From: a virus
Lineage: Duplodnaviria > Heunggongvirae > Uroviricota > Caudoviricetes
Virus record (IMG/VR): IMGVR_UViG_3300038393_003162
Coordinates: 20,407-84,406 of that record
Length of the DNA: 64,000 nucleotides
Strand: one strand, 5' to 3'
Both the position numbers and the translations under genes were made by a program. Positions within the stretch are counted from its first letter, which is position 1, and the number at the start of each line of letters is the position of its first letter. The notes below the pieces were generated by a model, which made no database searches, was not told the DNA's origin, and was given only the letters and a program-made list of their open reading frames with translations. Below are positions 1 to 64,000 of the stretch, piece after piece.

Positions 1-519
1 TTCCTCGCACTCGTCAGAGCAGAAGTATTTCCGCCCTTCGGGAACGTCCTCGTTACAATGCTGGCAAGTACGCTGGTTCTCCTCGTCAATTGCCATCTCG
101 ACGCAGTTCTCTGAACAGAAGTCACCAAAATCAGGAAAATCCACGCGATGATAAGTATCCTTCGGGTCCAGGACATCACCACATCGCTCGCACTTCGGGA
201 GAGCATTCCATCGCTCCTCAGCCCATTCCTTTAGTTCGTCATCCGTTTTTTCAGTCGGCTCAATCTCCATCCCCATTCCGCCCGTCGAACCAAGCGCGAT
301 GTTGATTTCCTCGTCGGGCTCATCCTTACGCCAGGCGTCCCGGATCGCTACTGCCGCCTTGATCGCCTCGCGAGGATCATCATACTCCTTGCCCTCGCCG
401 AGATTCTTGTAACCGACGCTGAGCATGTCAGCACCCGAGTAGTCGAGTCCGTTCAATTCGACTTCGACAACCCGCTCGCCACTGTAGTAGTAGGATTGAC
501 GGCTAACGTAGATACCCAC
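1..519 (-). CDS. Partial Zn-finger protein (two CxxC...FCSxxC motifs), runs off the left edge
   Basis: Manual translation from GTG at 519: ...KCERC...FCSENC...CQHC...FCSDEC; open to position 1; not in the ORF track. Confidence 0.65.
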   Translation of the reverse strand, partial: MGIYVSRQSYYYSGERVVEVELNGLDYSGADMLSVGYKNLGEGKEYDDPREAIKAAVAIRDAWRKDEPDEEINIALGSTGGMGMEIEPTEKTDDELKEWAEERWNALPKCERCGDVLDPKDTYHRVDFPDFGDFCSENCVEMAIDEENQRTCQHCNEDVPEGRKYFCSDECEE

Positions 520-628
520 TTGATCAGCCCTCTTAAGTTTGTGTTTTACATCCTCTGTTCAGGGAGTATCCGGTTTTTGGTCTCGGATGTAAAGAGGGTA
601 GGGGGAATTTCTTCCCCCCTTTCCTCCC

Positions 629-1168
629 TCAGATACGATCCGGGTGTTCAACCGCTACCCAATCGCCAAGCACCTTGATATCGGTAATGTTCTCCACGAG
701 GTAATTCTTGTGAATCACCGGTTTGTCGGTTTCCTGCCTGGTACTCGGCTTGTAGCCGCGAATCCACGGATCGATTTCGTTCGTGTCCTGGACTTCCCCG
801 TCAATCTCGTACTGGTAGCCGAGAACCGTCTGAATTTTCATCGGCAAGTAAAGCCGACCCCGGTCCTCACGATGGTACGTCAAGATGCTGCCGGGTTCGT
901 GCTCCGTGTAGAGGTGAGGCAATGCCTCGAAATCCGCCTCGTTTCCTTCCCGCTCGCGTTGACGGTTGACCGAACGAGCATACCAGTAGCCGACGACGCC
1001 ATTGGTCCAAGCCCGCTTCATGACGTTTTGGTCGTAGAACGGGTTTAGCTCCCCGTTGACCTTTTTGTTCATGCTGGGGGACGTGTAGGTCACCAGAGTG
1101 ACGACTTTCGCTCCTTTCTTCAGACTCCGAAGCTTGCCTAACAGGTCATCACAGATGATCAGAGCCAT
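629..1168 (-). CDS. Hypothetical phage protein
   Basis: ORF; start MALII follows an AGGGG RBS and the repeated motif. Confidence 0.7.
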   Translation of the reverse strand: MALIICDDLLGKLRSLKKGAKVVTLVTYTSPSMNKKVNGELNPFYDQNVMKRAWTNGVVGYWYARSVNRQREREGNEADFEALPHLYTEHEPGSILTYHREDRGRLYLPMKIQTVLGYQYEIDGEVQDTNEIDPWIRGYKPSTRQETDKPVIHKNYLVENITDIKVLGDWVAVEHPDRI

Positions 1169-1343
1169 TTCGTTTCCCCTTGGCACTATCGCCACCACTT
1201 AGGGAGTATCCGGTTATTGACCATCCCAGGAGAATGAAGATAACTAAAGAGATTGACTATAGTTGTATGTGTATATCATGCCTAGGTGCTTATGACTACA
1301 CCTAGGCATGATATACAAAATAGCTCAGACGCTCCGTATGATC

Positions 1344-2036
1344 TCAGAAGTTGGGGATAGGACCACGACGAAGATCATCCCAGCTAGCGGACGCATACGG
1401 CTCAACTCCGCAAGCCCTGGCAACCGCCCGCACGAAGTAATAAGGGTCTTGATTCCATCCTGCCTCGTCATGCTCCCTGTTGTTGTAGCCGATGACCTCT
1501 AAGGCTTCGTCAACCAGTTCCATTGCCTTGGCGGGAGCGTCTTCCTTGGAAACAATGTAGTAGCCTGCCCCTTCGATGTATCCGCCCGAATCAGAGTTGT
1601 CAGTGGCATCTAGAACAATTTGCCCGTTGGGCAACTCCGCATAATCGAAGCATCGCATCCAATCACCGCCTTGGTCCCAATCTGATGTGTCTTCGTCCTC
1701 ATCGTCGGGACCATACCCCACGGCATATTGAAGCGATCCGTAAGGGCTTGTCAAATCCCTTGCCTGCTTCCGTCCATCATCCTCTCTCACGTCCTCCCAA
1801 TCCAAGTAATGTCCGTCAGAATCAACAGGAACCTTGACGCCACCGATCTTCACGAAATTCGTAATGTCCCGATAAAGATAGTCGCTTCCCATGATCTGCT
1901 CTCCTGGTGTGTTAACCGACACCAGACCGAGCCACTTTCTAGTGTGTCCCAAGATCAGAGGGGTCTGCGTTACCGGGCAAGCCGGAATTACGTCCCATGA
2001 TCCATTCCCTTGCTTCCCGAACTCAGGTCGGCACAT
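1344..2036 (-). CDS. Hypothetical acidic protein (start uncertain)
   Basis: 230-aa ORF co-oriented with neighbours. Confidence 0.6.
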   Translation of the reverse strand: MCRPEFGKQGNGSWDVIPACPVTQTPLILGHTRKWLGLVSVNTPGEQIMGSDYLYRDITNFVKIGGVKVPVDSDGHYLDWEDVREDDGRKQARDLTSPYGSLQYAVGYGPDDEDEDTSDWDQGGDWMRCFDYAELPNGQIVLDATDNSDSGGYIEGAGYYIVSKEDAPAKAMELVDEALEVIGYNNREHDEAGWNQDPYYFVRAVARACGVEPYASASWDDLRRGPIPNF

Positions 2037-2553
2037 AAGGGAAGCCCGGCATGGTGCCGGGCGGGAAGATCAGCGACTCGAAACGCTTCGAGCCATCTCG
2101 TCATCCCCCTGAACAGTGAAAGGTTGGTTGATCCGTTGTTGAGGGAGTATCCGGTTATTGACTGTCCTTCTTCAACATGTTCTTATAGACGTTAGTGAAG
2201 TTACGTCCCCATGCCATGATAGAGGCGAAGAGAACGGTGATAACGAGGCTTCCGATCGCCCCTTTCATCATTCCCCACATCTCACAAGCACACATCATGT
2301 TGTGATAATGCATCAGTCAGTCTCCTTGACGCGACTTTGTAGTAAATATCTTCAACTTCTTCGCAAAGTCATTCGATCTGATCTCGCCTGTAAAGGCATG
2401 TCCCGACCACCACTCCAACAGTCAGCGAAAGGATCATGTACTCCACGAGGTAAAGTAATCCTTTTGATATCAGAATGTAAATCATATATCCTCCTTGTGT
2501 TGACTCCCCTTCCTTGGGGAGTGTCCGGTTATTGTTCTCTTCGCGGTCATGTG

Positions 2554-3141
2554 CTACGGCATATCCACATTGATGCCGCTCGCCTCGATCTCAGACAATG
2601 TAATGGGTGCCCGCTTGGCTACTGTGAAGCGATAGCAGGCATAATACATCTTGATTTCACCACGTTTCCACCGCTCCCGATCGTCCTTGGTCGCGGGATC
2701 GCCACCGGGGGTCTCGTCCCGGTAGAATTCGATCTCGGTAACGTCTTCGACGTTATGGTCGACAGGAAGCGAGACCTCTTCGATCTCCAATCCGTAGCCC
2801 TTGCCGATCGCCGCGAAGAGATCAGCCAAGGTGGTAGCCGTCAGTTCGATGTTTTCGGCGAAGACCTCTCCGTCGTCATCGCTGCCGATCAATCCATGCT
2901 CGGGATCGTCTAACTGCCGTTCCTTAACGATCTGTGTACAGACGTAGGAGTAGGTCGGCACGTCCATCCCTTCGGGGACAAACTCGTCAGGCAGGTCATC
3001 CGGATCGAGACCAGCCGACTGGAGCAGGTCGCGGGCAGCATTGGCGAGCGTGGTCGCGTTACCATCACCGTCAGGGGCGACGGCATGCCGCCCGTAAAAC
3101 AGGGCGAGTACGACGAACTTCAGGGCTTGGTTGATATCCAT
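2554..3141 (-). CDS. Hypothetical protein
   Basis: ORF; start MDINQ after RBS. Confidence 0.65.
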   Translation of the reverse strand: MDINQALKFVVLALFYGRHAVAPDGDGNATTLANAARDLLQSAGLDPDDLPDEFVPEGMDVPTYSYVCTQIVKERQLDDPEHGLIGSDDDGEVFAENIELTATTLADLFAAIGKGYGLEIEEVSLPVDHNVEDVTEIEFYRDETPGGDPATKDDRERWKRGEIKMYYACYRFTVAKRAPITLSEIEASGINVDMP

Positions 3142-3206
3142 CGTTCCTTGTCCTCCCGAGTAGAGGTGAGCGGTTATCCTCATCTAAGGACGTATCCGGG
3201 TTTAGT

Positions 3207-3362
3207 TCACTTCTTGATCTTAGTGACCTTCGCCTCGCCGCCTTTCTTGCGAACTTCCTCCACTAAGTCATTTGCCTGTGTCTTGTAGCGGAATTTGCGA
3301 GGGAAGAAGCCCGCCCTGAAATCATTAATGGTCGGCGTCTTGACCAACTCGACGAGCCACAT
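3207..3362 (-). CDS. Small basic hypothetical protein (51 aa)
   Basis: Manual ORF MWLVELVKTP... between two motif copies, with GAGGG RBS. Confidence 0.55.
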   Translation of the reverse strand: MWLVELVKTPTINDFRAGFFPRKFRYKTQANDLVEEVRKKGGEAKVTKIKK

Positions 3363-3416
3363 GATAGTATCACCCTCAGAGGTTGTTATCTCCCCGTCCT
3401 TGGGGAGTATCCGAGT

Positions 3417-3860
3417 TTAGTCCTTGTGAGCCGTGAACGCCATGAATCCATCAACCCACATCGTAATCAACCGAACAATATCGTAATTGTGGTTCGGTTG
3501 TTTCCACCACGCACTCGAACCCGTCAGGTCGCGGCTCTCGATGGGGACCTTATATTCCTCTTCGGTCTCCGTGACTTCCGATACCAAACCCGAAGGTAAC
3601 GCCATGACCGACGACGCGAGACGATGAACCTTGCTGCCTCCCTTGACCTCCGTGATACCGTCTAGGCGAATGTAGACACATCCTTTCACGCCATGAACGA
3701 CTTCAGGAAGCAATGGGAATTCCTTCCCAGAGACCGCATCAGCCAACGCCATCCAACGGAATTGTTCCGTGGAGTAACCAGAGTAAGCCGGGGTTTCCTT
3801 GCCGATCTGACTACTGACGATTTGCCCGGCATCGGCTCGAACCTTAACCTTCTTGCCCAT
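3417..3860 (-). CDS. Hypothetical protein
   Basis: 147-aa ORF with GGAGG RBS. Confidence 0.7.
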   Translation of the reverse strand: MGKKVKVRADAGQIVSSQIGKETPAYSGYSTEQFRWMALADAVSGKEFPLLPEVVHGVKGCVYIRLDGITEVKGGSKVHRLASSVMALPSGLVSEVTETEEEYKVPIESRDLTGSSAWWKQPNHNYDIVRLITMWVDGFMAFTAHKD

Positions 3861-4105
3861 GTGTCACCTCCAGAGTTATGTTTCATCCGTGGCTAAGGGC
3901 GTATCCGGTTATTGGTCACATGCCAGAACTATAGCGTCCAGAATTCGGAATGTAAAGCACAATCTTACGCGAGACAAATATGAGTGTACGGATGTTCCAG
4001 ACATGGGCGTATAGACAAAATACCTGCAATAAAAAACGGGGAGCGATGAGCAACAAGCCCACCACTCCCCGCCCACCCCACCCCGGAGGAAGTTTCAACT
4101 AAATA

Positions 4106-4708
4106 TCAGCAAGTGTGAGATTGATACATGGGTTTTCCGTTCCAGAGCTTGGCAGCCCCGTGATCCATGCTGATCATTGCTTCGCCCATGAACCATTGAA
4201 CCCGTTTGGTCATGGGTTCGCTGTCTTCCTTGAACTTGTCGCGTCTTGCCACGACGCGCTCCGTCATCCCATGTTCATCATCTTGCTTGACCGTCTCTTG
4301 GCAAATTGCCCTGATGACGATCGACTTCTCCTTAACCTCCACAACTTGGTAAAAGTCGATATTGGTCTGGTCGTATCCCCAACTGTTGTAAATGATGTCC
4401 CGTTCCTTGAACGGATTCGGCTGATCGGAACCCCGCTTAAGCTTCTCCTCCTGCTTGTGACGATCGGCAAGCCGGTCAAACCAACCGTTAACGGTCTTCT
4501 CTCGAACCTCTTCGCTCGGATAGGAGTTGTGGAAGTCCCACTTGACTTGACGACCACTCTTCCAACCGTAGGCACAGATCATGACCGTACCCTTGGTCGA
4601 AGTCGTCTCGTAAAACCACACCTCAGCCCCAGGAACATCCGTCCGCGTGACTTGACGGGCGGTGTCCTTGCTGGGATAGACTCGCTCCGTTTGCTTCGGT
4701 CTCGCCAC
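4106..4708 (-). CDS. Conserved phage/plasmid hypothetical protein (SWGYDQTNIDFYQV motif)
   Basis: 200-aa ORF; motif recalled from mobile-element hypothetical proteins. Confidence 0.7.
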   Translation of the reverse strand: MARPKQTERVYPSKDTARQVTRTDVPGAEVWFYETTSTKGTVMICAYGWKSGRQVKWDFHNSYPSEEVREKTVNGWFDRLADRHKQEEKLKRGSDQPNPFKERDIIYNSWGYDQTNIDFYQVVEVKEKSIVIRAICQETVKQDDEHGMTERVVARRDKFKEDSEPMTKRVQWFMGEAMISMDHGAAKLWNGKPMYQSHTC

Positions 4709-4761
4709 GATCTTGACTCCCTAGGTTGCGTTACCTCACGCCTCTAAGGATGCGTCCGGCT

Positions 4762-5037
4762 TTAGAGAATGTGGAAGACATAGACACGGTCATTGTGATC
4801 GACGAAAAGAATGTCCTGGTCCAGTGAATTGATGTACAGATCGAAATCGATATACTTCAGGAGGTCTTTCTTAACCCCCTCAACCTGCTCAAGATAGTAT
4901 TCCGCATACGCCTGGCGACTCTCGTAATCACCTGAGCATTGTTCCCGGAATCGCTCGACCGTGGCGTGACCCTTGCCGTAGTGTCCGACGTAGGCAGCCC
5001 AGGCTTCCCGCTCTTCTGTGGTGATTTTCTGAGGCAT
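4762..5037 (-). CDS. ardA: ArdA-like antirestriction protein (short, acidic C-terminal domain)
   Basis: GDYESRQAYAEYYLE...LLKYIDFDLY...RVYVF resembles the ArdA C-terminus; start MPQKIT after GAGG. Confidence 0.6.
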   Translation of the reverse strand: MPQKITTEEREAWAAYVGHYGKGHATVERFREQCSGDYESRQAYAEYYLEQVEGVKKDLLKYIDFDLYINSLDQDILFVDHNDRVYVFHIL

Positions 5038-5205
5038 GGTCGCATTCCTCTGTTGGAGTTGATTTGTCACTAACGTTGAGGGCGCGTCCGGTTTTAACCT
5101 CCTGTCACGTAAAACATCAAGAAGTTCTTTCATGATGGTGCATGTCTATGCCTAGGCATACACATCCAATATATGACGTACATCTAGGCATAGACAAAAT
5201 AATTA

Positions 5206-5406
5206 TTACTTAACGCTCCCTTCGATCTCGTAAATCTTCAGGTGATAGGCGTTAAGGGATTGCTGTTCGGCAAACTTCCTGAGAACGGTTTTAGCGTCGG
5301 GTCCTTTGACGATAACACTGTTATCCTTGCCAAAGATTCGATCCAGAAAGCGAATAGGGGGATTCTGAGCTTTGGCATAATTGAACCGAATTTCAAACGA
5401 TCGCAT
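5206..5406 (-). CDS. Small hypothetical protein
   Basis: 66-aa ORF. Confidence 0.55.
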   Translation of the reverse strand: MRSFEIRFNYAKAQNPPIRFLDRIFGKDNSVIVKGPDAKTVLRKFAEQQSLNAYHLKIYEIEGSVK

Positions 5407-5507
5407 AAACGTATTTGGTCCTTATCCTTGGAGGAAAAAAATACGGTGCCGAGGGTTAGTCGGCACCGTGACAGCCTTACCTATCTTACCAATTTGTTTT
5501 GTGGTAT

Positions 5508-6131
5508 TCAATCGAGTTCTGAAATTTCCTCAGAAGCGGCGAAGACCGCTTCCAGCACCTTTTCGTTGCCGCCAACGTGACGATGCGAGCCGTCCGGATT
5601 GTGAAGTTCGAAGCCCGCCGCGAGTCCGAGGGGCGAGGACGGGACGACGTTCGACTCTTGGGCGACGATATCGGTCACGCCTGCCGTGAGCCAAGGATGG
5701 TATTGTTTCCATCGATACTCACGCAGAACCCCTTCGTACTCCCAGGTCGGCACTCGGTCCTTGAGCGGCTTGTGGTGGGCATACCGCAGGACTTCCCCGT
5801 ACAACCCGCGATCCTTGAGCCACTTGACCGCTTCCTCGCGAGTGGCGAAGAACGGATGATAACCGAGGTTGTGCCCGAAGGGGGCGAACTTGGGATCATC
5901 CGGCTTCTCGATCTCGCCCTGAAGTTCCTTGTTATAGCCGTGGATCGTGTACGAGGCAGTCGTATACATGGTCCCCGACTTGACGAAGATCAGTGGCAGG
6001 TAACAATAGCCGAAATGGTTGTCCTTGGTGCCGTCCCCCACCGTGGTCAACCCCGTTCCATAAAGCGGGGCGTGCCACCGTTGAGGACACTTGTTCCGAT
6101 CGGACGGGTCATCGAATCGCATGATGATCAC
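5508..6131 (-). CDS. Hypothetical protein
   Basis: 207-aa ORF downstream of a motif copy. Confidence 0.65.
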   Translation of the reverse strand: MIIMRFDDPSDRNKCPQRWHAPLYGTGLTTVGDGTKDNHFGYCYLPLIFVKSGTMYTTASYTIHGYNKELQGEIEKPDDPKFAPFGHNLGYHPFFATREEAVKWLKDRGLYGEVLRYAHHKPLKDRVPTWEYEGVLREYRWKQYHPWLTAGVTDIVAQESNVVPSSPLGLAAGFELHNPDGSHRHVGGNEKVLEAVFAASEEISELD

Positions 6132-6184
6132 CTTGTGCCAAGGGTGAGAGTGTAGTTCTTCCGTCGCTGAGGGCGTGTCCGGCT

Positions 6185-6814
6185 TTAGAGAATGTCCTGG
6201 TCGAGCTTGGCGTCTTCCTCGTCGGCGTTCTCGTATGAGTCTTTCTCGACAATATGCAGCCAGTGAGCGTCAGAGAACATTTCCCAGACCACGCGAACAG
6301 CAATTGCTGCTGCCTCTACTGGAGTGGTCGCCATGCCCTCCGCTCGGGATTCGACATCATCAGGAGCTTTCGGGTAGTTGCTGATGGTGTGCCAGGTGTT
6401 GACGACCCAGCCCTCACGCTCGTAGAAACCGACAATGCTTTGTGACTCGATTGCTTCAGGATCAATCGTGATGTCGTTTCCGACCTTGATGATCCCCTCG
6501 TCCTCCTCGACCGTCACCGGAAGCCAATGCTCGGAACGTAAAAGCATCTGCATGCCTTGGATGACGAGGTCGCGAATCGTCCCGGCATGCTGCTTGCCAT
6601 TCTCACGAACCTTATCAGGGTCCACCGGGCGATAACCGGTGATGTTCTGGTCAAGGAACTCATGTAAACCGCCCTGACCAATCCGAACCATGTGGACGGT
6701 CTTTTTATCCCACCGTTCATAAGACTTATCGTAAGTCGCCGCACTCCAAAACGGCTTCTGATCGTGACCAATCCGCTGCACCTTGACCGCTTCACCCTTA
6801 ACGAATTGACGCAT
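6185..6814 (-). CDS. Hypothetical protein
   Basis: 209-aa ORF with AGGAG RBS. Confidence 0.7.
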   Translation of the reverse strand: MRQFVKGEAVKVQRIGHDQKPFWSAATYDKSYERWDKKTVHMVRIGQGGLHEFLDQNITGYRPVDPDKVRENGKQHAGTIRDLVIQGMQMLLRSEHWLPVTVEEDEGIIKVGNDITIDPEAIESQSIVGFYEREGWVVNTWHTISNYPKAPDDVESRAEGMATTPVEAAAIAVRVVWEMFSDAHWLHIVEKDSYENADEEDAKLDQDIL

Positions 6815-6871
6815 GCTAATGTCTCCTGTATGGGAGTGGCGTTTTACTCCACTCCCATAGGATGTATCCGG

Positions 6872-7228
6872 TTATTGTCCGTCCCGAATCAGCCGGTCGA
6901 GGAGGACGTATTCCTGCGGATCGTCACTCATGAAGACAGCCGAGCCACCATCTTTAAAATCGTGTCGCTTGATGGTGATGGCATTGACATTCTTCATATG
7001 CTGAAGAATGTAGGTTTTTCCATCCTCACCAGTGACGATTGCCGCTTTGCCGCCGTAGGTCCCATAACTCGGCTTACGCCAGATGCCATATTTGTCGGTT
7101 GTCTTCCGACTAACCCGATAGCCGTGGGTCTCGTTGTGTTCCACCTCGAAGACGCACTTGCCCCGATTATTGCCGCCGATCGGGTAGTCGTCAATCTCCA
7201 ACTTCTTAACCGGATTGGAATAGTTCAC
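6872..7228 (-). CDS. Hypothetical protein
   Basis: ORF; probable GTG start VNYSNP. Confidence 0.6.
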   Translation of the reverse strand: MNYSNPVKKLEIDDYPIGGNNRGKCVFEVEHNETHGYRVSRKTTDKYGIWRKPSYGTYGGKAAIVTGEDGKTYILQHMKNVNAITIKRHDFKDGGSAVFMSDDPQEYVLLDRLIRDGQ

Positions 7229-7284
7229 TGTCTTACGTTCCTTAAAGGAGTGTGGTTGATCCGTCGGTGAGGGCGTGTCCGGTT

Positions 7285-7458
7285 TTAGTCGACCTTGTCC
7301 TTGTTCTGGTCGCACCACTTGTCGAGCGAGCCATTCTCTTCACACGGCAAACAGAAATAATACCGTTTGCCGAGCTTGTCCGGTCGCTTGTCCCCTACCG
7401 AAAGATTCGATTCACTTGACTTGATCTTGCGCTTACAGGTAACGCAAGTGTGCGGCAT
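7285..7458 (-). CDS. Small Cys-rich (CxxC...CxxC) protein, 57 aa
   Basis: Manual ORF MPHTCVTC...FCLPC after AGGAGG RBS. Confidence 0.55.
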   Translation of the reverse strand: MPHTCVTCKRKIKSSESNLSVGDKRPDKLGKRYYFCLPCEENGSLDKWCDQNKDKVD

Positions 7459-7509
7459 AACCTTTCGCCCTCCTAGTGATTGTCAGTCCACCACTAAGGG
7501 CGTGTCCGG

Positions 7510-7959
7510 TTATAGCGAGAGGGCGTGCTGCGACCAAAACGCCTCCGACTCAGCCCGTTGTTCCTTCGGCAAACTCGCATCATGCGGCTCGCGTGGTGCG
7601 TACGGACCTCCATATGCAGTAAACAAAATATGTTTGCCTTTGTACTTGCCGCCGATCACCGTCACGGTACGCATAGGACGAGTCGGTCGATCGACCATGC
7701 GACTCGGGTATCTCCGTCCTTCCCGAATCTTATAAACAACCTCGGATTCGGGGACAGGTGGACCGCCGGTGCTGGGACCGTGAATGCCGCACTCAGCCGT
7801 CATCCCTTTGGGAAGCTCGATCGTTTCGGCTATGAAGTCCTCGATGCGGTTGGCATACCGTTCCGCGATGAACGCCAAGACTTCAGATGAGACGTGGTCG
7901 ATGTGTGAATTCTCAAGATCGATGATCAAAACATGGTCCTTATATGAATAAACACCCAT
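7510..7959 (-). CDS. Conserved phage hypothetical protein
   Basis: 149-aa ORF with ...LFTAYGGPYAPREP...FWSQHAL. Confidence 0.7.
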   Translation of the reverse strand: MGVYSYKDHVLIIDLENSHIDHVSSEVLAFIAERYANRIEDFIAETIELPKGMTAECGIHGPSTGGPPVPESEVVYKIREGRRYPSRMVDRPTRPMRTVTVIGGKYKGKHILFTAYGGPYAPREPHDASLPKEQRAESEAFWSQHALSL

Positions 7960-8757
7960 CCTGATCTAAGACCAAGATGGGCGTTCCCCATTCGCGAAGC
8001 CGATGAATCACACCTGACTACTCGTTTCTTGTTACGGTCCTCGTGGGTGTGAAACGCCCTAGGGCGTGAAATTAAATGATCACGGTCCTCGCGTCATAAC
8101 CGGCGTCCTCCGGTCTAGGGTCTGGTTCCCCGTCCGTCAATGAGCTATAGCTCTCGGGAGAGGAACATCAACCGTGTTCAAGGTTCTCCGCAGGGCATCA
8201 CAAGCCCAAGACTCAGGGACTCGCTCGGATTGGCACGGGTGACCTCCCGTCGTTAAGGTCGCGGTTGTTTCTTGCGTGCGTCTCTGACAGAGAGTTGCGC
8301 GATTGAAAGACCAAACGGGACCAGTGTGAGAGTTAGTCCCGTTTGGTTTTGTCTCAGAAGGGCGGGGATCGAATCATGGGAAGCGTTCCCAAAGTAAGTG
8401 ATACCCTAAAGCCCACTCAAGGTCTACCGCTAGAGCTTGCTAGCGGGCTTTAGGGTTCGCCGCAATGTGGGCGGTCGCGCCGGGCAGGAGATCAAGCATT
8501 CAAAGAAAGGACAAGCATGAAATGTTTAATTGTCCACCCCCTTTCTTCGTTAGAGAATTGGAACCTCTCGCCGATCAACATGGCTAGACCCGAGGACTAA
8601 GAGCCGAAACACTTTCACTCTCTTGGTCCCCACACGAATGAGTGAGTGACAGGTCGACAGCATCGTTTTGTCGTTGCGCGTGTTTGGCGATGACTTCGCC
8701 CGTCAGCATCACTCGTCCGTCTCGTTTCGGACACCCTTAAGGGTGAATCCGGCTTTA
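7960..8757 (-). ncRNA. Candidate large structured ncRNA (~800 nt)
   Basis: No ORF of 60 aa or more; perfect 12-bp stems (8310-8321/8336-8347; 8403-8414/8445-8456) plus other hairpins; directly downstream of a sigma70-like promoter. Confidence 0.55.
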
Positions 8758-8761
8758 ACAA

Positions 8762-8790
8762 TGATAGCTCTGGGCGATGCCCTTGTAAAC
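8762..8790 (-). promoter_or_regulatory. Sigma70-like promoter
   Basis: Minus strand TTTACA-17 nt-TATCAT, flanked by two oppositely oriented copies of the repeated motif. Confidence 0.6.
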
Positions 8791-8995
8791 CCCTAGCGTC
8801 TAAAAACCGGATTCACCCTCGCATTAAAAAACGAAAAAATAAAACCCCTGCACCTCCCGAAATGGAAGGACAGAGGTTTTATTGGGTAAAGGCGAATTTT
8901 GCGTCTCGTCCTATAGTCCGTCCCTGTATGCGTGTCCTTGGTAGACACAAATGGTTAACAAACAACACCTCTGAAAGCTAATCACCTTCAGAGAG

Positions 8996-9139
8996 CTCCC
9001 GAGGGGGGAATTGAACCGCCCGACCTCCAGCTTATAAGGCTGGCGCTCTATCGCATCAAAGGCATTGGTCATACTTCGCCAGGGTGAAGACATAACCAAT
9101 GTCGTTGTTCCCTTAATGCTACCACTGAGCTACTCGGGA
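8996..9139 (-). tRNA. tRNA with UAU anticodon (Ile-type) and a 71-nt structured insertion in the D-loop; no encoded CCA
   Basis: Acceptor TCCCGAG/CTCGGGA, D-stem GCTC/GAGC, anticodon arm CCAGC-CTTATAA-GCTGG, T-loop TTCAATT; insertion at 9049-9119. Confidence 0.8.
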
Positions 9140-9300
9140 AAATATTGTCAGACGTGAAACCCGCATCATATAAAGTGACAACGCCTTGGGCTTTTGCTTT
9201 TGGCTACCGATCGCTCGGCTGTCGGGGTTTCAGGTCTCACGCCTGACACTTTATACTATAACGTCGCCATCCCTCCGATGTAAACCTCCTTCTAACAAAA

Positions 9301-10305
9301 TTATGCCGCCTGATGAGGAATCCCTAACGTCCCAATGACCTTCCCCACGACCCACTCAGCCGCCGCAGGCACTACCGCATTTCCCAACTGCTCCAGAGCG
9401 TACGTCTTGCGAGGATCGAGGATGTAGCCTTTCGGGAACCCCATCGCTTGACGATACTCATCAAGTGTCAACATTCTCATCCACTTATGATCTTCCGAGA
9501 TCAAACTGTATCGATCCTTTTTTGTGACAGTCCCCAGAGGGCGGTTGATGCTCCTGGCTTTCCCGACCGTGCGATTCGAGCCAAAGTAAGGGAGTAAGAA
9601 CTTCTCGCCCACGGGGAACACCTTGCGAGACATCCGCTTGACGAATGCCTGTGTTGCCTCGCAATTGTCCCTGACCAGGCTCCACCCCGGTCCCTTGTCC
9701 CGACGCATGATCCTCTTGTAAGGCACATGCTTGACAGAAGGATAGACGAACTCAAGCGGTGCCTTAGCCACGTCAGCACGCAAGAAAACCATGAACAATC
9801 GTTCTCGGTTCTGAGGCACGCCGAGGTCGGCTGCGTCCAGGATGATCGACGAGAAGTGATAGCCCGGTCCTATGTTCTGAATCAGGTCTATCCAGGTACG
9901 ATAGACGCTCCCCTTCAATGCCTTGTCGTCACTCTCATTCCACGCCTGGAACTCAGGCACATTCTCAACGACGGCAGCAAGGGGTCGCTTGCGTGCGATA
10001 CACTCATGAACACACCATGCCGTCTGACGACTCTTCGCGTGGTTCCAGTCTTTCGTCTTGCCCTTAGCGCGAGAATGCCCTTGACAACATGGAGATGCCA
10101 GTAAGATGTCATGATTTGGAACTTTGGTCCAGTCGGCGAGTTGGAGGTCCTGGCACGAGTGAACCGTATCGGGATGGTTCTTCGCATGTGCAGTCACGGC
10201 ATCCAGGTTGTGGTTTGCCGCCCAGATGACGCTAACCCCGGCTTTCGTCGCCCCGGTGGTAAACCCCCCAGCACCAGCAAATAAGTCAATTGCTGACACC
10301 TTCAT
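9301..10305 (-). CDS. DNA (cytosine-5) methyltransferase
   Basis: Motifs DLFAGAGG (I), SPCCQ (IV), VENV (VI), QNRERL (VIII), LGNAV (X). Confidence 0.93.
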   Translation of the reverse strand: MKVSAIDLFAGAGGFTTGATKAGVSVIWAANHNLDAVTAHAKNHPDTVHSCQDLQLADWTKVPNHDILLASPCCQGHSRAKGKTKDWNHAKSRQTAWCVHECIARKRPLAAVVENVPEFQAWNESDDKALKGSVYRTWIDLIQNIGPGYHFSSIILDAADLGVPQNRERLFMVFLRADVAKAPLEFVYPSVKHVPYKRIMRRDKGPGWSLVRDNCEATQAFVKRMSRKVFPVGEKFLLPYFGSNRTVGKARSINRPLGTVTKKDRYSLISEDHKWMRMLTLDEYRQAMGFPKGYILDPRKTYALEQLGNAVVPAAAEWVVGKVIGTLGIPHQAA

Positions 10306-10377
10306 CTATAGCTCCATAAAGAAAGGGATGAGTTGTTGTCCTCATCCCTAGAGGGAGTATCCGGTTATTGGACTATC

Positions 10378-11058
10378 CTAGATGGTGATCTCGCCGAAGT
10401 GGTAGCTCTCGACCTCGTCCCGCTTCTCCAGGATAGCTTTCACCCGCTCGACATTATCAACAGGGATGTAGAAAAGCACATCCTGATGATTCGCCATTTG
10501 ATATCTGTCATAAGCGGGTTCGCCGATCGCATTGCCGAGAGCGATGGTCTCCTTAACTCCCATATCCTTACTCACAACCACCGTAAGCAAGGACATCGGC
10601 TCTTCCTCATCCTCGTCATCGAGGGAATCAGGAAGAATTGCTCTCACTTCCATGACCGCCCCGTCATCATCCTTGACGAGTTGAAGGTCGGTAACATTGA
10701 CATCGGGCAAGCCGCTCCCTGTGAGCGACAAGACCAAGACGGTATCGCCACCAAGGGGAGAATCCTTGATGGCTTGTTGAATCTTGGCGAGTGCCATATC
10801 CAACGTCACAGGCATTTTGATACTCCTATCTTTCCACCTTGATGTTCGGATACTTCTCGGCTTTGTCAACGACGTTAGTTTGAACACTTTGTAACGATCC
10901 GACACAACCCATGCCGAGATTCCTTGTGATTTCGCCCACTCAGAATCCGCAACCACCTCAAACAGTTTCTTCAGATGTGGGAACGCGACTCCCTTCTCCG
11001 CATCATTGATTGCCGCTTGAAGATCAGAAGGATTGACTTTCTTCATGGGTCTCGACAT
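10378..11058 (-). CDS. Hypothetical protein
   Basis: ORF; start MSRPMK after GAGGG RBS. Confidence 0.65.
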   Translation of the reverse strand: MSRPMKKVNPSDLQAAINDAEKGVAFPHLKKLFEVVADSEWAKSQGISAWVVSDRYKVFKLTSLTKPRSIRTSRWKDRSIKMPVTLDMALAKIQQAIKDSPLGGDTVLVLSLTGSGLPDVNVTDLQLVKDDDGAVMEVRAILPDSLDDEDEEEPMSLLTVVVSKDMGVKETIALGNAIGEPAYDRYQMANHQDVLFYIPVDNVERVKAILEKRDEVESYHFGEITI

Positions 11059-11126
11059 CAATAATTCCCTCAAAAACGTCCATAGGGATGAGTGGGCTTT
11101 CCTCATCCCTATGGGCGTTTCCGGTT

Positions 11127-11381
11127 TTAGTCTAGCCGACGGCTCTCGATGCTTCGATGCTCTCTCTCGATGTCAGACCAGCCCTGACGCACCAAACAAA
11201 TGAGGCACATATCGATCATTCGTTGATCTGGTTCTTGATCCCCCCACGGATTCAGAGCCAAGGTCTCCATGCACTCGAAGTGTCCAGAATCAACCGTGGT
11301 ATAACCTACCTCTGTGATCTGGATAGTGTCGAAGATCGTCGCGTCATTAAAGTTGACAAAATTAATCGAGTACCCCACCAT
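11127..11381 (-). CDS. Small hypothetical protein
   Basis: 84-aa ORF. Confidence 0.45.
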   Translation of the reverse strand: MVGYSINFVNFNDATIFDTIQITEVGYTTVDSGHFECMETLALNPWGDQEPDQRMIDMCLICLVRQGWSDIEREHRSIESRRLD

Positions 11382-11540
11382 CGGCTAAATAGCGAGATTT
11401 GCTTCCCGTTCAGCCAAAACATACTCACCGTTCTTGTCGAACAACATGAACTTAACTCTGTACATTACTGTTCAATCTCCACAAAGAAAGGGATGAGTTG
11501 GCTTTCCTCATCCCTAGAGGGTGTGTCCGGTTGTTGTCAC

Positions 11541-12296
11541 TCAGAGAGCGTCGAAGTCCTGCCCGCCGTTGTGATCGGGCGGAATGTCACGATGACTCGG
11601 ATCATAAGACTCGTCTTCAGGCGAGATCGGATCGGGATACCTCGATCCCGGTCCCCCTTCGACATCCTTATCAGGAAAGTAGAACTGGTCATACGTCATC
11701 GAAACCATCTTCTCCACCCACGCTGCCGCGTTTCGCTTCAAGGCAAGCATGATCATGTCATCATGATTGCCGGGAACCGCATCGCCTTTCAGGTCGAGAC
11801 GATAAGCCAAATCCCGAAGCGACCGTGTGTTCAGCCTCGCCTTGTTCGCGAGATTCGTGACCAATTCCGCCGTGATTGGTCCATTGAACTTGATCTGGAG
11901 CCACCGTCCCCACTTGGGATAGCCTCCCTCGATCCAAGCAAACCGCTCCGCTGGGTTGTTGGGTCCGACCCATGTGTGATCATGGATCTCGTCGGGAGGC
12001 GGCTGAATGTTGTTCTCGTGTCCTTCCTTGAGAAACGGATCGTCTCCGCTCTCGTCGCTGTCCAAGTGCTTCTCCGCACAGTCCTCGCACGCGACCATGT
12101 CGGACATCACATCTTCTTTGACGAAGAAGTTGGGAACCCAATACTGTTCCTCAGCTTCCGACTGCTCTACCTGCTTGTTACAGAAACAGCAGGTCACGAT
12201 TGGGTCATTGTCCCACTCATCCAGAATGTTGGCTAGCGCACTCAATTCCCCTGTTACACGATTGAGTGCCGTCATCAGTCGCTCACGCAATTTCAT
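11541..12296 (-). CDS. Zn-ribbon hypothetical protein, paralog of 12410-13147
   Basis: CCFC...CEDC; shared IQPPxDEIxDxTWVGPNxPAERxAWIEGxYPKWG block. Confidence 0.75.
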   Translation of the reverse strand: MKLRERLMTALNRVTGELSALANILDEWDNDPIVTCCFCNKQVEQSEAEEQYWVPNFFVKEDVMSDMVACEDCAEKHLDSDESGDDPFLKEGHENNIQPPPDEIHDHTWVGPNNPAERFAWIEGGYPKWGRWLQIKFNGPITAELVTNLANKARLNTRSLRDLAYRLDLKGDAVPGNHDDMIMLALKRNAAAWVEKMVSMTYDQFYFPDKDVEGGPGSRYPDPISPEDESYDPSHRDIPPDHNGGQDFDAL

Positions 12297-12409
12297 GGCT
12301 CTTTGGTCTCACTTAGAGGTAAGGTTGTTCCACCACTCAGGGCGTATCCGGTTTTTAGCAAGTAAAAGAAACAGAGGGGGAATATATTCCCCCTCGTTCC
12401 TGTGGTCAC

Positions 12410-13147
12410 TTACTTGCCGACACCGTAGTATTGGTCATAGGTCAGCGACAGAACCGAGTCGAGGTGATCCGACGGGTTCTGTTTCAAGGCACGAATGATC
12501 ATGTCCTCGAAATCGCCCGGAACGTTCTCACCCTTCAAACCGAGACGGTAAGCCAGGTCTTTAAGAGAGACGACGTTCTTTTTCGCCTTCTCCATCAGCC
12601 CCTTGACCAATTCCTCCGTAATTGGACCGCTGAACTTGATCCGGAGCCACTGTCCCCACTTGGGATAGTTCCCCTCGATCCAGGCAAGCCGCTCAGCCGG
12701 ATCGTTAGGTCCAACCCACGTCGAATCGTAGATCTCATCCCGAGGCGGCTGAATCTCGTCCTCGTGTCCTGCCTTCAGGAAAAATCCCGCAGCCCCGAGA
12801 TACTGGATGTGTTCACTGGCACAACTCCCGCATGACGCCAAGCCCGCCCTGGTCTCGGGAGCGACGTAGAAATCCGAAAGCCATTCTTCCTGATGTGACT
12901 CAACCAATGTCGCCGTGCGACAGCAGAAACAGCACGACACGAGCGGCTGCTCTTCCGGAATCCCCTTCTCGATCACTTTGGTCAAGTTGCTGATGGCGGG
13001 GTCGAAATGTCCCAGCAAGACAACCCCCGACGCGATCACCGTCAAAGGCGACGGCTTGACGTGTTCCGACTCCGACAACCGAGCGATCATTGCCCTCTTC
13101 GCCCGATCCGTCGCCTCTCTGATTTGTTGGTTTCTTGTCTTTTCCAC
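12410..13147 (-). CDS. Zn-ribbon hypothetical protein, paralog of 11541-12296
   Basis: CCFCC...CGSC; same C-terminal domain; probable GTG start. Confidence 0.75.
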   Translation of the reverse strand: MEKTRNQQIREATDRAKRAMIARLSESEHVKPSPLTVIASGVVLLGHFDPAISNLTKVIEKGIPEEQPLVSCCFCCRTATLVESHQEEWLSDFYVAPETRAGLASCGSCASEHIQYLGAAGFFLKAGHEDEIQPPRDEIYDSTWVGPNDPAERLAWIEGNYPKWGQWLRIKFSGPITEELVKGLMEKAKKNVVSLKDLAYRLGLKGENVPGDFEDMIIRALKQNPSDHLDSVLSLTYDQYYGVGK

Positions 13148-13203
13148 GTGCGTTGAACTCCCTAAGGTGAACTTAATCTCACCCCTAAAGGATGTATCCG
13201 GGT

Positions 13204-13656
13204 TTAGGACTGGTCCTTCTCGATCGCGACCAATTCCCGCAACTGAACCCGCATTCCCTCGCACTGCTCTCGAAGAGTCACGGGATCAATTCCCCCGAGC
13301 CGTTTACGATTCCGACTCTCGTTGTCAATCATATAACTAATGATGTTGTATTTAGATCCAGTCCCCATATCCAATTTCGTCAACACCATCCACACGCTCG
13401 ACACGCTCAGACGACCCCCGCCCATCGCATGCTTGGCAGGCGGAACGTAAGCAGGATTCTTGATGATGCCAAGCCACTTCTCAGTCTCTTGTTCAAGCTC
13501 CTGGATAAGTGGATCATCCTTCCCCAACAACAACCCAGCCGCGTTGACCAACGACCCTATCAGAGTCGGATCGGATGAGTCCAGACGTTTCCGGATCTCA
13601 GCGACGATCTTGGCTTCAAGCTTCTTCACCTTCTCAGGCTTTTGTCCCTTGCTCAT
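13204..13656 (-). CDS. Hypothetical protein
   Basis: 150-aa ORF with GGGGAG RBS. Confidence 0.7.
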   Translation of the reverse strand: MSKGQKPEKVKKLEAKIVAEIRKRLDSSDPTLIGSLVNAAGLLLGKDDPLIQELEQETEKWLGIIKNPAYVPPAKHAMGGGRLSVSSVWMVLTKLDMGTGSKYNIISYMIDNESRNRKRLGGIDPVTLREQCEGMRVQLRELVAIEKDQS

Positions 13657-13856
13657 CGTATCTCCCCTTGTGTTGACTTTACTTCACCACGCAGGGCGTA
13701 TCCGGTTATTGGTCGCTTCAACCCAACACTACCTGTAACCTTGTTCATCTCGTCAAGTTTGCTCTCAACCGTCACGTTTACCTGTATCTCCCAACGCGGG
13801 CGGGTCGCCTGACACCCACAAGCACATACACACATACACAAAATAAACAATCTCAT
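13653..13856 (-). CDS. Small putative lipoprotein
   Basis: MRLFILCMCVCACGC lipobox-like N-terminus; GGAGG RBS. Confidence 0.45.
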   Translation of the reverse strand: MRLFILCMCVCACGCQATRPRWEIQVNVTVESKLDEMNKVTGSVGLKRPITGYALRGEVKSTQGEIR

Positions 13857-13918
13857 ATCTGTTCCTCCATGAAAAAAGGGGAGTGAGAATGTTCTCACTC
13901 CCCTTGATGTCGATCCGA

Positions 13919-15139
13919 TTACTTGCCGTTGCGAGCCGGGATCGAGGTCTGGTTCGCTCGCACCAACTTGTGAAGCGACTCGAAGTCGGCTTCATCGTTG
14001 AGCAGTCCGTTCTCCTTCAGGAAGACGAACATGGTTTTCTGCGAGTCCCTCACAAGCTTGTACAAGATACGTTCAAGCTCTTTTTCGCCCGTCTTCTCGC
14101 CCGTGAGGAACTTCTTCGTCAGAGTCGTGCAGAACTCCCGAACCGCAACGAATTCGCCAGGACTGATCATGTTCTCAGCCCACTTGCGAACCATCTTGGT
14201 CGACACCTGCATCCGGGGGTTGGTGCCGTTCCCCTCGCCCTCTTTCTTACCCTTGCCTTTGCCTTTGCCTTTGCCGCCGCCCTTGCCGGAACCCGAAGAG
14301 CCGTTGGTCTCCCCCTCGTCTCCCTCGTCTCCCGAATCCCCGTTATCTCCCTCGTCGCCATTCTCGTCGAACGGGGAATTGTCGTCTTCGTTGTCGTCGT
14401 CGGTGTCCATGTCCTCGGTCGCATCGGCGAGACGGAACTTGATCAGTTCCAGCGTCACCTTCTTGCCCTCACGGATCATGCCGTAGAACTCCTCCTGGAG
14501 TGACTCCGACAATTCCGTGATCTTAGCACAGACACGCCACGAAAGCTTATTGGGGGCGTTCTTGGCAGGAACCCGAGCGAGTCGCTCCTGAATGTCGCTC
14601 GGGCATTCCAGAAGCTTCGCGTACTGGCTCACCACCGATTGGTCGTAGCCGATGATCTCTGTGGCGATCTGCTTGGACGTCATCCCGCACACGTCCCGAG
14701 CATACTTGATGAGCCCCGCGTAGTCCATCGCGGTCATCGGCTCGCGGTCGAGGTTCTCACCCTTGTTGTACTTCAGCCGGTCAATGTTGTTCCCTTTCGG
14801 GACCAAATTAACCTTTAACTTGAAGTCGGGCTCATGGACGTGGATAACCTTGCCGTCCTCATCCGTATAATCGAACCCGTTGACGATCAGCATCCCCGCC
14901 GCGTGACGATTGAAACCCGCAACCACATCTAGGCTTTTGTCGGGAAGCCGCGTAACGTCGATCGGATCGCGGTTGCCCTCGATCGACATCCGATATGCGA
15001 GCTTCGGAACCCACTGATCCTCCGGGTCCACACCCGCCGAAAACCACCGTGAGTGGTTGTTCTTCGGATCAGCCGAAATGTGAAGCGGGGACACCATCGT
15101 GATCGACTTCACATCGATGACATTCGGGTCTTTCGCCAT
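13919..15139 (-). CDS. ParB/Spo0J-like protein with HTH and an acidic/Gly-Lys linker
   Basis: GNRDPIDV...VVAGFNRHAA (ParB GxxRxxA box), ENLDREPMTAMDYA, HTH MTSKQIA...QSVVSQY. Confidence 0.75.
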   Translation of the reverse strand: MAKDPNVIDVKSITMVSPLHISADPKNNHSRWFSAGVDPEDQWVPKLAYRMSIEGNRDPIDVTRLPDKSLDVVAGFNRHAAGMLIVNGFDYTDEDGKVIHVHEPDFKLKVNLVPKGNNIDRLKYNKGENLDREPMTAMDYAGLIKYARDVCGMTSKQIATEIIGYDQSVVSQYAKLLECPSDIQERLARVPAKNAPNKLSWRVCAKITELSESLQEEFYGMIREGKKVTLELIKFRLADATEDMDTDDDNEDDNSPFDENGDEGDNGDSGDEGDEGETNGSSGSGKGGGKGKGKGKGKKEGEGNGTNPRMQVSTKMVRKWAENMISPGEFVAVREFCTTLTKKFLTGEKTGEKELERILYKLVRDSQKTMFVFLKENGLLNDEADFESLHKLVRANQTSIPARNGK

Positions 15140-15377
15140 GATCAAACCTCTCTCACTTGAAAATGTGTTCAGAACTCGTTTGTCGCGTCAGTCTCGTTTC
15201 CGACACCCCGAAGGATGTATCCGGGTTTTCTTGACCGATCCGATGGGCTTATTCTAGACTCGCCCATTCCAATCCGTCAACCAATTTCTTCACAATCGGT
15301 CACATTTTTTCCTGGTAGTGTACACTCGTTCCTAACATTGTACACTACCAGGAAACGTAACCGCATTGACAAAATAC

Positions 15378-15965
15378 CTAGGGCTTGCTTCTCAACCCGC
15401 CCTCGTACAGTATCCGATGGATCGCACGCCAAACCATGTCGTCCTCGATGTTGCCGCCCCCATCAGCTTCCGCCCACGAGACAATCAACTCCATCAACTC
15501 GTTTTTCTTCTCCCGGAGTAACCGATTTGCCGCCTCACGGTTACCCTTGCGAAGACGCTTGATGATCTCCTGTCCCGTAAGATAAACAGACGTCCGAGGA
15601 TAGCTCTCCGCGTCATACACGTAATCACGACTCAAGTCCAACCGCCCGACCACCGCACCATCCTTGCCATCCTTGAAGAGATCCGACGATGCCGCCTTGC
15701 AGGTCGACTCCACCATCGGCCAGGCGTTCAACTCGATCAGAGGGAACACGTCATCCTTCCAAACCGAAGTCCACGGCAACCTCTCACACATCTTCAGGAA
15801 ATCCGCCCGCGACGGTGGACGGCTGAAGTTAAAGACGGACGGGCGGTAATACGCCGGGTTCGTCTCAATGTCAGACGGATAGCCCGCAATCTCCAGCGGC
15901 TGCACCCCCGCCTCGACCGCCCGTGACCAATCACTAACCTTCAACACCCAAATCTCTGTCCTCAT
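15378..15965 (-). CDS. Hypothetical protein
   Basis: 195-aa ORF. Confidence 0.7.
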   Translation of the reverse strand: MRTEIWVLKVSDWSRAVEAGVQPLEIAGYPSDIETNPAYYRPSVFNFSRPPSRADFLKMCERLPWTSVWKDDVFPLIELNAWPMVESTCKAASSDLFKDGKDGAVVGRLDLSRDYVYDAESYPRTSVYLTGQEIIKRLRKGNREAANRLLREKKNELMELIVSWAEADGGGNIEDDMVWRAIHRILYEGGLRSKP

Positions 15966-16032
15966 CAGATTGTTCCCCCTTATGATTTGGTCATCTCTTC
16001 ATCACTAAGGATGTGTCCGGCTATTACTCAAA

Positions 16033-16338
16033 TCAGAGCGACAATGCCAAGCCCGTCTCTTCGCTGATGATCCGATGAAGATCGCTCACGAACACACCAG
16101 CAACCGACTTCTCGGAGAGCCTGAAGCCAGGCGCACGACCAATTTTGTAAAACGTCACCGTGTACGGATCGTCTGGCGTCAACTCCACCTTGATCTTCTT
16201 CCACTGCCGACAACCACGAATGTTGAAGACCAAAGCGTTCGTGTCGGCAATGTAATCCGTCGTCCCCATCATCACAAACGCCTTATGACCAATCTGATCC
16301 TTGATCGTCTGAGCAACCCTGTGCTTAGTCAGCGTCAT
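16033..16338 (-). CDS. Conserved phage hypothetical protein
   Basis: ORF; start MTLTK after GAGG. Confidence 0.65.
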   Translation of the reverse strand: MTLTKHRVAQTIKDQIGHKAFVMMGTTDYIADTNALVFNIRGCRQWKKIKVELTPDDPYTVTFYKIGRAPGFRLSEKSVAGVFVSDLHRIISEETGLALSL

Positions 16339-16500
16339 TGGCAACACCTCAGATGAAGAGTGTTCGGTCTTACACCCCAAAGGGTGAATCCGGTTTTAAT
16401 CTCGCTCTAAAATTATAAAAAAACCGGATCAGCAAACCATAAAGGTCTACCGATCCGGTTCATTGAATTGATATGATGTGATGCCGGAATGCTCAGAAGA

Positions 16501-17130
16501 TCAGGCTTGAACCAAGCTGTTCTTCACGTTCCCGCGACCCTTCTTGGGAGCGGGAATCGCTTCGGTCTTGGACGCCTGACCCTTCTTGACGACCACGGAT
16601 ACCGGAGCGTCAACCTTGCGTGGTCGTCCAGGTCCCCGCTTCGTGACAGCCACGGACACCGGAGCGTCAACCTTACGAGGACGACCCACCGGACGCTTCG
16701 CCTCGTCAGACGGTCGCGTGTCGAACACTATCCAGCCGTTGCGTCCCTTCCTCGCGTCCACCTTGTGAGGGAAGTGGAGGTTGACGAGCTCCGGATATGC
16801 CCGGAAAAACTTCGTGACCGAGGCACGAAGCCGACGCTCGCTGTTGCCGTGCCGCCCGAGAATCAACCCCTGGTCGGAATCCGCCACGTCCTTCCGAATC
16901 CCCACCTGTCCCGTACTGGCATCGAAGCCAAGACGGATCTTATCCCCCCAGGCTAACCCGAACTTCTCCAACGCCACCGCACCGAAGATCAGCATGTAAC
17001 CGGGGCGATCCGGCTTGCCCGTCTTGATGAACTGGACCCACGGTCCGCGCCGACCCTCGCCCGACGGAGCCGACTTGCCATTGGTCTTCGTCGCACCCGT
17101 CGCTTTCTTCTCGTACAACTCGAAAGCCAT
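16501..17130 (-). CDS. Basic DNA-binding protein with two AT-hooks
   Basis: Duplicated RPVGRPRKVDAPVSV / RGPGRPRKVDAPVSV. Confidence 0.75.
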   Translation of the reverse strand: MAFELYEKKATGATKTNGKSAPSGEGRRGPWVQFIKTGKPDRPGYMLIFGAVALEKFGLAWGDKIRLGFDASTGQVGIRKDVADSDQGLILGRHGNSERRLRASVTKFFRAYPELVNLHFPHKVDARKGRNGWIVFDTRPSDEAKRPVGRPRKVDAPVSVAVTKRGPGRPRKVDAPVSVVVKKGQASKTEAIPAPKKGRGNVKNSLVQA

Positions 17131-17368
17131 CGGAACACCTTCTTTCTGTGATGAACTGGTTGAATGCCCCTCACAACTACGGCAAAGGGCGTGTCCGGTT
17201 TTTGGTCTTGATGACCTTGTTCTTGAAACCTAGCCGACAAATCATCTCTTCGGCTAGACGCGGCTCACAACAAGCAAGTCCTGTGCCCGTCCACGATCAC
17301 GATGACAAAATAATTTCAGGCACCACACCCTCTATACGGACAAGACCCGGATCAGGTTCAGACAATTC

Positions 17369-17740
17369 TCAGAGAATCGTCAAAATTCGATCCGAGTTGA
17401 ACCGGAGAAATCTCCCCGACCCGTCATACTCCGCATAGTAGCCACGATGACATGTGGGACAATAAATATGGCATCGCTTCAACTCCCCCTTAACCATCGC
17501 ATGCCATACCGTAGCGTCACGCTCGCACCGGACCTGAACGACTAACAAGTCGCTAACCTCGTAGGTCGCCACCGTCGTTGGATTGCCAGGTGATCGCCCC
17601 TTGATCGCTTCTCCCTTCCCTAAGTCCTTATCAGACATAGGATAAGGCATGCTGATTGTCTCCAAAATCTCTCCCGTCGATATCTGACGGACCAGCATGT
17701 TCGGTTTCAGTGTCACTGATTCGACACGCTTTTTCATCAC
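17369..17740 (-). CDS. Hypothetical Zn-binding protein
   Basis: 123-aa ORF with CPTC. Confidence 0.55.
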   Translation of the reverse strand: MMKKRVESVTLKPNMLVRQISTGEILETISMPYPMSDKDLGKGEAIKGRSPGNPTTVATYEVSDLLVVQVRCERDATVWHAMVKGELKRCHIYCPTCHRGYYAEYDGSGRFLRFNSDRILTIL

Positions 17741-17993
17741 GCCCCCTTTCAGAAACGACCGTTCTTATGCCTTAATAATAAGCGTTACGTTGCGGCAGAG
17801 TCAACAGAATAATTCAAAGTCGTTAAAGTTTCTATTTCGAACACCTACTACTACAGCAGTAAAATCCTGACATGTTTACCATAAACAACATTTATTGTGT
17901 TACGATCCCTCAAAAGCCCTCGCTGCCATTCAAGAATTCTCCGTAAATGAGCCGAAAAGCAACGATTTGCTCATTTACGGAGAATTCCCCTGC

Positions 17994-18317
17994 TCACCCC
18001 TTCACAGAAACATGCTCTCCTGTGATCGTATGACCAGAGTGAACAACCGCTTCAAGCGTGTCCACAATGCAGGTCATCCCGTAACAATTCAACTCGCCCC
18101 CACTCGCTACATGAGAAGCAACCTTCAAGAAATCGCCCTGTAGCCGTTCCGCCTCTTCCAGGTCCCCATGAACGACAACTACCGCCTTAGCCATCATCTT
18201 CAATGCCGTAGCCGTCGGGTCGTCCAACGAACCGAAGACCCGAATAACAATCTGGTAACGACGCTGTTTGTCGTACAGCTTGCCGCTTGCTGTCCGATCC
18301 CGAGCGAACATGTTCAT
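17994..18317 (-). CDS. Hypothetical protein
   Basis: 107-aa ORF with GGAG RBS. Confidence 0.6.
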   Translation of the reverse strand: MNMFARDRTASGKLYDKQRRYQIVIRVFGSLDDPTATALKMMAKAVVVVHGDLEEAERLQGDFLKVASHVASGGELNCYGMTCIVDTLEAVVHSGHTITGEHVSVKG

Positions 18318-18383
18318 TCTGTTAACTCCATCCCTTTGAGCGTGGGAGATACACTTTCCACGCTCAAAGGGTGCGTCCTGTCA

Positions 18384-19796
18384 TTAACCGTTGAACGACT
18401 CTTCCATCAGCATGCCCGAAACACGAAAGCTGAAGTCCTGTAGGTCGCGTGTACAGTCCCCCGACTTCGTGATCGCATGGCTGAACTCTTCCAGCACGAC
18501 CTTGATGAACAGGTAGCCGGTCGACTCCAACGTGTCACGGGACAGCCCCACCGTATCCCGCCGATGATCGTAGTAGCCGCCTACAACCCGTCCAGCGTCC
18601 ATCACATCGGCATAGCCTTCCAAGACAGGCATCGCACGCCCCCGAGTCAAGCCCAGCCGCTCCAGACACTTCCACACCCGCTGGCACTTCTCCAGGTGCT
18701 TGGCGGTCAAGTCCACCTTCACCCGACCCAATGCCTCGAAATGATCCAAGACATCGATCGCCGTCTTCACGCCCATAGACGCCAGAGTCTCGTGAAGCTC
18801 CGAAGAGACGACAACAGCCGTATGCCCCTTCATCTCCACCGCATCCACGAAACGGCTCTCCTCGCAGCACACCGCCTGCTCGCCGAATACCTCCTTCCAT
18901 GCTTGGAGCCACCGCTGCGACACCTCAACCCCATCCGTATCGTATGAGCGAATCTTCATATAATACGAATCAAGTTCCATCTCGTAGGCGTTCAGGTCCC
19001 CTCCCGGTCTCAGGTTCCGGAGATACTCGACCAAAATCGAAACCGGAGCGTTCCGGATCGCACGACCAATCACCTCGCGAGAATCGCTCTCGCTGATGAT
19101 CCGTGCCTCGTTCAGATGGATCTCGTTCAGGTTGTAGTCGAACAGCGACCGACTCCCGAACTCCCCAACCAAAACACCCTTGCGATAGACTCGCGCCGGT
19201 GTCCCGTCGATCCGCTTCGGCATGATCGGCTCGGACGGCTCCCAATCGCGATTGAACATGAGGAAATGCTTGGCGAGCTCGTTGTAGTACGCTTGGACGG
19301 CTGACGTTCCCTCAATGTAGATCCGCGTGACATCCTTCTTCGCCCGAATCTCTTCCTCTTCCACCCACGTAACCTTGGCATTCTTCGTGTCGATCCCCTG
19401 AATCACGCAACCGTCGATCGCGTTCGACACGAACTCGCGAACCGCCATCCCGACATCGGTCCAGTCGATCGCACCGAACCCCATGTCAAAACCCAACGGC
19501 TTCGACTTCCGCCCAGATCCCGAAATCTGCTTCATGACCACTTCGTTGACGGAAACCCGACGCCCCGCCGCATCCTTCGTTGCTCGTGAGTCCGTCTCGA
19601 ACTCGAACCCGTCATTCCCAAGGTAAACCCGGAACTCGACGCCCTTCCTCAAAAGAAGAGCAATCGAGAACTTGAACCCACTCCCGAACTGTCCAATCAG
19701 GCTCTCGTTGCCACGTGCCGCCGACGCTCCAACAATCGTCAACAGTTCCGTGCCAACGACGCCGGGATTCTCGATGAGAAGGTACGTCTTGCTCAT
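18384..19796 (-). CDS. GHKL-type ATPase with permuted motif order and a C-terminal zincin-like EExxH
   Basis: IENPG, IGQFGSGFK, then REFVSNAID; C-terminal VLEEFSHA. Confidence 0.7.
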   Translation of the reverse strand: MSKTYLLIENPGVVGTELLTIVGASAARGNESLIGQFGSGFKFSIALLLRKGVEFRVYLGNDGFEFETDSRATKDAAGRRVSVNEVVMKQISGSGRKSKPLGFDMGFGAIDWTDVGMAVREFVSNAIDGCVIQGIDTKNAKVTWVEEEEIRAKKDVTRIYIEGTSAVQAYYNELAKHFLMFNRDWEPSEPIMPKRIDGTPARVYRKGVLVGEFGSRSLFDYNLNEIHLNEARIISESDSREVIGRAIRNAPVSILVEYLRNLRPGGDLNAYEMELDSYYMKIRSYDTDGVEVSQRWLQAWKEVFGEQAVCCEESRFVDAVEMKGHTAVVVSSELHETLASMGVKTAIDVLDHFEALGRVKVDLTAKHLEKCQRVWKCLERLGLTRGRAMPVLEGYADVMDAGRVVGGYYDHRRDTVGLSRDTLESTGYLFIKVVLEEFSHAITKSGDCTRDLQDFSFRVSGMLMEESFNG

Positions 19797-19859
19797 GGGG
19801 ATCTCGCTTTCCTGGGGTGAGAGAATGTCTATCCGTCGCTACTCAGGGCGAATCCGGTT

Positions 19860-20117
19860 TTAATCACCAAACCACCACATCGCATGATATCGGCAATAAA
19901 CCCGGTTCTGAAGACTATCGATCAATCGGTCGTATCCATGGCGTGTGCCATCCGTCTGCAGTGACATGTCCGTATACAAAATATCTCGACTTAATGGCAT
20001 CTCGCAGAATCGACAACATACTTCCCTCTTTAAGAGGATGTCGTCGATCCTTTGAAGCCCATAGCCGTTGACGATCTCTCGCCACTTGGTCTTGTCTCCT
20101 CCCCTGTTCTTCACCAT
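19860..20117 (-). CDS. Small Cys/His-rich protein
   Basis: CCRFC...YCRYH; GGAGG RBS. Confidence 0.55.
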   Translation of the reverse strand: MVKNRGGDKTKWREIVNGYGLQRIDDILLKREVCCRFCEMPLSRDILYTDMSLQTDGTRHGYDRLIDSLQNRVYCRYHAMWWFGD

Positions 20118-20278
20118 CGCTCATCCGCCCTCCATCTAATGCCTACCTCGCCTCAAAGGGTGAATCCGGTTTTTGCCCGGCATTTTAAAAAATAAAAATG
20201 CGGTTGCGGTCCATTGTGCCACAACGACACACGGACCGCAACCGCATAATAACCGCCTACAGGATTGACAAAATATCT

Positions 20279-20554
20279 TCAGTACGTCCCCATAATCACA
20301 GCAACAGCCGCCTTGTTCTGCCTCGGGTGGTCGTTCGGATCGATGAAGTACATGTCGAGCAGGTAAATCACCCCGTCTGACAAGAGGTTATAACCCCTTT
20401 TCTTGAACGCCAGCCTGGTCTCATAGCACCACGCCCTTATACTGTCCGGCGTCACCTTCCCCGTCAGCTTGACCGGAGGCAGCCCGTCCGGTATCCTAAT
20501 GTCCCTAAGCTTCCTCTCTTGCTGCGGCTCCTTCTGCGACCGTTCCTTTGCCAT
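20279..20554 (-). CDS. Hypothetical protein
   Basis: ORF; start MAKER after AGGAG. Confidence 0.6.
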   Translation of the reverse strand: MAKERSQKEPQQERKLRDIRIPDGLPPVKLTGKVTPDSIRAWCYETRLAFKKRGYNLLSDGVIYLLDMYFIDPNDHPRQNKAAVAVIMGTY

Positions 20555-20761
20555 GGGTCTCGCTCCTGATCGTGGAAAATTTCGACGCATTTCGGCAAAG
20601 GGTACATCCGGTTTTTGCCTGCGTCAAGACCAATCTGAAATAAACGATTGGTCTCATGTTCAACCAACTAACTAATTACACGATCAAATAACCAACTCTT
20701 TATACACATGTCCACACACATACACAAAATATAATGTGATCGCAGGCATACACAAAATAAT

Positions 20762-21589
20762 TCAGATACCAGCGATCTTCCTATACTTCTCCAGGACATC
20801 GCTGCGATCCAGGAACGGTCGCTGGGTGAAGTAGGCGAAATGACTGACGAGGGCATTCCCCGCGATCATCACCGGTCTCTTGGTCTCCGTCGGTCTCGTC
20901 ACCGTCAACCACTCCTCTTCCTCTGCTTCCACCTTCCCATCAAACGCCTGGAAGTCCTCACCCATGAACGCGAAGCAATTGATGCTGAACCTCTGGATCG
21001 GGTCCAGATGCCAATAAGGAAACGAATACTTATAAACTTCCTTCTTCTCATGATAGTCGAAGAATATCTCATGGACCGTCTTCGCGAACTCGCCGCTCGC
21101 CCACCCCAGAGAATCCAGGCAATGATGCGTCACGATCCCCTTCTCCCTCGTGACCACTCCCATCCTCTGATGGATATGCGTACAAATCGCATTGTTGACG
21201 ATATTCGCACAGACCAAAAACGGCTCGCGGTTGCCCAGCCTCGCGTTACAGAGGGCAGGGATCGCCGTGGGATGAACATACACGATATCGTCATCGAACC
21301 TCACATAGACCGTATTCTTCTTTGTACAATTCTTGAAGAACTGGAAGATCGAATACGCCTGGAAGTCCTCGTTCACCGGCTCGGTCGGATATTCGAGCTT
21401 GATGAACTTGGGATGATCCTTGGCTGTCGCTTCCATCCACTTGATATCATCCTGGTCGGTCGTGTTCACCCACAGACGCCACTCGTCTAGAACGCCCTTG
21501 TTGCTGAGCATGTAGGGCAACAGGACTTCAAGGTAGCGTCGGCGTCCTGCCGGTGTCACTGCCACCACCTTGTGATCGCGATATCCCAT
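20762..21589 (-). CDS. Putative glycosyltransferase (GT-A-like)
   Basis: VAVTPAGRRRYL...VYVRFDDDIVYV (DxD motif)...SINCF...SHFAY. Confidence 0.7.
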   Translation of the reverse strand: MGYRDHKVVAVTPAGRRRYLEVLLPYMLSNKGVLDEWRLWVNTTDQDDIKWMEATAKDHPKFIKLEYPTEPVNEDFQAYSIFQFFKNCTKKNTVYVRFDDDIVYVHPTAIPALCNARLGNREPFLVCANIVNNAICTHIHQRMGVVTREKGIVTHHCLDSLGWASGEFAKTVHEIFFDYHEKKEVYKYSFPYWHLDPIQRFSINCFAFMGEDFQAFDGKVEAEEEEWLTVTRPTETKRPVMIAGNALVSHFAYFTQRPFLDRSDVLEKYRKIAGI

Positions 21590-21593
21590 GGTC

Positions 21594-21866
21594 TCAGTCT
21601 CGCTCCCCGATCAGTTCCAAAAGCATCTTGGGATCAACCAACTTCAAGTCGTTGATGAACGTCATCGCCCGGTCATAGCCACCGAGAAGCTCGTAAAGTC
21701 TCTCTGCGACCTCCTTGTACTCACAGTCCAGCCAGCACGGCTCCGGTTCCTGGTCCAATGCCTTGTATTTGAACTCATGAAGATGCTCGGAGATGGTCTC
21801 AATCTCGTTCACTCTCGCCGACAACCCGTTGGGAAATTCCCTGATTTTTTCTTGTTTTTTATCCAT
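21594..21866 (-). CDS. Hypothetical protein
   Basis: 90-aa ORF ending 4 nt before the glycosyltransferase start. Confidence 0.6.
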   Translation of the reverse strand: MDKKQEKIREFPNGLSARVNEIETISEHLHEFKYKALDQEPEPCWLDCEYKEVAERLYELLGGYDRAMTFINDLKLVDPKMLLELIGERD

Positions 21867-21905
21867 AAATTTAAATGAGTAATGTATAGATATTATTGAG
21901 TTGAA

Positions 21906-21941
21906 GTGCTATAAACCTTGAGAATAATCAAGATTCTGCAC
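21906..21941 (-). CRISPR. Solo divergent copy of the array-1 repeat
   Basis: GTGCTATAAACCTTGAGAATAATCAAGATTCTGCAC, 27/36 identical to consensus; changes confined to the stem; 227 nt from the array. Confidence 0.8.
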
Positions 21942-22168
21942 CTGATTTAATCATGTAAACTCTTCACTCGCCTTAGGAAAAGATTACACATGATCATTTT
22001 TGGATATGGTAGTATCTAGACGTGAGGATGTAGTGTATTGCATATACTTGAATACGAGCGAGGCACCCCCACCTACCCTAGAACATCACTTAGACAATCT
22101 TAGCTCGTAGTATGTTGTTGTGTAATCCCCACATACGGTGTACGAAATATTCCTACTTTATGAGCAAT

Positions 22169-22783
22169 GTGCTATGCCTATCGAGAATAATCAATAGGCT
22201 GCACTCTTGAGCAACCGCTTCAAAGGGTTCTTTGGGATGTGCTATGCCTATTGAGAATAATCAGTAGGCTGCACGCAATAACCCTATCAGGATCGTCGCC
22301 AAGAGACTTCGTGCTATGCCTATTGAGAATAATCAATAGGCTGCACCTGTTTCGAAGACGAGTTTGGTGGATGGGTCGCTTGGTGCTATGCCTATTGAGA
22401 ATAATCAGTAGGCTGCACCCCACCAGTAATGTTGGAGGCACCACCATTCAAAGTGTGCTATGCCTATCGAGAATAATCAATAGGCTGCACTAGATCAGGC
22501 GGTTCCATAGATCAGAGTTGATCTCGTGCTATGCCTATCGAGAATAATCAATAGGCTGCACCACCTTGAGGGCTTGGAGATCCTCAAACAGAGCCGTGTG
22601 CTATGCCTATCGAGAATAATCAATAGGCTGCACAGGCGTCCTTTGATCCTAAGTTAGCATGGGAATATGTGCTATGCCTATCGAGAATAATCAATAGGCT
22701 GCACCTGCTGCCGGGCTTATTGTGAGTATGTGAGTAGCGGGCTCCAAGTGCTATGCCTATCGAGAATAATCAATAGGCTGCAC
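22169..22783 (-). CRISPR. CRISPR array 1: 9 x 36-bp repeats, 8 spacers (34-36 nt, one 43 nt)
   Basis: Repeat (minus strand) GTGCAGCCTATTGATTATTCTCGATAGGCATAGCAC at plus starts 22169, 22239, 22311, 22383, 22455, 22526, 22598, 22669, 22748. Confidence 0.98.
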
Positions 22784-22925
22784 TGGGGTTTTCTAACCTA
22801 TTAACCGACAAAGGGTTGCGATTCTACTTTTCAAGCATCTCGTGATGTTGCCTGTTGGGATTTAAAGTATGCCTGTTTACCATGAGATATCATTGCCCTA
22901 AGTCGGTATTGTTTTTGAGTTTAAG
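22784..22925 (-). promoter_or_regulatory. Leader of CRISPR array 1
   Basis: AT-rich segment between the cas12 stop and the first repeat; shares TTTTCAAGCATCT and GCCyTAAGTC..TATT motifs with the array-2 leader. Confidence 0.7.
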
Positions 22926-25695
22926 CCGAATCAAGCATCTCTTGTGGGGTGATATTGCTGGAAGTTGGTGTTTGCCAGAGGGTTAGATGCGATTTATCGT
23001 CATTTGGCTGTTGTTGCTGGGAGGTCCATGATTCCTTAAGTTCCTTTCGCAAGAGTTGATGCTGTTTCCATGGCAACCACTCATCATAGTGTCTATAGAA
23101 CGGGCGTCTATTGGTTCCTTGTGCGTGGCTGGCGTATTCCTTGAGTTTCTTGGCTGTGACTTCCTCTAGTTCTCCTACGAGGTTTTTGCCGAGTTTGAGG
23201 ACGAAGGTGTTGTATCCGAGTCTGGTCATAGCGGCTTTGAATCGTTTGCCCTCTTGATCGGGGACATAGAGGGATCGCGGTTCGATGCCATCCTTGACGA
23301 CGGTTCTCATCCAGATCGAGTTGGCATCCTGATATCTGGTCCAGAATCTTCGTTGAAGGTTCTGTGCGGCATTGAGGTCTGAGTCGACCGTGGTCACATT
23401 GCCTTCCCTCTGGACGTAGAGGATTTCCTTCTCATTCTCGTCCCTGAATCCGTACTCACCGGTCTGGGCATCGATCTGTGAGGAATCCCTCGGGTCGATG
23501 AGTTGGAGAGCGATCCCGTGGGGCGTGAGGAAGTCCACGAGGTAATTCTTGATTTCCCTTGCCGACCAGACTTCGAGCAACTGGTTTTCCTGTTTGGTTC
23601 GTGCGAGCGAGAACTTGAAGTTTTCGAGGTCTTCGATGAGGACGACGTGTGCCTGTTGATAGAGTGCGTAGTGTGCGATAGCGGCGGCGATCTTCTTGAT
23701 TTGGTCCTTCTTGATGTTCCTGAGGGTTCTGAGATGTCTGGAGAAGTGCCTTGGGTCTCTCCGTAGTCCCGGCTGGAGTGGTTCTTGGTCTTTGTATCTC
23801 CATGACTTCATGAGGGAGATGTATTTTTTGTAGACCATGATATACTTGATTGAGTCGGCTGAGACGCCTGTATGCCTGTGGGTATAAGTTCTCAGGTTCC
23901 TGAAATGTCTGGCGATATTGCCGATTGTGCTGTTGAGTTCGTTGAGGAGGTCATAGGGTTGGCTCGTGGGATTGATTCCGGCGAGCTTGAATGCCTTGTC
24001 GTAAGGTTTGAGGTCTTCGTCTTGGTTTTTCTGTAGGTCTTTATAGAGGTAGATGAGTTTCTTAGCGGCGTAGATCTTGTCGTCGAGGTTCTTGATTTGG
24101 TCTACGAATTCTTGGGAGTGGATGGTCCCGATCTTGATTTCCTCGATCTTGGTGGCTTGCCCGAGGTTGGGTACTTGGTAATCGTCTTTTGTGGCTGTGT
24201 GATTGTCTTTGAGTTGATAGGTTGTGAGGGCGAGTGTCGGATTGATGTTGAGGTCGACGGAGATTGCCTTGAGACCTACCTTGATGTCTGGGAGATATTG
24301 GTCAGCTTTCTTGTCATTTGCGGCGGTGTTGAAGTAGGTGATGGTATTCTTAAGAGGCTTGAAGTCGAGGGCTTGGTTGCCTTTCTTGTCGGTCTTGTAG
24401 TTCTCATAGAGTGGGTCATTGAATTTGGTCTGGACATTGAGTGGGAGCGAGAGGTAGACTTGCCCGAGGTATCCGTTGGCGAAGTTGGTTGGATCGATGG
24501 TCCTGAGCAGTTGGTTATTGAATCTGAGATAGGGTTCTTTAAGGATGGCGGTCGTGGGAGTTTGCCTGAGGTTTCCGGTTTTGTATTGGAACTGGAAGTT
24601 CTTAGTTCCCTTGATCGGTTGGATTTCGAGGTCGATGAAGTATCTTGATGGCAGGAGTTCGAGGGTATGGGACTTGAGTTGGGTGATATTCCTATGGTCT
24701 AGAAGTTCGAGGGTTGCGTAGAGTTTGCTATTGGTTTGCTTGATGGAGAATCCGAGGTAATTTTCCCCGAAGTGAGCGTCTTGGGGGAGATTGTGCGTGT
24801 GGGGGGTTGGGACGCTGGCGTTTTGCTTTGCGTCTTCGTTGAGATATCTGACGGCTTCATCTCTTTCAGTGAAGAGGGCGATGAAGTCGATTTCCTGGAG
24901 GTTGAGCCAGAGGTCTTGATATTGGTCTTGAAGTAGGTTGTAGGGTGTTTGGTTGGGGGCTTGCCCTTTGATGAGTTTCTGCCTGGTTTTTTGCCATCGT
25001 GCGAGGAATTTGGCATTTGCCTTGAACTTGGGGTCTTGTTCGGCTTGCTGCTTCCATTCCTGGTAGAGATTCTCTTGGGTGGGGAATTGATTGGCGTGGT
25101 CGACGATCTTCTGTGTGTCTTCTTTTAGGGCTTGATACTCTTTCTGGGTATTTTCATCGTTGGCTCGCCAGTTGCGGAAGAGTGCGATTGCGGCGCAATA
25201 TGCGGACTTGTGTAACTTGAAGGGGAGTTGCTTGGTGTTATTGGTGTTAGTCAGTGGGAAGATATTTTCATCCCAGAGTTTTCTCAATGCCTTGAGTGGG
25301 GGCGAGGCGTTTTCTTTGCCGCCCGATTCGATGAGGCTGCCGTTTTCCTTGAATCTCCTTGCGAGCATTGCCTGGTAATAGAATGGATTTGGGTCTTTTT
25401 GGATACCATCGATGAGTTGGTCGAAGAGTGGGAATGCCTGGTCGGGGTCCATGTGCTTGGCGTAGTTGGTTCTCTTCTGGTCGAGTAGTTCTTGGGAGAC
25501 TTGCTCGCCTTTGGTGGTGGTATAAGGCTGGTTGTTAAGGGTCATGAAGAGGTCAAAGAGTTGTGCAACCAGATCATTGTGGCAGATGTGTGTCGCGGCG
25601 ATATCCTTCCGGACCTCGTCGGGGATGAATCGGAACCTGAGGTTGGTACTCTTGAGGCACGCGGGCTTGAGGCTGTTGTCTTTATCGTTTGCCAT
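22921..25695 (-). CDS. cas12: Type V CRISPR effector, compact Cas12b-clade (V-B/V-H-like), 924 aa
   Basis: RuvC-I GLKAISVDLN, RuvC-II VVLIEDL, RuvC-III DSDLNAAQNLQRRFW; also ENQLLEVWSAREI and SSQIDAQTG resembling Cas12b; adjacent to array 1. Confidence 0.92.
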   Translation of the reverse strand: MANDKDNSLKPACLKSTNLRFRFIPDEVRKDIAATHICHNDLVAQLFDLFMTLNNQPYTTTKGEQVSQELLDQKRTNYAKHMDPDQAFPLFDQLIDGIQKDPNPFYYQAMLARRFKENGSLIESGGKENASPPLKALRKLWDENIFPLTNTNNTKQLPFKLHKSAYCAAIALFRNWRANDENTQKEYQALKEDTQKIVDHANQFPTQENLYQEWKQQAEQDPKFKANAKFLARWQKTRQKLIKGQAPNQTPYNLLQDQYQDLWLNLQEIDFIALFTERDEAVRYLNEDAKQNASVPTPHTHNLPQDAHFGENYLGFSIKQTNSKLYATLELLDHRNITQLKSHTLELLPSRYFIDLEIQPIKGTKNFQFQYKTGNLRQTPTTAILKEPYLRFNNQLLRTIDPTNFANGYLGQVYLSLPLNVQTKFNDPLYENYKTDKKGNQALDFKPLKNTITYFNTAANDKKADQYLPDIKVGLKAISVDLNINPTLALTTYQLKDNHTATKDDYQVPNLGQATKIEEIKIGTIHSQEFVDQIKNLDDKIYAAKKLIYLYKDLQKNQDEDLKPYDKAFKLAGINPTSQPYDLLNELNSTIGNIARHFRNLRTYTHRHTGVSADSIKYIMVYKKYISLMKSWRYKDQEPLQPGLRRDPRHFSRHLRTLRNIKKDQIKKIAAAIAHYALYQQAHVVLIEDLENFKFSLARTKQENQLLEVWSAREIKNYLVDFLTPHGIALQLIDPRDSSQIDAQTGEYGFRDENEKEILYVQREGNVTTVDSDLNAAQNLQRRFWTRYQDANSIWMRTVVKDGIEPRSLYVPDQEGKRFKAAMTRLGYNTFVLKLGKNLVGELEEVTAKKLKEYASHAQGTNRRPFYRHYDEWLPWKQHQLLRKELKESWTSQQQQPNDDKSHLTLWQTPTSSNITPQEMLDSA

Positions 25696-25787
25696 GGTTG
25701 GTTGATTTCTGTTATGTGGTTAGTTTTGTGCGACTGATTATACGTTGTGTGCTGTAGACCTCAGGTATAATTGAGTCTTGCATGATT

Positions 25788-25829
25788 CATGACTTGGGGA
25801 GACATTTATTTCAGCCTCCCCAAGTCATG
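25788..25829. terminator. 14-bp perfect inverted repeat upstream of cas12 (terminator or operator)
   Basis: CATGACTTGGGGAG / CTCCCCAAGTCATG. Confidence 0.5.
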
Positions 25830-25950
25830 GTTTAATTCTAGCATAAGTCTTATTTGGTGTCTAGGTCAATTGTTGTTGTTTTAGGGTCTAAAACTCGATC
25901 AGAGTCTCTTGTCGGCGATCTCGATAGTGTTCGCCGACGAGATTGCGGCT

Positions 25951-26157
25951 TTAGTTGTACAGGATGTATAGGTCTTCGAGCGTCTGCACTCCCACCTGGT
26001 AGAGCATCTTATAGATTGAGTATTCGAGGAGTTCGTATCCTTCGCTAGGGAGATAGTCCTTGGTGCTATGGAGTATGCCTTGGTATTGGTCGACGATTGC
26101 CTTGAATGCTGGGATGTTCTTGAGTTGTTCTAATTCATGTTCTTGTGCTTCTGTCAC
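25951..26157 (-). CDS. Small hypothetical protein
   Basis: 68-aa ORF with AAGGA RBS. Confidence 0.55.
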   Translation of the reverse strand: MTEAQEHELEQLKNIPAFKAIVDQYQGILHSTKDYLPSEGYELLEYSIYKMLYQVGVQTLEDLYILYN

Positions 26158-26402
26158 AGGACATATCCTTCCGTAAGTGACTTATTGATTTTTCTTTGGA
26201 TTTCCTGACAGTCGTCCTTCACCTGTTTGGTCATGTGGCTGACGACGGCTTGTTCGTAGGCGTTGAACGCGGCATCGATTAGGGCTTCATCGTCTTTCCT
26301 CCATAAACGCCCTCTACGAGACTTCTATCATGGGTACGGGGGATTCGTCGTTTTACCTGTCCGGATCGCGTCACGGGGCTTCTGGGAGCCTTCCTGGGCA
26401 TC

Positions 26403-26954
26403 CTAGCCTGGGGCATTGGGTTCGGAGATCATTTCGTTTTTCCTTCTGAAGTTTTGGATATAGGATTTGAGGTTTTGGAGTTGGGTTTGTTGTTGTTCAT
26501 TTTGTTGTTTATTTGGGATGAGTAAGTCGTATGAATCCTGTGCGAGTTTTATCATTATTTTCATGTTTGTTGTGTCATTGGCTGTGAATTGTAATTGGTG
26601 CAGTTGGACTTTGGTTCTATAGTGGATTTGGTTGTCGTTCTTGGTTTCCCAGATATAGAGTCTAGGTTTTAGGGTTGAGGAGGTGGTAATGACGAAGTGG
26701 AGAGAGTGGTCTGTGTGATTTGGATGTTTGGTCTGATAGTGTTTCGCGGGTTCCCAAGAGGTCTTGATATTTTCGTTGATTTTTTTGAGGGAGTCATTGA
26801 TGTGTTCTTTTCTGTCGATTTCCACGAGGTGTTTATTTTTCATGGTATAGACGGCGTCGATTGTGGAGATATAGGTTGTATTTTCTTGTTGATTCTGCTT
26901 GATGAAGGCGAGGTCCCAGCGGGCGAGATTCTTGGGGATAGTGGTATACATCAA
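26403..26954 (-). CDS. C-terminal-motif family protein 1 (close paralog of 26951-27493)
   Basis: HYQTKHPNHTDHSLHF; ends QTQLQNLKSYIQNFRRK. Confidence 0.75.
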   Translation of the reverse strand: MMYTTIPKNLARWDLAFIKQNQQENTTYISTIDAVYTMKNKHLVEIDRKEHINDSLKKINENIKTSWEPAKHYQTKHPNHTDHSLHFVITTSSTLKPRLYIWETKNDNQIHYRTKVQLHQLQFTANDTTNMKIMIKLAQDSYDLLIPNKQQNEQQQTQLQNLKSYIQNFRRKNEMISEPNAPG

Positions 26955-27493
26955 TATTTCCTTCTGAAGTCATGGACCTGGGATTTGAGGTTTTGGAGTT
27001 GGGTTTGTTGTTTGAGGTCTTGTGGATTCTGGGTGATTTCGGTCTGTTGTGTTTCTTTGGTCTTGCAGGATTGTGCGGTTCTTCTTTGGACATCTTTGAG
27101 TGCGGCTGGGACATTATCGGAGTAGGTATAGGTTCTGAATGGGCGTTTGAGGTCTTTGTAGGTGAAGTGTTGCGCGTGGTTGTATTGGAACGGGACATCG
27201 AGTACGTAGAGTTTGAGTGTATGGCTGTGTGGTGTGGCGAAGAAGTGGAGTGAGTGGTCTGGGTGATTTGGGTTTGTGGTCTGATAGTGCCTGATAGTTT
27301 CCCAGAGGAGTGTGCTTTCTATTTTTTTGTGGTCGATTTGGTCGAAGAGGGTGCAGGCGTAGCTGCCCTTGTCGGCTTTTTCGAGGTGATGGTGTTGGAG
27401 TGTGAAGATGATGGAGTCGTAGGTGATGTAGGTAATTTCTTCGATTTGGATTTTGTAGGCATAATCCCAATTTTGGATTTCGGGTACATTCAT
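26951..27493 (-). CDS. C-terminal-motif family protein 2
   Basis: HYQTTNPNHPDHSLHF; ends QTQLQNLKSQVHDFRRKY. Confidence 0.75.
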   Translation of the reverse strand: MNVPEIQNWDYAYKIQIEEITYITYDSIIFTLQHHHLEKADKGSYACTLFDQIDHKKIESTLLWETIRHYQTTNPNHPDHSLHFFATPHSHTLKLYVLDVPFQYNHAQHFTYKDLKRPFRTYTYSDNVPAALKDVQRRTAQSCKTKETQQTEITQNPQDLKQQTQLQNLKSQVHDFRRKY

Positions 27494-27538
27494 TCGATTA
27501 TTTTCTCCGGTAGCGTGTATCATGTATTTTGTTCCGAC

Positions 27539-28063
27539 TCATTCGATTTGCATCGAGTTGCTTTGCCTGAAGGTTTGGATTGCCTTGAGGGTTTCTTGTT
27601 TGTATTGGTCTTGATTGTGCTTATGTTTATGCTTGGTTGGTTCGAGGGAATCGAAGGCTTGCTTGAATGCGTAGTAGGCGTTGGGGATCGAGAATCTTTC
27701 GTAGGTTCCGATGACCTGGGTGGCGGCGAGGTTGTTTGGGTCGAATCGTCTTGAGATGAGTGTGGGGTTATCCCGCTGGGGCTTGTAGAGGAGATAGGCG
27801 AGGATTTGCCCGTTCTCGATGGTGGGGTGCGGGAGTTCGATTGCCTGGATACTGTCGATGTTATTGGGCGACGGCTTGTAATAGTTGACGAGGTCGTTAT
27901 AGGCTTGGTGCCTGTCGTAACTGGCGTGGAGGGTTTTGATTTGGTCGATATTGTTCATAAAGGGATTGACGGTGTAGAGGTATTTGTCGGTGATGATGAA
28001 GGTGCTGCCGGGGGTGACGATGAAATAGGCTTGGGTCCAGTTGTAGAGTGGTGGGACGGGCAT
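27539..28063 (-). CDS. C-terminal-motif family protein 3
   Basis: Start MPVPPLYNW; ends YKQETLKAIQTFRQ. Confidence 0.75.
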   Translation of the reverse strand: MPVPPLYNWTQAYFIVTPGSTFIITDKYLYTVNPFMNNIDQIKTLHASYDRHQAYNDLVNYYKPSPNNIDSIQAIELPHPTIENGQILAYLLYKPQRDNPTLISRRFDPNNLAATQVIGTYERFSIPNAYYAFKQAFDSLEPTKHKHKHNQDQYKQETLKAIQTFRQSNSMQIE

Positions 28064-28073
28064 TGTGTTGGTC

Positions 28074-28568
28074 CTAGTAATTGGTTCGGAAGTGGTTGAT
28101 TGCTTTCTTGAGGTCTTGTTTGCGTTGGATCTGGGTGTTTGTGGTGTCATCTTGCGGCGGCTTACCTATGAGGCTGTCGTATATCTTCTGGGCGGTGGCG
28201 ACGACTTGGTCCTTTTGGAGTTTGATCTGGATATGGGCTTGTTGTTGGTCGGTCTCGTAGGGTGAGAAGTGATAGAGTGCGAAGTAGCTGGAGATATTGA
28301 TGTCGGGGATGGCGACGAAGAGTCTCGGCTTCGAGGCGAATAGCCTGTGATATTTTGCCGGTTTCCAGTCGAGCTTACCTTCTTTCAGGTCGATTTCCTG
28401 CTTGATTCGAAGGTACGAGAAGTTATAGACTGTGTTTTGGGTGATGGCACCCGAGAACCGGTCGATGCAGAATACTCTGGTGGTGGTGACGATGTATCGT
28501 TTATCGGGGGTGTAAGCGGTCTGGGCATCGATCCATTGGTCTAGCTCAGGAAAATTTTTGCGTGGCAT
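28074..28568 (-). CDS. C-terminal-motif family protein 4
   Basis: Ends RKQDLKKAINHFRTNY. Confidence 0.75.
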   Translation of the reverse strand: MPRKNFPELDQWIDAQTAYTPDKRYIVTTTRVFCIDRFSGAITQNTVYNFSYLRIKQEIDLKEGKLDWKPAKYHRLFASKPRLFVAIPDINISSYFALYHFSPYETDQQQAHIQIKLQKDQVVATAQKIYDSLIGKPPQDDTTNTQIQRKQDLKKAINHFRTNY

Positions 28569-28620
28569 TTTCGTCGATCCTGTTAGTTGACGAGTCCGCG
28601 TGGGTTTAGTTTATTTGGTC

Positions 28621-29130
28621 TCAGGGGTTTAGGGTCCGGAAATTGTCGATAATATTCCTGAGGGATTTCCTGTTGGTTTCCTTGAATTGGGCGACTTCCT
28701 CTGGCTCTTGGGCTGGGGGATAGAATTGGTCGAAGAATTCCTGGAGGAGTCTATGGTCGCGAGAGAGTGATCCAGCGGCGAATTCGAACCGGTTGGTTGG
28801 TCCTAGGTGGTTGGGTTTACTCCTCGTGAAGACGCGGACGACGTTCGTGTAGGTTTGCTCATTGTAAGTGAGGAGGAGTTGGAGGTAGTTCTCCGGTTCG
28901 TCGGGGTGAGGGAACCCCAAGTGGCGGAAGTAGAATGTCTTGGTGTTCACGGTTGCGTCCCTGATCGCCTGGAACTTCTGGGTCCTGGATTTGTGGGGGA
29001 CTGCCGTGAACACCTGGTCTTTGTTATTAGTGAGTATATATGCATATTCTTCGGTGACGAAATAGGTGTAAAGATCGGTTTGGATGGCTTTGGCGATGAG
29101 CCACTGGCTGAAGGGCGGTATGACGGGCAT
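28621..29130 (-). CDS. C-terminal-motif family protein 5
   Basis: Ends NRKSLRNIIDNFRTLNP. Confidence 0.75.
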   Translation of the reverse strand: MPVIPPFSQWLIAKAIQTDLYTYFVTEEYAYILTNNKDQVFTAVPHKSRTQKFQAIRDATVNTKTFYFRHLGFPHPDEPENYLQLLLTYNEQTYTNVVRVFTRSKPNHLGPTNRFEFAAGSLSRDHRLLQEFFDQFYPPAQEPEEVAQFKETNRKSLRNIIDNFRTLNP

Positions 29131-29139
29131 TTTTAGTCC

Positions 29140-29625
29140 TTAAAAATTGGCTTCCCGGAAGTGTTTTGCTGCGCGGATGACATCCTGCCGGAACTGTCGT
29201 TGTTGGTCGGTGTTCATTTTAACATTTATGGGTTTTTTGTCAAGGAATCTCCGGAGGATCTCGTTAGCTTTGGGGATGATTTCGGGTCCTTTGAGGCTGG
29301 CGACGATTTTGGCATAAACATCAGGCTTATTCGGGTCGAAGTGGTAGAGGAAGGTTCCCAGGAACGTGGTGGTTGGAATGAGTATGAAATGGAGTTGGTC
29401 GTTTTGGTCATTGATGTAGGCTTCGGTCCAGAGGAGGTTTTGGTGGACGGAGGTCTCGATGGCTTGGATCGTATTCAGCACGTGGTAGATGGGCTGGTCG
29501 TAGATGATCCGATTGGTATTGCGGTTGGTCTGGATGAGTCGATTGTCGGTGACGACGTACCTTGTGTCGATGGTATGAGCGGTTTTGGCTTTGGTCCATT
29601 GGTCGAGTCCGGAAATCTCTGGCAT
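29140..29625 (-). CDS. C-terminal-motif family protein 6
   Basis: Ends FRQDVIRAAKHFREANF. Confidence 0.75.
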   Translation of the reverse strand: MPEISGLDQWTKAKTAHTIDTRYVVTDNRLIQTNRNTNRIIYDQPIYHVLNTIQAIETSVHQNLLWTEAYINDQNDQLHFILIPTTTFLGTFLYHFDPNKPDVYAKIVASLKGPEIIPKANEILRRFLDKKPINVKMNTDQQRQFRQDVIRAAKHFREANF

Positions 29626-29636
29626 CTTTTGGTCCT

Positions 29637-30164
29637 TTAGAAATTGGCTCTTCGGAAGTCGGCGATTGCCTGCTGGATGGTTTTGCGATAGACCAGCAAG
29701 GATTCCTGGTTCTGGATTTCCTTGAGTGATTGCTTGTGTTTGTATATTTCATTGGCTTTGATGGCGGCGACGGTGAGGGTCGCGTGGTTTTCGATCTGGA
29801 CTTGCTTGGTGACGGGATCGATGAGGATGAGTTGCACTTGGTCGGTCGTCACGACGACATATTCCGGGAACTCTGCGTCTTTCTCTGACGGTTTTGCGGA
29901 GCTACCGCAGTCGGCGTAGGCGACGTTGAGGTCGACCGGCAGAGTTTCGTAGGCTTTGATGATCTCCTCGTGGTGGGAGAATCTGCGGGGTTCCTCGGAA
30001 GCGGTCATGCTGTTCGGGTCGATCTTGAGTATCTTCCAAGGGTTCATGGGGTGGTCATTGCTGAAGTAGGTGATGAGGTAGGGGGTACCGGGTGTCGCAT
30101 GTTTCACCGGGACGAACACCTTAATCATGGTCCAGCCGATATCATAGATCGATCGTTTGGGCAT
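29637..30164 (-). CDS. C-terminal-motif family protein 7
   Basis: Start MPKRSIYDIGW; ends YRKTIQQAIADFRRANF. Confidence 0.75.
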   Translation of the reverse strand: MPKRSIYDIGWTMIKVFVPVKHATPGTPYLITYFSNDHPMNPWKILKIDPNSMTASEEPRRFSHHEEIIKAYETLPVDLNVAYADCGSSAKPSEKDAEFPEYVVVTTDQVQLILIDPVTKQVQIENHATLTVAAIKANEIYKHKQSLKEIQNQESLLVYRKTIQQAIADFRRANF

Positions 30165-30174
30165 TGTATGGGTC

Positions 30175-30681
30175 CTAATAATTAATTCTGAAGTTATGAA
30201 TAGCTTGTTGGACGGTATGCTTGTTCTGGAGGAGTCGTCGTTGATTGGTCTCTTGGGGTTTGTCCGATAGTCCGGATACCAGCCGTTCGGCTGTGACGAA
30301 TTGGAGTGCGTTCCGGTTGAGGCTGGAATAGTACAGGATGTTCGTTTCGTTCTTGCGATGACGGACATAGGTCATGTGGTATTTGAGCCAAGGGTTTGTC
30401 TGGGTTCGCTCATGGATGAAGAAATAGTGTTGCTCCAGGGTATGCCAGTCGATGTGGCATGAGACCAGGGCATCTTTCTTCCACGAGAGGTTCTCTGCGG
30501 GTTCTCCGAGTATAGTCGTGACCCAAGAAACCGCTTGATCGCGGGTGGCATTCGATCGCGAACGGAATAAATTACACTGCTGGTTGATGACATAGGAAAT
30601 GGGCATATTTCCTTGCAGCAGGAAGGCGAATAGACCTCTAGGGTCATCGAGGACTTCGGCATTCATCCATTGGAGGGGCAT
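30175..30681 (-). CDS. C-terminal-motif family protein 8
   Basis: Start MPLQW; ends NKHTVQQAIHNFRINY. Confidence 0.75.
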   Translation of the reverse strand: MPLQWMNAEVLDDPRGLFAFLLQGNMPISYVINQQCNLFRSRSNATRDQAVSWVTTILGEPAENLSWKKDALVSCHIDWHTLEQHYFFIHERTQTNPWLKYHMTYVRHRKNETNILYYSSLNRNALQFVTAERLVSGLSDKPQETNQRRLLQNKHTVQQAIHNFRINY

Positions 30682-30692
30682 TGTTTGGTCCT

Positions 30693-31268
30693 TTAGAAAC
30701 TGGTCCTGAAATTCTCGATGGCATTCTTGAGGTCTTGTTTGTTCTGGATGAGTTTTTCGGGGTCCGGGTCTGGTTGTTTCGGGACTGATTTCGGGCGCGG
30801 CTTGGGCATGTAGCTTTTCTCCTGTGCCGTGAAGGTGAGTTCCTCGGCGAGTGTGTGAGCGGCGGTCATACTTGGCAGGTACCATTTGTGGATCTGCCTT
30901 GAGTTCTTGCTGCTGGTGTAGACATAGAGCAAGCAATACGGGTTGGCTTCAAACCGTGCTTTCGAAATCTCGCTGGGGAAGGTGTCGGGCGGTGTCCGGC
31001 GAAAGGCATAGAACTGGACATTTTCGAGCGTATTCTCGGTCATGTCGATGGCATGGTTGGCATCATCGGACCACTTGAGTTCGGCGGCAGTGGTCTCGAA
31101 TTTCTCGGACACGTAGCTTTCGAGTTGATTCGGCGTCGCGTGGACCTTGGCATCCACGTCGGTCGTGATCGTGTTGATGGTATAAGTATGCGAAGAGTGT
31201 TGGAAGCAAAGGACGTTTTGCTTCGACGGTTTTTCAAACACTCTTATCGGGGACCATTTTAATGGCAT
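30693..31268 (-). CDS. C-terminal-motif family protein 9
   Basis: Start MPLKW; ends NKQDLKNAIENFRTSF. Confidence 0.75.
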   Translation of the reverse strand: MPLKWSPIRVFEKPSKQNVLCFQHSSHTYTINTITTDVDAKVHATPNQLESYVSEKFETTAAELKWSDDANHAIDMTENTLENVQFYAFRRTPPDTFPSEISKARFEANPYCLLYVYTSSKNSRQIHKWYLPSMTAAHTLAEELTFTAQEKSYMPKPRPKSVPKQPDPDPEKLIQNKQDLKNAIENFRTSF

Positions 31269-31289
31269 CTTGTGTTCCTTTGATTTGAT

Positions 31290-32411
31290 TCACTTGATAA
31301 GGTCGCGGAAATTCTGGATCGCCTTGAGGGTGGTTTCCTTGTTCTGGACGAGTTGCTGTTGGTCCGGTTCCCGAGGCTCGTCATCCAGTCGCTTCTTTCG
31401 CCTATACGAATACGAAAAATTCTCAATATACGAGGAATATTTCCTGGTCGAAAACTTCCCGAAAGTGGAAAGGTGGTTGAAGTTGAAAGTATAACTTTGG
31501 TTTTGGTTGAATGTGTCGGCGTCGTGCTTGTCGGCAGCGGTCTTGGCATCCATCAGGAGATTGAATACTTGCGTGGTATTATGGGTTGCCTGGGTGTCTT
31601 CATGTCCGAGCGTGTAGAGGGTGTAAAGATTTTTCTTGTCAGCCGAGCAAACTTCGATGAAATAAAAGATATTCTTCGACAAGTCTGTGTTTCTGGTACA
31701 CACGACCGAGTGTTTCGTGTATCCGCCTGGGAGCTTTGCCTTGGCATGAGCCTCGATAGCGGCGATGTAATTAAAGTCAAGACACTCGACCTTGACAGTG
31801 CAGTCGTTGGGGGTAAAGAAGAAAGCCTTGAGGATCGGGTCATCACCCGACTTCGAAGTCGCGATGAAGCAATGCGGTTCGTCGGGGTTATTGGGCTTAA
31901 GGAGGAATCCCGATCGCCAGACGAGGAGATTCTCGGGATTCTTCTTGGTCGGGGCTTGGTCTTGGATGACTTCCGTGATTTCGGTTTGGTCTGGCATCGT
32001 TTCTTGCCCTTCGTTGGTCGATGCGTTGTTAAGGATGTTGTTGGCTGTTTTGATGACATCATCCTTGGAGTCGCAAATCACTTGGGTCGGAATGTTCTTG
32101 GAGTTAGCATCAAAATGGACGAGAAGGAATTCCTCCGTGGGAGTTCGTTTGTAGAAGAAAATATGCCCCTTACTTTCGGAGAATGCGACTGCATACTTCC
32201 ACTGGAGAGTGCGACCGGCTCTCGCCTCGGCGTCGTCGGTCGCGGTGGAAATGAGCATGAACGTCTGGCTATAATGATGGTGTTCCTGTTTGCTGAGGAT
32301 ATGGAGGCGAGGGGTCCAAGTCGAGGTGTTGATGAAATAATAATGGGAATCGGTCTCTGCGACCTTACAGTAGTCCCACGCGAGAACTTGTCCTTGGTCT
32401 GGCATAGTCAT
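31290..32411 (-). CDS. C-terminal-motif family protein 10 (double length)
   Basis: 373 aa; ends NKETTLKAIQNFRDLIK. Confidence 0.75.
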   Translation of the reverse strand: MTMPDQGQVLAWDYCKVAETDSHYYFINTSTWTPRLHILSKQEHHHYSQTFMLISTATDDAEARAGRTLQWKYAVAFSESKGHIFFYKRTPTEEFLLVHFDANSKNIPTQVICDSKDDVIKTANNILNNASTNEGQETMPDQTEITEVIQDQAPTKKNPENLLVWRSGFLLKPNNPDEPHCFIATSKSGDDPILKAFFFTPNDCTVKVECLDFNYIAAIEAHAKAKLPGGYTKHSVVCTRNTDLSKNIFYFIEVCSADKKNLYTLYTLGHEDTQATHNTTQVFNLLMDAKTAADKHDADTFNQNQSYTFNFNHLSTFGKFSTRKYSSYIENFSYSYRRKKRLDDEPREPDQQQLVQNKETTLKAIQNFRDLIK

Positions 32412-32426
32412 GTCCTTATGGTTTGG

Positions 32427-33146
32427 TCAGAATTCATTTTCGTTTTGGAAGTCCCACGGATCGATTTCCCAATCATCGTCTTCGACCACATCGACATTTA
32501 CAGGGGTCGGGGCAGGCGGGGGTGCAGGCTCAGAGTCATCATCCTCATCATCATCACCCATCTGGAAAAGTTTATCCAAGAATGTGTGGTTGACGATGCT
32601 GGGATCGTCGATTGGGATGGCGGCAGTTTCCTCGTCGATGATCCCGCCGAGCTTTTCGACGAGGTTGCAGAGCTTGACGGCAACGCACTCGATCGTGTCG
32701 AAGGTCCCGAAGGTAGTGAAGTTCTTCGCCTTCCGGAGTTGCCCGAGGAATTCGCTGGTGTCCTGGGGGGTGCTGCACCGATGCTCCAATTCTTTTCGCA
32801 TCATCTCCAGCGTCTCGACCAGTTTCTCGACATCGATTTGCTTCGTCTCGGTCACTGCTTCACCCTGCTGGGGGATGTAGCCTTCTTCGTAGGTGGCTCC
32901 GAGGGACATGCCTGGTTCGACCAGATGGTTATGGACCAATTGGGCGACTTCTTTGGCGTCCTCTGGAGACTTGAATGGTCCCCGAGTCCCGTCACCCTTG
33001 CCGTTATCCAGGACGACGGAGAAGTTCCAGCCCCCGCTCGGATTTTTCTCGACCCTGTACCGGGCATTGGGGTTATCCTGTGCGTGCGCGGTAAAAACTT
33101 TCCCGTATCCCAGCTTGTTCCATTTGAGTTTCTGCGGCTCTGGCAT
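32427..33146 (-). CDS. Hypothetical protein, EE(C/G)YI subfamily, acidic tail
   Basis: MPEPQKLKW...YEEGYI followed by a coiled coil. Confidence 0.7.
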   Translation of the reverse strand: MPEPQKLKWNKLGYGKVFTAHAQDNPNARYRVEKNPSGGWNFSVVLDNGKGDGTRGPFKSPEDAKEVAQLVHNHLVEPGMSLGATYEEGYIPQQGEAVTETKQIDVEKLVETLEMMRKELEHRCSTPQDTSEFLGQLRKAKNFTTFGTFDTIECVAVKLCNLVEKLGGIIDEETAAIPIDDPSIVNHTFLDKLFQMGDDDEDDDSEPAPPPAPTPVNVDVVEDDDWEIDPWDFQNENEF

Positions 33147-33242
33147 CTCGATCTCCTTCTTGGTCAGCCTCTTGACAGGTCTTCAATATACGATTTCGCT
33201 TAGTGTGGTCCGATGTTGACTTCGTTTCATCCCATTTGTTGG

Positions 33243-34004
33243 TCACATGTAGCCTTGGATTACCGAAAGATAATTGCTGAGTTCGTAAAATTCGGTCATG
33301 AGGTTCGGCTCGATCTCCTTAAGATCGAGTGCCACTTGTTCGTAACTATCGCGATCGGCTCTGAGCGACTTGATTTGCTCGATGAGGTCTCGCTGGCATC
33401 GGATGAATCGTTCGAGCGGGGATTCGTCTCCCTTGGCGACTTCAGTTCCAGCTTCTTCTTCGTAGTTGGCGATGTAGCATTCCCCGTATTCCTTGGTTTC
33501 CTTGGTCTTCTTAGGTTTGGGTTTGGTGAGAATCTGATAGTTGCACTTATCAGCCATGATCTTGACATCCGCCATGGAATCATAAGTCAACGGCAATTTC
33601 CAATATCCCCCTTCCGGCTTATAAATTACGAGCGTTGCCTTATTGTCTGTTACATAAGTATGGACTATGAAGAAATATCCTGCCTGGTTCTGGGCTTCCG
33701 ACCGAAGGTTTGTAATCGCGTTCCATTCTAGTTTGCCCACCGACTTGATGTGTTCTTGGTCTATTTTCTCAGCTAAAAGGCGTGCTTCTTTTGGGTTTTC
33801 GCAAAGACGGACCCGCCCTACCCCGTCGTCTCCGGTGTATACAAGTCGGGTGATCAGATTGTTAGGACCGGAACTGACCTCGACAGTGTATTCCTTCTCG
33901 GTGACCGTGCTGGTGCCGTAATGCGTGGTATATTTCCCGCCTTGAGAAACCTTCCATTCGAATGCGACTAAAAACATGAGGTCATCCTTTCGTTTTGGTT
34001 TCAA
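33243..34004 (-). CDS. Hypothetical protein, EE(C/G)YI subfamily
   Basis: YGECYI...ESPL followed by a coiled coil; start uncertain. Confidence 0.65.
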   Translation of the reverse strand: MKPKRKDDLMFLVAFEWKVSQGGKYTTHYGTSTVTEKEYTVEVSSGPNNLITRLVYTGDDGVGRVRLCENPKEARLLAEKIDQEHIKSVGKLEWNAITNLRSEAQNQAGYFFIVHTYVTDNKATLVIYKPEGGYWKLPLTYDSMADVKIMADKCNYQILTKPKPKKTKETKEYGECYIANYEEEAGTEVAKGDESPLERFIRCQRDLIEQIKSLRADRDSYEQVALDLKEIEPNLMTEFYELSNYLSVIQGYM

Positions 34005-34107
34005 AACATCATATCAAAAAACACGCTCCAGGTCAAGCCAGGAGCGTCTCTTGGGTCGGGATGGTGGAACAGGACGTTTTCTTCGGGTCGCTGGTTCTGG
34101 GGGCATT

Positions 34108-35067
34108 CTAGAAGGATTCCCGGAAGGCAGCGATGGCTTTGAGGGTCGATTGTTTGTTTCGATTGAGTAATTCCTGGGAGACCGGCTCTGGGCGTCGTTC
34201 CTCGGTCGGGAGATGCTTTAGATTTTCTTTGGCTTGGGCGTCTTCCTTGGCTTCGTGGACCGACTTAAAATGACTGACGACCGGCTTCGCGCTGTCGTTG
34301 GCGAACATCGTTTGCCGGTATTTGTCCAGGAAAGGATAGATGAGCCAGAAATGGGTCTTCATCGGAGTGACAGAGATTGCGTTGATCATCATGTGAAGTG
34401 GTCGCCAGGACAAATAATCATGACCAACGAACTTCTCGAATGCTTTCTTGGCACCTTCTTCCGTGACATAGGGCGTGACACTGACCTTGGACTTTCCATC
34501 GCGGAAAATGTAGAGAAGACTGATGTTGTTGCTGGGGATGAGGGCGGCATAAGCGAGTTGGTTTTCGTTATGGACGTATGACGATGTGTAGATGCCTTCG
34601 AACCACTTGGGTGAAGTGGTCGTTTTCGATTTGGGGAGAGGCTTGAGGGATTTGAAGTTGTTGGCTGCGGTCCTTGCTTTGGGCAGACTAGTGTATTCTC
34701 CTCGGTCTCGGGGCGAATCGTAATTGGCGTTGAGGTGGACGAGCTTCCACAGGTGGTCGTTGGCTGTGATCACGAAACAATCGAACGCTTCTTTGTCGTC
34801 GGCGTCTTCCTTGACCGTTTTGGCATATGATCCCGATACCCAATTGAGAGAGATGACTTTGGCGGTCGAGAGGGCGTGGATGGTCGCTCCAAGTTGATTC
34901 TGATGAATGGTGACGACCGGCTTCGAGTATGCCTTGGGGATGACCGCGAGAATCCGGTAATTATGGGTGGTTTCTTCGCCATCCGCGACCGCCTTGACAT
35001 AATAGTTGGTCGCATCCTGGGCGATGCGTGCTGGCTTCCAGTCGAGGGCTGTATCTGCGTCTGGCAT
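34108..35067 (-). CDS. C-terminal-motif family protein 11 (double length)
   Basis: Start MPDADTALDW; ends NKQSTLKAIAAFRESF. Confidence 0.75.
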   Translation of the reverse strand: MPDADTALDWKPARIAQDATNYYVKAVADGEETTHNYRILAVIPKAYSKPVVTIHQNQLGATIHALSTAKVISLNWVSGSYAKTVKEDADDKEAFDCFVITANDHLWKLVHLNANYDSPRDRGEYTSLPKARTAANNFKSLKPLPKSKTTTSPKWFEGIYTSSYVHNENQLAYAALIPSNNISLLYIFRDGKSKVSVTPYVTEEGAKKAFEKFVGHDYLSWRPLHMMINAISVTPMKTHFWLIYPFLDKYRQTMFANDSAKPVVSHFKSVHEAKEDAQAKENLKHLPTEERRPEPVSQELLNRNKQSTLKAIAAFRESF

Positions 35068-35139
35068 GGTTCGCATCCTTTGGGGCATTAATAACGCAAA
35101 ACTTCATGTTATTAATGCGGATTAGGGTGTCGGTCGGCG

Positions 35140-35742
35140 TTACCAATTGTCTGTGATGATGATCGCTTCTTCTTCGGCGATTTCCGGTGGCGGCGAGGGC
35201 TGCTGATTGATTTTGTGGAATGTCAGAGAAAGGTTATAGAGGATATCGTCGAGGACGATGATTTCCTCCAAGATATCGCACGGGGCATTTGGGTCATTGG
35301 TTCGGAGCATATTTTTGGCTAGTTGTTCGTTCTTCTTTGGCGATCCGCCTACTTTCTTCAATTCGGCAGCGAGGTCTTTGATGGTTTGTGCGAGTCGGGC
35401 GGCTTCCTGGAGGGGTGTTTCTTCGGCGACATCCGTCGTGATATAGCATTCTTCGAAAGGCATGTTGTCCGGCTCCTTCTTTTGGTCACGTCGCATTGTA
35501 TTGAAATATGACAAGTCCCACCGATTGGCATATCTTACGGCTTCGTTCCAGTCGGCATGGAATGTCGCCTGTTCTCCGGAGGCTTTGAGGAATGTCGTAA
35601 GCTGATAATTTTGAGCCATGCCAAGATATTTAATTTTGAAATTTGTAGATTCGTTTCTTTTACTTTGAGAGGTCCATGTGGAGAAGTCATCCACTGGATG
35701 ATGTGCTTTCCATGTGAGATTCAGGTCCTTTTGTTCCGGCAT
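35140..35742 (-). CDS. Hypothetical protein, EE(C/G)YI subfamily
   Basis: MPEQKDLNLTW...FEECYI...ETPL followed by a coiled coil. Confidence 0.7.
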   Translation of the reverse strand: MPEQKDLNLTWKAHHPVDDFSTWTSQSKRNESTNFKIKYLGMAQNYQLTTFLKASGEQATFHADWNEAVRYANRWDLSYFNTMRRDQKKEPDNMPFEECYITTDVAEETPLQEAARLAQTIKDLAAELKKVGGSPKKNEQLAKNMLRTNDPNAPCDILEEIIVLDDILYNLSLTFHKINQQPSPPPEIAEEEAIIITDNW

Positions 35743-35862
35743 TGCTTCTTCGCCTTTTTTGATCGGCTAAAAACTGATTGGATGTCAATTACCTATTGTA
35801 GCACAGGTCTAAATTTAGGTCAATAGGTCATTAATAAGTAATCGAAGTTTAATTTATTCTAG

Positions 35863-36570
35863 GTGATCGCTATTCAGTATTTCGGGGGCAAGGGAAAGGT
35901 CTGTCGGGAATTGGCTGGTTACATCAATTCGCGGCTTGGGGATGGTCAGGCGTATTGGGAGCCATTCTGCGGTGCGTGCTGGGTCATGAGCAATGTATGT
36001 GGGTCGATGCGTATCGCGAGCGACCTGCATCCGGAGTTGATTGCGATGTGGCGGGCGTTACAGACGGGCTGGGAGCCGCCTGCTGTGGTCACAGAGTCGG
36101 AGTATCAATTGATACGGGCGGGGACGGACATGGCATTGCGTGGCTTCGTGGGTTTCGGCTGTAGTAACAGTGGTAAATGGTTTGGCGGATACGCTAGGAA
36201 CAAGACTGGTCGTAATTACGCATCGAACGCCAGGAATTCGTTGAAGAAGAAGATGATGGGCTTAGGGGATGTGCGGTTCGAGTGCGGGGGTTACAATGAG
36301 GTCGAGGTGCCGAGCGGGTCATTGATCTACTGCGATCCTCCTTATCGGGGGACGGTGGGGTATTCGGTGGGTCGGTTCGACCATGATCGGTTCTGGGAAT
36401 GGGTGCGGAAGAGGTCGGTTGAGAATACGGTCTTGGTCTCGGAGTATAGTGCTCCTGAGGATTTCACTTGTGTATGGGAGATTGAGACCAAGACCGATAT
36501 CAAGGATAGGACGGGGGAGAAGTCGAGGCGGGTTGAGCAGTTGTTTGAACACTCTTCGAGTGTGGAATGA
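35863..36570 (+). CDS. Dam-like (D12 class) N6-adenine DNA methyltransferase
   Basis: YFGGK, YWEPFCGA, IYCDPPY, VSEY. Confidence 0.9.
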   Translation: MIAIQYFGGKGKVCRELAGYINSRLGDGQAYWEPFCGACWVMSNVCGSMRIASDLHPELIAMWRALQTGWEPPAVVTESEYQLIRAGTDMALRGFVGFGCSNSGKWFGGYARNKTGRNYASNARNSLKKKMMGLGDVRFECGGYNEVEVPSGSLIYCDPPYRGTVGYSVGRFDHDRFWEWVRKRSVENTVLVSEYSAPEDFTCVWEIETKTDIKDRTGEKSRRVEQLFEHSSSVE

Positions 36571-37482
36571 GAGATAGTCTTAGATGGAGAGGGACGCGGC
36601 GCAAAGTGTTAAACGCCTCTAGAGCGTGGAATGAGGATCACCAGAGGCTTTTCAACTCCGATGGCGGTCCGTGTTAAACGCCTCTAGGGCGTGGAGTGAG
36701 GATCACCCTCTTGCCAACACACGATTCCTCCCGGCTTGGTGTGCTAAACGCCTCTAAGGCGTGGAGTGAGGGTTACTTTCATTTGAAATCGAACTCAACA
36801 GTGTTAAACGCCTTTAGACCGTGGAATGAAAGTCATGCGTGCATAATTCGCCGGACGTCCTGGTTTTCGTCCTGTGTCGAACGCCTCTAGGGCGTGGAGT
36901 GAGGATCAGGTTAACTTATTGGTTGACGTCCTCAACTGACCGCTTGTGTTAAACGCCTCTGAGACGTGGAGTGAAGATCACCACGGCGCGTCCGATGTCG
37001 TGTCGCGCGGACCGGATGAGTGTTAAACACCTCTAGGGCGTGGAATGAGGATCACTTCTTCGTCTAGCAATATCCTAATAATTTGGTATGTGTTAAACAC
37101 CTCTAGGGCGTGGAATGAGGATCACTCCACTATTTCAAGGGCATCTACTCGAAGATGCATGTGTTAAACGCCTCTAGGGCGTGGAATGAGGATCACCGTG
37201 ATTGAGCGTACACGTCGAAGGTATGTTCTCGGTGTTAAACGCCTCTAGGGCGTGGAATGAGGATCACCATCCAAGGACCACCTCCCTGATCTGCGCCACC
37301 GGGCGTGTTAAACGCCTCTAGGGCGTGGAATGAGGATCACCTCGTGCGTGATGCCATACATCCGCCGCACCTCGTGTGTTAAACGCCTCTAGGGCGTGGA
37401 ATGAGGATCACCAGATACGCTCCCACAGCCAAGCTGTATTAGGGTCGTGTTAAACGCCTCTAGGGCGTGGAATGAGGATCAC
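36542..37482 (-). CRISPR. CRISPR array 2 (orphan): 13 x 36-bp repeats plus one degenerate terminal repeat
   Basis: Plus-strand consensus GTGTTAAACGCCTCTAGGGCGTGGAATGAGGATCAC at 36606, 36671, 36741, 36801, 36874, 36946, 37020, 37090, 37161, 37232, 37305, 37376, 37447; degenerates leftward; no adjacent cas genes. Confidence 0.97.
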
Positions 37483-37770
37483 TGCCTCATCTTAAGCTCT
37501 TGATGTCCAACCACTTAGACACTTGGTTTTCAAGCATCTTGCTCATCGGCATCAACAAGGCAATAAGATGAAGCATTGGCGTGAGCCATCATAGCCAGAA
37601 CGTCTTGTCAAAGAACAACTTACGAAGAATCATGCACCTGGGATTCGGACTTTCAGCCTTAAGTCCTTATTTTGAAAGAGATTTAAGACAATTTGGCAAT
37701 CTTACTCTCTGATCCTGGAAAGGTACTTGATTTCCCAGCATTTAGTATACCAAGTCGAACGACTTTTGCC
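37483..37770 (-). promoter_or_regulatory. Leader of CRISPR array 2
   Basis: Non-coding region next to the perfect repeats; motifs shared with the array-1 leader. Confidence 0.7.
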
Positions 37771-37777
37771 AACTAAA

Positions 37778-38341
37778 TCAACAACAGCTTGCCTCGAAAT
37801 ATAGTTCCGTCGGAAGTCCGTCCACGAATTTGCCTGCTAGGATGTTCCAGTTTCCCGCATCTCCCCAGATATTATTATATGTAACCAAGTGTTTGCAGGG
37901 ATTACCTTCGCTATCAGCGGGGAAGTATTCGCCCTGAATCCACCGAGGTTGACCGAAGAATTGGGTGACTCCGTAATCCCGATATCTCCGAGTCCCCTTG
38001 GTGCCAGCGAAATATTTGGTCTCGGGATCATCGGTCTCGACAAAGACAGCTTCCTTATCCCCTGCTTCCCAATTTTCGCTCCAGGCGTCTTCTTTGATGG
38101 TGAGTCGATATCGTTTGTCCCCCAATGGGATTACGATTTCGCCACTGTTGCGTGTATTGTAGTGCCGAGGTAGGGCGATCTCGGGCAATAGGCGTTTCTG
38201 GTGGAACTCGGGACGGAATTGGTCCCATCCGTGGACATCATACCACTCTTGGTCCTCGGAGGAGAATGTATCAACCATCTCCAAGAGATTAAAATCATAG
38301 CTTTTTGTCTCGTGTATGTTTCTTAATGGGATTACAAACAT
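37778..38341 (-). CDS. YwqG/DUF1963-like protein
   Basis: FGQPRWIQG...WGDAG...C-terminal Cys pattern. Confidence 0.5.
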   Translation of the reverse strand: MFVIPLRNIHETKSYDFNLLEMVDTFSSEDQEWYDVHGWDQFRPEFHQKRLLPEIALPRHYNTRNSGEIVIPLGDKRYRLTIKEDAWSENWEAGDKEAVFVETDDPETKYFAGTKGTRRYRDYGVTQFFGQPRWIQGEYFPADSEGNPCKHLVTYNNIWGDAGNWNILAGKFVDGLPTELYFEASCC

Positions 38342-38359
38342 TCCAATTTCCTTAATTAA

Positions 38360-38656
38360 TCATTCTTCCCAGCGATAATATAACATTTGTTTGTGGTCAG
38401 TAAGGACAGTTTCTTGGTCCCCATCGGTTTTGGATGGCTTGTCATGGTTTGACGAAGGTTCGGTTTTCTGGAGGCAACCTTGCCAGATGATTCGGGTTAG
38501 GTAGGTGGTATTGAAGATGGTCCCCAGCAGGACGAAGCCAAATCGAGAGAACGTACCCAGGAGAAGCGTGATTATGGTTAAATAGGACCAATAATCGTTG
38601 AGTGAGTACGCGAATTTGGCTAGTCGGCGATTCCTTCTCACTTCGGTCTGATTCAT
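38360..38656 (-). CDS. Small membrane protein
   Basis: Hydrophobic segment; AAGGA RBS. Confidence 0.55.
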   Translation of the reverse strand: MNQTEVRRNRRLAKFAYSLNDYWSYLTIITLLLGTFSRFGFVLLGTIFNTTYLTRIIWQGCLQKTEPSSNHDKPSKTDGDQETVLTDHKQMLYYRWEE

Positions 38657-38744
38657 CGCGACGTCCTTGTTTCAAAGGGACTCCGAATCGCTACTGAGAA
38701 CGATTCGGAGTCCCTTTTGGTCGACCATGCGGGCGAAGATGGAA

Positions 38745-40744
38745 CTAGCTGCTGTACATAGGAAGAAGAGAACCTTGAATATACCAAAACTTAGTTCCAT
38801 CGGCATATTCAACAGCAGGACCATCCTCGCGGTGAAGCTTACCATCTATATACCAAAACTTAGTTCCATCGGCACATTCGATGGCGGGACCATCCTCGCG
38901 ATGGAGTTGCCTATTCAGCCACCACCTCTTGGTGCCATTGGCATCTGTAGGCAAACCGGCTGCTCCTTCTCGGGCGACTTGGGCTTGATGACATCGGCTT
39001 CTGTGACTTGCTTGTTGTTCAGCCACCATTCCTTGCGACCATTGACATATTCGATGGCGGGACCATCCTCGCGATGGAATTGTCCGTTCAGATACCAAGC
39101 TTTGTAACCATTAGCATATTCAACAGCAGGACCATCCTCGCGGTGAAGCTTACCATCTATATACCACCTCTTGGTGCCATCGGCACATTCGATGGCAGGT
39201 CCATCAGTCCGGTGGCGTTTGCCATTCTGATACCAATATTTCCCGCCATAAACCTTCTCGATGGCAGGTCCATCGGTGCGATGACGTTCTCCATTCACCC
39301 ACCATTCTTGGTCTCCGTTACGGTCTTCCACAGCGGGACCATCTTCGCGATGGAGTTGTCCGTTCAGATACCATTGCTTGAAACCATGGGCATATTCGAT
39401 GGCAGGACCATCTTCGCGATGGAGTTGTCCGTTCAGATACCATTCCTTGCCTCCATCGTAATGCTCGATGGCGGGACCATCCTCGCGATGACGTTGTCCA
39501 TTCAGATACCACCTCTTGGTGCCATCGGCATCTGTTTCGCAGACGGGCTGCTCCTTCTCGGGCGACTTGGGCTTGATGACATCGGCTTCTGTGACTTGCT
39601 TGCCGTTCAACCGCCATTCCTTGTGACCACCAGCCCATTCGATAGCGGGACCATCCTCGCGATGGAGTTGTCCGTTCCGATACCATTTCTTGTGACCACC
39701 AACCCATTCAACGGCAGGACCATCTTCTCTATGGCGTTGTCCGTTCAGATACCAGCATTTATCGCCATTGACATGTTCGATGGCTGGACCATCCTCGCGA
39801 TGGAGTTGTCCGTTCTGATGCCATTCCTTGCGACCATTGGCACATTCGATGGCTGGACCATCTTCTCTATGAAGTTGTCCATTCAGATACCACCTCTTGG
39901 TGCCAATGGCATCTGTTTCGCAGACCGGCTGTTCCGTGGGAGATGATGGAGCAACCTTCAGGTACTTCTGATACTTGGTCGCAATCTTCTGCCACATATC
40001 CATATTCAGATGAAGCGAGGGGATCATAAACCCATTCAAATCATCCTCGCTCATCACTTTTTCGACTGATTCTTTCATCTCATCGAAAATGAAATCGATG
40101 ACCTGCGATACCTCCTTGAGCGATTTCAAATGTTTCATCAGGATCGAGAGCCGAGCCGCTGACGAGGTCCCGATCGTGGTCTCGTCCTGAGCGGTCATGT
40201 TCTCCAGGGCGATTCGCACCGCTTCCCGAGAGACCGATTTCTGGACCTTGTTCTCTGGCTTCGCTTCCGTCAGATTCTTAATCTGGTCGCGGTAAACGTT
40301 GGTCTGAAACACATTCATGAGTTGCGTGAACTCGAAGAATTTCTTGACCAACTCTGCATCCGACTTGTGTAAGTCGTAGAACTCGTGGACCTGCGGCGAG
40401 GATGCCCCGTGTTCCATAGCGAGCAGGGCGAACTGGAACGGGATATCCTCCTTCGTCGTTGCGATCTTCTTGATCAACGAGGGGTCGACATCGACCGATT
40501 CCTTGTCGCCCTCGTAAGGAATCACATCGGAAACATATAAACCAAACTTATCCTCAAACCCAAACACCTTGAAACTAATGAAGTTCCAGGCGGAAATGGT
40601 GTCCACCTTGACGACATCCCCGGCTCGCAAAGTGAACAATGTGCTCGGGTGTGAACCGGGTTTGGCATACGAATGCTCTTTCCAGGCGACATCGGGTCGA
40701 ACTTGGACCTTGTCGCCAACCTTGATCTGCTTCGACGAAGCCAT
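38745..40744 (-). CDS. HREDGPA-repeat protein with N-terminal KOW/SH3-like domain; frameshift near 38950
   Basis: 11 repeats in the 609-aa frame plus 2 more in the shifted frame ending at 38745. Confidence 0.85.
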
Positions 40745-40831
40745 GGCAATGTTCCTTGTTCTGGTCGCAAGAACGACCTGTATTTCGTGGAATGTCAGTT
40801 CTAATCAACAGTCGAACAGATGGTGGTGATG

Positions 40832-41518
40832 TTATTGTTTAGGAGCAAGTTCAACCTGAACGAGATCGCCATTCAGCCACCATTCTTTGGTGCCGTTTTC
40901 GCGTTCTATGGCTGGACCATCTACTCGATGGTATCTGTCATTTAGGCTCCACGCTTTATAGCCGTCGGCGTGTACGACGGCTGGTCCATCTTCGCGATGA
41001 CGCCTGCCATTCAACCACCATTCTTTGCTGCCATCGGCATGCTCAATGGCAGGTCCATCTTCGCGATGCTTTTTGCCATCCTGATACCAATATTTGGCTC
41101 CGCTGGGACATTCGATGGCGGGTCCGTCTGCTCGATGAAACTCATCAGCTTGATACCATTCTTTGATACCATCAGCCCGTTCGATGGCTGGACCGTCTTC
41201 TCGGTGGAGCTTGCCGTTTTGATACCATCTCCTCGTACCATCTGGCTCGATGATTGCCGGTCCATCGTCACGGTGAAGCTCACCATCCTTCAGCCACTTC
41301 ATCTTGCCCTTGAGGGTCTTGATGTAGATGATCTGTTGGATCATATCGATGACCTGGATCTCGCCGACTCCCTTGAGAGTCATCAATGGCGTTGAGAGCA
41401 AGGGAGCCATGGGAACCACCGAGGCACCAGCAATCGCCACAACCGGAGTGGTCGCGACTGCACCGCCCGCGATAGTCGCCTTCAGCATCTCCCGACGATT
41501 GAGATTGGAATCAGTCAT
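40832..41518 (-). CDS. HREDGPA-repeat protein with twin-arginine signal
   Basis: MTDSNLNRREMLKATIAGGAVA; six HRxDGPA repeats. Confidence 0.85.
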   Translation of the reverse strand: MTDSNLNRREMLKATIAGGAVATTPVVAIAGASVVPMAPLLSTPLMTLKGVGEIQVIDMIQQIIYIKTLKGKMKWLKDGELHRDDGPAIIEPDGTRRWYQNGKLHREDGPAIERADGIKEWYQADEFHRADGPAIECPSGAKYWYQDGKKHREDGPAIEHADGSKEWWLNGRRHREDGPAVVHADGYKAWSLNDRYHRVDGPAIERENGTKEWWLNGDLVQVELAPKQ

Positions 41519-41523
41519 TGAAC

Positions 41524-41727
41524 TTATCCTTCTTCAACGGCATCATACCGATCGAAAGTCATCCGCATGAGGACATCGACGAGGAGCAAGGGCAGCCACC
41601 ACAGGACCAACGCGACGTTGAAGTAGCCGCCCAAGATCACCGACCAATCTTCCAGCCACTTAGCGCCCTCGAAGATGCCGTGGCAGGCAACACCAATCAG
41701 CAGGTAGATGACGACCACAGAGATCAT
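41524..41727 (-). CDS. Small two-TM membrane protein
   Basis: Start MISVVVIYLL overlaps (ATGA) the stop of a 34-aa hydrophobic ORF at 41724-41828. Confidence 0.55.
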   Translation of the reverse strand: MISVVVIYLLIGVACHGIFEGAKWLEDWSVILGGYFNVALVLWWLPLLLVDVLMRMTFDRYDAVEEG

Positions 41728-42193
41728 TCCTGATGCCCTCGACACGCGAAGAATTCGACGCAACCCAAGTAACAGAAGAGTCCGGCGTAGTAGACAAGAA
41801 CGAAAGCTAACAAGGTAGGCTTTAGCATCTGAAAATCCTTTCTCAGTATAGACCGTCGCCTTTATGGGTAATTCTAGGTCTACGCCACGAATTTCCAAAT
41901 CAAGGTAGAGTCTTAAGCTGTCCTAGCAGTGTGTTTCGTATTACCCACCAGGTCGTGAGGTTACACGTTGCCTGGATTTAAATTATCACACATCTAGAAT
42001 GCTGGTCCGACGTAAACCAGTGGGCACAGCTATCTGCAAGAATATGCTTGCATTATTCAGAAGCACGCTTAAAGACCACATCGACAAAGCGTCAGCAATA
42101 ATTTATTTAATTGTCTATTACGAGAATTTTTATGGTGGTCGTTTTTCGCTTACTGAGTTAGACCTACAAACTCCATAAAGAAGTCTGAGGAGG

Positions 42194-42222
42194 AATTTAC
42201 CATATTAAGCAATTGATGTCAA
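42194..42222 (-). promoter_or_regulatory. Sigma70-like promoter
   Basis: TTGACA-17 nt-TAAATT with extended TG. Confidence 0.6.
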
Positions 42223-42249
42223 GGTAACATTGAGTCTTTTATAGTGATA

Positions 42250-42319
42250 GTAAGTCCTGTTTAGGCAGGCAATTGGTTGGATAGGAAGCCCCGACCCTAA
42301 AGGGTCGGGGCTAGTTCAC
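42250..42319 (+). mobile_element. Orphan IS200/IS605-type right end / TnpB omega-RNA-like module
   Basis: GTAAGTCC...GGCA...AGGAAGCCCCGACCCTAAAGGGTCGGGGCTAGTTCAC; 12-bp hairpin followed by TTCAC; no tnpA/tnpB in the window. Confidence 0.55.
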
Positions 42320-42342
42320 AAGGCAGGAATTTCAGACTCAGG

Positions 42343-43260
42343 TCATCGGACCGGGACTGCCGTCTCGCGTGTCGCAATTGCCGCGTAGCACCGCTTGAGT
42401 CGATCGGCTTCGATCCGCATGTACTCGTTCCAGTCCGTCTCGGGTTCCCAAGCCTGCTGGAACGACGGGATGTGACCTGGCTGGTAGTGGCTCGAAATGT
42501 CCTTGAGCCGATGGAACAGCCTTCGCTGCTCATTGATGTCCGTCTGGTCGGGACGGTCTTCCGGGTCTAAAGAAGTCTCGAACAGGTATTGGATGTGCCT
42601 CAAGGACCCCATCCAGACTGCCAACTGCTGGTGTTGGAGTTCGCGAGGCATATCCTTGTAGCAGGGGAAGACGCGGTCGATCTCAGCCGACAGGTAGCGA
42701 AGCCTTCCTCTCAGCCCCAGCGCCAGTTCCACGTCCTGGTCGCTCTCCTCGGTCAGCAATTCCGAATCGAGGTCCAGCCGTCTGGCTTGCTCCACCAGAG
42801 CCTCGTAGGCGACCCTCGAAGCCTTGTCTTCCTTCCTCGCCTCAGCCAGCGCCTTGCTGATCTCGTCGTACCGCGCCCGTGTCGCCTCTTCCTTGGCGTC
42901 CACTTCCATTTTGGAACTCACCACCAAGGCTTCGGCTTGCTCCCGTTCCTTCGCGGAGAGATCCTTGCGGAACTTCGCCAAATCCTTGACCATCCGTTCC
43001 AGGTTGGTTCGATCCTTATCGCACTCCTCGATCTGCGACTTGAGGACGCTCGCCTCTTGGTCGAAGCAGGTCTTGGCTTTTCGGAGGTTTGAAATCGCCC
43101 TGGCGCGTCGGTCCTTGGCATCGGCAAGATCCTGTTCGATCTTGCCGCCCTTGGTCTTGGCTTCTGCCTTGCGGACGAGTTGAGCCAACTTGGACATGGA
43201 GTTGAGTTGATCGAGAGACATTCCTAGCTGTCCTTTTGCTATTTTGTGCCGTCGCGGCAC
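42343..43260 (-). CDS. Coiled-coil hypothetical protein
   Basis: 305-aa ORF with E/K/A-rich heptads. Confidence 0.75.
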   Translation of the reverse strand: MPRRHKIAKGQLGMSLDQLNSMSKLAQLVRKAEAKTKGGKIEQDLADAKDRRARAISNLRKAKTCFDQEASVLKSQIEECDKDRTNLERMVKDLAKFRKDLSAKEREQAEALVVSSKMEVDAKEEATRARYDEISKALAEARKEDKASRVAYEALVEQARRLDLDSELLTEESDQDVELALGLRGRLRYLSAEIDRVFPCYKDMPRELQHQQLAVWMGSLRHIQYLFETSLDPEDRPDQTDINEQRRLFHRLKDISSHYQPGHIPSFQQAWEPETDWNEYMRIEADRLKRCYAAIATRETAVPVR

Positions 43261-43281
43261 GAAGTTAAGCAGAGCAGAAGT

Positions 43282-43343
43282 TAGAACGACAACTAATAAA
43301 AGAAACCCGTTGAAAAACCTTCAAATGTTTTCAACGGGTTTCT
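43282..43343 (-). terminator. Intrinsic terminator
   Basis: AGAAACCCGTTGAAAA / TTTTCAACGGGTTTCT stem with an A-tract on the plus-strand left side. Confidence 0.6.
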
Positions 43344-43398
43344 GAGAGGGCATCAGACTCTTCGGACATCGAGCAAGGGGTGATCCGGAAAGGTCAGA

Positions 43399-44649
43399 TC
43401 ACTTCTTGCTCTTTTCCTTCGCGTCAGGATCGAATTCGTGGGGCGCGGCGGTGGTTTTTGTCTCAGGACCGGCATGGGGGAAGTCGCCGTCCCTCGTTTC
43501 AGGAGTCGCCACCTTCTTCTCGGGGATGTCCATATTCTGAGCCGCCGCCATGACGACGTGTTTCGCATCGGCGCTGAGGTTGTTGCGTTCGCCGACTTGC
43601 TTGAGGAACTTCTCCTTCGCGTCCTTCAGGTGGTGCCGAGCATCGCGGAGCTTCTCGACCTCGTCGAATAGTTCCTCGCCCTTCAAGGTCGACTCGACCT
43701 TCTCGAACTGGCTTTTGACCGCGTTGTACTCGGCTTGGGCAAGGACATAGTTACTATACGCCACGTAGCCGTCGCTGCCGTCGCCGACCTGCTTGTTGAT
43801 GCCGACCGCGTTCCAGACGTAGGAGGCGCTCTTGACCATGTTGGTCGAATCGAGCGTCAGTAATGCCGTCAGCATCGCCAGCCCGATGCTGAATTTCTTG
43901 CCTTTGTGCCACGAAGGCGACTTCTCACCAAAGCTTGCCGACATGATTTCTTTTCCTTTCCCAACTTCCAACTCGTCGTGGAAACCATCCGCAGGGACAT
44001 CCCCTGGCGTTTCATCAATGGTCCCACTCTCATCCTCGTTCACGGGAGATACAGATTCAGGTGTTGACGGGCGAACCTCAGGCTGTGTACCTGCGTCCTG
44101 CTCTTGCTTGGTCTCAAGCGTCCGGACGGATCTGACACAAGGAGCGGTTCCTTGGACATATCGCCAACGAGCCGGATTCCACGCATCTTGTCCGAGACGA
44201 TACGGATCAGCCGATACGTCGATCTTGGCGTTGAGATCACGCAACGTCTTCGTCGCCGGGTCGTTGATCAGCTTCTCGTACTCGGGATTGGCGGCATAAC
44301 CGAGGATTACCTCGTCGATCTTCACTTGCGGAAACTTCTTGGGATCGGTCTTGACTTCCTCGCCGACTTCTGGTACAAGTATACCTTCCTCCTGCTTGGC
44401 AGCGAAATCAGAGAATTCCATGAAAGCATCGAGTGCTTTCATGTCCCACTCGGCAACATCTTGCTTTATCATGTGAGCAAGGTGTTGATTGTCCGACTGT
44501 TCGCAGAACAACTGCCGCAGGAAATTCTCTTCGTCGCTATAGGACGAAAGGACGCTTGAACCCTCGCCTTGCTTCAAGAATAAGGATTCTAATTCATTAG
44601 GCGATTCTTCTCCGACATGGTTCATCGTTCCTTTGCCCCTCGGTGCCAT
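43399..44649 (-). CDS. Hypothetical membrane protein containing a PrkA/YeaG-like segment
   Basis: PKKFPQVKIDEVILGYAANPEYEKL...LRDLNAKIDV; one TM segment; start probably MAPRG. Confidence 0.6.
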   Translation of the reverse strand: MAPRGKGTMNHVGEESPNELESLFLKQGEGSSVLSSYSDEENFLRQLFCEQSDNQHLAHMIKQDVAEWDMKALDAFMEFSDFAAKQEEGILVPEVGEEVKTDPKKFPQVKIDEVILGYAANPEYEKLINDPATKTLRDLNAKIDVSADPYRLGQDAWNPARWRYVQGTAPCVRSVRTLETKQEQDAGTQPEVRPSTPESVSPVNEDESGTIDETPGDVPADGFHDELEVGKGKEIMSASFGEKSPSWHKGKKFSIGLAMLTALLTLDSTNMVKSASYVWNAVGINKQVGDGSDGYVAYSNYVLAQAEYNAVKSQFEKVESTLKGEELFDEVEKLRDARHHLKDAKEKFLKQVGERNNLSADAKHVVMAAAQNMDIPEKKVATPETRDGDFPHAGPETKTTAAPHEFDPDAKEKSKK

Positions 44650-44750
44650 GGTGGTCACCTTTGAATGAACACGTAACTCCAATCGTCTCCCTTTACTATA
44701 GCCGGTTCTTTTTAGCCTGTAAACTAAAAACCAGAGAAAATTGCCAGACC

Positions 44751-46811
44751 TCAATGGCATCCTGTAGGGGTTACGGGAGTTGTAGTGGCTATGCTCCCTA
44801 CACCGGGGTTACACGGGGACAAATTACTCTCATTAAGATCCCAGGCTGAGGTCTCCGCACAGCAATTGAAATCCTGATCAGAAATCGTCCACCACATCAC
44901 ATATGTTGACATGGGATCAAATGCAGTAATATACCACTTGTTGGCAAGCCCGGTGGGATATATATATCCCATGCTGTCGGCGAATACCCCGTGATCTGTA
45001 TACCCCATAACCCATTTCACATTCGGCAAAGCCGGAATGTCCCCCACCCAATGGCATGGATGTATCGACGTGTATCTTTGGAGCGTGAATGTCCCAGCCA
45101 ACGCGGTCGCCTGGCACGTACTCCCTGCGCCGAATTGGGTATGCAGAGTGATCGTATTCGGAACTTTCGTCGCGAGGGCGCACTTGCCACAACGAATCTG
45201 GAAAGGGGTTGGGGCACAATACCTGTAAGGAGTTAAGGTCAAATTATATGTAGCAATAGCACAAGATGACGTAAAGGACGTGCTTTCCGAGGTGGAAAGA
45301 TTGTTGACGCCGCAGCAATTCCAATTTGCTGCCGCCCATGAGGTATGCATCAAGGTACAGTCGGTGTTGTTGCCGCCGGATGGATTGACCGGCGCGTGAG
45401 CCTTGAGGTCCCATTTCTGGGTCGAATCATTATAACTTAATTCGTAATAGTAACCATGCAAGGAGGAATCGAGGACCATTTCCATGATCGGTCCCGCATC
45501 TGGCATCCCGGAATTGAGCGGACCGATCCAAGATCCCGTTGTTGGATTGAAATCCAGCAAACTGTCGTTGAATACGAAATTACATCCGCAGTTGGAAGAT
45601 GATGATGCCCCATAAGTTCCAGTTACCCCGACGGACCAACCGATCGGAAATTGCGGACAACCATAGGCACTTGCCGACGGCAGATTGCTGATGCCTGTCG
45701 TTGATGTCGTCGCCGTGCCTCGCACCACAATCCCGCCCGACGGCTTCCCGACGAACTTCTTGGCAAGGCTGGTAATCGCCACACCGCCAGTCTTGATCCC
45801 GCCATTGCCCGAGGTTACAAAATGCTGGATACCATCTCCCGTAGCAAAAGTCAGCACGTACGCCGCTTCACCGGAGAGGACCAAGCCCCCCGTCATCGTG
45901 GATTCGTAGATGCCCGCATTATGAGCCACCGCGTCAGCGGCTCCTCCCACAACTATCCCTCCCGTCATCTCGGTCGCCCAGATCGGCGGCGGTTCCGGGA
46001 AGACCGGCGTATTGGGAGAACCGAGGAACTGGAGCAGGAAGCCGTCGTATCTCACTCCGGTTGCGTTCTGAGGCGTGGTTCGCCTCGCCCAGACCGGAAT
46101 CCCATCGCCCGGCAATATGATCCCAACATTGAACATGTCGGTGGGCGAACCAAAAATCACGCCTCCGGGAGCTTGGGTGGCTGCCGATACCGACGGAGCT
46201 ATCGCGTTGACCGGAGATCCATCAACCAGTTTCAGTATATTTATACCAGTGCTTCCATCAACGTTGTTGGCGATCAAAATCAGCTTGGGATGGTATCGCT
46301 TGCTGTCGAAGCCTTCGAAGTTGATGAAAACCGTGATTGCCCCATTATCATCGATTCCTTCGCATACGACCCCGCTTAGTTGGGGCAAGTTATTGAGCGC
46401 GTTTTGAAGGTTGTGAGCGAATTGGTCTTTATCAGGTAAAAAATCAACGGTTAGAGGATAGCCGTCGTACGCCAGGAGCAACTGCCCACTGACTGCGGGA
46501 CCGAGAACCGTCAGCGATTGCCGGTCATTGCGGAAGTCAAATCCCAATTCAACATATGCCCCGCCTTCTTCCTGCTGCCCGATGAAGACATTCGCGTCGA
46601 ATAGTCCATCGTCAGTGTCTTCGTTGAAGACGTAGATGCATCGGTAGTCCACGAAGCCGTTGGCGGCTTGTGTCGGGTCCAGATCATCGAAGAGATTGTC
46701 GATGGTCGAGGGGATAGGAACAGCAGATGGTATCCCTCCCAGAGATTGGGAGGGATTGTCATTGTTCGGACCACCTGAATATACGAAAACGAAGTCGGAT
46801 GCAGAAATCAT
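44751..46811 (-). CDS. Putative virion structural / tail-associated protein with Cys-rich C-terminus
   Basis: N-terminal SGG..N.NP..SLGG...NLFDD...DYRC motif recalled from large-phage structural proteins; Gly-rich GGxV repeats. Confidence 0.6.
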   Translation of the reverse strand: MISASDFVFVYSGGPNNDNPSQSLGGIPSAVPIPSTIDNLFDDLDPTQAANGFVDYRCIYVFNEDTDDGLFDANVFIGQQEEGGAYVELGFDFRNDRQSLTVLGPAVSGQLLLAYDGYPLTVDFLPDKDQFAHNLQNALNNLPQLSGVVCEGIDDNGAITVFINFEGFDSKRYHPKLILIANNVDGSTGINILKLVDGSPVNAIAPSVSAATQAPGGVIFGSPTDMFNVGIILPGDGIPVWARRTTPQNATGVRYDGFLLQFLGSPNTPVFPEPPPIWATEMTGGIVVGGAADAVAHNAGIYESTMTGGLVLSGEAAYVLTFATGDGIQHFVTSGNGGIKTGGVAITSLAKKFVGKPSGGIVVRGTATTSTTGISNLPSASAYGCPQFPIGWSVGVTGTYGASSSSNCGCNFVFNDSLLDFNPTTGSWIGPLNSGMPDAGPIMEMVLDSSLHGYYYELSYNDSTQKWDLKAHAPVNPSGGNNTDCTLMHTSWAAANWNCCGVNNLSTSESTSFTSSCAIATYNLTLTPYRYCAPTPFQIRCGKCALATKVPNTITLHTQFGAGSTCQATALAGTFTLQRYTSIHPCHWVGDIPALPNVKWVMGYTDHGVFADSMGYIYPTGLANKWYITAFDPMSTYVMWWTISDQDFNCCAETSAWDLNESNLSPCNPGVGSIATTTPVTPTGCH

Positions 46812-46823
46812 ATATCGTATATA

Positions 46824-47828
46824 TTAGTGAGTACAGAACAATGTTCGCTCTCTTTGCAGCAGGGTGTTGAGAATCCCGTGCTGGAAGTTGAACAGCGGGA
46901 TATTTAGATTATCGCCCAAGTTGGCGATGTCAGCCCCACCGAAATTGGAGAGGAGGTAGAAATGGACGGTCTTCCCTCGCTCCATGCCGTTGGCGATCTT
47001 CTGGATTTCGTAATTTCCGCCGTTCATGGCAGTCGTATTGAGGACGCCTTTTTGAAGGTCGCGGAATCGATAGAACTGCTCAGGCAAGTTGTGGTCGTGG
47101 TAGGGGCTGATCGACATAAATCGGGTCTCGCCCGTTTGGTTTGACCTGTGAGACCAAATCACGAGTCGCACCGGACCGAGCCACATCATGGCTTCGCCTT
47201 CCGGCTGGAAGGAAGCGACGGTCCCGTTGAAGTCCCGCACGACATCGATAGAGACCCCGTAGGGGTTGCCATTGGGCGGGGACTCGCGACAGAGCAATTC
47301 GGGCGGGATTGCCTTGGGATGACGAACCATCGCGTCAGCGAAACTGCTGATCGGGTAGGTCGCAGGCGAGACCCTTGGCTGCAGTCCCTCGAAGTTCGTC
47401 ACCTTCCAATATCTTCCCCGAAAGAATGCGAATTTATTCGCAGGATTGGTCCCATTCGGCTCATCTTCGATGGTACTCGACGTGCTCATGAGCCTGATGC
47501 GATCGCCGTAGACCGGGTCGGGATGTCCGTTCTCGACGATCATCCTGAAACTTTCGCTGCCGCTGGGGTGGTGAGCATCGTGGACGCCGAAGATCGTGGA
47601 CCAATCGGCGCATGAATAGAAGCAGGTGCGTGGCGTGAACCCCAGATGGGGGTTTTGCTCGACAGGGACCTCTGCAAGCGTGAGCCGAGGATGTGCCAGT
47701 TCGACATCGTATCGGTACTTGCCGATAACTTGGGGATAACTGGCAGCCTGGGATTGAACCCAAGCGTGCCAGTTATCGTAATGCATGTGGATCGTTCCGT
47801 CGGCGTCTTCGCATTCAAAAGGCTTCAT
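46824..47828 (-). CDS. Hypothetical protein
   Basis: Long ORF; start probably MKPFEC after GGAGG. Confidence 0.65.
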   Translation of the reverse strand: MKPFECEDADGTIHMHYDNWHAWVQSQAASYPQVIGKYRYDVELAHPRLTLAEVPVEQNPHLGFTPRTCFYSCADWSTIFGVHDAHHPSGSESFRMIVENGHPDPVYGDRIRLMSTSSTIEDEPNGTNPANKFAFFRGRYWKVTNFEGLQPRVSPATYPISSFADAMVRHPKAIPPELLCRESPPNGNPYGVSIDVVRDFNGTVASFQPEGEAMMWLGPVRLVIWSHRSNQTGETRFMSISPYHDHNLPEQFYRFRDLQKGVLNTTAMNGGNYEIQKIANGMERGKTVHFYLLSNFGGADIANLGDNLNIPLFNFQHGILNTLLQRERTLFCTH

Positions 47829-47886
47829 GATTCCGCCCTCCCTGAAGCGTATACCTGAAGTCCCAACAAAGCCCGGTCCGAATCGG

Positions 47887-48651
47887 TCACTCCTGATGCA
47901 CTGTCTGTAGCAAGGGCGACGAAAGAATCCCATGCCGAGTATTGCCCACGTACCACACCGGCATGGTCAGATTCAGACCCATCTTGGAGAAGCACCAAAG
48001 GGTCACCGGCCAGCGGCGGATGCCGGGAATCATAAAGATGGGTCGAGGCAATCCTAGTCCCACCCCGCCCGCCCGATAGGATTTGACCGCCAACTCGACA
48101 CAATAGAGGTTGCGGTCATCGGGCGAAAGTTCGAAGTCGAATGGTGTCTGTTCCTCCCATCGTTTCTTGGCGTAGGCAATTGCCTTGGTCTTGTCGAGAT
48201 TGGAACATCGCGACACGCACCACTGATTGCCGATGACATCGATCATGTAGATAGCGAACGGCTGACGACGGATGCCCGCCTTGGTGGCGTCATAGAGGAA
48301 TGGTTCCCCATGCTCGATCGAGACGATTGCGGTGTGGCTGTACCTTGAATCCGTCACCTTGGCGAGGGCGCGGCTGAAGGGATAGAGTCCACGGGCGAGT
48401 CTCGCATCCCCCAGCCGATGGACCAGGTCGCCATCTTCCAGGTTCTTCCGTCCCCATTCCTGCCAGGTCAGCATCTCCGGGGTCCATCGGATCGGCGGGA
48501 TGGCTCCTTCTTCTCTCGCCTTGACCGCACTTGGACCCCACGTGTTCTCTTCGCCTGCTGGTGCCGTCACGACCCGATCAGAGGGCTCTTTCTCATCGTA
48601 AGAAATGACCTTGATGGTGAATATGAGGACCTTGATCCAAAACATTGACAT
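47887..48651 (-). CDS. Permuted papain-like amidase, YiiX/YebB (N1pC/P60) family
   Basis: LEDGDLV...YSHTAIV...LYCVELA (His before Cys). Confidence 0.85.
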   Translation of the reverse strand: MSMFWIKVLIFTIKVISYDEKEPSDRVVTAPAGEENTWGPSAVKAREEGAIPPIRWTPEMLTWQEWGRKNLEDGDLVHRLGDARLARGLYPFSRALAKVTDSRYSHTAIVSIEHGEPFLYDATKAGIRRQPFAIYMIDVIGNQWCVSRCSNLDKTKAIAYAKKRWEEQTPFDFELSPDDRNLYCVELAVKSYRAGGVGLGLPRPIFMIPGIRRWPVTLWCFSKMGLNLTMPVWYVGNTRHGILSSPLLQTVHQE

Positions 48652-49184
48652 TCTCCTGTATCAAATCGACACCGAACAAGGGGGGAAACTTATCCTTCCC
48701 GATATTCCGCAACGCGGACGACGCAAGACTTCGTTCATCGAGCAAGGGAGAAGAACTCGGGGAGGGAAGCATTGTTCGGGGTTTGCTATTATACCATTCG
48801 CCGATGTTCGGCGAAACAGCCAATATGAACAAGGCGACGAGAGTGAGGAGGACGAGCCTGATCATGGTCCTCATCTTGACCTCCGCTTGCGTGTATTCCG
48901 GAAGCGGAGTCGTTCTTTGGTAAGACTTTTCTCGGAGCAATTCTTCAAGGAAGGGGGGGCGTCCCAGACCAATGAGCGGGTAGAGATCGAGGTAGAGAGA
49001 CCCGTGATGGCGACAATAAAGGATCTCTCTATCATCGACACCGTCGGCATTGAAGGGTGTGGGCGTTGAGTAACAATACCTCAGACAGCCACACTTCAGA
49101 ACCTCTTTGCGAACCAGACGACGAGTGGTCTTCATAGGTCGGACTCCTTCTTCCTGAATTGCCGAAAGATGATGCTAGGTCAAC

Positions 49185-51197
49185 TCACACTGGTTCGATG
49201 TCGGAGATGTCGATGTTGTTAATACCTCCGCCCAACATCTTATAACAGACTCGGGTTTTCTCGTCGTCGAAGAAGCGGCTGATCACCACCTCGTCTCCCG
49301 GTTCGAGATGCTCGCTGGAATTGTCGGGACGATAGGCATTAGAAGTGTTCTTGACCACTCGGACCCGGTCGCCGACCTTGGGGACGTACGGCTTCTTTTT
49401 CTCTTCGACCTTGGGGAGGGACTCGGCGAGATCCTTGATCATCTCTTGGGCTTGAGACTTCCGGCTCTCTTCGATCTTCAAGAGAGATGTACGTCTCAAT
49501 TCCCATTCCTCAGGAGAAAGCTGATACTTGGGATTCGCGTACGACATGTGACTTCGTTCCGCGTCTGTCTGGGGATCGACCAATCCGATCGTCGAATCCT
49601 TGTTGGCGTGACAAAGAAACTCGAAGGATTCCTTCACATTCCGATAAATCTGAGATGACGGGTATATAGACCGATTATTAGACCACCAATCCAAGATATC
49701 ATTTTCCTGCCACAAACTTTTGATGATCCCATAGTCATTGTCGGCGGCTGCGATGAACTCTCCATTGTGATAAATCGCCCACTTGCTCGGCGACAGTTCC
49801 CTAATCTGTTCAATCAACCAATGATTCAGAGTGATGGTCTTCCTGGATGGGTCCTCGGTCTTGGAGTTTTCCGACGCCATCGCGGTCAATGCCCGGTCAC
49901 GAACGAGGACCTGTATCTCCGTAAGTCGAAGGTTGCCATGATAGCAATCGACATTGATCCCGATTTCATAACCAATGTGACCATGCGGAACCCACGCTGC
50001 GCGAGGAACGAGATCGAGAGGATGACAATGATCTCGGTAATGGATGAAAGGGCGATTGCCTCGTCCCCGATATTCGACGAGATCTCCAATTCTCACATGT
50101 TCATTGATATCTCTAACGTAGACCTGAGTCTTGTCGATCGTGCTGAAGAGGTTGCCATTCTTATAGATATGCCAAGGTTTTCCGTCTTTCGCCACGATCA
50201 TCCAGTAATCCGGCACTCGTTCCACGTCCTCCATCGGCAGGTAGTGGACGTGTGCGACCTCCTCCTGTGCCGAGATTCGCTTGTACCCGATCGCTGGCTT
50301 CACTCCAGCCAGTGAGAAATGGGTCCAATCGTTGTCGACCTCGCACACGATCACCTCATCGCCCGGCTGAAGATACTCCAACTTGCGATCCTTCATCGCG
50401 TCCGCTGTATTCCGGACCACCCTGACCGTGTCTCCGACCCTGATATCTGGACCTCCCTTAGGAACGGGCTTCTTGGGCTTCTCTGTGGGTTTGGGATCGG
50501 GCGAAGGCGACGAAACTTGCTCCTTTGCCGCGATATTATCCCTCACCTGCTGAGCGATGTCACATTCAAGAGACATTTTTCGCTTTTCGTTATACTTCTT
50601 CAATTCCTCGTCGGCGATCACCTGCAGGTCGACCCGCTTGCTGAGCAGGTAATCCCACATGCTAATTTTGGTCTCTCTGAACGCTTTAGCATAAGCAGAA
50701 TGAGGGAATTTTTGCAGATAACTCGCCTCAATGTCTGATTTAGAAGCGATGATGTCAATGGTCCAAAAGTGGATAGGGTAATCCGACAGGTAGAAACTGA
50801 TCTTCCCCTCTTCGAATTTCCACCTGATGTCCTGCCCCTTCACGAGATCCCAGATCTCCGAGGGCTTTGTCGGCTTGGTCCAGAAAATCCGCCGCATCCA
50901 TCGATAGGGATACCGCAGCGCTCGCGGCAGGGAATGTCCGGCATGGAAGATCAAGGGATTGGCGATCCTGTCCTGAATCGCCGCGTGCAGGGACTCGTCG
51001 ACCGCGATGAATTGGACCCTGTCAAACTGTGTGACGTTGTAGAGATATCGGGCAGGATGATCAGGCAACGCCAATCGCACGCCATTGTTGCCCGGCAACA
51101 CCCTCAAGCCGTAAAACTCATTGGGACCGTACGTGGTGTAATACTTGACGTGATCGAAGAACTGCGGGTGGTTGATGGCGTGTTCGGCGTTCGACAT
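49185..51197 (-). CDS. Multidomain hypothetical protein with two KOW/SH3-like repeats
   Basis: IRVGDTVRVVRNT...PGDEVIV and PKVGDRVRVVKNT...PGDEVVI. Confidence 0.75.
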   Translation of the reverse strand: MSNAEHAINHPQFFDHVKYYTTYGPNEFYGLRVLPGNNGVRLALPDHPARYLYNVTQFDRVQFIAVDESLHAAIQDRIANPLIFHAGHSLPRALRYPYRWMRRIFWTKPTKPSEIWDLVKGQDIRWKFEEGKISFYLSDYPIHFWTIDIIASKSDIEASYLQKFPHSAYAKAFRETKISMWDYLLSKRVDLQVIADEELKKYNEKRKMSLECDIAQQVRDNIAAKEQVSSPSPDPKPTEKPKKPVPKGGPDIRVGDTVRVVRNTADAMKDRKLEYLQPGDEVIVCEVDNDWTHFSLAGVKPAIGYKRISAQEEVAHVHYLPMEDVERVPDYWMIVAKDGKPWHIYKNGNLFSTIDKTQVYVRDINEHVRIGDLVEYRGRGNRPFIHYRDHCHPLDLVPRAAWVPHGHIGYEIGINVDCYHGNLRLTEIQVLVRDRALTAMASENSKTEDPSRKTITLNHWLIEQIRELSPSKWAIYHNGEFIAAADNDYGIIKSLWQENDILDWWSNNRSIYPSSQIYRNVKESFEFLCHANKDSTIGLVDPQTDAERSHMSYANPKYQLSPEEWELRRTSLLKIEESRKSQAQEMIKDLAESLPKVEEKKKPYVPKVGDRVRVVKNTSNAYRPDNSSEHLEPGDEVVISRFFDDEKTRVCYKMLGGGINNIDISDIEPV

Positions 51198-51259
51198 GAC
51201 AAAGTCCCTTTGGTCTCAGAGGTTCGCTGGAATTGGGGGAAAGAATTTGCAGCCCATTA

Positions 51260-51583
51260 TCAGACGAAACAGGATACGAGTTGGTTGACGCCCCAAGCAC
51301 CGATTGTCGTGCCAAGAAATGCCGTCATGCTTCTCCACACGTGATCGTATTCCCCAAATTCGGCATGCCAACGTGCCGAATCGTGACACGCTGCCGCTAA
51401 GAAATTGCCGCCCATTACGAGCGACGTAGCCACCATCCCTAAATGCTTGAGATCAGCCGACTTGATCAAGATCAGGGCTTGTTGTTGCCAGTCGGTGCGT
51501 GTCGAAAACTCTAGCCCTCCCACGAATCCCACCACCGCAAGAAGCAGAAGTACCACATTTCCGTAACGAGGCGAAGCCTTCAT
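51260..51583 (-). CDS. Small membrane protein (3 TM)
   Basis: Hydrophobic segments; probable start MKASP. Confidence 0.5.
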   Translation of the reverse strand: MKASPRYGNVVLLLLAVVGFVGGLEFSTRTDWQQQALILIKSADLKHLGMVATSLVMGGNFLAAACHDSARWHAEFGEYDHVWRSMTAFLGTTIGAWGVNQLVSCFV

Positions 51584-51789
51584 TTTTCGCACCTGAAAAA
51601 CGACTGGAAATTGGGTCGCGCCACACAATTATTATTTTATACACAGTCTCGCGTTCTATCAACCAAAAAATCTCGCGATTTCATGAACCTATGCCCTTGC
51701 GCTAACGATCCCTGATTTTAGCACTACAAAGGTCCCCAGACTCCCCTATATACTTGCTGTATCTCTTTCAAAGGCAGGGAATCGCACCA

Positions 51790-53922
51790 ATGTCAATCAA
51801 ATTCCTTTTAATTAATTTGTTGATATTTCTATCAGGAGATTCAGCAGATTGGACCGTAGGTGGCTGGGGAGCCGCATGTCCCGATCCTGCTCCAATCGTT
51901 CGGGAATTCGTCGGTCCACCAAAGCTGCCATTGCTCGTCGGTCCACCGAAGCTAGATCCTCTTCCCGTCGAGGAAAAAGAGCCAGAAAAGACCGAAAAAG
52001 TCGAGAAGCAAGAGGTACCCCAGCAATCCCCAGACACAACCCAACTTCCGCTCAAGTCGAACGAGTGGTTAGGAACGGTTCAGAATGCTGCTCCGGTCAC
52101 TTTACCGACGCCGCAACTCACGATGTCTCCGGACATCATAAAAGTCATCAGTGCGATTCCATCGGAACCAAGGCAGTCGATCGATTCCGAAATGAACGAG
52201 GTCGCCAGGTTCCTCACGACCGGAGTGAATCCGGCTGAAGCGCCGTTCCTGAGATTCTTCACGTTCTATGCCTTACCGACCGAGCCGTTCACCAACGTGA
52301 CAATCAACGGGCAAGACATGCCGATCTCCCTGAGGCAGGCTGGGTTCCTGACCCTTTCCTTTGTCCTCAATGGCTGTGCCGACATCGAACACAGCGCCGG
52401 GAGCATCATCACGCCTAAGCTCGTGCCGGGCAGTCATACGCTTTGTTATATCAACATTCAGGATTTCGGCTGGTCAGCAGAGCAGTGGGATGAAGTGTCG
52501 AAAGCCGACCCATACGTTGTCGAGCCGTTGGTCAATCACAGTTCTTACAATCTCGGGAGGCTGGTGGGCGGCAACATGCTGTATCGTGGCGACTGGTTCA
52601 TCGTCAATGCGACCAACGTTCAGCGGCAAGTAGACAACAAGATTCCCCAATTGATTTACTACACGCTGCTCTTCAACCAGAATATCCCCCAGAAAGCCGC
52701 CGATTTTCGCAAGATTCTGGGAGTTGATCTCGAAGCCGCGATCAAGGATAACATCGATCGGAACGTGGTCTTGGAGGCGGGCAAGTCGGGTGTGTCGATC
52801 GAGACCGGAGGTAATCGCCGAATCCAGGGCGTGAGGACTCCCAAGGGTTATTATTGGGAGACTTTCGACACCAAGAATGAAGATTATCTTAACAACCTGG
52901 AAGAGAACCCATTCAAGATCAAGAAAGACGCGGGCGAGATTATTGCTTCCCACAAAAATGGTCTCCAGGTTTACTTATTAGTCGATAAGGATGATAAGCG
53001 GGTCGATTTCGCTGACAACGGTCTCGTGGACGACAATTCCCTCGCGAAGAAGCGGAACAAGGCTGTGGATCGCAGAGTGATGACTCCGGTGGGTTGTATC
53101 CGTTGCCACGTTAACGGCATCAACCCCATGGGCAACGACATCGTGGAGACAATCGAAGAGGGCGGGCAACTCAACGTCTTGGTCCAGCCGCAGTACGACC
53201 CATATCACGACTACAAGGCATACCGTGAAGCCAGGGACAAGTACATCAAGCTTGACCGCAAGTTCGTCAACAACAACGTCAACGCCGTGGTCGATACAGA
53301 TAACCTGATTTACATTCAGGCTGTTCAGGCATGTAATGGGCTATTGCCATCCCAAAACGTTCAATTGTTCACAGCCATCTGCGAATGGTATGACAAGCCG
53401 TTGGACTTGAACCAAGCGGCTATTGAGACCGGAGTCTCTCCGTCGGAATATATCGAGAAAACCAAAGGTTGTATCAGCGCCCGCGTCAGCAGGATCGTGG
53501 CAAGCGACAAGTTCTCAATCCCTCGTCGTTATTGGGAAGGATTGAACCCGGCTGGCGATTATGCCCATTCGATCCTGACCATGAGACTTCATTCCCCCGA
53601 ACAGGTGAAGCTCGCGCTCCAGAAGTATCATGCCTATGGAGAGCAACATGTCGTGGCGGAACCCATCGTGGTCCAGGAAGGCAAGAAAGAGGAGGAAAAG
53701 GTTGCAGAGGAGAAGAAAGAGGTCCAGGTCCAGGCAATCACAGCAATCCAGGATTGCTATATTACGGTGAGCGCGGCTGATGGGAGGCAAATCCACCTTG
53801 GAATGGTCAAAAAAGGAGAGACAATTCCATATATACGTATGGACGGTGATTGGTATCAAGTTCAGAAGGACGGTAAAACGGGGTATATCCATAAGGAATA
53901 TTGTATAGGATCTCCCAACTGA
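51790..53922 (+). CDS. Secreted c-type heme protein with C-terminal bacterial SH3 domain
   Basis: Signal-like N-terminus; GCIRCH; GETIPYIRMDGDWYQVQKDGKTGYIHKEY. Confidence 0.75.
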   Translation: MSIKFLLINLLIFLSGDSADWTVGGWGAACPDPAPIVREFVGPPKLPLLVGPPKLDPLPVEEKEPEKTEKVEKQEVPQQSPDTTQLPLKSNEWLGTVQNAAPVTLPTPQLTMSPDIIKVISAIPSEPRQSIDSEMNEVARFLTTGVNPAEAPFLRFFTFYALPTEPFTNVTINGQDMPISLRQAGFLTLSFVLNGCADIEHSAGSIITPKLVPGSHTLCYINIQDFGWSAEQWDEVSKADPYVVEPLVNHSSYNLGRLVGGNMLYRGDWFIVNATNVQRQVDNKIPQLIYYTLLFNQNIPQKAADFRKILGVDLEAAIKDNIDRNVVLEAGKSGVSIETGGNRRIQGVRTPKGYYWETFDTKNEDYLNNLEENPFKIKKDAGEIIASHKNGLQVYLLVDKDDKRVDFADNGLVDDNSLAKKRNKAVDRRVMTPVGCIRCHVNGINPMGNDIVETIEEGGQLNVLVQPQYDPYHDYKAYREARDKYIKLDRKFVNNNVNAVVDTDNLIYIQAVQACNGLLPSQNVQLFTAICEWYDKPLDLNQAAIETGVSPSEYIEKTKGCISARVSRIVASDKFSIPRRYWEGLNPAGDYAHSILTMRLHSPEQVKLALQKYHAYGEQHVVAEPIVVQEGKKEEEKVAEEKKEVQVQAITAIQDCYITVSAADGRQIHLGMVKKGETIPYIRMDGDWYQVQKDGKTGYIHKEYCIGSPN

Positions 53923-53951
53923 TTCTAACTTGCTAATTTTGTAGGAGGCAA

Positions 53952-54764
53952 ATGATCCCTTTCAGAGTTATAAAGTGGTTTTCCCTGATAATGGGAATCA
54001 GTTGTGTGACCGCATTGGGGCAACATCCGTATTGCCCGCCGACGAGGCAATATGTCGCGCAGCAGAATGTCATCCAACAGGGCTATACCGTTCAAGGCTA
54101 CAACAACGGCTATAATGGGAACTACACCCATTATCAGCACCAGACTATCAATTATCCGGTGGTCATCGGAGTTCCTCTGAGTGATCTCGGGATCAACTAT
54201 TACTTTTCGGTCACGCCGCAGAAGCGGGAAGAACGAATCGTCGAGCAGGTTGCCAAGGAAATTATCAGCAACATGAACAAGAATGGCTATGGTATTTTGA
54301 TGCCGGTCCAAGTCCAGCAGCAAACCACGACCGTTCAGCAGACCGTGCCGGTTGAACAAGCTCAGCAGCAGGCACAACAACAGCCGGGACCAGCCACGGG
54401 TCAGATGCCGATTCAGCAGATGCCCATCCAAGGTTCCCAGCCTCAGCAAGCACAGATGCCGATTGTAGGGCAACCCAACCAGCAGGTCGATCCGGTTCAG
54501 ATCCAGCAACAGGTTGCCGACAAGTTCCAGATACTTTCTCTGTTTCAAAAGAAGTGTCTGGGATGTCACAAGCCCGGTGAGATTAAAAATAACGTCAAGT
54601 TGTTCAACTCGGATGGAAGTTTGGTTGACAGCGACTTGAGTACGAGGATGGATATTTTGAATTCGGTCTTGAGGAAGGAAGGAGTGACGGCAATGCCGCC
54701 CTCTCAGCCTCTCACCGCAGATGAGAAGAGGATCGTCATCAACTGGATTCAAGAAAAACTTTGA
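53952..54764 (+). CDS. Secreted Gln-rich protein with planctomycete-type cytochrome c domain
   Basis: Signal peptide; KKCLGCH...MPPSQPLTADEKRIVINWI. Confidence 0.8.
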   Translation: MIPFRVIKWFSLIMGISCVTALGQHPYCPPTRQYVAQQNVIQQGYTVQGYNNGYNGNYTHYQHQTINYPVVIGVPLSDLGINYYFSVTPQKREERIVEQVAKEIISNMNKNGYGILMPVQVQQQTTTVQQTVPVEQAQQQAQQQPGPATGQMPIQQMPIQGSQPQQAQMPIVGQPNQQVDPVQIQQQVADKFQILSLFQKKCLGCHKPGEIKNNVKLFNSDGSLVDSDLSTRMDILNSVLRKEGVTAMPPSQPLTADEKRIVINWIQEKL

Positions 54765-54783
54765 CTTTGATAAGGAGATGAAT

Positions 54784-55575
54784 ATGTTTAAAGGATTTGT
54801 AATGACGACGTTGGTGGCAATGATGACCACCCCAGCCTTGGCTGGTTCGGGTAATTGTGCCGTGAGTGCTAACGGGTACTCTTCTTGTGGCATCAATCAG
54901 ACCACCACTACTATTGGGGTTGTGTCGCCTCAGCCGGTTCAGACTGCTCCGAATGCCGTAGTTTCCCAGAACAGCTACAACCAGCAGGTTGTGGGAACCG
55001 CGATCATCAAGCACAACATCGTTGTGCCAACGATCACGGTCCAACCCGAGGTTGTCAATTCGGTAGTCAAGCAGGAAGTCACGACGGTTCCTGCCGTCAC
55101 CACGACGACTCAGAACGTAGTGACCACGACTCCGAATATTGTGACCACGACGACACCGGTTATCGTGACGACCACCCCGGCTGTTGTTCAGCAGTACAAC
55201 TCCGGTGCCGTTACCTTCCAAGGGACGCAGCGAATCGTCACCCAGCAGCATGTTGTTAATCAGAGCAACAATGTCAGCACCAACTACAGCAATAATGTTA
55301 GTGCTAACAATGTTGGCGTCAACTACAGCAACAACAACGTTGGTGCCGTTGGTCATAGTCACAGCGTCAACATTCAGCGTAACGTGAATGCCAACTTCAA
55401 CAACCATCACAACAACGTCGGTGCTGTTGGTCGTAACCGCAGTCTGAATATCAACATTCAGCGAAATAGCAATGCCAACCGTGGTAGCGGACTATTCGGC
55501 GGCATCTTGGGCAACCGTAGCCGATCTGTTGTCAAGCAGAAGACTGTTACCCGTCAAGTCAATCGATCGCACTGA
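54784..55575 (+). CDS. Secreted low-complexity T/V/N-rich protein
   Basis: AAGGAG RBS; signal peptide ending ALA; VTTTP and NNVGAVG repeats. Confidence 0.75.
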   Translation: MFKGFVMTTLVAMMTTPALAGSGNCAVSANGYSSCGINQTTTTIGVVSPQPVQTAPNAVVSQNSYNQQVVGTAIIKHNIVVPTITVQPEVVNSVVKQEVTTVPAVTTTTQNVVTTTPNIVTTTTPVIVTTTPAVVQQYNSGAVTFQGTQRIVTQQHVVNQSNNVSTNYSNNVSANNVGVNYSNNNVGAVGHSHSVNIQRNVNANFNNHHNNVGAVGRNRSLNINIQRNSNANRGSGLFGGILGNRSRSVVKQKTVTRQVNRSH

Positions 55576-55603
55576 GCGACCTACTAGGTAACAGGATCAC
55601 ATG

Positions 55604-55638
55604 ACCCGAAGGTTTGAGGACCTTCGGGTTTTTCTTTT
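55604..55638 (+). terminator. Intrinsic terminator
   Basis: ACCCGAAGGT/ACCTTCGGGT stem followed by TTTTCTTTT. Confidence 0.75.
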
Positions 55639-55828
55639 GGCGGGTTGAGAATCTTCCCAATGGTTCGGAGGGCGCAGGTGGTCCGGATCACCTTCCTTCT
55701 GTTCGATCCCCGACCAGTCAGCGATTTCTGGATGATCTGTTTCGCCGTCATCAAGATAAGATCCTCGGGCGAATCGGCTGGCATCTGATGTCGTCCTTGG
55801 TTTCAGAAGGATGGGGAAAGTTGGTCAA

Positions 55829-56332
55829 TCATTCGTCTAACGCCAGAGCATGCTCTTGAGCCGCATGCAGGAACCTCTCCAGAGTCCGTATCAACAGCGC
55901 TGCCGAAGGTGCCTTGGCGGTTGTCGCCAGGTAGTCCTTGCTATCGCCAATGCCCACACTCAGGCAATGACTCGCGTTCTCTGATGAGGCTGGCGGGATT
56001 ATTGTCGCGATGTCTACCAATGTGTCAATATCAGCTTCGGAAAATTCAACTATTTTTTCATTCCCGACCTTGTGGATCGACTTGATATCCATGCCTTGCA
56101 TTCGCACATATTGACACCGATTCCCCGTGATCGTATAGAACGTGCCGGTCGCCACCTCGCCCTGCTTCACTTCGAGGATGCGGAGCTTCACGTTGTGGTC
56201 AGCAATTGAAACCGTCGATGGGAGGCAGTAGGAGATCGTCTTCCATGTGGCTCGCTGGGCGGTTGCAAGCGACGGCTGGAACCATGCCAGTAAGCCACCC
56301 GCTACCAAGAACGGGAAAACGCCCACAAACAT
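55829..56332 (-). CDS. Hypothetical membrane-anchored protein
   Basis: ORF with hydrophobic N-terminus; start uncertain. Confidence 0.5.
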   Translation of the reverse strand: MFVGVFPFLVAGGLLAWFQPSLATAQRATWKTISYCLPSTVSIADHNVKLRILEVKQGEVATGTFYTITGNRCQYVRMQGMDIKSIHKVGNEKIVEFSEADIDTLVDIATIIPPASSENASHCLSVGIGDSKDYLATTAKAPSAALLIRTLERFLHAAQEHALALDE

Positions 56333-56645
56333 GAAGAATGATTTGAAAAGCTTGATCACGGTAAAGACCTTTCGGCAATGTTGCATCCCGGCATTCCGTT
56401 GCCGGGATACCAGTTCTCTAGCTGACCAGACACGTGACCTTGATCTCGGTAATGGTGAGTTCGGAACGGTTGGCATGTACCAGCCGCCACAGGGCTTGAA
56501 GTCTAGTGCGACCTGTAACTCTGTGGTTACAGTTAGAACCCTGGATCGTAGCCTCCCAATCCTCTTCAGTTCCTTGATTGGATTTCTGGACCAAATGAAG
56601 CCTCATGGAGAATGTCACCTCGTGGTGGTACTTGCGTGCCAGACG

Positions 56646-56948
56646 CTATTCCGCTTTATCCATCAGACGATTGATGGTATCGCCGAAAGCCTTTCCTAAG
56701 GGCGTGACCTTATTTTCCGTCATGTCCAGAAAACCCGATGCTTGTAATATTCTCATGTGATGACTTATAGATGGTTGCGAAACTCCGAATTCTTTTGCAA
56801 GAACTGCCTGCGAGACACCCTCTTGGAGGTCGAGAATCCTTAGGAAAATTTGAAGACGGAGAAAGTGACTCACCGACTTGAGATTCTGGCTTGCTGTCAC
56901 GATCGCCGTTGGGATCTTTTCGCTCACATCCCGCTTTGACATCGTCAT
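56646..56948 (-). CDS. ArsR/SmtB-family HTH regulator
   Basis: HFLRLQIF...SQAVLAKEFGVSQPSISHHMRILQASGFL. Confidence 0.85.
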   Translation of the reverse strand: MTMSKRDVSEKIPTAIVTASQNLKSVSHFLRLQIFLRILDLQEGVSQAVLAKEFGVSQPSISHHMRILQASGFLDMTENKVTPLGKAFGDTINRLMDKAE

Positions 56949-57101
56949 CCCTATTCATTTCCAAAAGGCTTTGCTCGCTCCCTCATCTACCTTTGTTGTA
57001 GCATGAGTAATTCCTTCCGTCAACCAGTCACCCATCAATTTTCTATATTTTCCTCAGGACAGCACTTATGATTAATCTATTGAATTTACTCTATTTAATG
57101 A

Positions 57102-57974
57102 ATGGACATTATCGAACCGCCCCTTCGCTGGGTCGGAGGCAAGCGATCTCTTGCTGACCAGATCATGGCGAAAATACCTAATAAAATAAATTCATATATA
57201 GAGCCATTCATAGGAGGCGGCTCTATCTTCTTACAAGTGCTGTCGAGGCAATATGCCGCCAAGTACATTGTCGCCGACATCAACCCGCATCTCGTTAATA
57301 TGTGGACCGTAATTCGGGACCACTATGATGACCTCGCCGCTCACATCCAAGAGTTCAAATCTGGCTACGATGCCTTGGAAGACATGGAAGCCAAGCGAGA
57401 ACGCTATTACTGGTTTCGAAATGAATTCAACGCCTGTCCGTTGTCGATCCGACATGCTGCCCTCTTCCTGACCCTAAATCGGACAGCATTCAACGCCTTG
57501 GTCCGTTATAATGGCAAGGGTAACTTCAACAGTGCCTTCGGCAAGCGTAAGGTAGTCGCCATCGACCTCTGCAGCATTGCTCGCCTTCACCGCGCCCTGA
57601 ACTCAGCCGATGTCACATTCCAATGCGGGGATTTCTCGCAGATCGAGACGACGCGACTCGGGACCGGAGATTTTATCTATCTTGATCCGCCTTATCATGT
57701 CCTAGGGACTAGGAAAATCGATGATAAGACCTACAGCAAGGAGGGATTTGTCGATGCAGATGAGCAGCGGCTTCGCGTCTTTTGCGACCAACTGGATTCG
57801 GCTGGGGCGACATTTCTCATGAGTAATCACGAATGCCCAGAAATACTAGAATATTTCCATGGATATCCATATGAAAAGGTCGTATGCTACAAGAGTTTCA
57901 CCGGAAAGGCGTCGAGTCGGAGCGAGACCAAGGAAATCCTGCTCGGCAATGGTCTCGCTCCGATAAAAACCTAA
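57102..57974 (+). CDS. dam: Dam-family DNA adenine methyltransferase
   Basis: PPLRWVGGK, YIEPFIGGGS, LNRTAFNALVRYN, YLDPPY, MSN. Confidence 0.92.
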   Translation: MDIIEPPLRWVGGKRSLADQIMAKIPNKINSYIEPFIGGGSIFLQVLSRQYAAKYIVADINPHLVNMWTVIRDHYDDLAAHIQEFKSGYDALEDMEAKRERYYWFRNEFNACPLSIRHAALFLTLNRTAFNALVRYNGKGNFNSAFGKRKVVAIDLCSIARLHRALNSADVTFQCGDFSQIETTRLGTGDFIYLDPPYHVLGTRKIDDKTYSKEGFVDADEQRLRVFCDQLDSAGATFLMSNHECPEILEYFHGYPYEKVVCYKSFTGKASSRSETKEILLGNGLAPIKT

Positions 57975-57977
57975 GTC

Positions 57978-58523
57978 CTAATTGTTCCAGGCATGGGTGG
58001 GGATGCGATCCATCGGAACCAGGTCGGGGTTCTCGTTGATCGTGGGGGTAAATTGGAAGGCTTGCACGCTGTCGAGCAAAATCCGAGAAGGACGGTCGCA
58101 CGAACTGCAGACGATCAGCTTGGGCATTTCCATGTGATAGCCGTTCTGGTCGACCCGTCCAACAGGTGGATAATCGAGAACCTGTTGGACTTCCTCGTCG
58201 AAGCAATAAGGACATGTTCCAGGGGGAACCAGGAACATGGGCATGGAATCCTTGATCGTTGTGAACTTGGTCTTGCCCATGCCATGGTGGTGACAATAGG
58301 GGCAGATGTAGGTGTAGCAGGGAAATGCGAGCTTCAACCGGAACACCTTATCAATTTCCGGTTGCGTGTGTACATAGTGGCATTTTTGACACTTGGCAAC
58401 CTCGGCAAGTCCCTTGTGACCAAATGTCAGTTGATAGACGACCTCGTTTGAGCATTGGAGGCATGGGAAATAGATTGCCACGTGCGACTCAGCCAGCCGG
58501 GGACCTTTGCTTCGCATGCTCAT
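57978..58523 (-). CDS. Multi-CxxC zinc-ribbon protein
   Basis: CLQC, CQKC, CPYC x2, CSSC; start probably MSMRSK. Confidence 0.65.
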   Translation of the reverse strand: MSMRSKGPRLAESHVAIYFPCLQCSNEVVYQLTFGHKGLAEVAKCQKCHYVHTQPEIDKVFRLKLAFPCYTYICPYCHHHGMGKTKFTTIKDSMPMFLVPPGTCPYCFDEEVQQVLDYPPVGRVDQNGYHMEMPKLIVCSSCDRPSRILLDSVQAFQFTPTINENPDLVPMDRIPTHAWNN

Positions 58524-59308
58524 GATGATTTTCCCTCTTGGAGGTTGTGGATGCATTCGCTGAGAATCCACGCGGACGCCCCTTGGGATTCCCAATTGAA
58601 ACGGATCTCGCTTAAGACTTCGATGATCCTCCTGGTTAAAGGCGTTGGACCACCCATCCCAATCCCGACAGCGTAGACCGAGGCGAGGGGGCTGCCGAGA
58701 ACAGCGAGGGCGAGGAAGGCATTCAGGGTTAAAGATGTGCAGGGGATTTTTGGAGGTATGAACAACATGTGTTTCCACAGCACCTCGACATATTCTTTCA
58801 ATTCAGAGGTTGTTTTGGGATCAGGCGGGTACACTACATAGGTTTCCCATATCGACTGCAGCACTACCCGTATCGTCTCCGGGAGCCGGGCACCTACCTG
58901 CAGGAACATGAGAAGCTTCGGCACCTCCTTAGGCGAAACTAAAGAAACGTAGTTTCGTATGGCTGTCAAAAGAATGGTTGTTGGGTAACTTTCATGCGAC
59001 CACATTAATTCCATGGCGCGAGTATACAGCCGATTCGCAACCCGAGATCGTTGCGAATCGGTCGAGAATTGGATCATACCCGTGGCGAGTATTAGGATGT
59101 CGAACCACTGATCAGAAATGTCGCTTCGGGTGATCTCCTTCGTGAACATCTCCGGAAGTTCCGGATCATTGATCATGATCAATTCGATCAACGCATCGTC
59201 CTTGCTGGCATCCGATGCCTGAGGGTCGAGTAGAACTCTTCTCAGGCATTTTCGGTCGCTTCGGGAGTTTGCTCGATCCATGGGGGAATCTCCGGGACTA
59301 ACTTCCAT
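58520..59308 (-). CDS. Helical hypothetical protein
   Basis: 262-aa ORF; stop overlaps the next start. Confidence 0.6.
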   Translation of the reverse strand: MEVSPGDSPMDRANSRSDRKCLRRVLLDPQASDASKDDALIELIMINDPELPEMFTKEITRSDISDQWFDILILATGMIQFSTDSQRSRVANRLYTRAMELMWSHESYPTTILLTAIRNYVSLVSPKEVPKLLMFLQVGARLPETIRVVLQSIWETYVVYPPDPKTTSELKEYVEVLWKHMLFIPPKIPCTSLTLNAFLALAVLGSPLASVYAVGIGMGGPTPLTRRIIEVLSEIRFNWESQGASAWILSECIHNLQEGKSS

Positions 59309-59516
59309 TGCCCGTCTGCGGACTGATGCCAGAGATGCAAGTCTCGGCTTTGTATCAACTTGATCGTGATCACGTCTTGACGATCAGAACGCACACCGCT
59401 ACTTTCGACATGGTGGGCATTATAATGGTCTCGCACGGGACCGGGAAGGTCGGCGAAGGATACTCTCTGCCACCTTCCCTCAGGACGATTCGACATTTCA
59501 GTTCCTCGAATAGCAC

Positions 59517-59759
59517 TCACGACGGATCTTTGCATTCCGGAATGTGCGAATTCACGATTTTTCCGGCGACTACCGTGAAGATAAATTCGACCTGTCCGGA
59601 TCGGGTGCGAACTTCGTATGTGTAATCTTCTCCAAACTTGAGGGCTAAATGCATCCCATCGTAGGAGCTCGCAACGTGATCCACGTATTGGCATCCTTCC
59701 ATGGGAGGTCCGTCCTGCTGCTCTTGGACCACGTTGCGCCACAATTCCTTGAGATGCAT
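59517..59759 (-). CDS. Small hypothetical protein
   Basis: 80-aa ORF after AAGGA. Confidence 0.5.
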   Translation of the reverse strand: MHLKELWRNVVQEQQDGPPMEGCQYVDHVASSYDGMHLALKFGEDYTYEVRTRSGQVEFIFTVVAGKIVNSHIPECKDPS

Positions 59760-60141
59760 TGTTGAAAAGATTCCTTAGCGGGGTCGATGCCGTAGCATCT
59801 GTTCTAGACCTTCAACCGCTTCCTGGTTAAAGACGGCTGCCGTGTTTGTGACCAATAAGGTCCCGGTAAAATGATTGTAGTAGACCTGAAGCGTGACGCC
59901 CTCTGGCGAGATCATCGCCCCCTTGTTTTGCCCCAAGACCTGAATCTTCCACCCCCGAACGGTTCGTTCTGCCTCCACCTTAAGCAGTGGAGATTCCTTA
60001 ACTGCGACTTGCTCAGGTTTTGGAATTTCTTTTTCCCGCATCCGACTTCGGAGTGGAGCATTTGGTTTAGTTGGCAAATCAGGTCGCTCCGTCCAAATTA
60101 CATTATATCATGAGAACACAAACCGGTAAAAGCATCTCAGA

Positions 60142-60636
60142 TCAGGGACATTCGTCATAGAGCAGGTCGATGTCGTAACCCTCGCCTTTCAAGTAGCGCC
60201 GTTCTTCGAGGATCGCAGCAGCCAGTTGGGCATCATCAGTCTGAAGGCATCGCACCAGGGCGTCGTATTTCCTCACAGCATTGTCATAGTCGCGGCGAAT
60301 GTCGGCGAACTTGCGGACCTGCTGATATGCTTCCTCGTATCCCTCGTCGGACGACTTCATCTGCATGAACGCGGATTGATCGATCGGACAGGGCTTGGGT
60401 TTTTCGGGAGGCACCAGTTTATGGGTCGCGTTTTTGCCGCAAAAACGCATCTTGAGGACCGAGAGGGCGGCACGACCGCGATCCTCGTCCGTGGTGATGT
60501 CGAGATAAATCGGATGATAATCCAGCACCAAGACCGGCACACCGTCCTGCGTGATGGGTTCGCCCGTTTCGTCGCGAGCTTGGACAACCTTGGGATTGCA
60601 CTTGAGAATCATCATTTTCCGAATGCCCGTCGCCAT
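60142..60636 (-). CDS. Hypothetical protein
   Basis: 164-aa ORF with AGGAGG RBS. Confidence 0.7.
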   Translation of the reverse strand: MATGIRKMMILKCNPKVVQARDETGEPITQDGVPVLVLDYHPIYLDITTDEDRGRAALSVLKMRFCGKNATHKLVPPEKPKPCPIDQSAFMQMKSSDEGYEEAYQQVRKFADIRRDYDNAVRKYDALVRCLQTDDAQLAAAILEERRYLKGEGYDIDLLYDECP

Positions 60637-60724
60637 GATTCATCCTCCTTGTTCTAAAATCCATTGGCAGGACTCAGTATTCAAGTATACCAAATCCTGC
60701 CAATGGTGTGAACCCGAATTGACC

Positions 60725-61330
60725 TTACTTTGGCAATTGCTGGAGTTGTGTCAGGAATTGGATCGCGAGCCGGGCTGCTTCGATCCCGCCGAGTTCTTCG
60801 CACAACTCCAGCAAATCCAGGACAACTTGCGACGAGCCACAGGTCGTGATGCCCTGCGAGAGCCGGATCATCTGCCGAAGGAATTTCACGTTGGCAGAGA
60901 CATCTGGTTCGACTGTCTGTGGCGAGATCGGCGGGACCTCGGGGATGTCCTCAGCCACGGGTCGGGGCTGTTCTCTTTCAGCCATCCATTCATCCCTGTA
61001 CTTCTTGATGGAATTGTCGTATACCGTGGACCCCGTACTCGTCTTGATATATTTGCGGATTTCACTATTGGTGAATTCGGGATATTGGTCCAGGACTTTG
61101 TAGATCTGATTCTTGATATCCTGCGATGGCGTCCTGGTCCGCTTCTTCTCGGACGAATAATCCTTGCTGGAGATCCACGCCTTGCGATGGTTGTCGATGC
61201 TGGTGTAGTTAGACTGCACGCCCGATTGCCGCCTGATTTCCTTCTGGATCTGGCTGGTCGTCAACTCGGGGTTCTTGTCCAGGATATTGAACACCTGCGT
61301 TTTGCGAATCTGGCTGATGGTGCTGGGCAT
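60725..61330 (-). CDS. Protein with a duplicated small helical (HTH-like) domain
   Basis: QVFNILDKNPELTTSQI / QIYKVLDQYPEFTNSEI. Confidence 0.7.
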   Translation of the reverse strand: MPSTISQIRKTQVFNILDKNPELTTSQIQKEIRRQSGVQSNYTSIDNHRKAWISSKDYSSEKKRTRTPSQDIKNQIYKVLDQYPEFTNSEIRKYIKTSTGSTVYDNSIKKYRDEWMAEREQPRPVAEDIPEVPPISPQTVEPDVSANVKFLRQMIRLSQGITTCGSSQVVLDLLELCEELGGIEAARLAIQFLTQLQQLPK

Positions 61331-61363
61331 GCTGATCTCGTCCTTCCGAATGAGGTTACTTGA

Positions 61364-61645
61364 TTAAAGGCAGGGGACACCTTCAATTATGCCGTTTGCC
61401 TTCAAGGCACCAATGTGCTTGCAATCCACTCGCTTCTTCAGCCAATCGGGACAATTACAAGTACAGTGACCGTTGATGCCTTCTTCAACCACGTAACTTG
61501 TTTCGGTCACGTTGTTCTTGTACTTGTAGAGAACCACTCGCATCTTACAATCGCTGGGTCGATCAATCTTGATGCGATAGTCGGTATCCTGTTCGTACTG
61601 CGTGATCCGGAGCCACAACGAACACGATCGTTTTTTGAAAGTCAT
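61364..61645 (-). CDS. SWIM zinc-finger protein
   Basis: CTCNCPD...DCKHI. Confidence 0.8.
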   Translation of the reverse strand: MTFKKRSCSLWLRITQYEQDTDYRIKIDRPSDCKMRVVLYKYKNNVTETSYVVEEGINGHCTCNCPDWLKKRVDCKHIGALKANGIIEGVPCL

Positions 61646-61658
61646 AGGGACTATCCTG

Positions 61659-62260
61659 TTAGACCGATGGTCGGCGTTTCCTTACGATCTTAGTCACACC
61701 TTCAATCGTCTGGAGCCATTCCAATGCTTCCTTGACGGTAGGGACATTCGCTTGTCGCTTCTTTTCAACTCCCTCCCATTCGATCACCGTCCATGCCCCT
61801 TCCGGTGTCCTGCTCGCTCGTCCGAGTTCCAACAAACCCCTCAGAGCCAAGATCAAGAATGTATGCTTGGAACTAGGTCCTTGCCCCTTTGGCTTTCGTT
61901 TGACCTTGGGCTTGACAGGTAAAAACGGGACCAAGGGTTTCACGATCTTAATCCCTGTCTGCTGCTCGTCTAGCCTCTTCTTCTCTACATGCCTATCGAT
62001 CTCGGGAATCAAGCCGGGAGGGATGAGCTTGTAGCGGATCATCGCCGCATAATTCTTCTCCGTGATTCCGAATCCGAAAAACAACTCCTGAAGGGCGTTG
62101 ATGGATTCTCCGATTGATTCCACCGCAATCAACGTCCAAGACAAGGTCCCGTCATATTCACCCTCGACCCAAGCTGGACGACAATTCTTCCAGTAATTCC
62201 ACAGCTTGTGCTGATTTTCGGGAGCGAGCGACCATTTCATGGGAATTACTTTACGCACCA
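61659..62260 (-). CDS. Hypothetical protein
   Basis: ORF; start uncertain (MVRKV or MKWSL). Confidence 0.55.
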
Positions 62261-62536
62261 TGGATCGCTCACTTGATAAACTGTTCGAAATCTTCAGGAC
62301 CGAGCGTTTCGAGGTAATTGGTGGACGGTTTTCTGGTGGATAGTTTTCGGATGATGCGGATTGGACTCTGCTTTGGAGCGGGCGGCTCCAAGTCCTTGGC
62401 AAGCACCTCGACCGGCGAGACTCGTCGATCCCGAAGACCGATCATCCACTTCAAGCCACTCCTGATTTCCAGGATGAGCCTCAGAAGAAGGATGCCGCAA
62501 GAGATCCAGAAAAACGAGTCTCGTCGCATGCTTGAC

Positions 62537-63079
62537 TTATTCTCCAGGAGACGGGATGATACCGCCATTCCCGCAGATTCGCCCATTCGTACATCGTTGT
62601 TTCACCACTTGGGCATACGCTTCAGGCGGCTCGGGCAAATTAGCAGCCGACGCGCCGTGTCGCACCGCATTGATCAAGGGTCTGTAAGTCTTGCCGAACG
62701 TCTGTCGCAGGCAAGAATCGGTCGAACGCCTATACAGGTGACGCATTCGAGTGATGTCGAGACGCCAATATTGCAGGATCTCGTATTTGCTGGGGGTACA
62801 AACCGGTTCGACCTCGACAATCTCGGGCGGTCGCCGGTAGGGGACCGAAGTGGTGGGATTGGGCGTGACCAATTCTTCTCGGACCGGCTCTTGTGGTTCG
62901 ACTATTCGCGGAATCGCGGAAAACCGTTTGGGATCTTGCGAGATAGGAGGTTTGGGAGGAAAAGAAGGGGCATCGTAAGATGGGGGATTTGGGGGCGTTG
63001 TTCCTTTGCTCTCTTCATTCAGAGTGGCAACGACTGTAAGAAGGGCAATCGCACAGATCGCGTCAAAGAGAAGTCGCAT
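62537..63079 (-). CDS. Putative secreted Pro-rich protein
   Basis: MRLLFDAICAIALLTVVA signal after GGAG. Confidence 0.55.
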   Translation of the reverse strand: MRLLFDAICAIALLTVVATLNEESKGTTPPNPPSYDAPSFPPKPPISQDPKRFSAIPRIVEPQEPVREELVTPNPTTSVPYRRPPEIVEVEPVCTPSKYEILQYWRLDITRMRHLYRRSTDSCLRQTFGKTYRPLINAVRHGASAANLPEPPEAYAQVVKQRCTNGRICGNGGIIPSPGE

Positions 63080-63157
63080 GGAAGCGTCTCCCGAAGAAAA
63101 TCGATATCGTTCATCGCCACTTCGCAATACTTTAGCGAACCCCATCGGCAATGTAAA

Positions 63158-64000
63158 TTAAAAAGATTCCCCGAATGCAATATTTTTTCCAAAACATTCG
63201 ACGATCCTTAAGTCGTTACGACTGGAGAAGTAAAGCATCGTGATCGCATCATAGACAAGGGACGGAACCCTCATCGGCTCGACGTCATGTATAGAAAAAT
63301 TATTATTGTATTTTTTAAGCAAATAATGATAAATGTGCCGCCAATGAGCCAGAAATTCTCGATAAACAAACCGATCGCACAGGAACTCATTCCCTGCGAA
63401 GGAAACATCGCCCGCCTTCAATCCAGAAAATTGCTCAATTTCATCCAAATAAACCATGATACCAGGATTTTTCAATTCAAGTTGATGTTTCCAGTGAAGT
63501 CCGGATTCATCATTCCCCACACGGCTACGGACCAACACCCTGGACGGTGACAAGTGATCGCGGATCTGCCCCAAATCGACAAAACTGAGGCAACATCCCA
63601 GATAGGGCGTATGCGAAGTTTCCGCGAGGTTCGACAAGAATATCCGGTTATCGCCCAACGGCTCGCCCTGGTTGTTTCCCAGAGGCAGGGACTCAAGATC
63701 AACGGCTCGCACACAGGAACACGGGATTTTCTCATTGGTCAAGAGGAAGAGGCAGATGTCGCGAGACATACATTCGGAAAGGTTTTCCGGTTCGAGATCG
63801 AATTGGCGATGGACTTCCCAATGAGACCAAGGCTTCGTTTCCCCCTGGAATCTCTGAATGGTCATCAGAGGATGAAGACTGTCGATGATCTCTTCCACTG
63901 AATCACAGACCAATGGACGTGACGACGGCGTGACCGGCATGCTGTAGCGGGCATCGCCGGTCGCCCGGCTTCCATATCCCGCCGCCTCGATCGCCCACAT
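63158..64000 (-). CDS. Hypothetical protein (5' end at or beyond the window edge)
   Basis: 280-codon open frame. Confidence 0.55.
   Translation of the reverse strand: MWAIEAAGYGSRATGDARYSMPVTPSSRPLVCDSVEEIIDSLHPLMTIQRFQGETKPWSHWEVHRQFDLEPENLSECMSRDICLFLLTNEKIPCSCVRAVDLESLPLGNNQGEPLGDNRIFLSNLAETSHTPYLGCCLSFVDLGQIRDHLSPSRVLVRSRVGNDESGLHWKHQLELKNPGIMVYLDEIEQFSGLKAGDVSFAGNEFLCDRFVYREFLAHWRHIYHYLLKKYNNNFSIHDVEPMRVPSLVYDAITMLYFSSRNDLRIVECFGKNIAFGESF

Follow-up and report, generated by a model that had tools for sequence, protein, structure and literature searches.

The question raised by this locus, a cas12 gene beside a CRISPR array in a virus record, is to which type V system it belongs, whether its effector is guided by crRNA alone, and against what DNA it would be directed. 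The analysis covered a 64-kb window and the longer IMG/VR record around it; in the window, the following features bear on the question:

21906 to 21941, minus strand: solo repeat, a variant of the array repeat with 9 of 36 positions changed and the hairpin kept
21942 to 22168, no strand assigned: 227 nt separating the array from the solo repeat; a long, imperfect hairpin adjoins the latter, and Rfam had no match
22169 to 22783, minus strand (inferred): CRISPR array of nine 36-nt hairpin repeats and eight spacers, from repeat and fold analysis
22275 to 22310, minus strand: spacer 7, which partly matches a site of the same record upstream of cas12
22784 to 22920, minus strand: 137-nt stretch that separates the first repeat from the cas12 stop codon and is likely the leader
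22921 to 25695, minus strand: cas12 effector gene (PF22126, RuvC triad, AlphaFold2 model)
25788 to 25829, minus strand: hairpin of 16 bp that opens the predicted 5′ UTR of cas12
25835 to 25863, minus strand: predicted sigma-70-type cas12 promoter, 10 of 12 consensus matches with an extended −10
25903 to 25931, plus strand: spacer-7 match site, 24 of 29 positions (spacer positions 3 to 31), 5′ flank TCGATC

The effector is encoded by a single ORF of 924 aa, and the RuvC triad is complete, consisting of D481 (SVDLN), E688 (IEDL) and D773 (DSDLNAAQNLQRRFW), as a sequence-only reading of the window had stated. D481 and E688 were at least 90% conserved in an alignment of 58 sequences. A zinc finger is absent, and the three cysteines of the protein all lie within residues 1–167. 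PF22126 matched with 56 bits (cut-off 27), and the AlphaFold2 model had a mean pLDDT of 89.9 and a pTM of 0.88, with low confidence at residues 901–921. At E ≤ 0.001 there were 242 relatives, and most of the 150 listed were 750–1000 aa in length. The closest were uncharacterised proteins of 25–28% identity (28% being the best full-length value), and identity to database stand-ins for characterised enzymes was 24% or less. The best PDB matches were Cas12X2, Cas12j19/Cas12X, Cas12b and Cas12h1. A word search returned nothing beyond the protein's own 788-aa form, an ESM Atlas query gave Cas12b/TnpB-like clusters and nothing else, tblastn against GenBank phages and plasmids gave zero matches, and no locus of a relative was confirmed in IMG/VR, metagenomes or GTDB.

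By sequence comparison, the effector is placed in the Cas12b/h/o superclade as a separate deep branch, and in the tree it fell outside the clades of Cas12b1, Cas12h, Cas12o1 (= Cas12j19) and Cas12X2; AU tests rejected neither grouping tried, with Cas12b1 (p = 0.33) or with Cas12h (p = 0.22). Cas12b1 (V-B1, C2c1) was the best family in PADLOC and NCBIfam, and the effector profile aligned with it from the N terminus over 809 columns (E 1e-34). However, NF033949 gave 86.2 bits against a cut-off of 150, PADLOC gave 117 bits compared to 611–1117 in four true members, the effector is about 200 aa shorter, and it lies outside the 100%-supported Cas12b1 clade. Furthermore, V-B1 loci carry a cas1-cas4 fusion, cas2 and a tracrRNA, whereas here there was no cas1-cas4 or cas2 and no evident tracrRNA. 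Cas12h1 (V-H) and Cas-delta are similar in design, being proteins of 867–936 aa without adaptation genes, none of which were found here either, and having a 36-nt repeat that is the entire crRNA hairpin and needs no tracrRNA; the 36-nt repeat of this locus also folds end to end and, by eye, resembles the GTGC-1nt-stem-3nt-GCAC repeats of Cas-delta-1 and -2. The profile alignment with Cas12h spanned 535 columns, but PADLOC gave 74.5 bits compared to 290–748 in six true members, identity to Cas12h1 and Cas-delta was 22–24%, and the effector was outside the 100%-supported Cas12h clade. The effector is not Cas-delta-1, -2 or -3, from which it differs in length and N terminus.

Two families with solved structures were also compared. 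Cas12o1 (deposited as Cas12j19, CasJ19 or Cas12-2; PDB 8XCA, 8XCC, 8WRU) is likewise about 900 aa with a 36-nt repeat crRNA, and phmmer matched it over effector residues 469–887 (E 5e-27), yet the effector was 23% identical to its close homologue P0024 and outside its 100%-supported clade. We infer that Cas12j19 is Cas12o1 from their common length of 908 aa and from the Asp at residue 534 of the PDB chain, which matches D534, and Cas12X (8ZQB) is apparently this protein too. Cas12X2 (8ZQC, 9IX6) was the best solved-structure match (E 4e-44, with three matched stretches spread between the N-terminal helical region and the C terminus) and grouped loosely with the effector (SH-aLRT 89), although it forms its own 100% clade and the effector was 24% identical to P0014, the bearer of the Cas12X2 motif; no publication was found under this name or these codes. 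The earlier description of a compact, divergent, Cas12b-related effector agrees with these comparisons. The effector nests in no described subtype, and its scores are far below those of true Cas12b1 and Cas12h members. That reading missed that solved relatives exist (Cas12X2, Cas12j19/Cas12o1) and that a design of about 900 aa, a 36-nt repeat, crRNA guidance and no adaptation genes had been described before, in Cas12h1, Cas-delta and Cas12o1. As a system, the locus is of a known kind. The effector is a candidate editor, with its intact triad, defined repeat and low identity to the stand-ins.

The array had been described as nine repeats lying 137 nt from the gene, and this spacing was measured. 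Six repeats are identical, one has one change and two have two changes; the eight spacers are each unique and 34–43 nt long. No sigma-70-like promoter was found on the minus strand of the likely leader. The minus-strand repeat folds as previously reported, with a 4-bp terminal stem, a 1/3-nt internal loop and a 9-bp stem including one G-U pair (−16.6 kcal/mol, z −6.2), and none of 200 shuffles was equally stable. The minus-strand orientation is supported by the solo repeat, in which 13 of 13 pairs are kept on the minus strand versus 11 of 13 on the plus, whereas the repeats at 22239 and 22383, with one pair broken on the minus strand and all paired on the plus, count against it. The repeat pattern had zero further copies in IMG/VR or metagenomes, collections from which near-identical records may be missing, and Rfam had no match across the window and none at E ≤ 1 in 21700–26000.

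The guide is probably the crRNA alone, as the repeat folds end to end, and the crRNA of Cas12h1 is likewise a 36-nt stem-loop. In an anti-repeat search of 18900–29000, repeats excluded, the best duplex was −30.6 kcal/mol versus a genome background minimum of −29.7, and none was above background besides the solo repeat itself. The effector is therefore probably independent of a tracrRNA, judging from this result and from its compact relatives, which are described as crRNA-guided. We consider it likely that this is a type V locus, likely of a huge phage, in which the Cas12 would bind a crRNA consisting of the entire repeat hairpin plus a spacer, probably without tracrRNA, and would cut or nick matching dsDNA, likely from competing mobile elements. 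By analogy with Cas12h1, Cas-delta and Cas12o1, the array would be transcribed from the minus strand, the crRNA would suffice for guidance, a short purine-containing PAM would lie 5′ of the target, and cutting would be by the single RuvC. By analogy with other huge-phage systems, new spacers may come via host Cas1-Cas2 and the targets may be rival phages or plasmids. Inter-phage competition has no direct support, since no foreign target was found for the spacers (all eight against GenBank phages, two of the eight against IMG/VR).

The solo repeat, a tenth copy 227 nt past the array, lies where the finding of the sequence-only reading starts and was left uninterpreted there. All of its nine changes fall inside the 9-bp stem, as three double and three single-sided changes. 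When nine random changes were simulated in the repeat, all 13 pairs were kept in 1871 of 2,000,000 trials, and kept with the changes confined to stems in 2 of 2,000,000. Therefore, the solo repeat is not a decayed copy, and its stem covaries. Most likely it is a Cas12-binding variant still under selection, whether as guide, as decoy or as what recently remained of a sister array. As a natural covariation experiment, it indicates that the terminal stem, loop and internal loop are apparently fixed, and that the remaining positions need pairing only. This covariation is new here, as is a match of spacer 7 upstream of cas12.

Between the spacer-7 match site and the cas12 promoter, the site being upstream at 40–68 nt, lies no other listed feature; the promoter is predicted from its consensus match, in a region with two such sites versus 1.0 expected. 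The match score was 19, whereas 250 shuffles reached 17 at most and none of 838 other genome tiles equalled it. Homology of spacer 7 to a coding stretch was rejected, as the mismatches, by eye, have no synonymous pattern and the record contains the site only once. A 12/14 match of the solo-repeat spacer to the cas12 5′ region was also rejected as chance level (score 10 at the promoter, reached by 71 of 838 tiles; best elsewhere 13). The spacer-7 match hints at self-regulation of cas12 and permits a cheap reporter test. It is possible, if doubtful, that the effector is an unnamed huge-phage Cas12 subtype, intermediate between Cas12b and Cas12h/o, under its own control in this manner: spacer 7 would park Cas12 a short way upstream of the cas12 promoter without any cleavage, and the solo repeat, its stem rewritten yet fully paired, would be the source of a further RNA acting as guide or decoy. 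RNA-guided autoregulation of cas genes would then reach a phage-borne type V system, by way of a canonical array spacer. Regulation by CreR, mini-arrays and standalone repeats (types I and V-A) similarly involves a hairpin-keeping, repeat-like unit outside the array, and here too a partial match adjoins the cas12 promoter. In contrast, the promoter-proximal match here comes from an ordinary array spacer, the solo repeat lies past the far end of the array, and spacer positions 1–2 are unmatched.

The same match, being the sole one found for any spacer, would suit an effector that is mainly a nickase or a DNA-binding repressor of host genes or its own promoter. Cas12h1 mostly nicks DNA and some huge-phage spacers aim at host genes, but the catalytic triad is intact, Cas-delta-1 makes double-strand breaks, positions 1–2 of spacer 7 are unmatched, and the ATC flank of the site is outside the PAMs of the relatives (ATG, RYR, DHR). 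We regard this alternative to double-strand cutting of rival elements as unlikely.

That a second RNA is required is quite improbable; the plus-strand solo repeat would then act as a tracr-like anti-repeat, in the manner of Cas12b, or a scout-like RNA would come from the 227-nt gap. Read on the plus strand, the solo repeat does form a duplex of −35.6 kcal/mol with the array repeat, more stable than that of any other local window. The effector also aligns to Cas12b1 better than to Cas12h, and a preprint describes one Cas12h that functioned only from its native operon and not with separately expressed crRNA. However, all nine changes leave the hairpin on the minus strand paired yet make the duplex with the repeat weaker, the simulation shows how rarely random changes keep all pairs, Rfam gave no match, and the compact relatives are crRNA-guided as described.

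The effector was said to be phage-borne, and this is probably correct. The record (253 kb, about 43% complete) carries IleRS, GluRS, IF3, Thg1, PTH2, RNA ligases, PhoH and methylases, as in huge phages, together with 34 dispersed tRNA calls, so that its size above 200 kb, tRNAs and translation genes are those of a huge phage, which it likely is. As claimed for the window, cas1, cas2 and cas4 were absent, and none was found in the entire record. The IleRS was at most 41% identical to the 80 cellular loci listed and indicated no host phylum, and a neighbour gene search found no related virus. A cellular genomic island or large plasmid-like element is very unlikely: capsid and terminase had no match over cut-off (a weak Gp23 match fell below it), IMG/VR classes the record as a provirus, and glycosyltransferase and metabolic genes are numerous, but against this we count PHROGs matches in only 21 of 107 first-half ORFs, no Pfam ribosomal-protein or RNA-polymerase family among 123 second-half ORFs (≥110 aa), the dispersed tRNA calls, the divergent IleRS, and the absence of compact effector relatives from 802 cellular genomes (2 × 401, around one Planctomycetota and one Acidobacteriota genome), in which the two matches had large frames of 1594 and 1130 aa. 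One tRNA call had a CTA anticodon, but TAG ends 21 of 192 long ORFs, so recoding is not indicated. Huge-phage type V systems (CasPhi/Cas12j, phage Cas12i, Cas-lambda) likewise combine an effector and array without Cas1, Cas2 or Cas4 in genomes above 200 kb, although Cas12j and Cas12i are of another Cas12 lineage and neither profile was among the PADLOC matches. A compact Cas12b/h/o-type effector is thereby placed in a likely huge-phage genome, whereas the Cas12h1 structure paper called the origin unknown and could only suggest phages.

The effector gene, its repeats and the neighboring features lie in the window at the following positions:
21906-21941, solo repeat, a tenth, variant copy 227 nt past the array
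22169-22783, array of nine 36-nt repeats
22275-22310 (minus strand), spacer 7 of the array
22705-22747, leader-nearest spacer
22921-25695 (minus strand), cas12
25788-25829 (minus strand), 16-bp hairpin
25903-25931, site matched by spacer 7
26403-35088 (minus strand), run of small paralogous genes
38915-40744 (minus strand), gene for a 609-aa protein

The cas12 ORF encodes 924 aa, and the RuvC acidic residues that the sequence-only reading had described as intact were found (D481, E688 and D773) in the motifs it gave. The protein scored above the Pfam threshold of the Cas12b RuvC domain, was modeled confidently by AlphaFold2 (pLDDT 89.9), and was already present in public protein sets. It failed the family profile tests of both V-B1 and V-H: the NCBIfam Cas12b score was 86 against a cut-off of 150, and PADLOC scored it at 117 bits with Cas12b and 74.5 with Cas12h, compared with 611-1117 for true Cas12b1 (n = 4) and 290-748 for true Cas12h (n = 6) among the 51 of 150 listed homologues that were scanned. 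The homology search gave 242 relatives at E ≤ 0.001 and 21 at 1e-30, the query itself counted. The nearest share 25-28% identity across almost the full length, and no high-identity nesting within a described subtype was found; the 10 that were looked up are unnamed or annotated as "transposase". The best relatives of solved structure were Cas12X2 (E = 4e-44), Cas12j19/Cas12X (5e-27), Cas12b (3e-17) and Cas12h1 (0.002), and profile comparison favored Cas12b1 (809 columns) over Cas12h (535). Judged from sequence, Cas12j19 and the published Cas12o1 are very likely the same protein, because both have 908 aa and an Asp at 534 (counted by eye in Cas12j19; for Cas12o1, from the portion available of PMC13717751).

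In the proposed phylogeny, the query fell outside the Cas12b1 and Cas12h clades. Two trees were built, one of 128 rows (all hits of at least 700 aa, minus the query's own shorter form) and one of 46 chosen rows. In both, Cas12h, Cas12b1, Cas12o1-like and Cas12X2-like proteins formed separate, well-supported clades, with the query outside each, that of Cas12o1 included; it fell in a loose group with ten uncharacterized proteins and the Cas12X2 clade (SH-aLRT 89). The AU test did not reject joining the query to Cas12h (p = 0.22) or to Cas12b1 (p = 0.33), so its deep placement is provisional. A motif of three Cas-delta sequences was also seen in P0125 and P0134, two homologues in the Cas12h clade, and in two other hits; its presence in these clade members hints that Cas-delta is Cas12h under a different name.

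As the sequence-only reading had it, a nine-repeat array lies 137 nt from the ORF, measured from the stop codon to the nearest repeat, and the minus-strand repeat folds on itself. Six repeats are identical, one has one base changed and two have two; the eight spacers are 34-43 nt long, the leader-nearest being 43 nt and the other seven 34-36 nt. Over its full length, the minus-strand repeat forms a hairpin of -16.6 kcal/mol, more stable than all 200 shuffles, with a 4-bp terminal stem, a 1-nt + 3-nt internal loop, and a long inner stem. The 36-nt stem-loop crRNA of Cas12h1 has the same layout (PMC11830025, as far as available), as do, by eye, the repeats of Cas-delta-1 and -2 (PMC12721324); the accessible part of the latter source states that Cas-delta-1 requires crRNA alone and that the family is without Cas1, Cas2 and Cas4. 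No Rfam family was matched, and in the anti-repeat check the best repeat duplex in 3750 local windows (-30.6) did not stand out from the genome background (minimum -29.7). Because of this resemblance, the empty Rfam search and the background-level duplexes, the query likely acts with crRNA alone. A report, in the part available, of one Cas12h that needed its native operon to be active (bioRxiv 10.64898/2026.03.27.714800) calls for caution here.

The solo repeat is changed at nine positions, all in the inner stem. In three pairs both bases differ and in three only one does; on the minus strand none of the 13 pairs is lost, and on the plus strand 11 remain. Nine random changes kept all pairs in 1871 of 2,000,000 trials, and additionally fell entirely in stems in 2. 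Therefore, this covariation indicates selection for the hairpin. The solo repeat supports minus-strand use of the repeats; two array repeats, to the contrary, pair better on the plus strand. V-A loci often carry standalone repeats, some of which drive cas autorepression (bioRxiv 10.1101/2023.03.03.530964 and 10.1101/2023.03.10.532045, from the text accessible). Neither the cas12 promoter nor the rest of the record has an above-chance target for the sequence after the solo repeat; unlike CreR-type regulators of cas genes, it thus lacks the promoter match. The solo repeat is possibly a guide for an unseen target, a decoy, or a recent relic of a sister array.

The spacer-target check, which compared all eight spacers with GenBank phages and two of them with IMG/VR, yielded no foreign match. 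When 10 guide-position sequences were compared with the record, nine scored 12-15, inside the range of 250 shuffles, and spacer 7 scored 19 against a shuffle maximum of 17. Its site matches at 24 of 29 positions and is upstream of the predicted cas12 -35 box at a distance of 40-68 nt; the gapped score of 18 was reached by none of 838 other tiles (maximum 14). Spacer 7 may be aimed at a related phage whose matching region diverged; a pattern spanning both forms of the match retrieved nothing from IMG/VR. Self-regulation of cas12 through this spacer is doubtful, as positions 1-2 mismatch at the site and the flank ATC fits no PAM of the relatives. The match was spotted before testing, making the odds post hoc, and chance is an unlikely origin because strength and position combine. 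The 16-bp hairpin directly follows the predicted start of cas12 transcription and might act as an attenuator, as a stabilizer or as a terminator for the upstream gene.

The window lies in one 253,022-base IMG/VR virus record (G000:C1), classed as a provirus and estimated to be 43% complete. PHROGs were scanned with 107 first-half ORFs (21 hits), and Pfam with 123 second-half ORFs and 30 of the first-half ORFs, with 9 ORFs across locus borders left out. Matches included IleRS, GluRS, IF3, Thg1, PTH2 and two RNA ligases, together with PhoH, DNA ligase, helicase, a weak sigma-factor match, methylases and many glycosyltransferases; ARAGORN called 34 tRNAs, two of them unassigned. This repertoire corresponds to that described for huge phages (PMC7162821, in the part available). 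The IleRS is 34-41% identical to 80 cellular loci among the matches listed. Counting against phage origin, Gp23 gave only a below-cut-off match and no terminase was found in this 43%-complete record; we nonetheless hold that origin to be highly probable. As the sequence-only reading had noted for the window, no cas1, cas2 or cas4 was found, here in the whole record at its 43% completeness, with controls positive in 9, 6 and 8 of 14 genomes, respectively.

Given other huge-phage systems and the intact triad, the effector would, by analogy, serve competition between mobile elements, with new spacers presumably supplied by host Cas1-Cas2. Its mode of action is probably like that of Cas12h, Cas-delta and Cas12o1. 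Earlier work describes, within the Cas12b tree, a shortened, Cas12h-like subclade that lacks adaptation genes (PMC10691335) and mentions viral Cas12 candidates close to Cas12h (PMC11576732), both in the portions accessible; Cas12h and Cas12o are absent from the searchable text of the 2025 classification (PMC12669027). No description of a phage-encoded member of the query's branch was found in the literature searched, which did not extend to patents, bioRxiv supplements, the 2022 survey of virus-encoded CRISPR or the paper that first described Cas12o1.

Elsewhere in the record, a CTA-anticodon tRNA (amber suppressor type) lies beside the IleRS gene at G000:C1:118149-118222 (minus strand; locus L003), yet TAG is the stop in 21 of 192 long ORFs. 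At and near G000:C1:185976-187598 (L007), Ro60-like, two RNA ligase, RlaP-type nucleotidyltransferase, Thg1 and PTH2 genes form an RNA and tRNA repair set scattered round a large tRNA cluster. Glycosyltransferases, methyltransferases, a sulfotransferase and a sugar epimerase are dense at G000:C1:134000-173000 (L004-L006), suggesting extensive DNA or virion modification.

Some 11 small paralogues of 160-370 aa are encoded on the cas12 strand immediately upstream of that gene and share an N-terminal P..W and a C-terminal L..AI..FR motif (nine aligned, two more by eye); for the members scanned, neither Pfam nor PHROGs gave a convincing family, and the Atlas leads were weak. An unusual A/C-rich coding strand (22921-31268) is common to cas12 and the paralogue run, and the cas12 GC skew (-0.28) is the second most extreme among 145 ORFs. 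The gene on the array's opposite side is unlike them in this; cas12 and the paralogues may have arrived or evolved as a single block. The 609-aa protein farther upstream has many short tandem LHREDGPA-type repeats and a weak DUF6745 match.

Follow-up and report, generated by a model that had tools for sequence, protein, structure and literature searches.

Type IV-A3 arrays, which are mobile, lack adaptation genes and carry a host-like leader and a matching PAM, are reported to be fed in trans by the I-E Cas1-Cas2 of their host (Benz et al., bioRxiv 2023.06.23.546257). Acquisition across types is also reported for Flavobacterium columnare, where a VI-B array with a different 36-nt repeat is fed by a II-C Cas1 (PMC8092290). 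In type I-F (bioRxiv 2023.05.26.542337) and type I-D (PMC6607411), several distal leader motifs, inverted repeats among them, are described as steering integration, the sequence of the repeat being minor beyond its ends and length; in fact, a I-F leader reportedly steers integration into foreign repeats that begin with 5'-GT (bioRxiv 2023.05.26.542337). V-B and other type V loci carry their own cas4g/cas1g fusion, so there a Cas4-Cas1 fusion serves a type V array. Casdelta loci are reported without cas1, cas2 and cas4, and their description suggests no more than a coexisting system as the source of adaptation (PMC12721324).

Here we describe a soil jumbo phage that has a CRISPR array behind a Cas12 nuclease and a second array without cas genes. 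The window is a stretch of 64,000 nt from a phage record of 253,022 nt that is about 43% complete, and every absence of genes given below is limited to that part. We propose, at a probability of roughly 75%, that both arrays bear the three-site leader of bacterial Myxococcus-type I-B systems (I-MYXAN, or MxI-B), and that the Cas4-Cas1 fusion and Cas2 of a host likely add spacers to them in trans. The phage would thus resemble IV-A3 in being a mobile, adaptation-less carrier of a host-like leader; in the IV-A3/I-E pair, however, both partners are class 1, the repeats are similar and the mechanism has been shown, whereas the phage pairs a class 2 effector and an unlike repeat with a Cas4-fused integrase and is known from sequence alone. 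It would share with the VI-B/II-C pair the acquisition across types into a different 36-nt repeat, but that pair is chromosomal, joins class 2 to class 2 and has leaders that share A/T tracts only, whereas the phage leaders share discrete phased sites. The I-F and I-D leaders have other sequences and other spacings, and I-F uses IHF, which finds no support here. As for the type V loci with cas4g/cas1g, they work in cis and their leaders hold a sister word, GCGAGC, near +44, of the I-G type and with MxI-B matrix scores no higher than 7.4. We did not find the pairing of a phage type V array with Myxococcus-type I-B adaptation in the published literature.

The arrays and the nuclease gene lie as follows:

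21906..21941, minus strand: detached degenerate copy of repeat 1, with 9 mismatches and the hairpin kept, 227 nt past array 1
22169..22783, minus strand: array 1, a type V array of 9 repeats of 36 nt and 8 spacers, leader at right
22921..25695, minus strand: cas12, 924 aa with a RuvC-like domain, adjoining array 1
36606..37482, minus strand: array 2, 13 repeats of 36 nt and 12 spacers, left end degenerate, no adjoining cas gene

An earlier note on this DNA had pointed to a 13-mer, TTTTCAAGCATCT, placed identically in both leaders, and this holds: it occurs at 22828-22840 and 37527-37539, at +45 to +57 counted from each array's right-hand repeat, and these are its only 2 copies on either strand of the 253,022-nt record, even with one mismatch allowed. 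Beyond what had been noticed, the 13-mer belongs to a 14-nt site with core CAAGCACCT that starts at +44 and has two further copies in register in both leaders, one direct at +144 and one inverted at +239, so that sites 1 and 2 are 100 nt apart and sites 2 and 3 are 95 nt apart:

22827..22840, plus strand: leader 1 site 1, +44 in the 14-nt register, holding the 13-mer
22927..22940, plus strand: leader 1 site 2, +144, direct copy, within cas12 codons 919-923
23022..23035, minus strand: leader 1 site 3, +239, inverted copy, within cas12 codons 887-892
37526..37539, plus strand: leader 2 site 1, +44
37626..37639, plus strand: leader 2 site 2, +144, direct copy
37721..37734, minus strand: leader 2 site 3, +239, inverted copy
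37744..37772, minus strand: sigma-70-like promoter match (10/12, extended -10; a consensus match only), facing array 2 just past site 3
22895..22925 (partner 37656-37687), plus strand: second shared block, at +112 and +174, hence 62 nt out of register and no part of the signal

Could two AT-rich flanks resemble each other by chance? Chance does explain the second shared block, which the earlier note had counted with the 13-mer: it is present at 22895 and 37656 but out of register, and with the main sites masked its P value is 0.088 against 1000 shuffles and 0.45 against 1000 genome segments, so it is probably fortuitous. For the three sites a fortuitous origin has next to no probability, as a same-offset 13-mer common to two 200-nt leaders is expected about 4e-6 times and all three sites, unique in the record, stand at identical offsets.

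The next comparison is with bacteria. A test set beforehand was whether host leaders hold the motif, and those of one class 1 subtype do, at the same offset. From 27 bacterial leaders of the Myxococcus-type I-B subtype (cas1_MYXAN, a Cas4-Cas1 fusion; 16/27 are cyanobacterial), motif discovery on the host leaders alone returned TTTTTCAAGCACCT at +43 to +46 in 26/27, the same word as in the phage. The same direct and inverted partner sites were picked independently; the inverted one lies 93-97 nt past site 2 in 24/27, a gap that the phage shares, and distances between sites 1 and 2 cluster near 88, 101, 112 and 122. The phage leaders score 39.6 and 39.7 for the three sites together, within the range of the hosts (12.4-54.3, median 30.2, leave-one-out), whereas 32 control flanks of other subtypes reach at most 9.5. 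Over 2 x 252,728 anchor positions in the phage record, scores of at least 39.5 occur only at the two array ends. Site 1 by itself gives 17.0 and 16.5, and 35 control flanks at most 7.4.

The arrays themselves match this subtype in the length and ends of their repeats and in the size of their spacers. Of the host repeats, 25/27 have 36 nt, 16/27 start with GTG and 22/27 end with AGCAC, and 351/363 host spacers measure 34-38 nt. In the phage each repeat has 36 nt and the form GTG...CAC, with spacers of 34-36 nt in 7/8 for array 1 (the remaining one has 43 nt) and 34-38 nt in 10/12 for array 2, whose 24- and 29-nt spacers sit at the distal end; the earlier description of repeats and spacers was correct. 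What sets the phage apart from MxI-B is that the leader sits on a phage, in a record without adaptation genes, in one case ahead of a type V repeat, where it overlaps the cas12 frame. Planctomycetota, named earlier as the group in which to look for the motif, are included among the carriers of the cas4-cas1 fusion module, which also occurs in Myxococcota and Cyanobacteria. We found no published description of this leader motif (in a search without Santiago-Frangos 2021 and the Cas12o1 paper) and no published function for these sites, host leaders included.

A leader-blind scan of viral contigs led to an unrelated phage with a 938-aa Cas12h (E 8e-191 to Cas12h1) and a different 36-nt repeat, whose leader has the sites at 45/144/238 and a three-site score of 27.1. 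Its site 1 is weak under a matrix of site 1 only (2.4), and its site 2 is identical in sequence and offset to leader 2 site 2. In either phage, the last codons of cas12 contain sites 2 and 3. The generality of the pattern on phage type V arrays thus extends to one other phage lineage. When the motif was included in a viral scan, 12 loci were returned, 1 a host-type array and 11 not arrays. With the predictions on host leaders and on a second phage both borne out, the shared host machinery proposed by the earlier note gains a narrower partner, the Myxococcus-type I-B Cas4-Cas1 fusion module; that the phage arrays borrow this integrase is what we infer.

The integrase served by the sites might instead be the phage's own, encoded in the unsequenced part of the genome. 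Some jumbo phages do carry full systems (PMC11656645), the present record is less than half complete and the Cas12h phage records are only 6-13% complete. However, cas1, cas4, cas6 and cas7 find no match in the 253 kb that hold both arrays, cas1 is seen in 0/4 Cas12h records, and Casdelta loci share the lack of adaptation genes. Moreover, cas1_MYXAN modules usually adjoin their own array, since an array lies within +/-1.5 kb of 28/31 retrieved loci. We therefore regard a phage-encoded integrase as unlikely, and the earlier wording of "cas1-less" arrays stands for the 253-kb record and no further.

Do the three sites act on expression rather than integration, by binding a transcription regulator or forming a leader-RNA stem? 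In the transcript, the sequence of site 3 is complementary to that of sites 1 and 2; pairing of sites 3 and 2 is predicted in leader-2 RNA (11 expected pairs), and the sigma-70-like promoter stands immediately outside site 3 of leader 2. Yet site 2-3 pairing is unpredicted in leader 1 (0.9 pairs) and in the Cas12h leader (0), where site 3 instead forms some pairs with site 1, and the highest likeness within leaders is that between sites 1 and 2, two sites unable to pair (P 0.0015, against 0.059 for sites 2 and 3). Site 1 also keeps a fixed distance from the repeat end across phyla, and the spacing shifts in steps of 10-13 nt, as expected of double-stranded DNA geometry. A role in expression is accordingly very unlikely. 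The suggestion that the 13-mer is a promoter element was rejected as well: no promoter match overlaps it, which speaks against a sigma-70 -35 element, and just 2 copies in the record argue against a general phage promoter. The phage's 62-copy intergenic motif is missing from both leaders. Nor does the suggested role of IHF find support, because matches to its consensus show no positional enrichment in host leaders, the 13 of at least 8/9 being scattered over 11 bins; in the phage leaders they fall in differing places, except for site 2 itself. IHF/HU genes have no match in the 253-kb record.

The leaders could also be relics of a host-type leader captured once, copied and now unused. Outside the sites, 82/210 positions are identical in exact register against 40-62 when shifted, which is compatible with common descent, and no array expansion, in particular no new leader-proximal spacer in array 1, was seen among the matches listed in sequencing-run contigs. 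But the sites were kept while the remaining leader drifted to 39%, the repeats are uniform near the leader and decay with distance from it, and the pattern recurs in the unrelated Cas12h phage. Host pairs with equal spacing are 27-42% identical (one close pair 81%), so common descent is not needed to explain the likeness. Disused relics are, in our judgement, highly improbable, and leaders in service of a host integrase remain the preferred reading.

Which Cas12 does array 1 serve? The 924-aa protein matches PF22126 above cut-off, and among 30 homologues its acidic residues D481 and E688 are invariant and D773 nearly so. By search E-values it sides with CasJ19/Cas12X rather than with Cas12h or Cas12b: PDB matches are Cas12X2 (E 4e-44), CasJ19 (5e-27) and Cas12b (3e-17), with none to Cas12h1 at 1e-3. 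CasJ19 is presumably Cas12o1, judging from their common length of 908 aa. Identity to the best 21 relatives is 24-34%. An assignment to Casdelta was rejected, as no retrieved homologue starts like Casdelta-1/2/3. No loci of close relatives were confirmed in viral contigs, metagenome contigs or GenBank phages, and in 401 and 151 genomes HMM searches picked up weak RuvC-region matches alone (6 and 2), of which two are annotated, one as Cas12b. Cas12o1/CasJ19/Cas12X, Cas12h and Casdelta are likewise about 900 aa with a 36-nt GTG...GCAC repeat. Cas12o1, with 908 aa and a 36-nt repeat, is reported to use an ATG PAM (PMC13717751), and Cas12h1 an RTR/DHR PAM (PMC11830025); the top PAM reported for myxobacterial B-type arrays is also ATG (PMC11237760).

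By analogy with type I-F, we envision that a host architectural protein would bend the leader DNA and the sites would thereby bring the integrase to the first repeat, of which it may demand just GT ends and a length of 36 nt. ATG-type PAMs would be selected by host Cas4 and then read by phage Cas12. The crRNAs of array 1 would load phage Cas12, and those of array 2, after cleavage by host Cas6, would enter a host class 1 complex. If so, one phage would exploit two routes from one borrowed integrase. More tentatively, at somewhat short of even odds, the whole compact, cas1-less, ATG-PAM Cas12 branch (Cas12o/Cas12X, Cas12h, Casdelta) may belong to phages and have the adaptation module of Myxococcus-type I-B as its basis. 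In that case host Cas4-Cas1/Cas2 would dictate both the 36-nt GTG...GCAC repeats and the purine-rich PAMs, and the host-type three-site leader in the 3' end of cas12 would keep the effector linked to its docking site whenever it moves. A concrete spacer source would then be at hand for several genome-editing Cas12 families for which the literature gives no account of adaptation, and their unusual purine-rich PAMs and common repeat ends would become host constraints. The three-site grammar is usable for finding Myxococcus-type I-B leaders, orienting arrays and narrowing the hosts of phages with such arrays.

No protospacers were found in the phage's own record, in phages or plasmids, or in 96 and 181 Planctomycetota-group genomes; 96 Myxococcota-group genomes gave 1 weak 85% match, which was set aside, and 0/1059 host spacers match the phage. 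The single spacer match (spacer 22419-22454, contigs of runs X2-X6) is imperfect, with 4 mismatches in 40 nt, and its PAM side reads CTT, not ATG. A FolD comparison was uninformative on the host, Rfam returned 0 matches, and no RNA data set was listed as containing the sequence.

Array 2 stands as an orphan and does not amount to a CRISPR-Cas system: the genes of an MxI-B operon are cas6, cas3, cas8a1/Cmx1, cas7, cas5, cas4-1 and cas2, and none of the cas1, cas4, cas6 and cas7 searches matched. No host with the exact repeat 2 appeared among the matches listed (43/64 parts of the genome scan, the viral scan and the Myxococcota-group genomes). An exact-type scan gave 0 loci, and a loose scan, whose 120 loci were nearly all chance, was discarded. 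Repeat 2 does resemble Myxococcus-type I-B repeats (best 23/36) and, as in B-type arrays, has 36 nt with an ACGCC/GGCRT hairpin; its terminus, TTTAACAC, agrees at 6/8 positions with TTGAGCAC, the terminal motif reported for those arrays (PMC11237760). Repeat 1, identical to repeat 2 at 17/36 positions, has the ends GTG...AGCAC and folds into a 9-bp hairpin with an end stem.

The virus record that holds the window (253,022 nt, estimated 43% complete) carries a sigma-factor-like gene besides replication and nucleotide genes of phage type, and near-identical sequence is contained in soil and rhizosphere metagenome runs. Two CRISPR arrays lie in the window:

22169-22783: array 1, 9 repeats, downstream of cas12
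22921-25695, minus strand: Cas12, 924 aa
36606-37482: array 2, 13 repeats, no adjacent cas gene

Both leaders were placed on the right, since the repeats degenerate towards the left, clearly in array 2 and less so in array 1; an adenine methylase abuts the distal end of array 2. In the 253,022 nt of this 43%-complete record, no match to Cas1, Cas4, Cas6 (MYXAN), Cas7 (DevR) or IHF/HU was found. We give the window Cas12 no subtype letter because V-O is used, in the 2025 classification (PMC12669027), for a predicted inactive subtype.

The earlier note had seen a 13-mer at +45 to +57 of both leaders, counted outward from the leader-proximal repeat. The record contains exactly two copies of it, even with one mismatch allowed, and about 4e-6 such same-offset coincidences are expected by chance. 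A second shared block (22895-22925 and 37656-37687) is also present, but it sits at +112 in one leader and +174 in the other, and once the main sites are masked, its alignment score is equalled or exceeded in 8.8% of shuffles and in 45% of segments drawn at random from the genome.

Repeat 2 resembles the repeats of Myxococcus-type I-B systems (MxI-B). A genome scan returned at least 120 loci, with arrays of this kind in at least four distinct genomes, and a search for cas1_MYXAN, the Cas4-Cas1 fusion, over the phyla of three of these genomes gave 6, 6 and 19 hits above cut-off in 401, 251 and 251 genomes. One cas1_MYXAN locus was fully annotated (cas6, cas3, cas8a1/Cmx1, cas7, cas5, cas4-cas1). 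Of 36 loci examined, three had no array; dropping three duplicates, one near-duplicate, one locus at a contig end and one of another subtype left 27 leaders (6 Planctomycetota, 4 Myxococcota, 16 Cyanobacteria and 1 Acidobacteriota, the last admitted on its repeat alone; phyla are those of the centre genomes). The motif that the note proposed to seek in Planctomycetota leaders was recovered de novo from these bacterial leaders only: TTTTTCAAGCACCT occurs at +43 to +46 in 26 of the 27. This site 1 scores 17.0 and 16.5 at +44 in the phage leaders, and at most 7.4 in 35 control flanks of other subtypes (I-C, I-G, V-B, I-B and others, judged by repeat). A sister word occurs in I-C, I-G and V-B leaders at the offset that the MxI-B word has; in planctomycete loci L303, L304 and L322-L339 it reads GCGAGC/GCGAAC and lies near +44. 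MxI-B, I-C, I-G and V-B may share a single leader grammar in which the letters vary by subtype.

In bacterial MxI-B leaders, site 1 recurs twice, first as a direct copy (site 2) and then inverted (site 3). When each was located independently within a wide window, site 3 lay 93-97 nt beyond site 2 in 24/27 leaders, and site 1-2 distances cluster at 87-89, 99-103, 109-113 and 122, with a best-fitting period of 11.5-12 nt, only roughly one helical turn. Leaders 1 and 2 alike have sites at 44/144/239. Summed over the three sites, a matrix built from 77 host sites scores the phage leaders at 39.6 and 39.7, hosts at 12.4-54.3 (leave-one-out) and 32 control flanks at no more than 9.5. Among 2 x 252,728 anchors record-wide, sums of at least 39.5 occur solely at the two array ends, one unrelated place reaching 27.2. 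Sites 2 and 3 of leader 1 fall within cas12 codons 919-923 and 887-892, at and past the point where alignment to solved relatives stops. The shared leader signal is real, and its three-site layout is specific to the subtype. In the literature searched, we found neither this MxI-B leader motif described nor its occurrence at Cas12h/Cas12o-like arrays.

Viral contigs were then scanned for three consecutive 36-nt GTGCT...GCAC repeats, without leader information. The nine loci comprise six near-identical contigs of one phage lineage, one host-type array and two non-arrays; the Cas12h evidence is this one lineage, from a scan biased to host-like repeat ends. The second phage encodes a 938-aa Cas12h (E 8e-191 to Cas12h1; 24% over 337 aa against the window Cas12). 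The cas12h gene stands between those for DNA polymerase and helicase, and after it comes a 27-repeat array built on a different repeat. In the leader of that array the sites fall at 45/144/238, with a three-site sum of 27.1, a value of 27 being reached by no anchor in the rest of the contig (2 x 50,925 positions). Site 1 scores 2.4 with the site-1-only matrix and 11.1 with the non-cyanobacterial one; site 2 is identical in letters and offset to that of leader 2, and sites 2 and 3 are again inside cas12 3' codons. cas1 is absent in all four Cas12h phage records, which are 6-13% complete.

By analogy with type I-F, the three sites would dock the host integrase. There, distal inverted repeats together with bending of the DNA position Cas1-Cas2, and integration also works on foreign repeats with 5'-GT, at an efficiency that depends on repeat length (bioRxiv 2023.05.26.542337). 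In type I-D, acquisition is increased by three motifs in the leader, without IHF (PMC6607411, PMC10212523). The IHF sites invoked by the note are not supported: consensus matches have no fixed place in these leaders. An RNA stem formed by the sites is not predicted consistently in all three phage leaders, and the two sites that co-vary most strongly, 1 and 2, are unable to pair. Acquisition in trans has been demonstrated for IV-A3 with I-E (Benz et al., preprint) and for VI-B with II-C (PMC8092290), and jumbo phages with adaptation-less systems were already known (PMC11656645); an archaeal leader paper (PMC13748974) is context only.

Host repeats are 36 nt in 25/27 cases, start with GTG in 16/27 and end in AGCAC in 22/27, and 351 of 363 host spacers measure 34-38 nt. 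Repeat 1 matches the best host repeat at only 15/36 positions, yet its length and ends are equal. ATG ranks first (36.84% in IMG/VR) among the PAMs of B-type myxobacterial arrays, which are MxI-B and III-B with a repeat in common (PMC11237760). ATG is also the PAM of Cas12o1 (908 aa, 36-nt repeat; PMC13717751); that of Cas12h1 is RTR/DHR (PMC11830025). Casdelta-1, with an RYR PAM, is described as lacking cas1/2/4, and its authors propose that it depends on coexisting systems; their supplement lists GTGCT-starting repeats of 36, 36 and 37 nt (PMC12721324). Our sole protospacer match, to spacer 22419-22454 (4 mismatches in 40 nt, CTT flank), lends no support to ATG and may not be a true target. 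Translated in frame, this spacer gives a peptide rich in Gly/Thr/Asn; the spacer matches contigs of five of the seven runs compared (X2-X6).

Several further features were seen. A detached repeat-1 copy (21906-21941) has 9 changes with its hairpin kept; for the sequence that follows, the record holds no convincing target. In a contig of run X2, 25 differing letters at 36666, ahead of the repeat at 36671, suggest that array 2 may have a variant spacer at its distal end. About 14 co-oriented ORFs separate cas12 from array 2 (26403-35742), many with a similar C-terminal helix-like tail corresponding to DNA repeat families D12, D15, D17 and D19; none of 14 long ORFs tested there has a Pfam family above cut-off.

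Outside the window, at record position 107365 (L123:4279-4360), lies a solitary 29-nt repeat-2 copy with hairpin and 3' end kept and the first 7 nt missing, 13 nt downstream of a phage intergenic-motif copy, with a stretch after it that resembles a spacer and contains a short hairpin. From its sequence, this layout is a candidate solitary repeat unit or RNA anti-CRISPR (layout as in PMC10651486) against the same host subtype. The intergenic motif (minus-strand core AACCGGATAC.CCCT) has 62 copies on one strand (window 555-20620, record ~7,600-41,000), 56 of them within a 33-kb run of small genes; copies inspected lie ~40-65 nt ahead of a ribosome site and start codon. It is probably a phage promoter or operator, and the record encodes a sigma-factor-like protein. 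Two proteins of 23-residue repeats (LHREDGPA type; 38915-41518) match DUF6745/MORN_2 weakly, one having a TAT-like signal. Finally, in a planctomycete locus (L302:5849-10966), a type V effector of 693 aa is accompanied by its own cas4g/cas1g gene and by a downstream 96-aa ORF, and a short array with a 37-nt repeat lies between effector and cas1.
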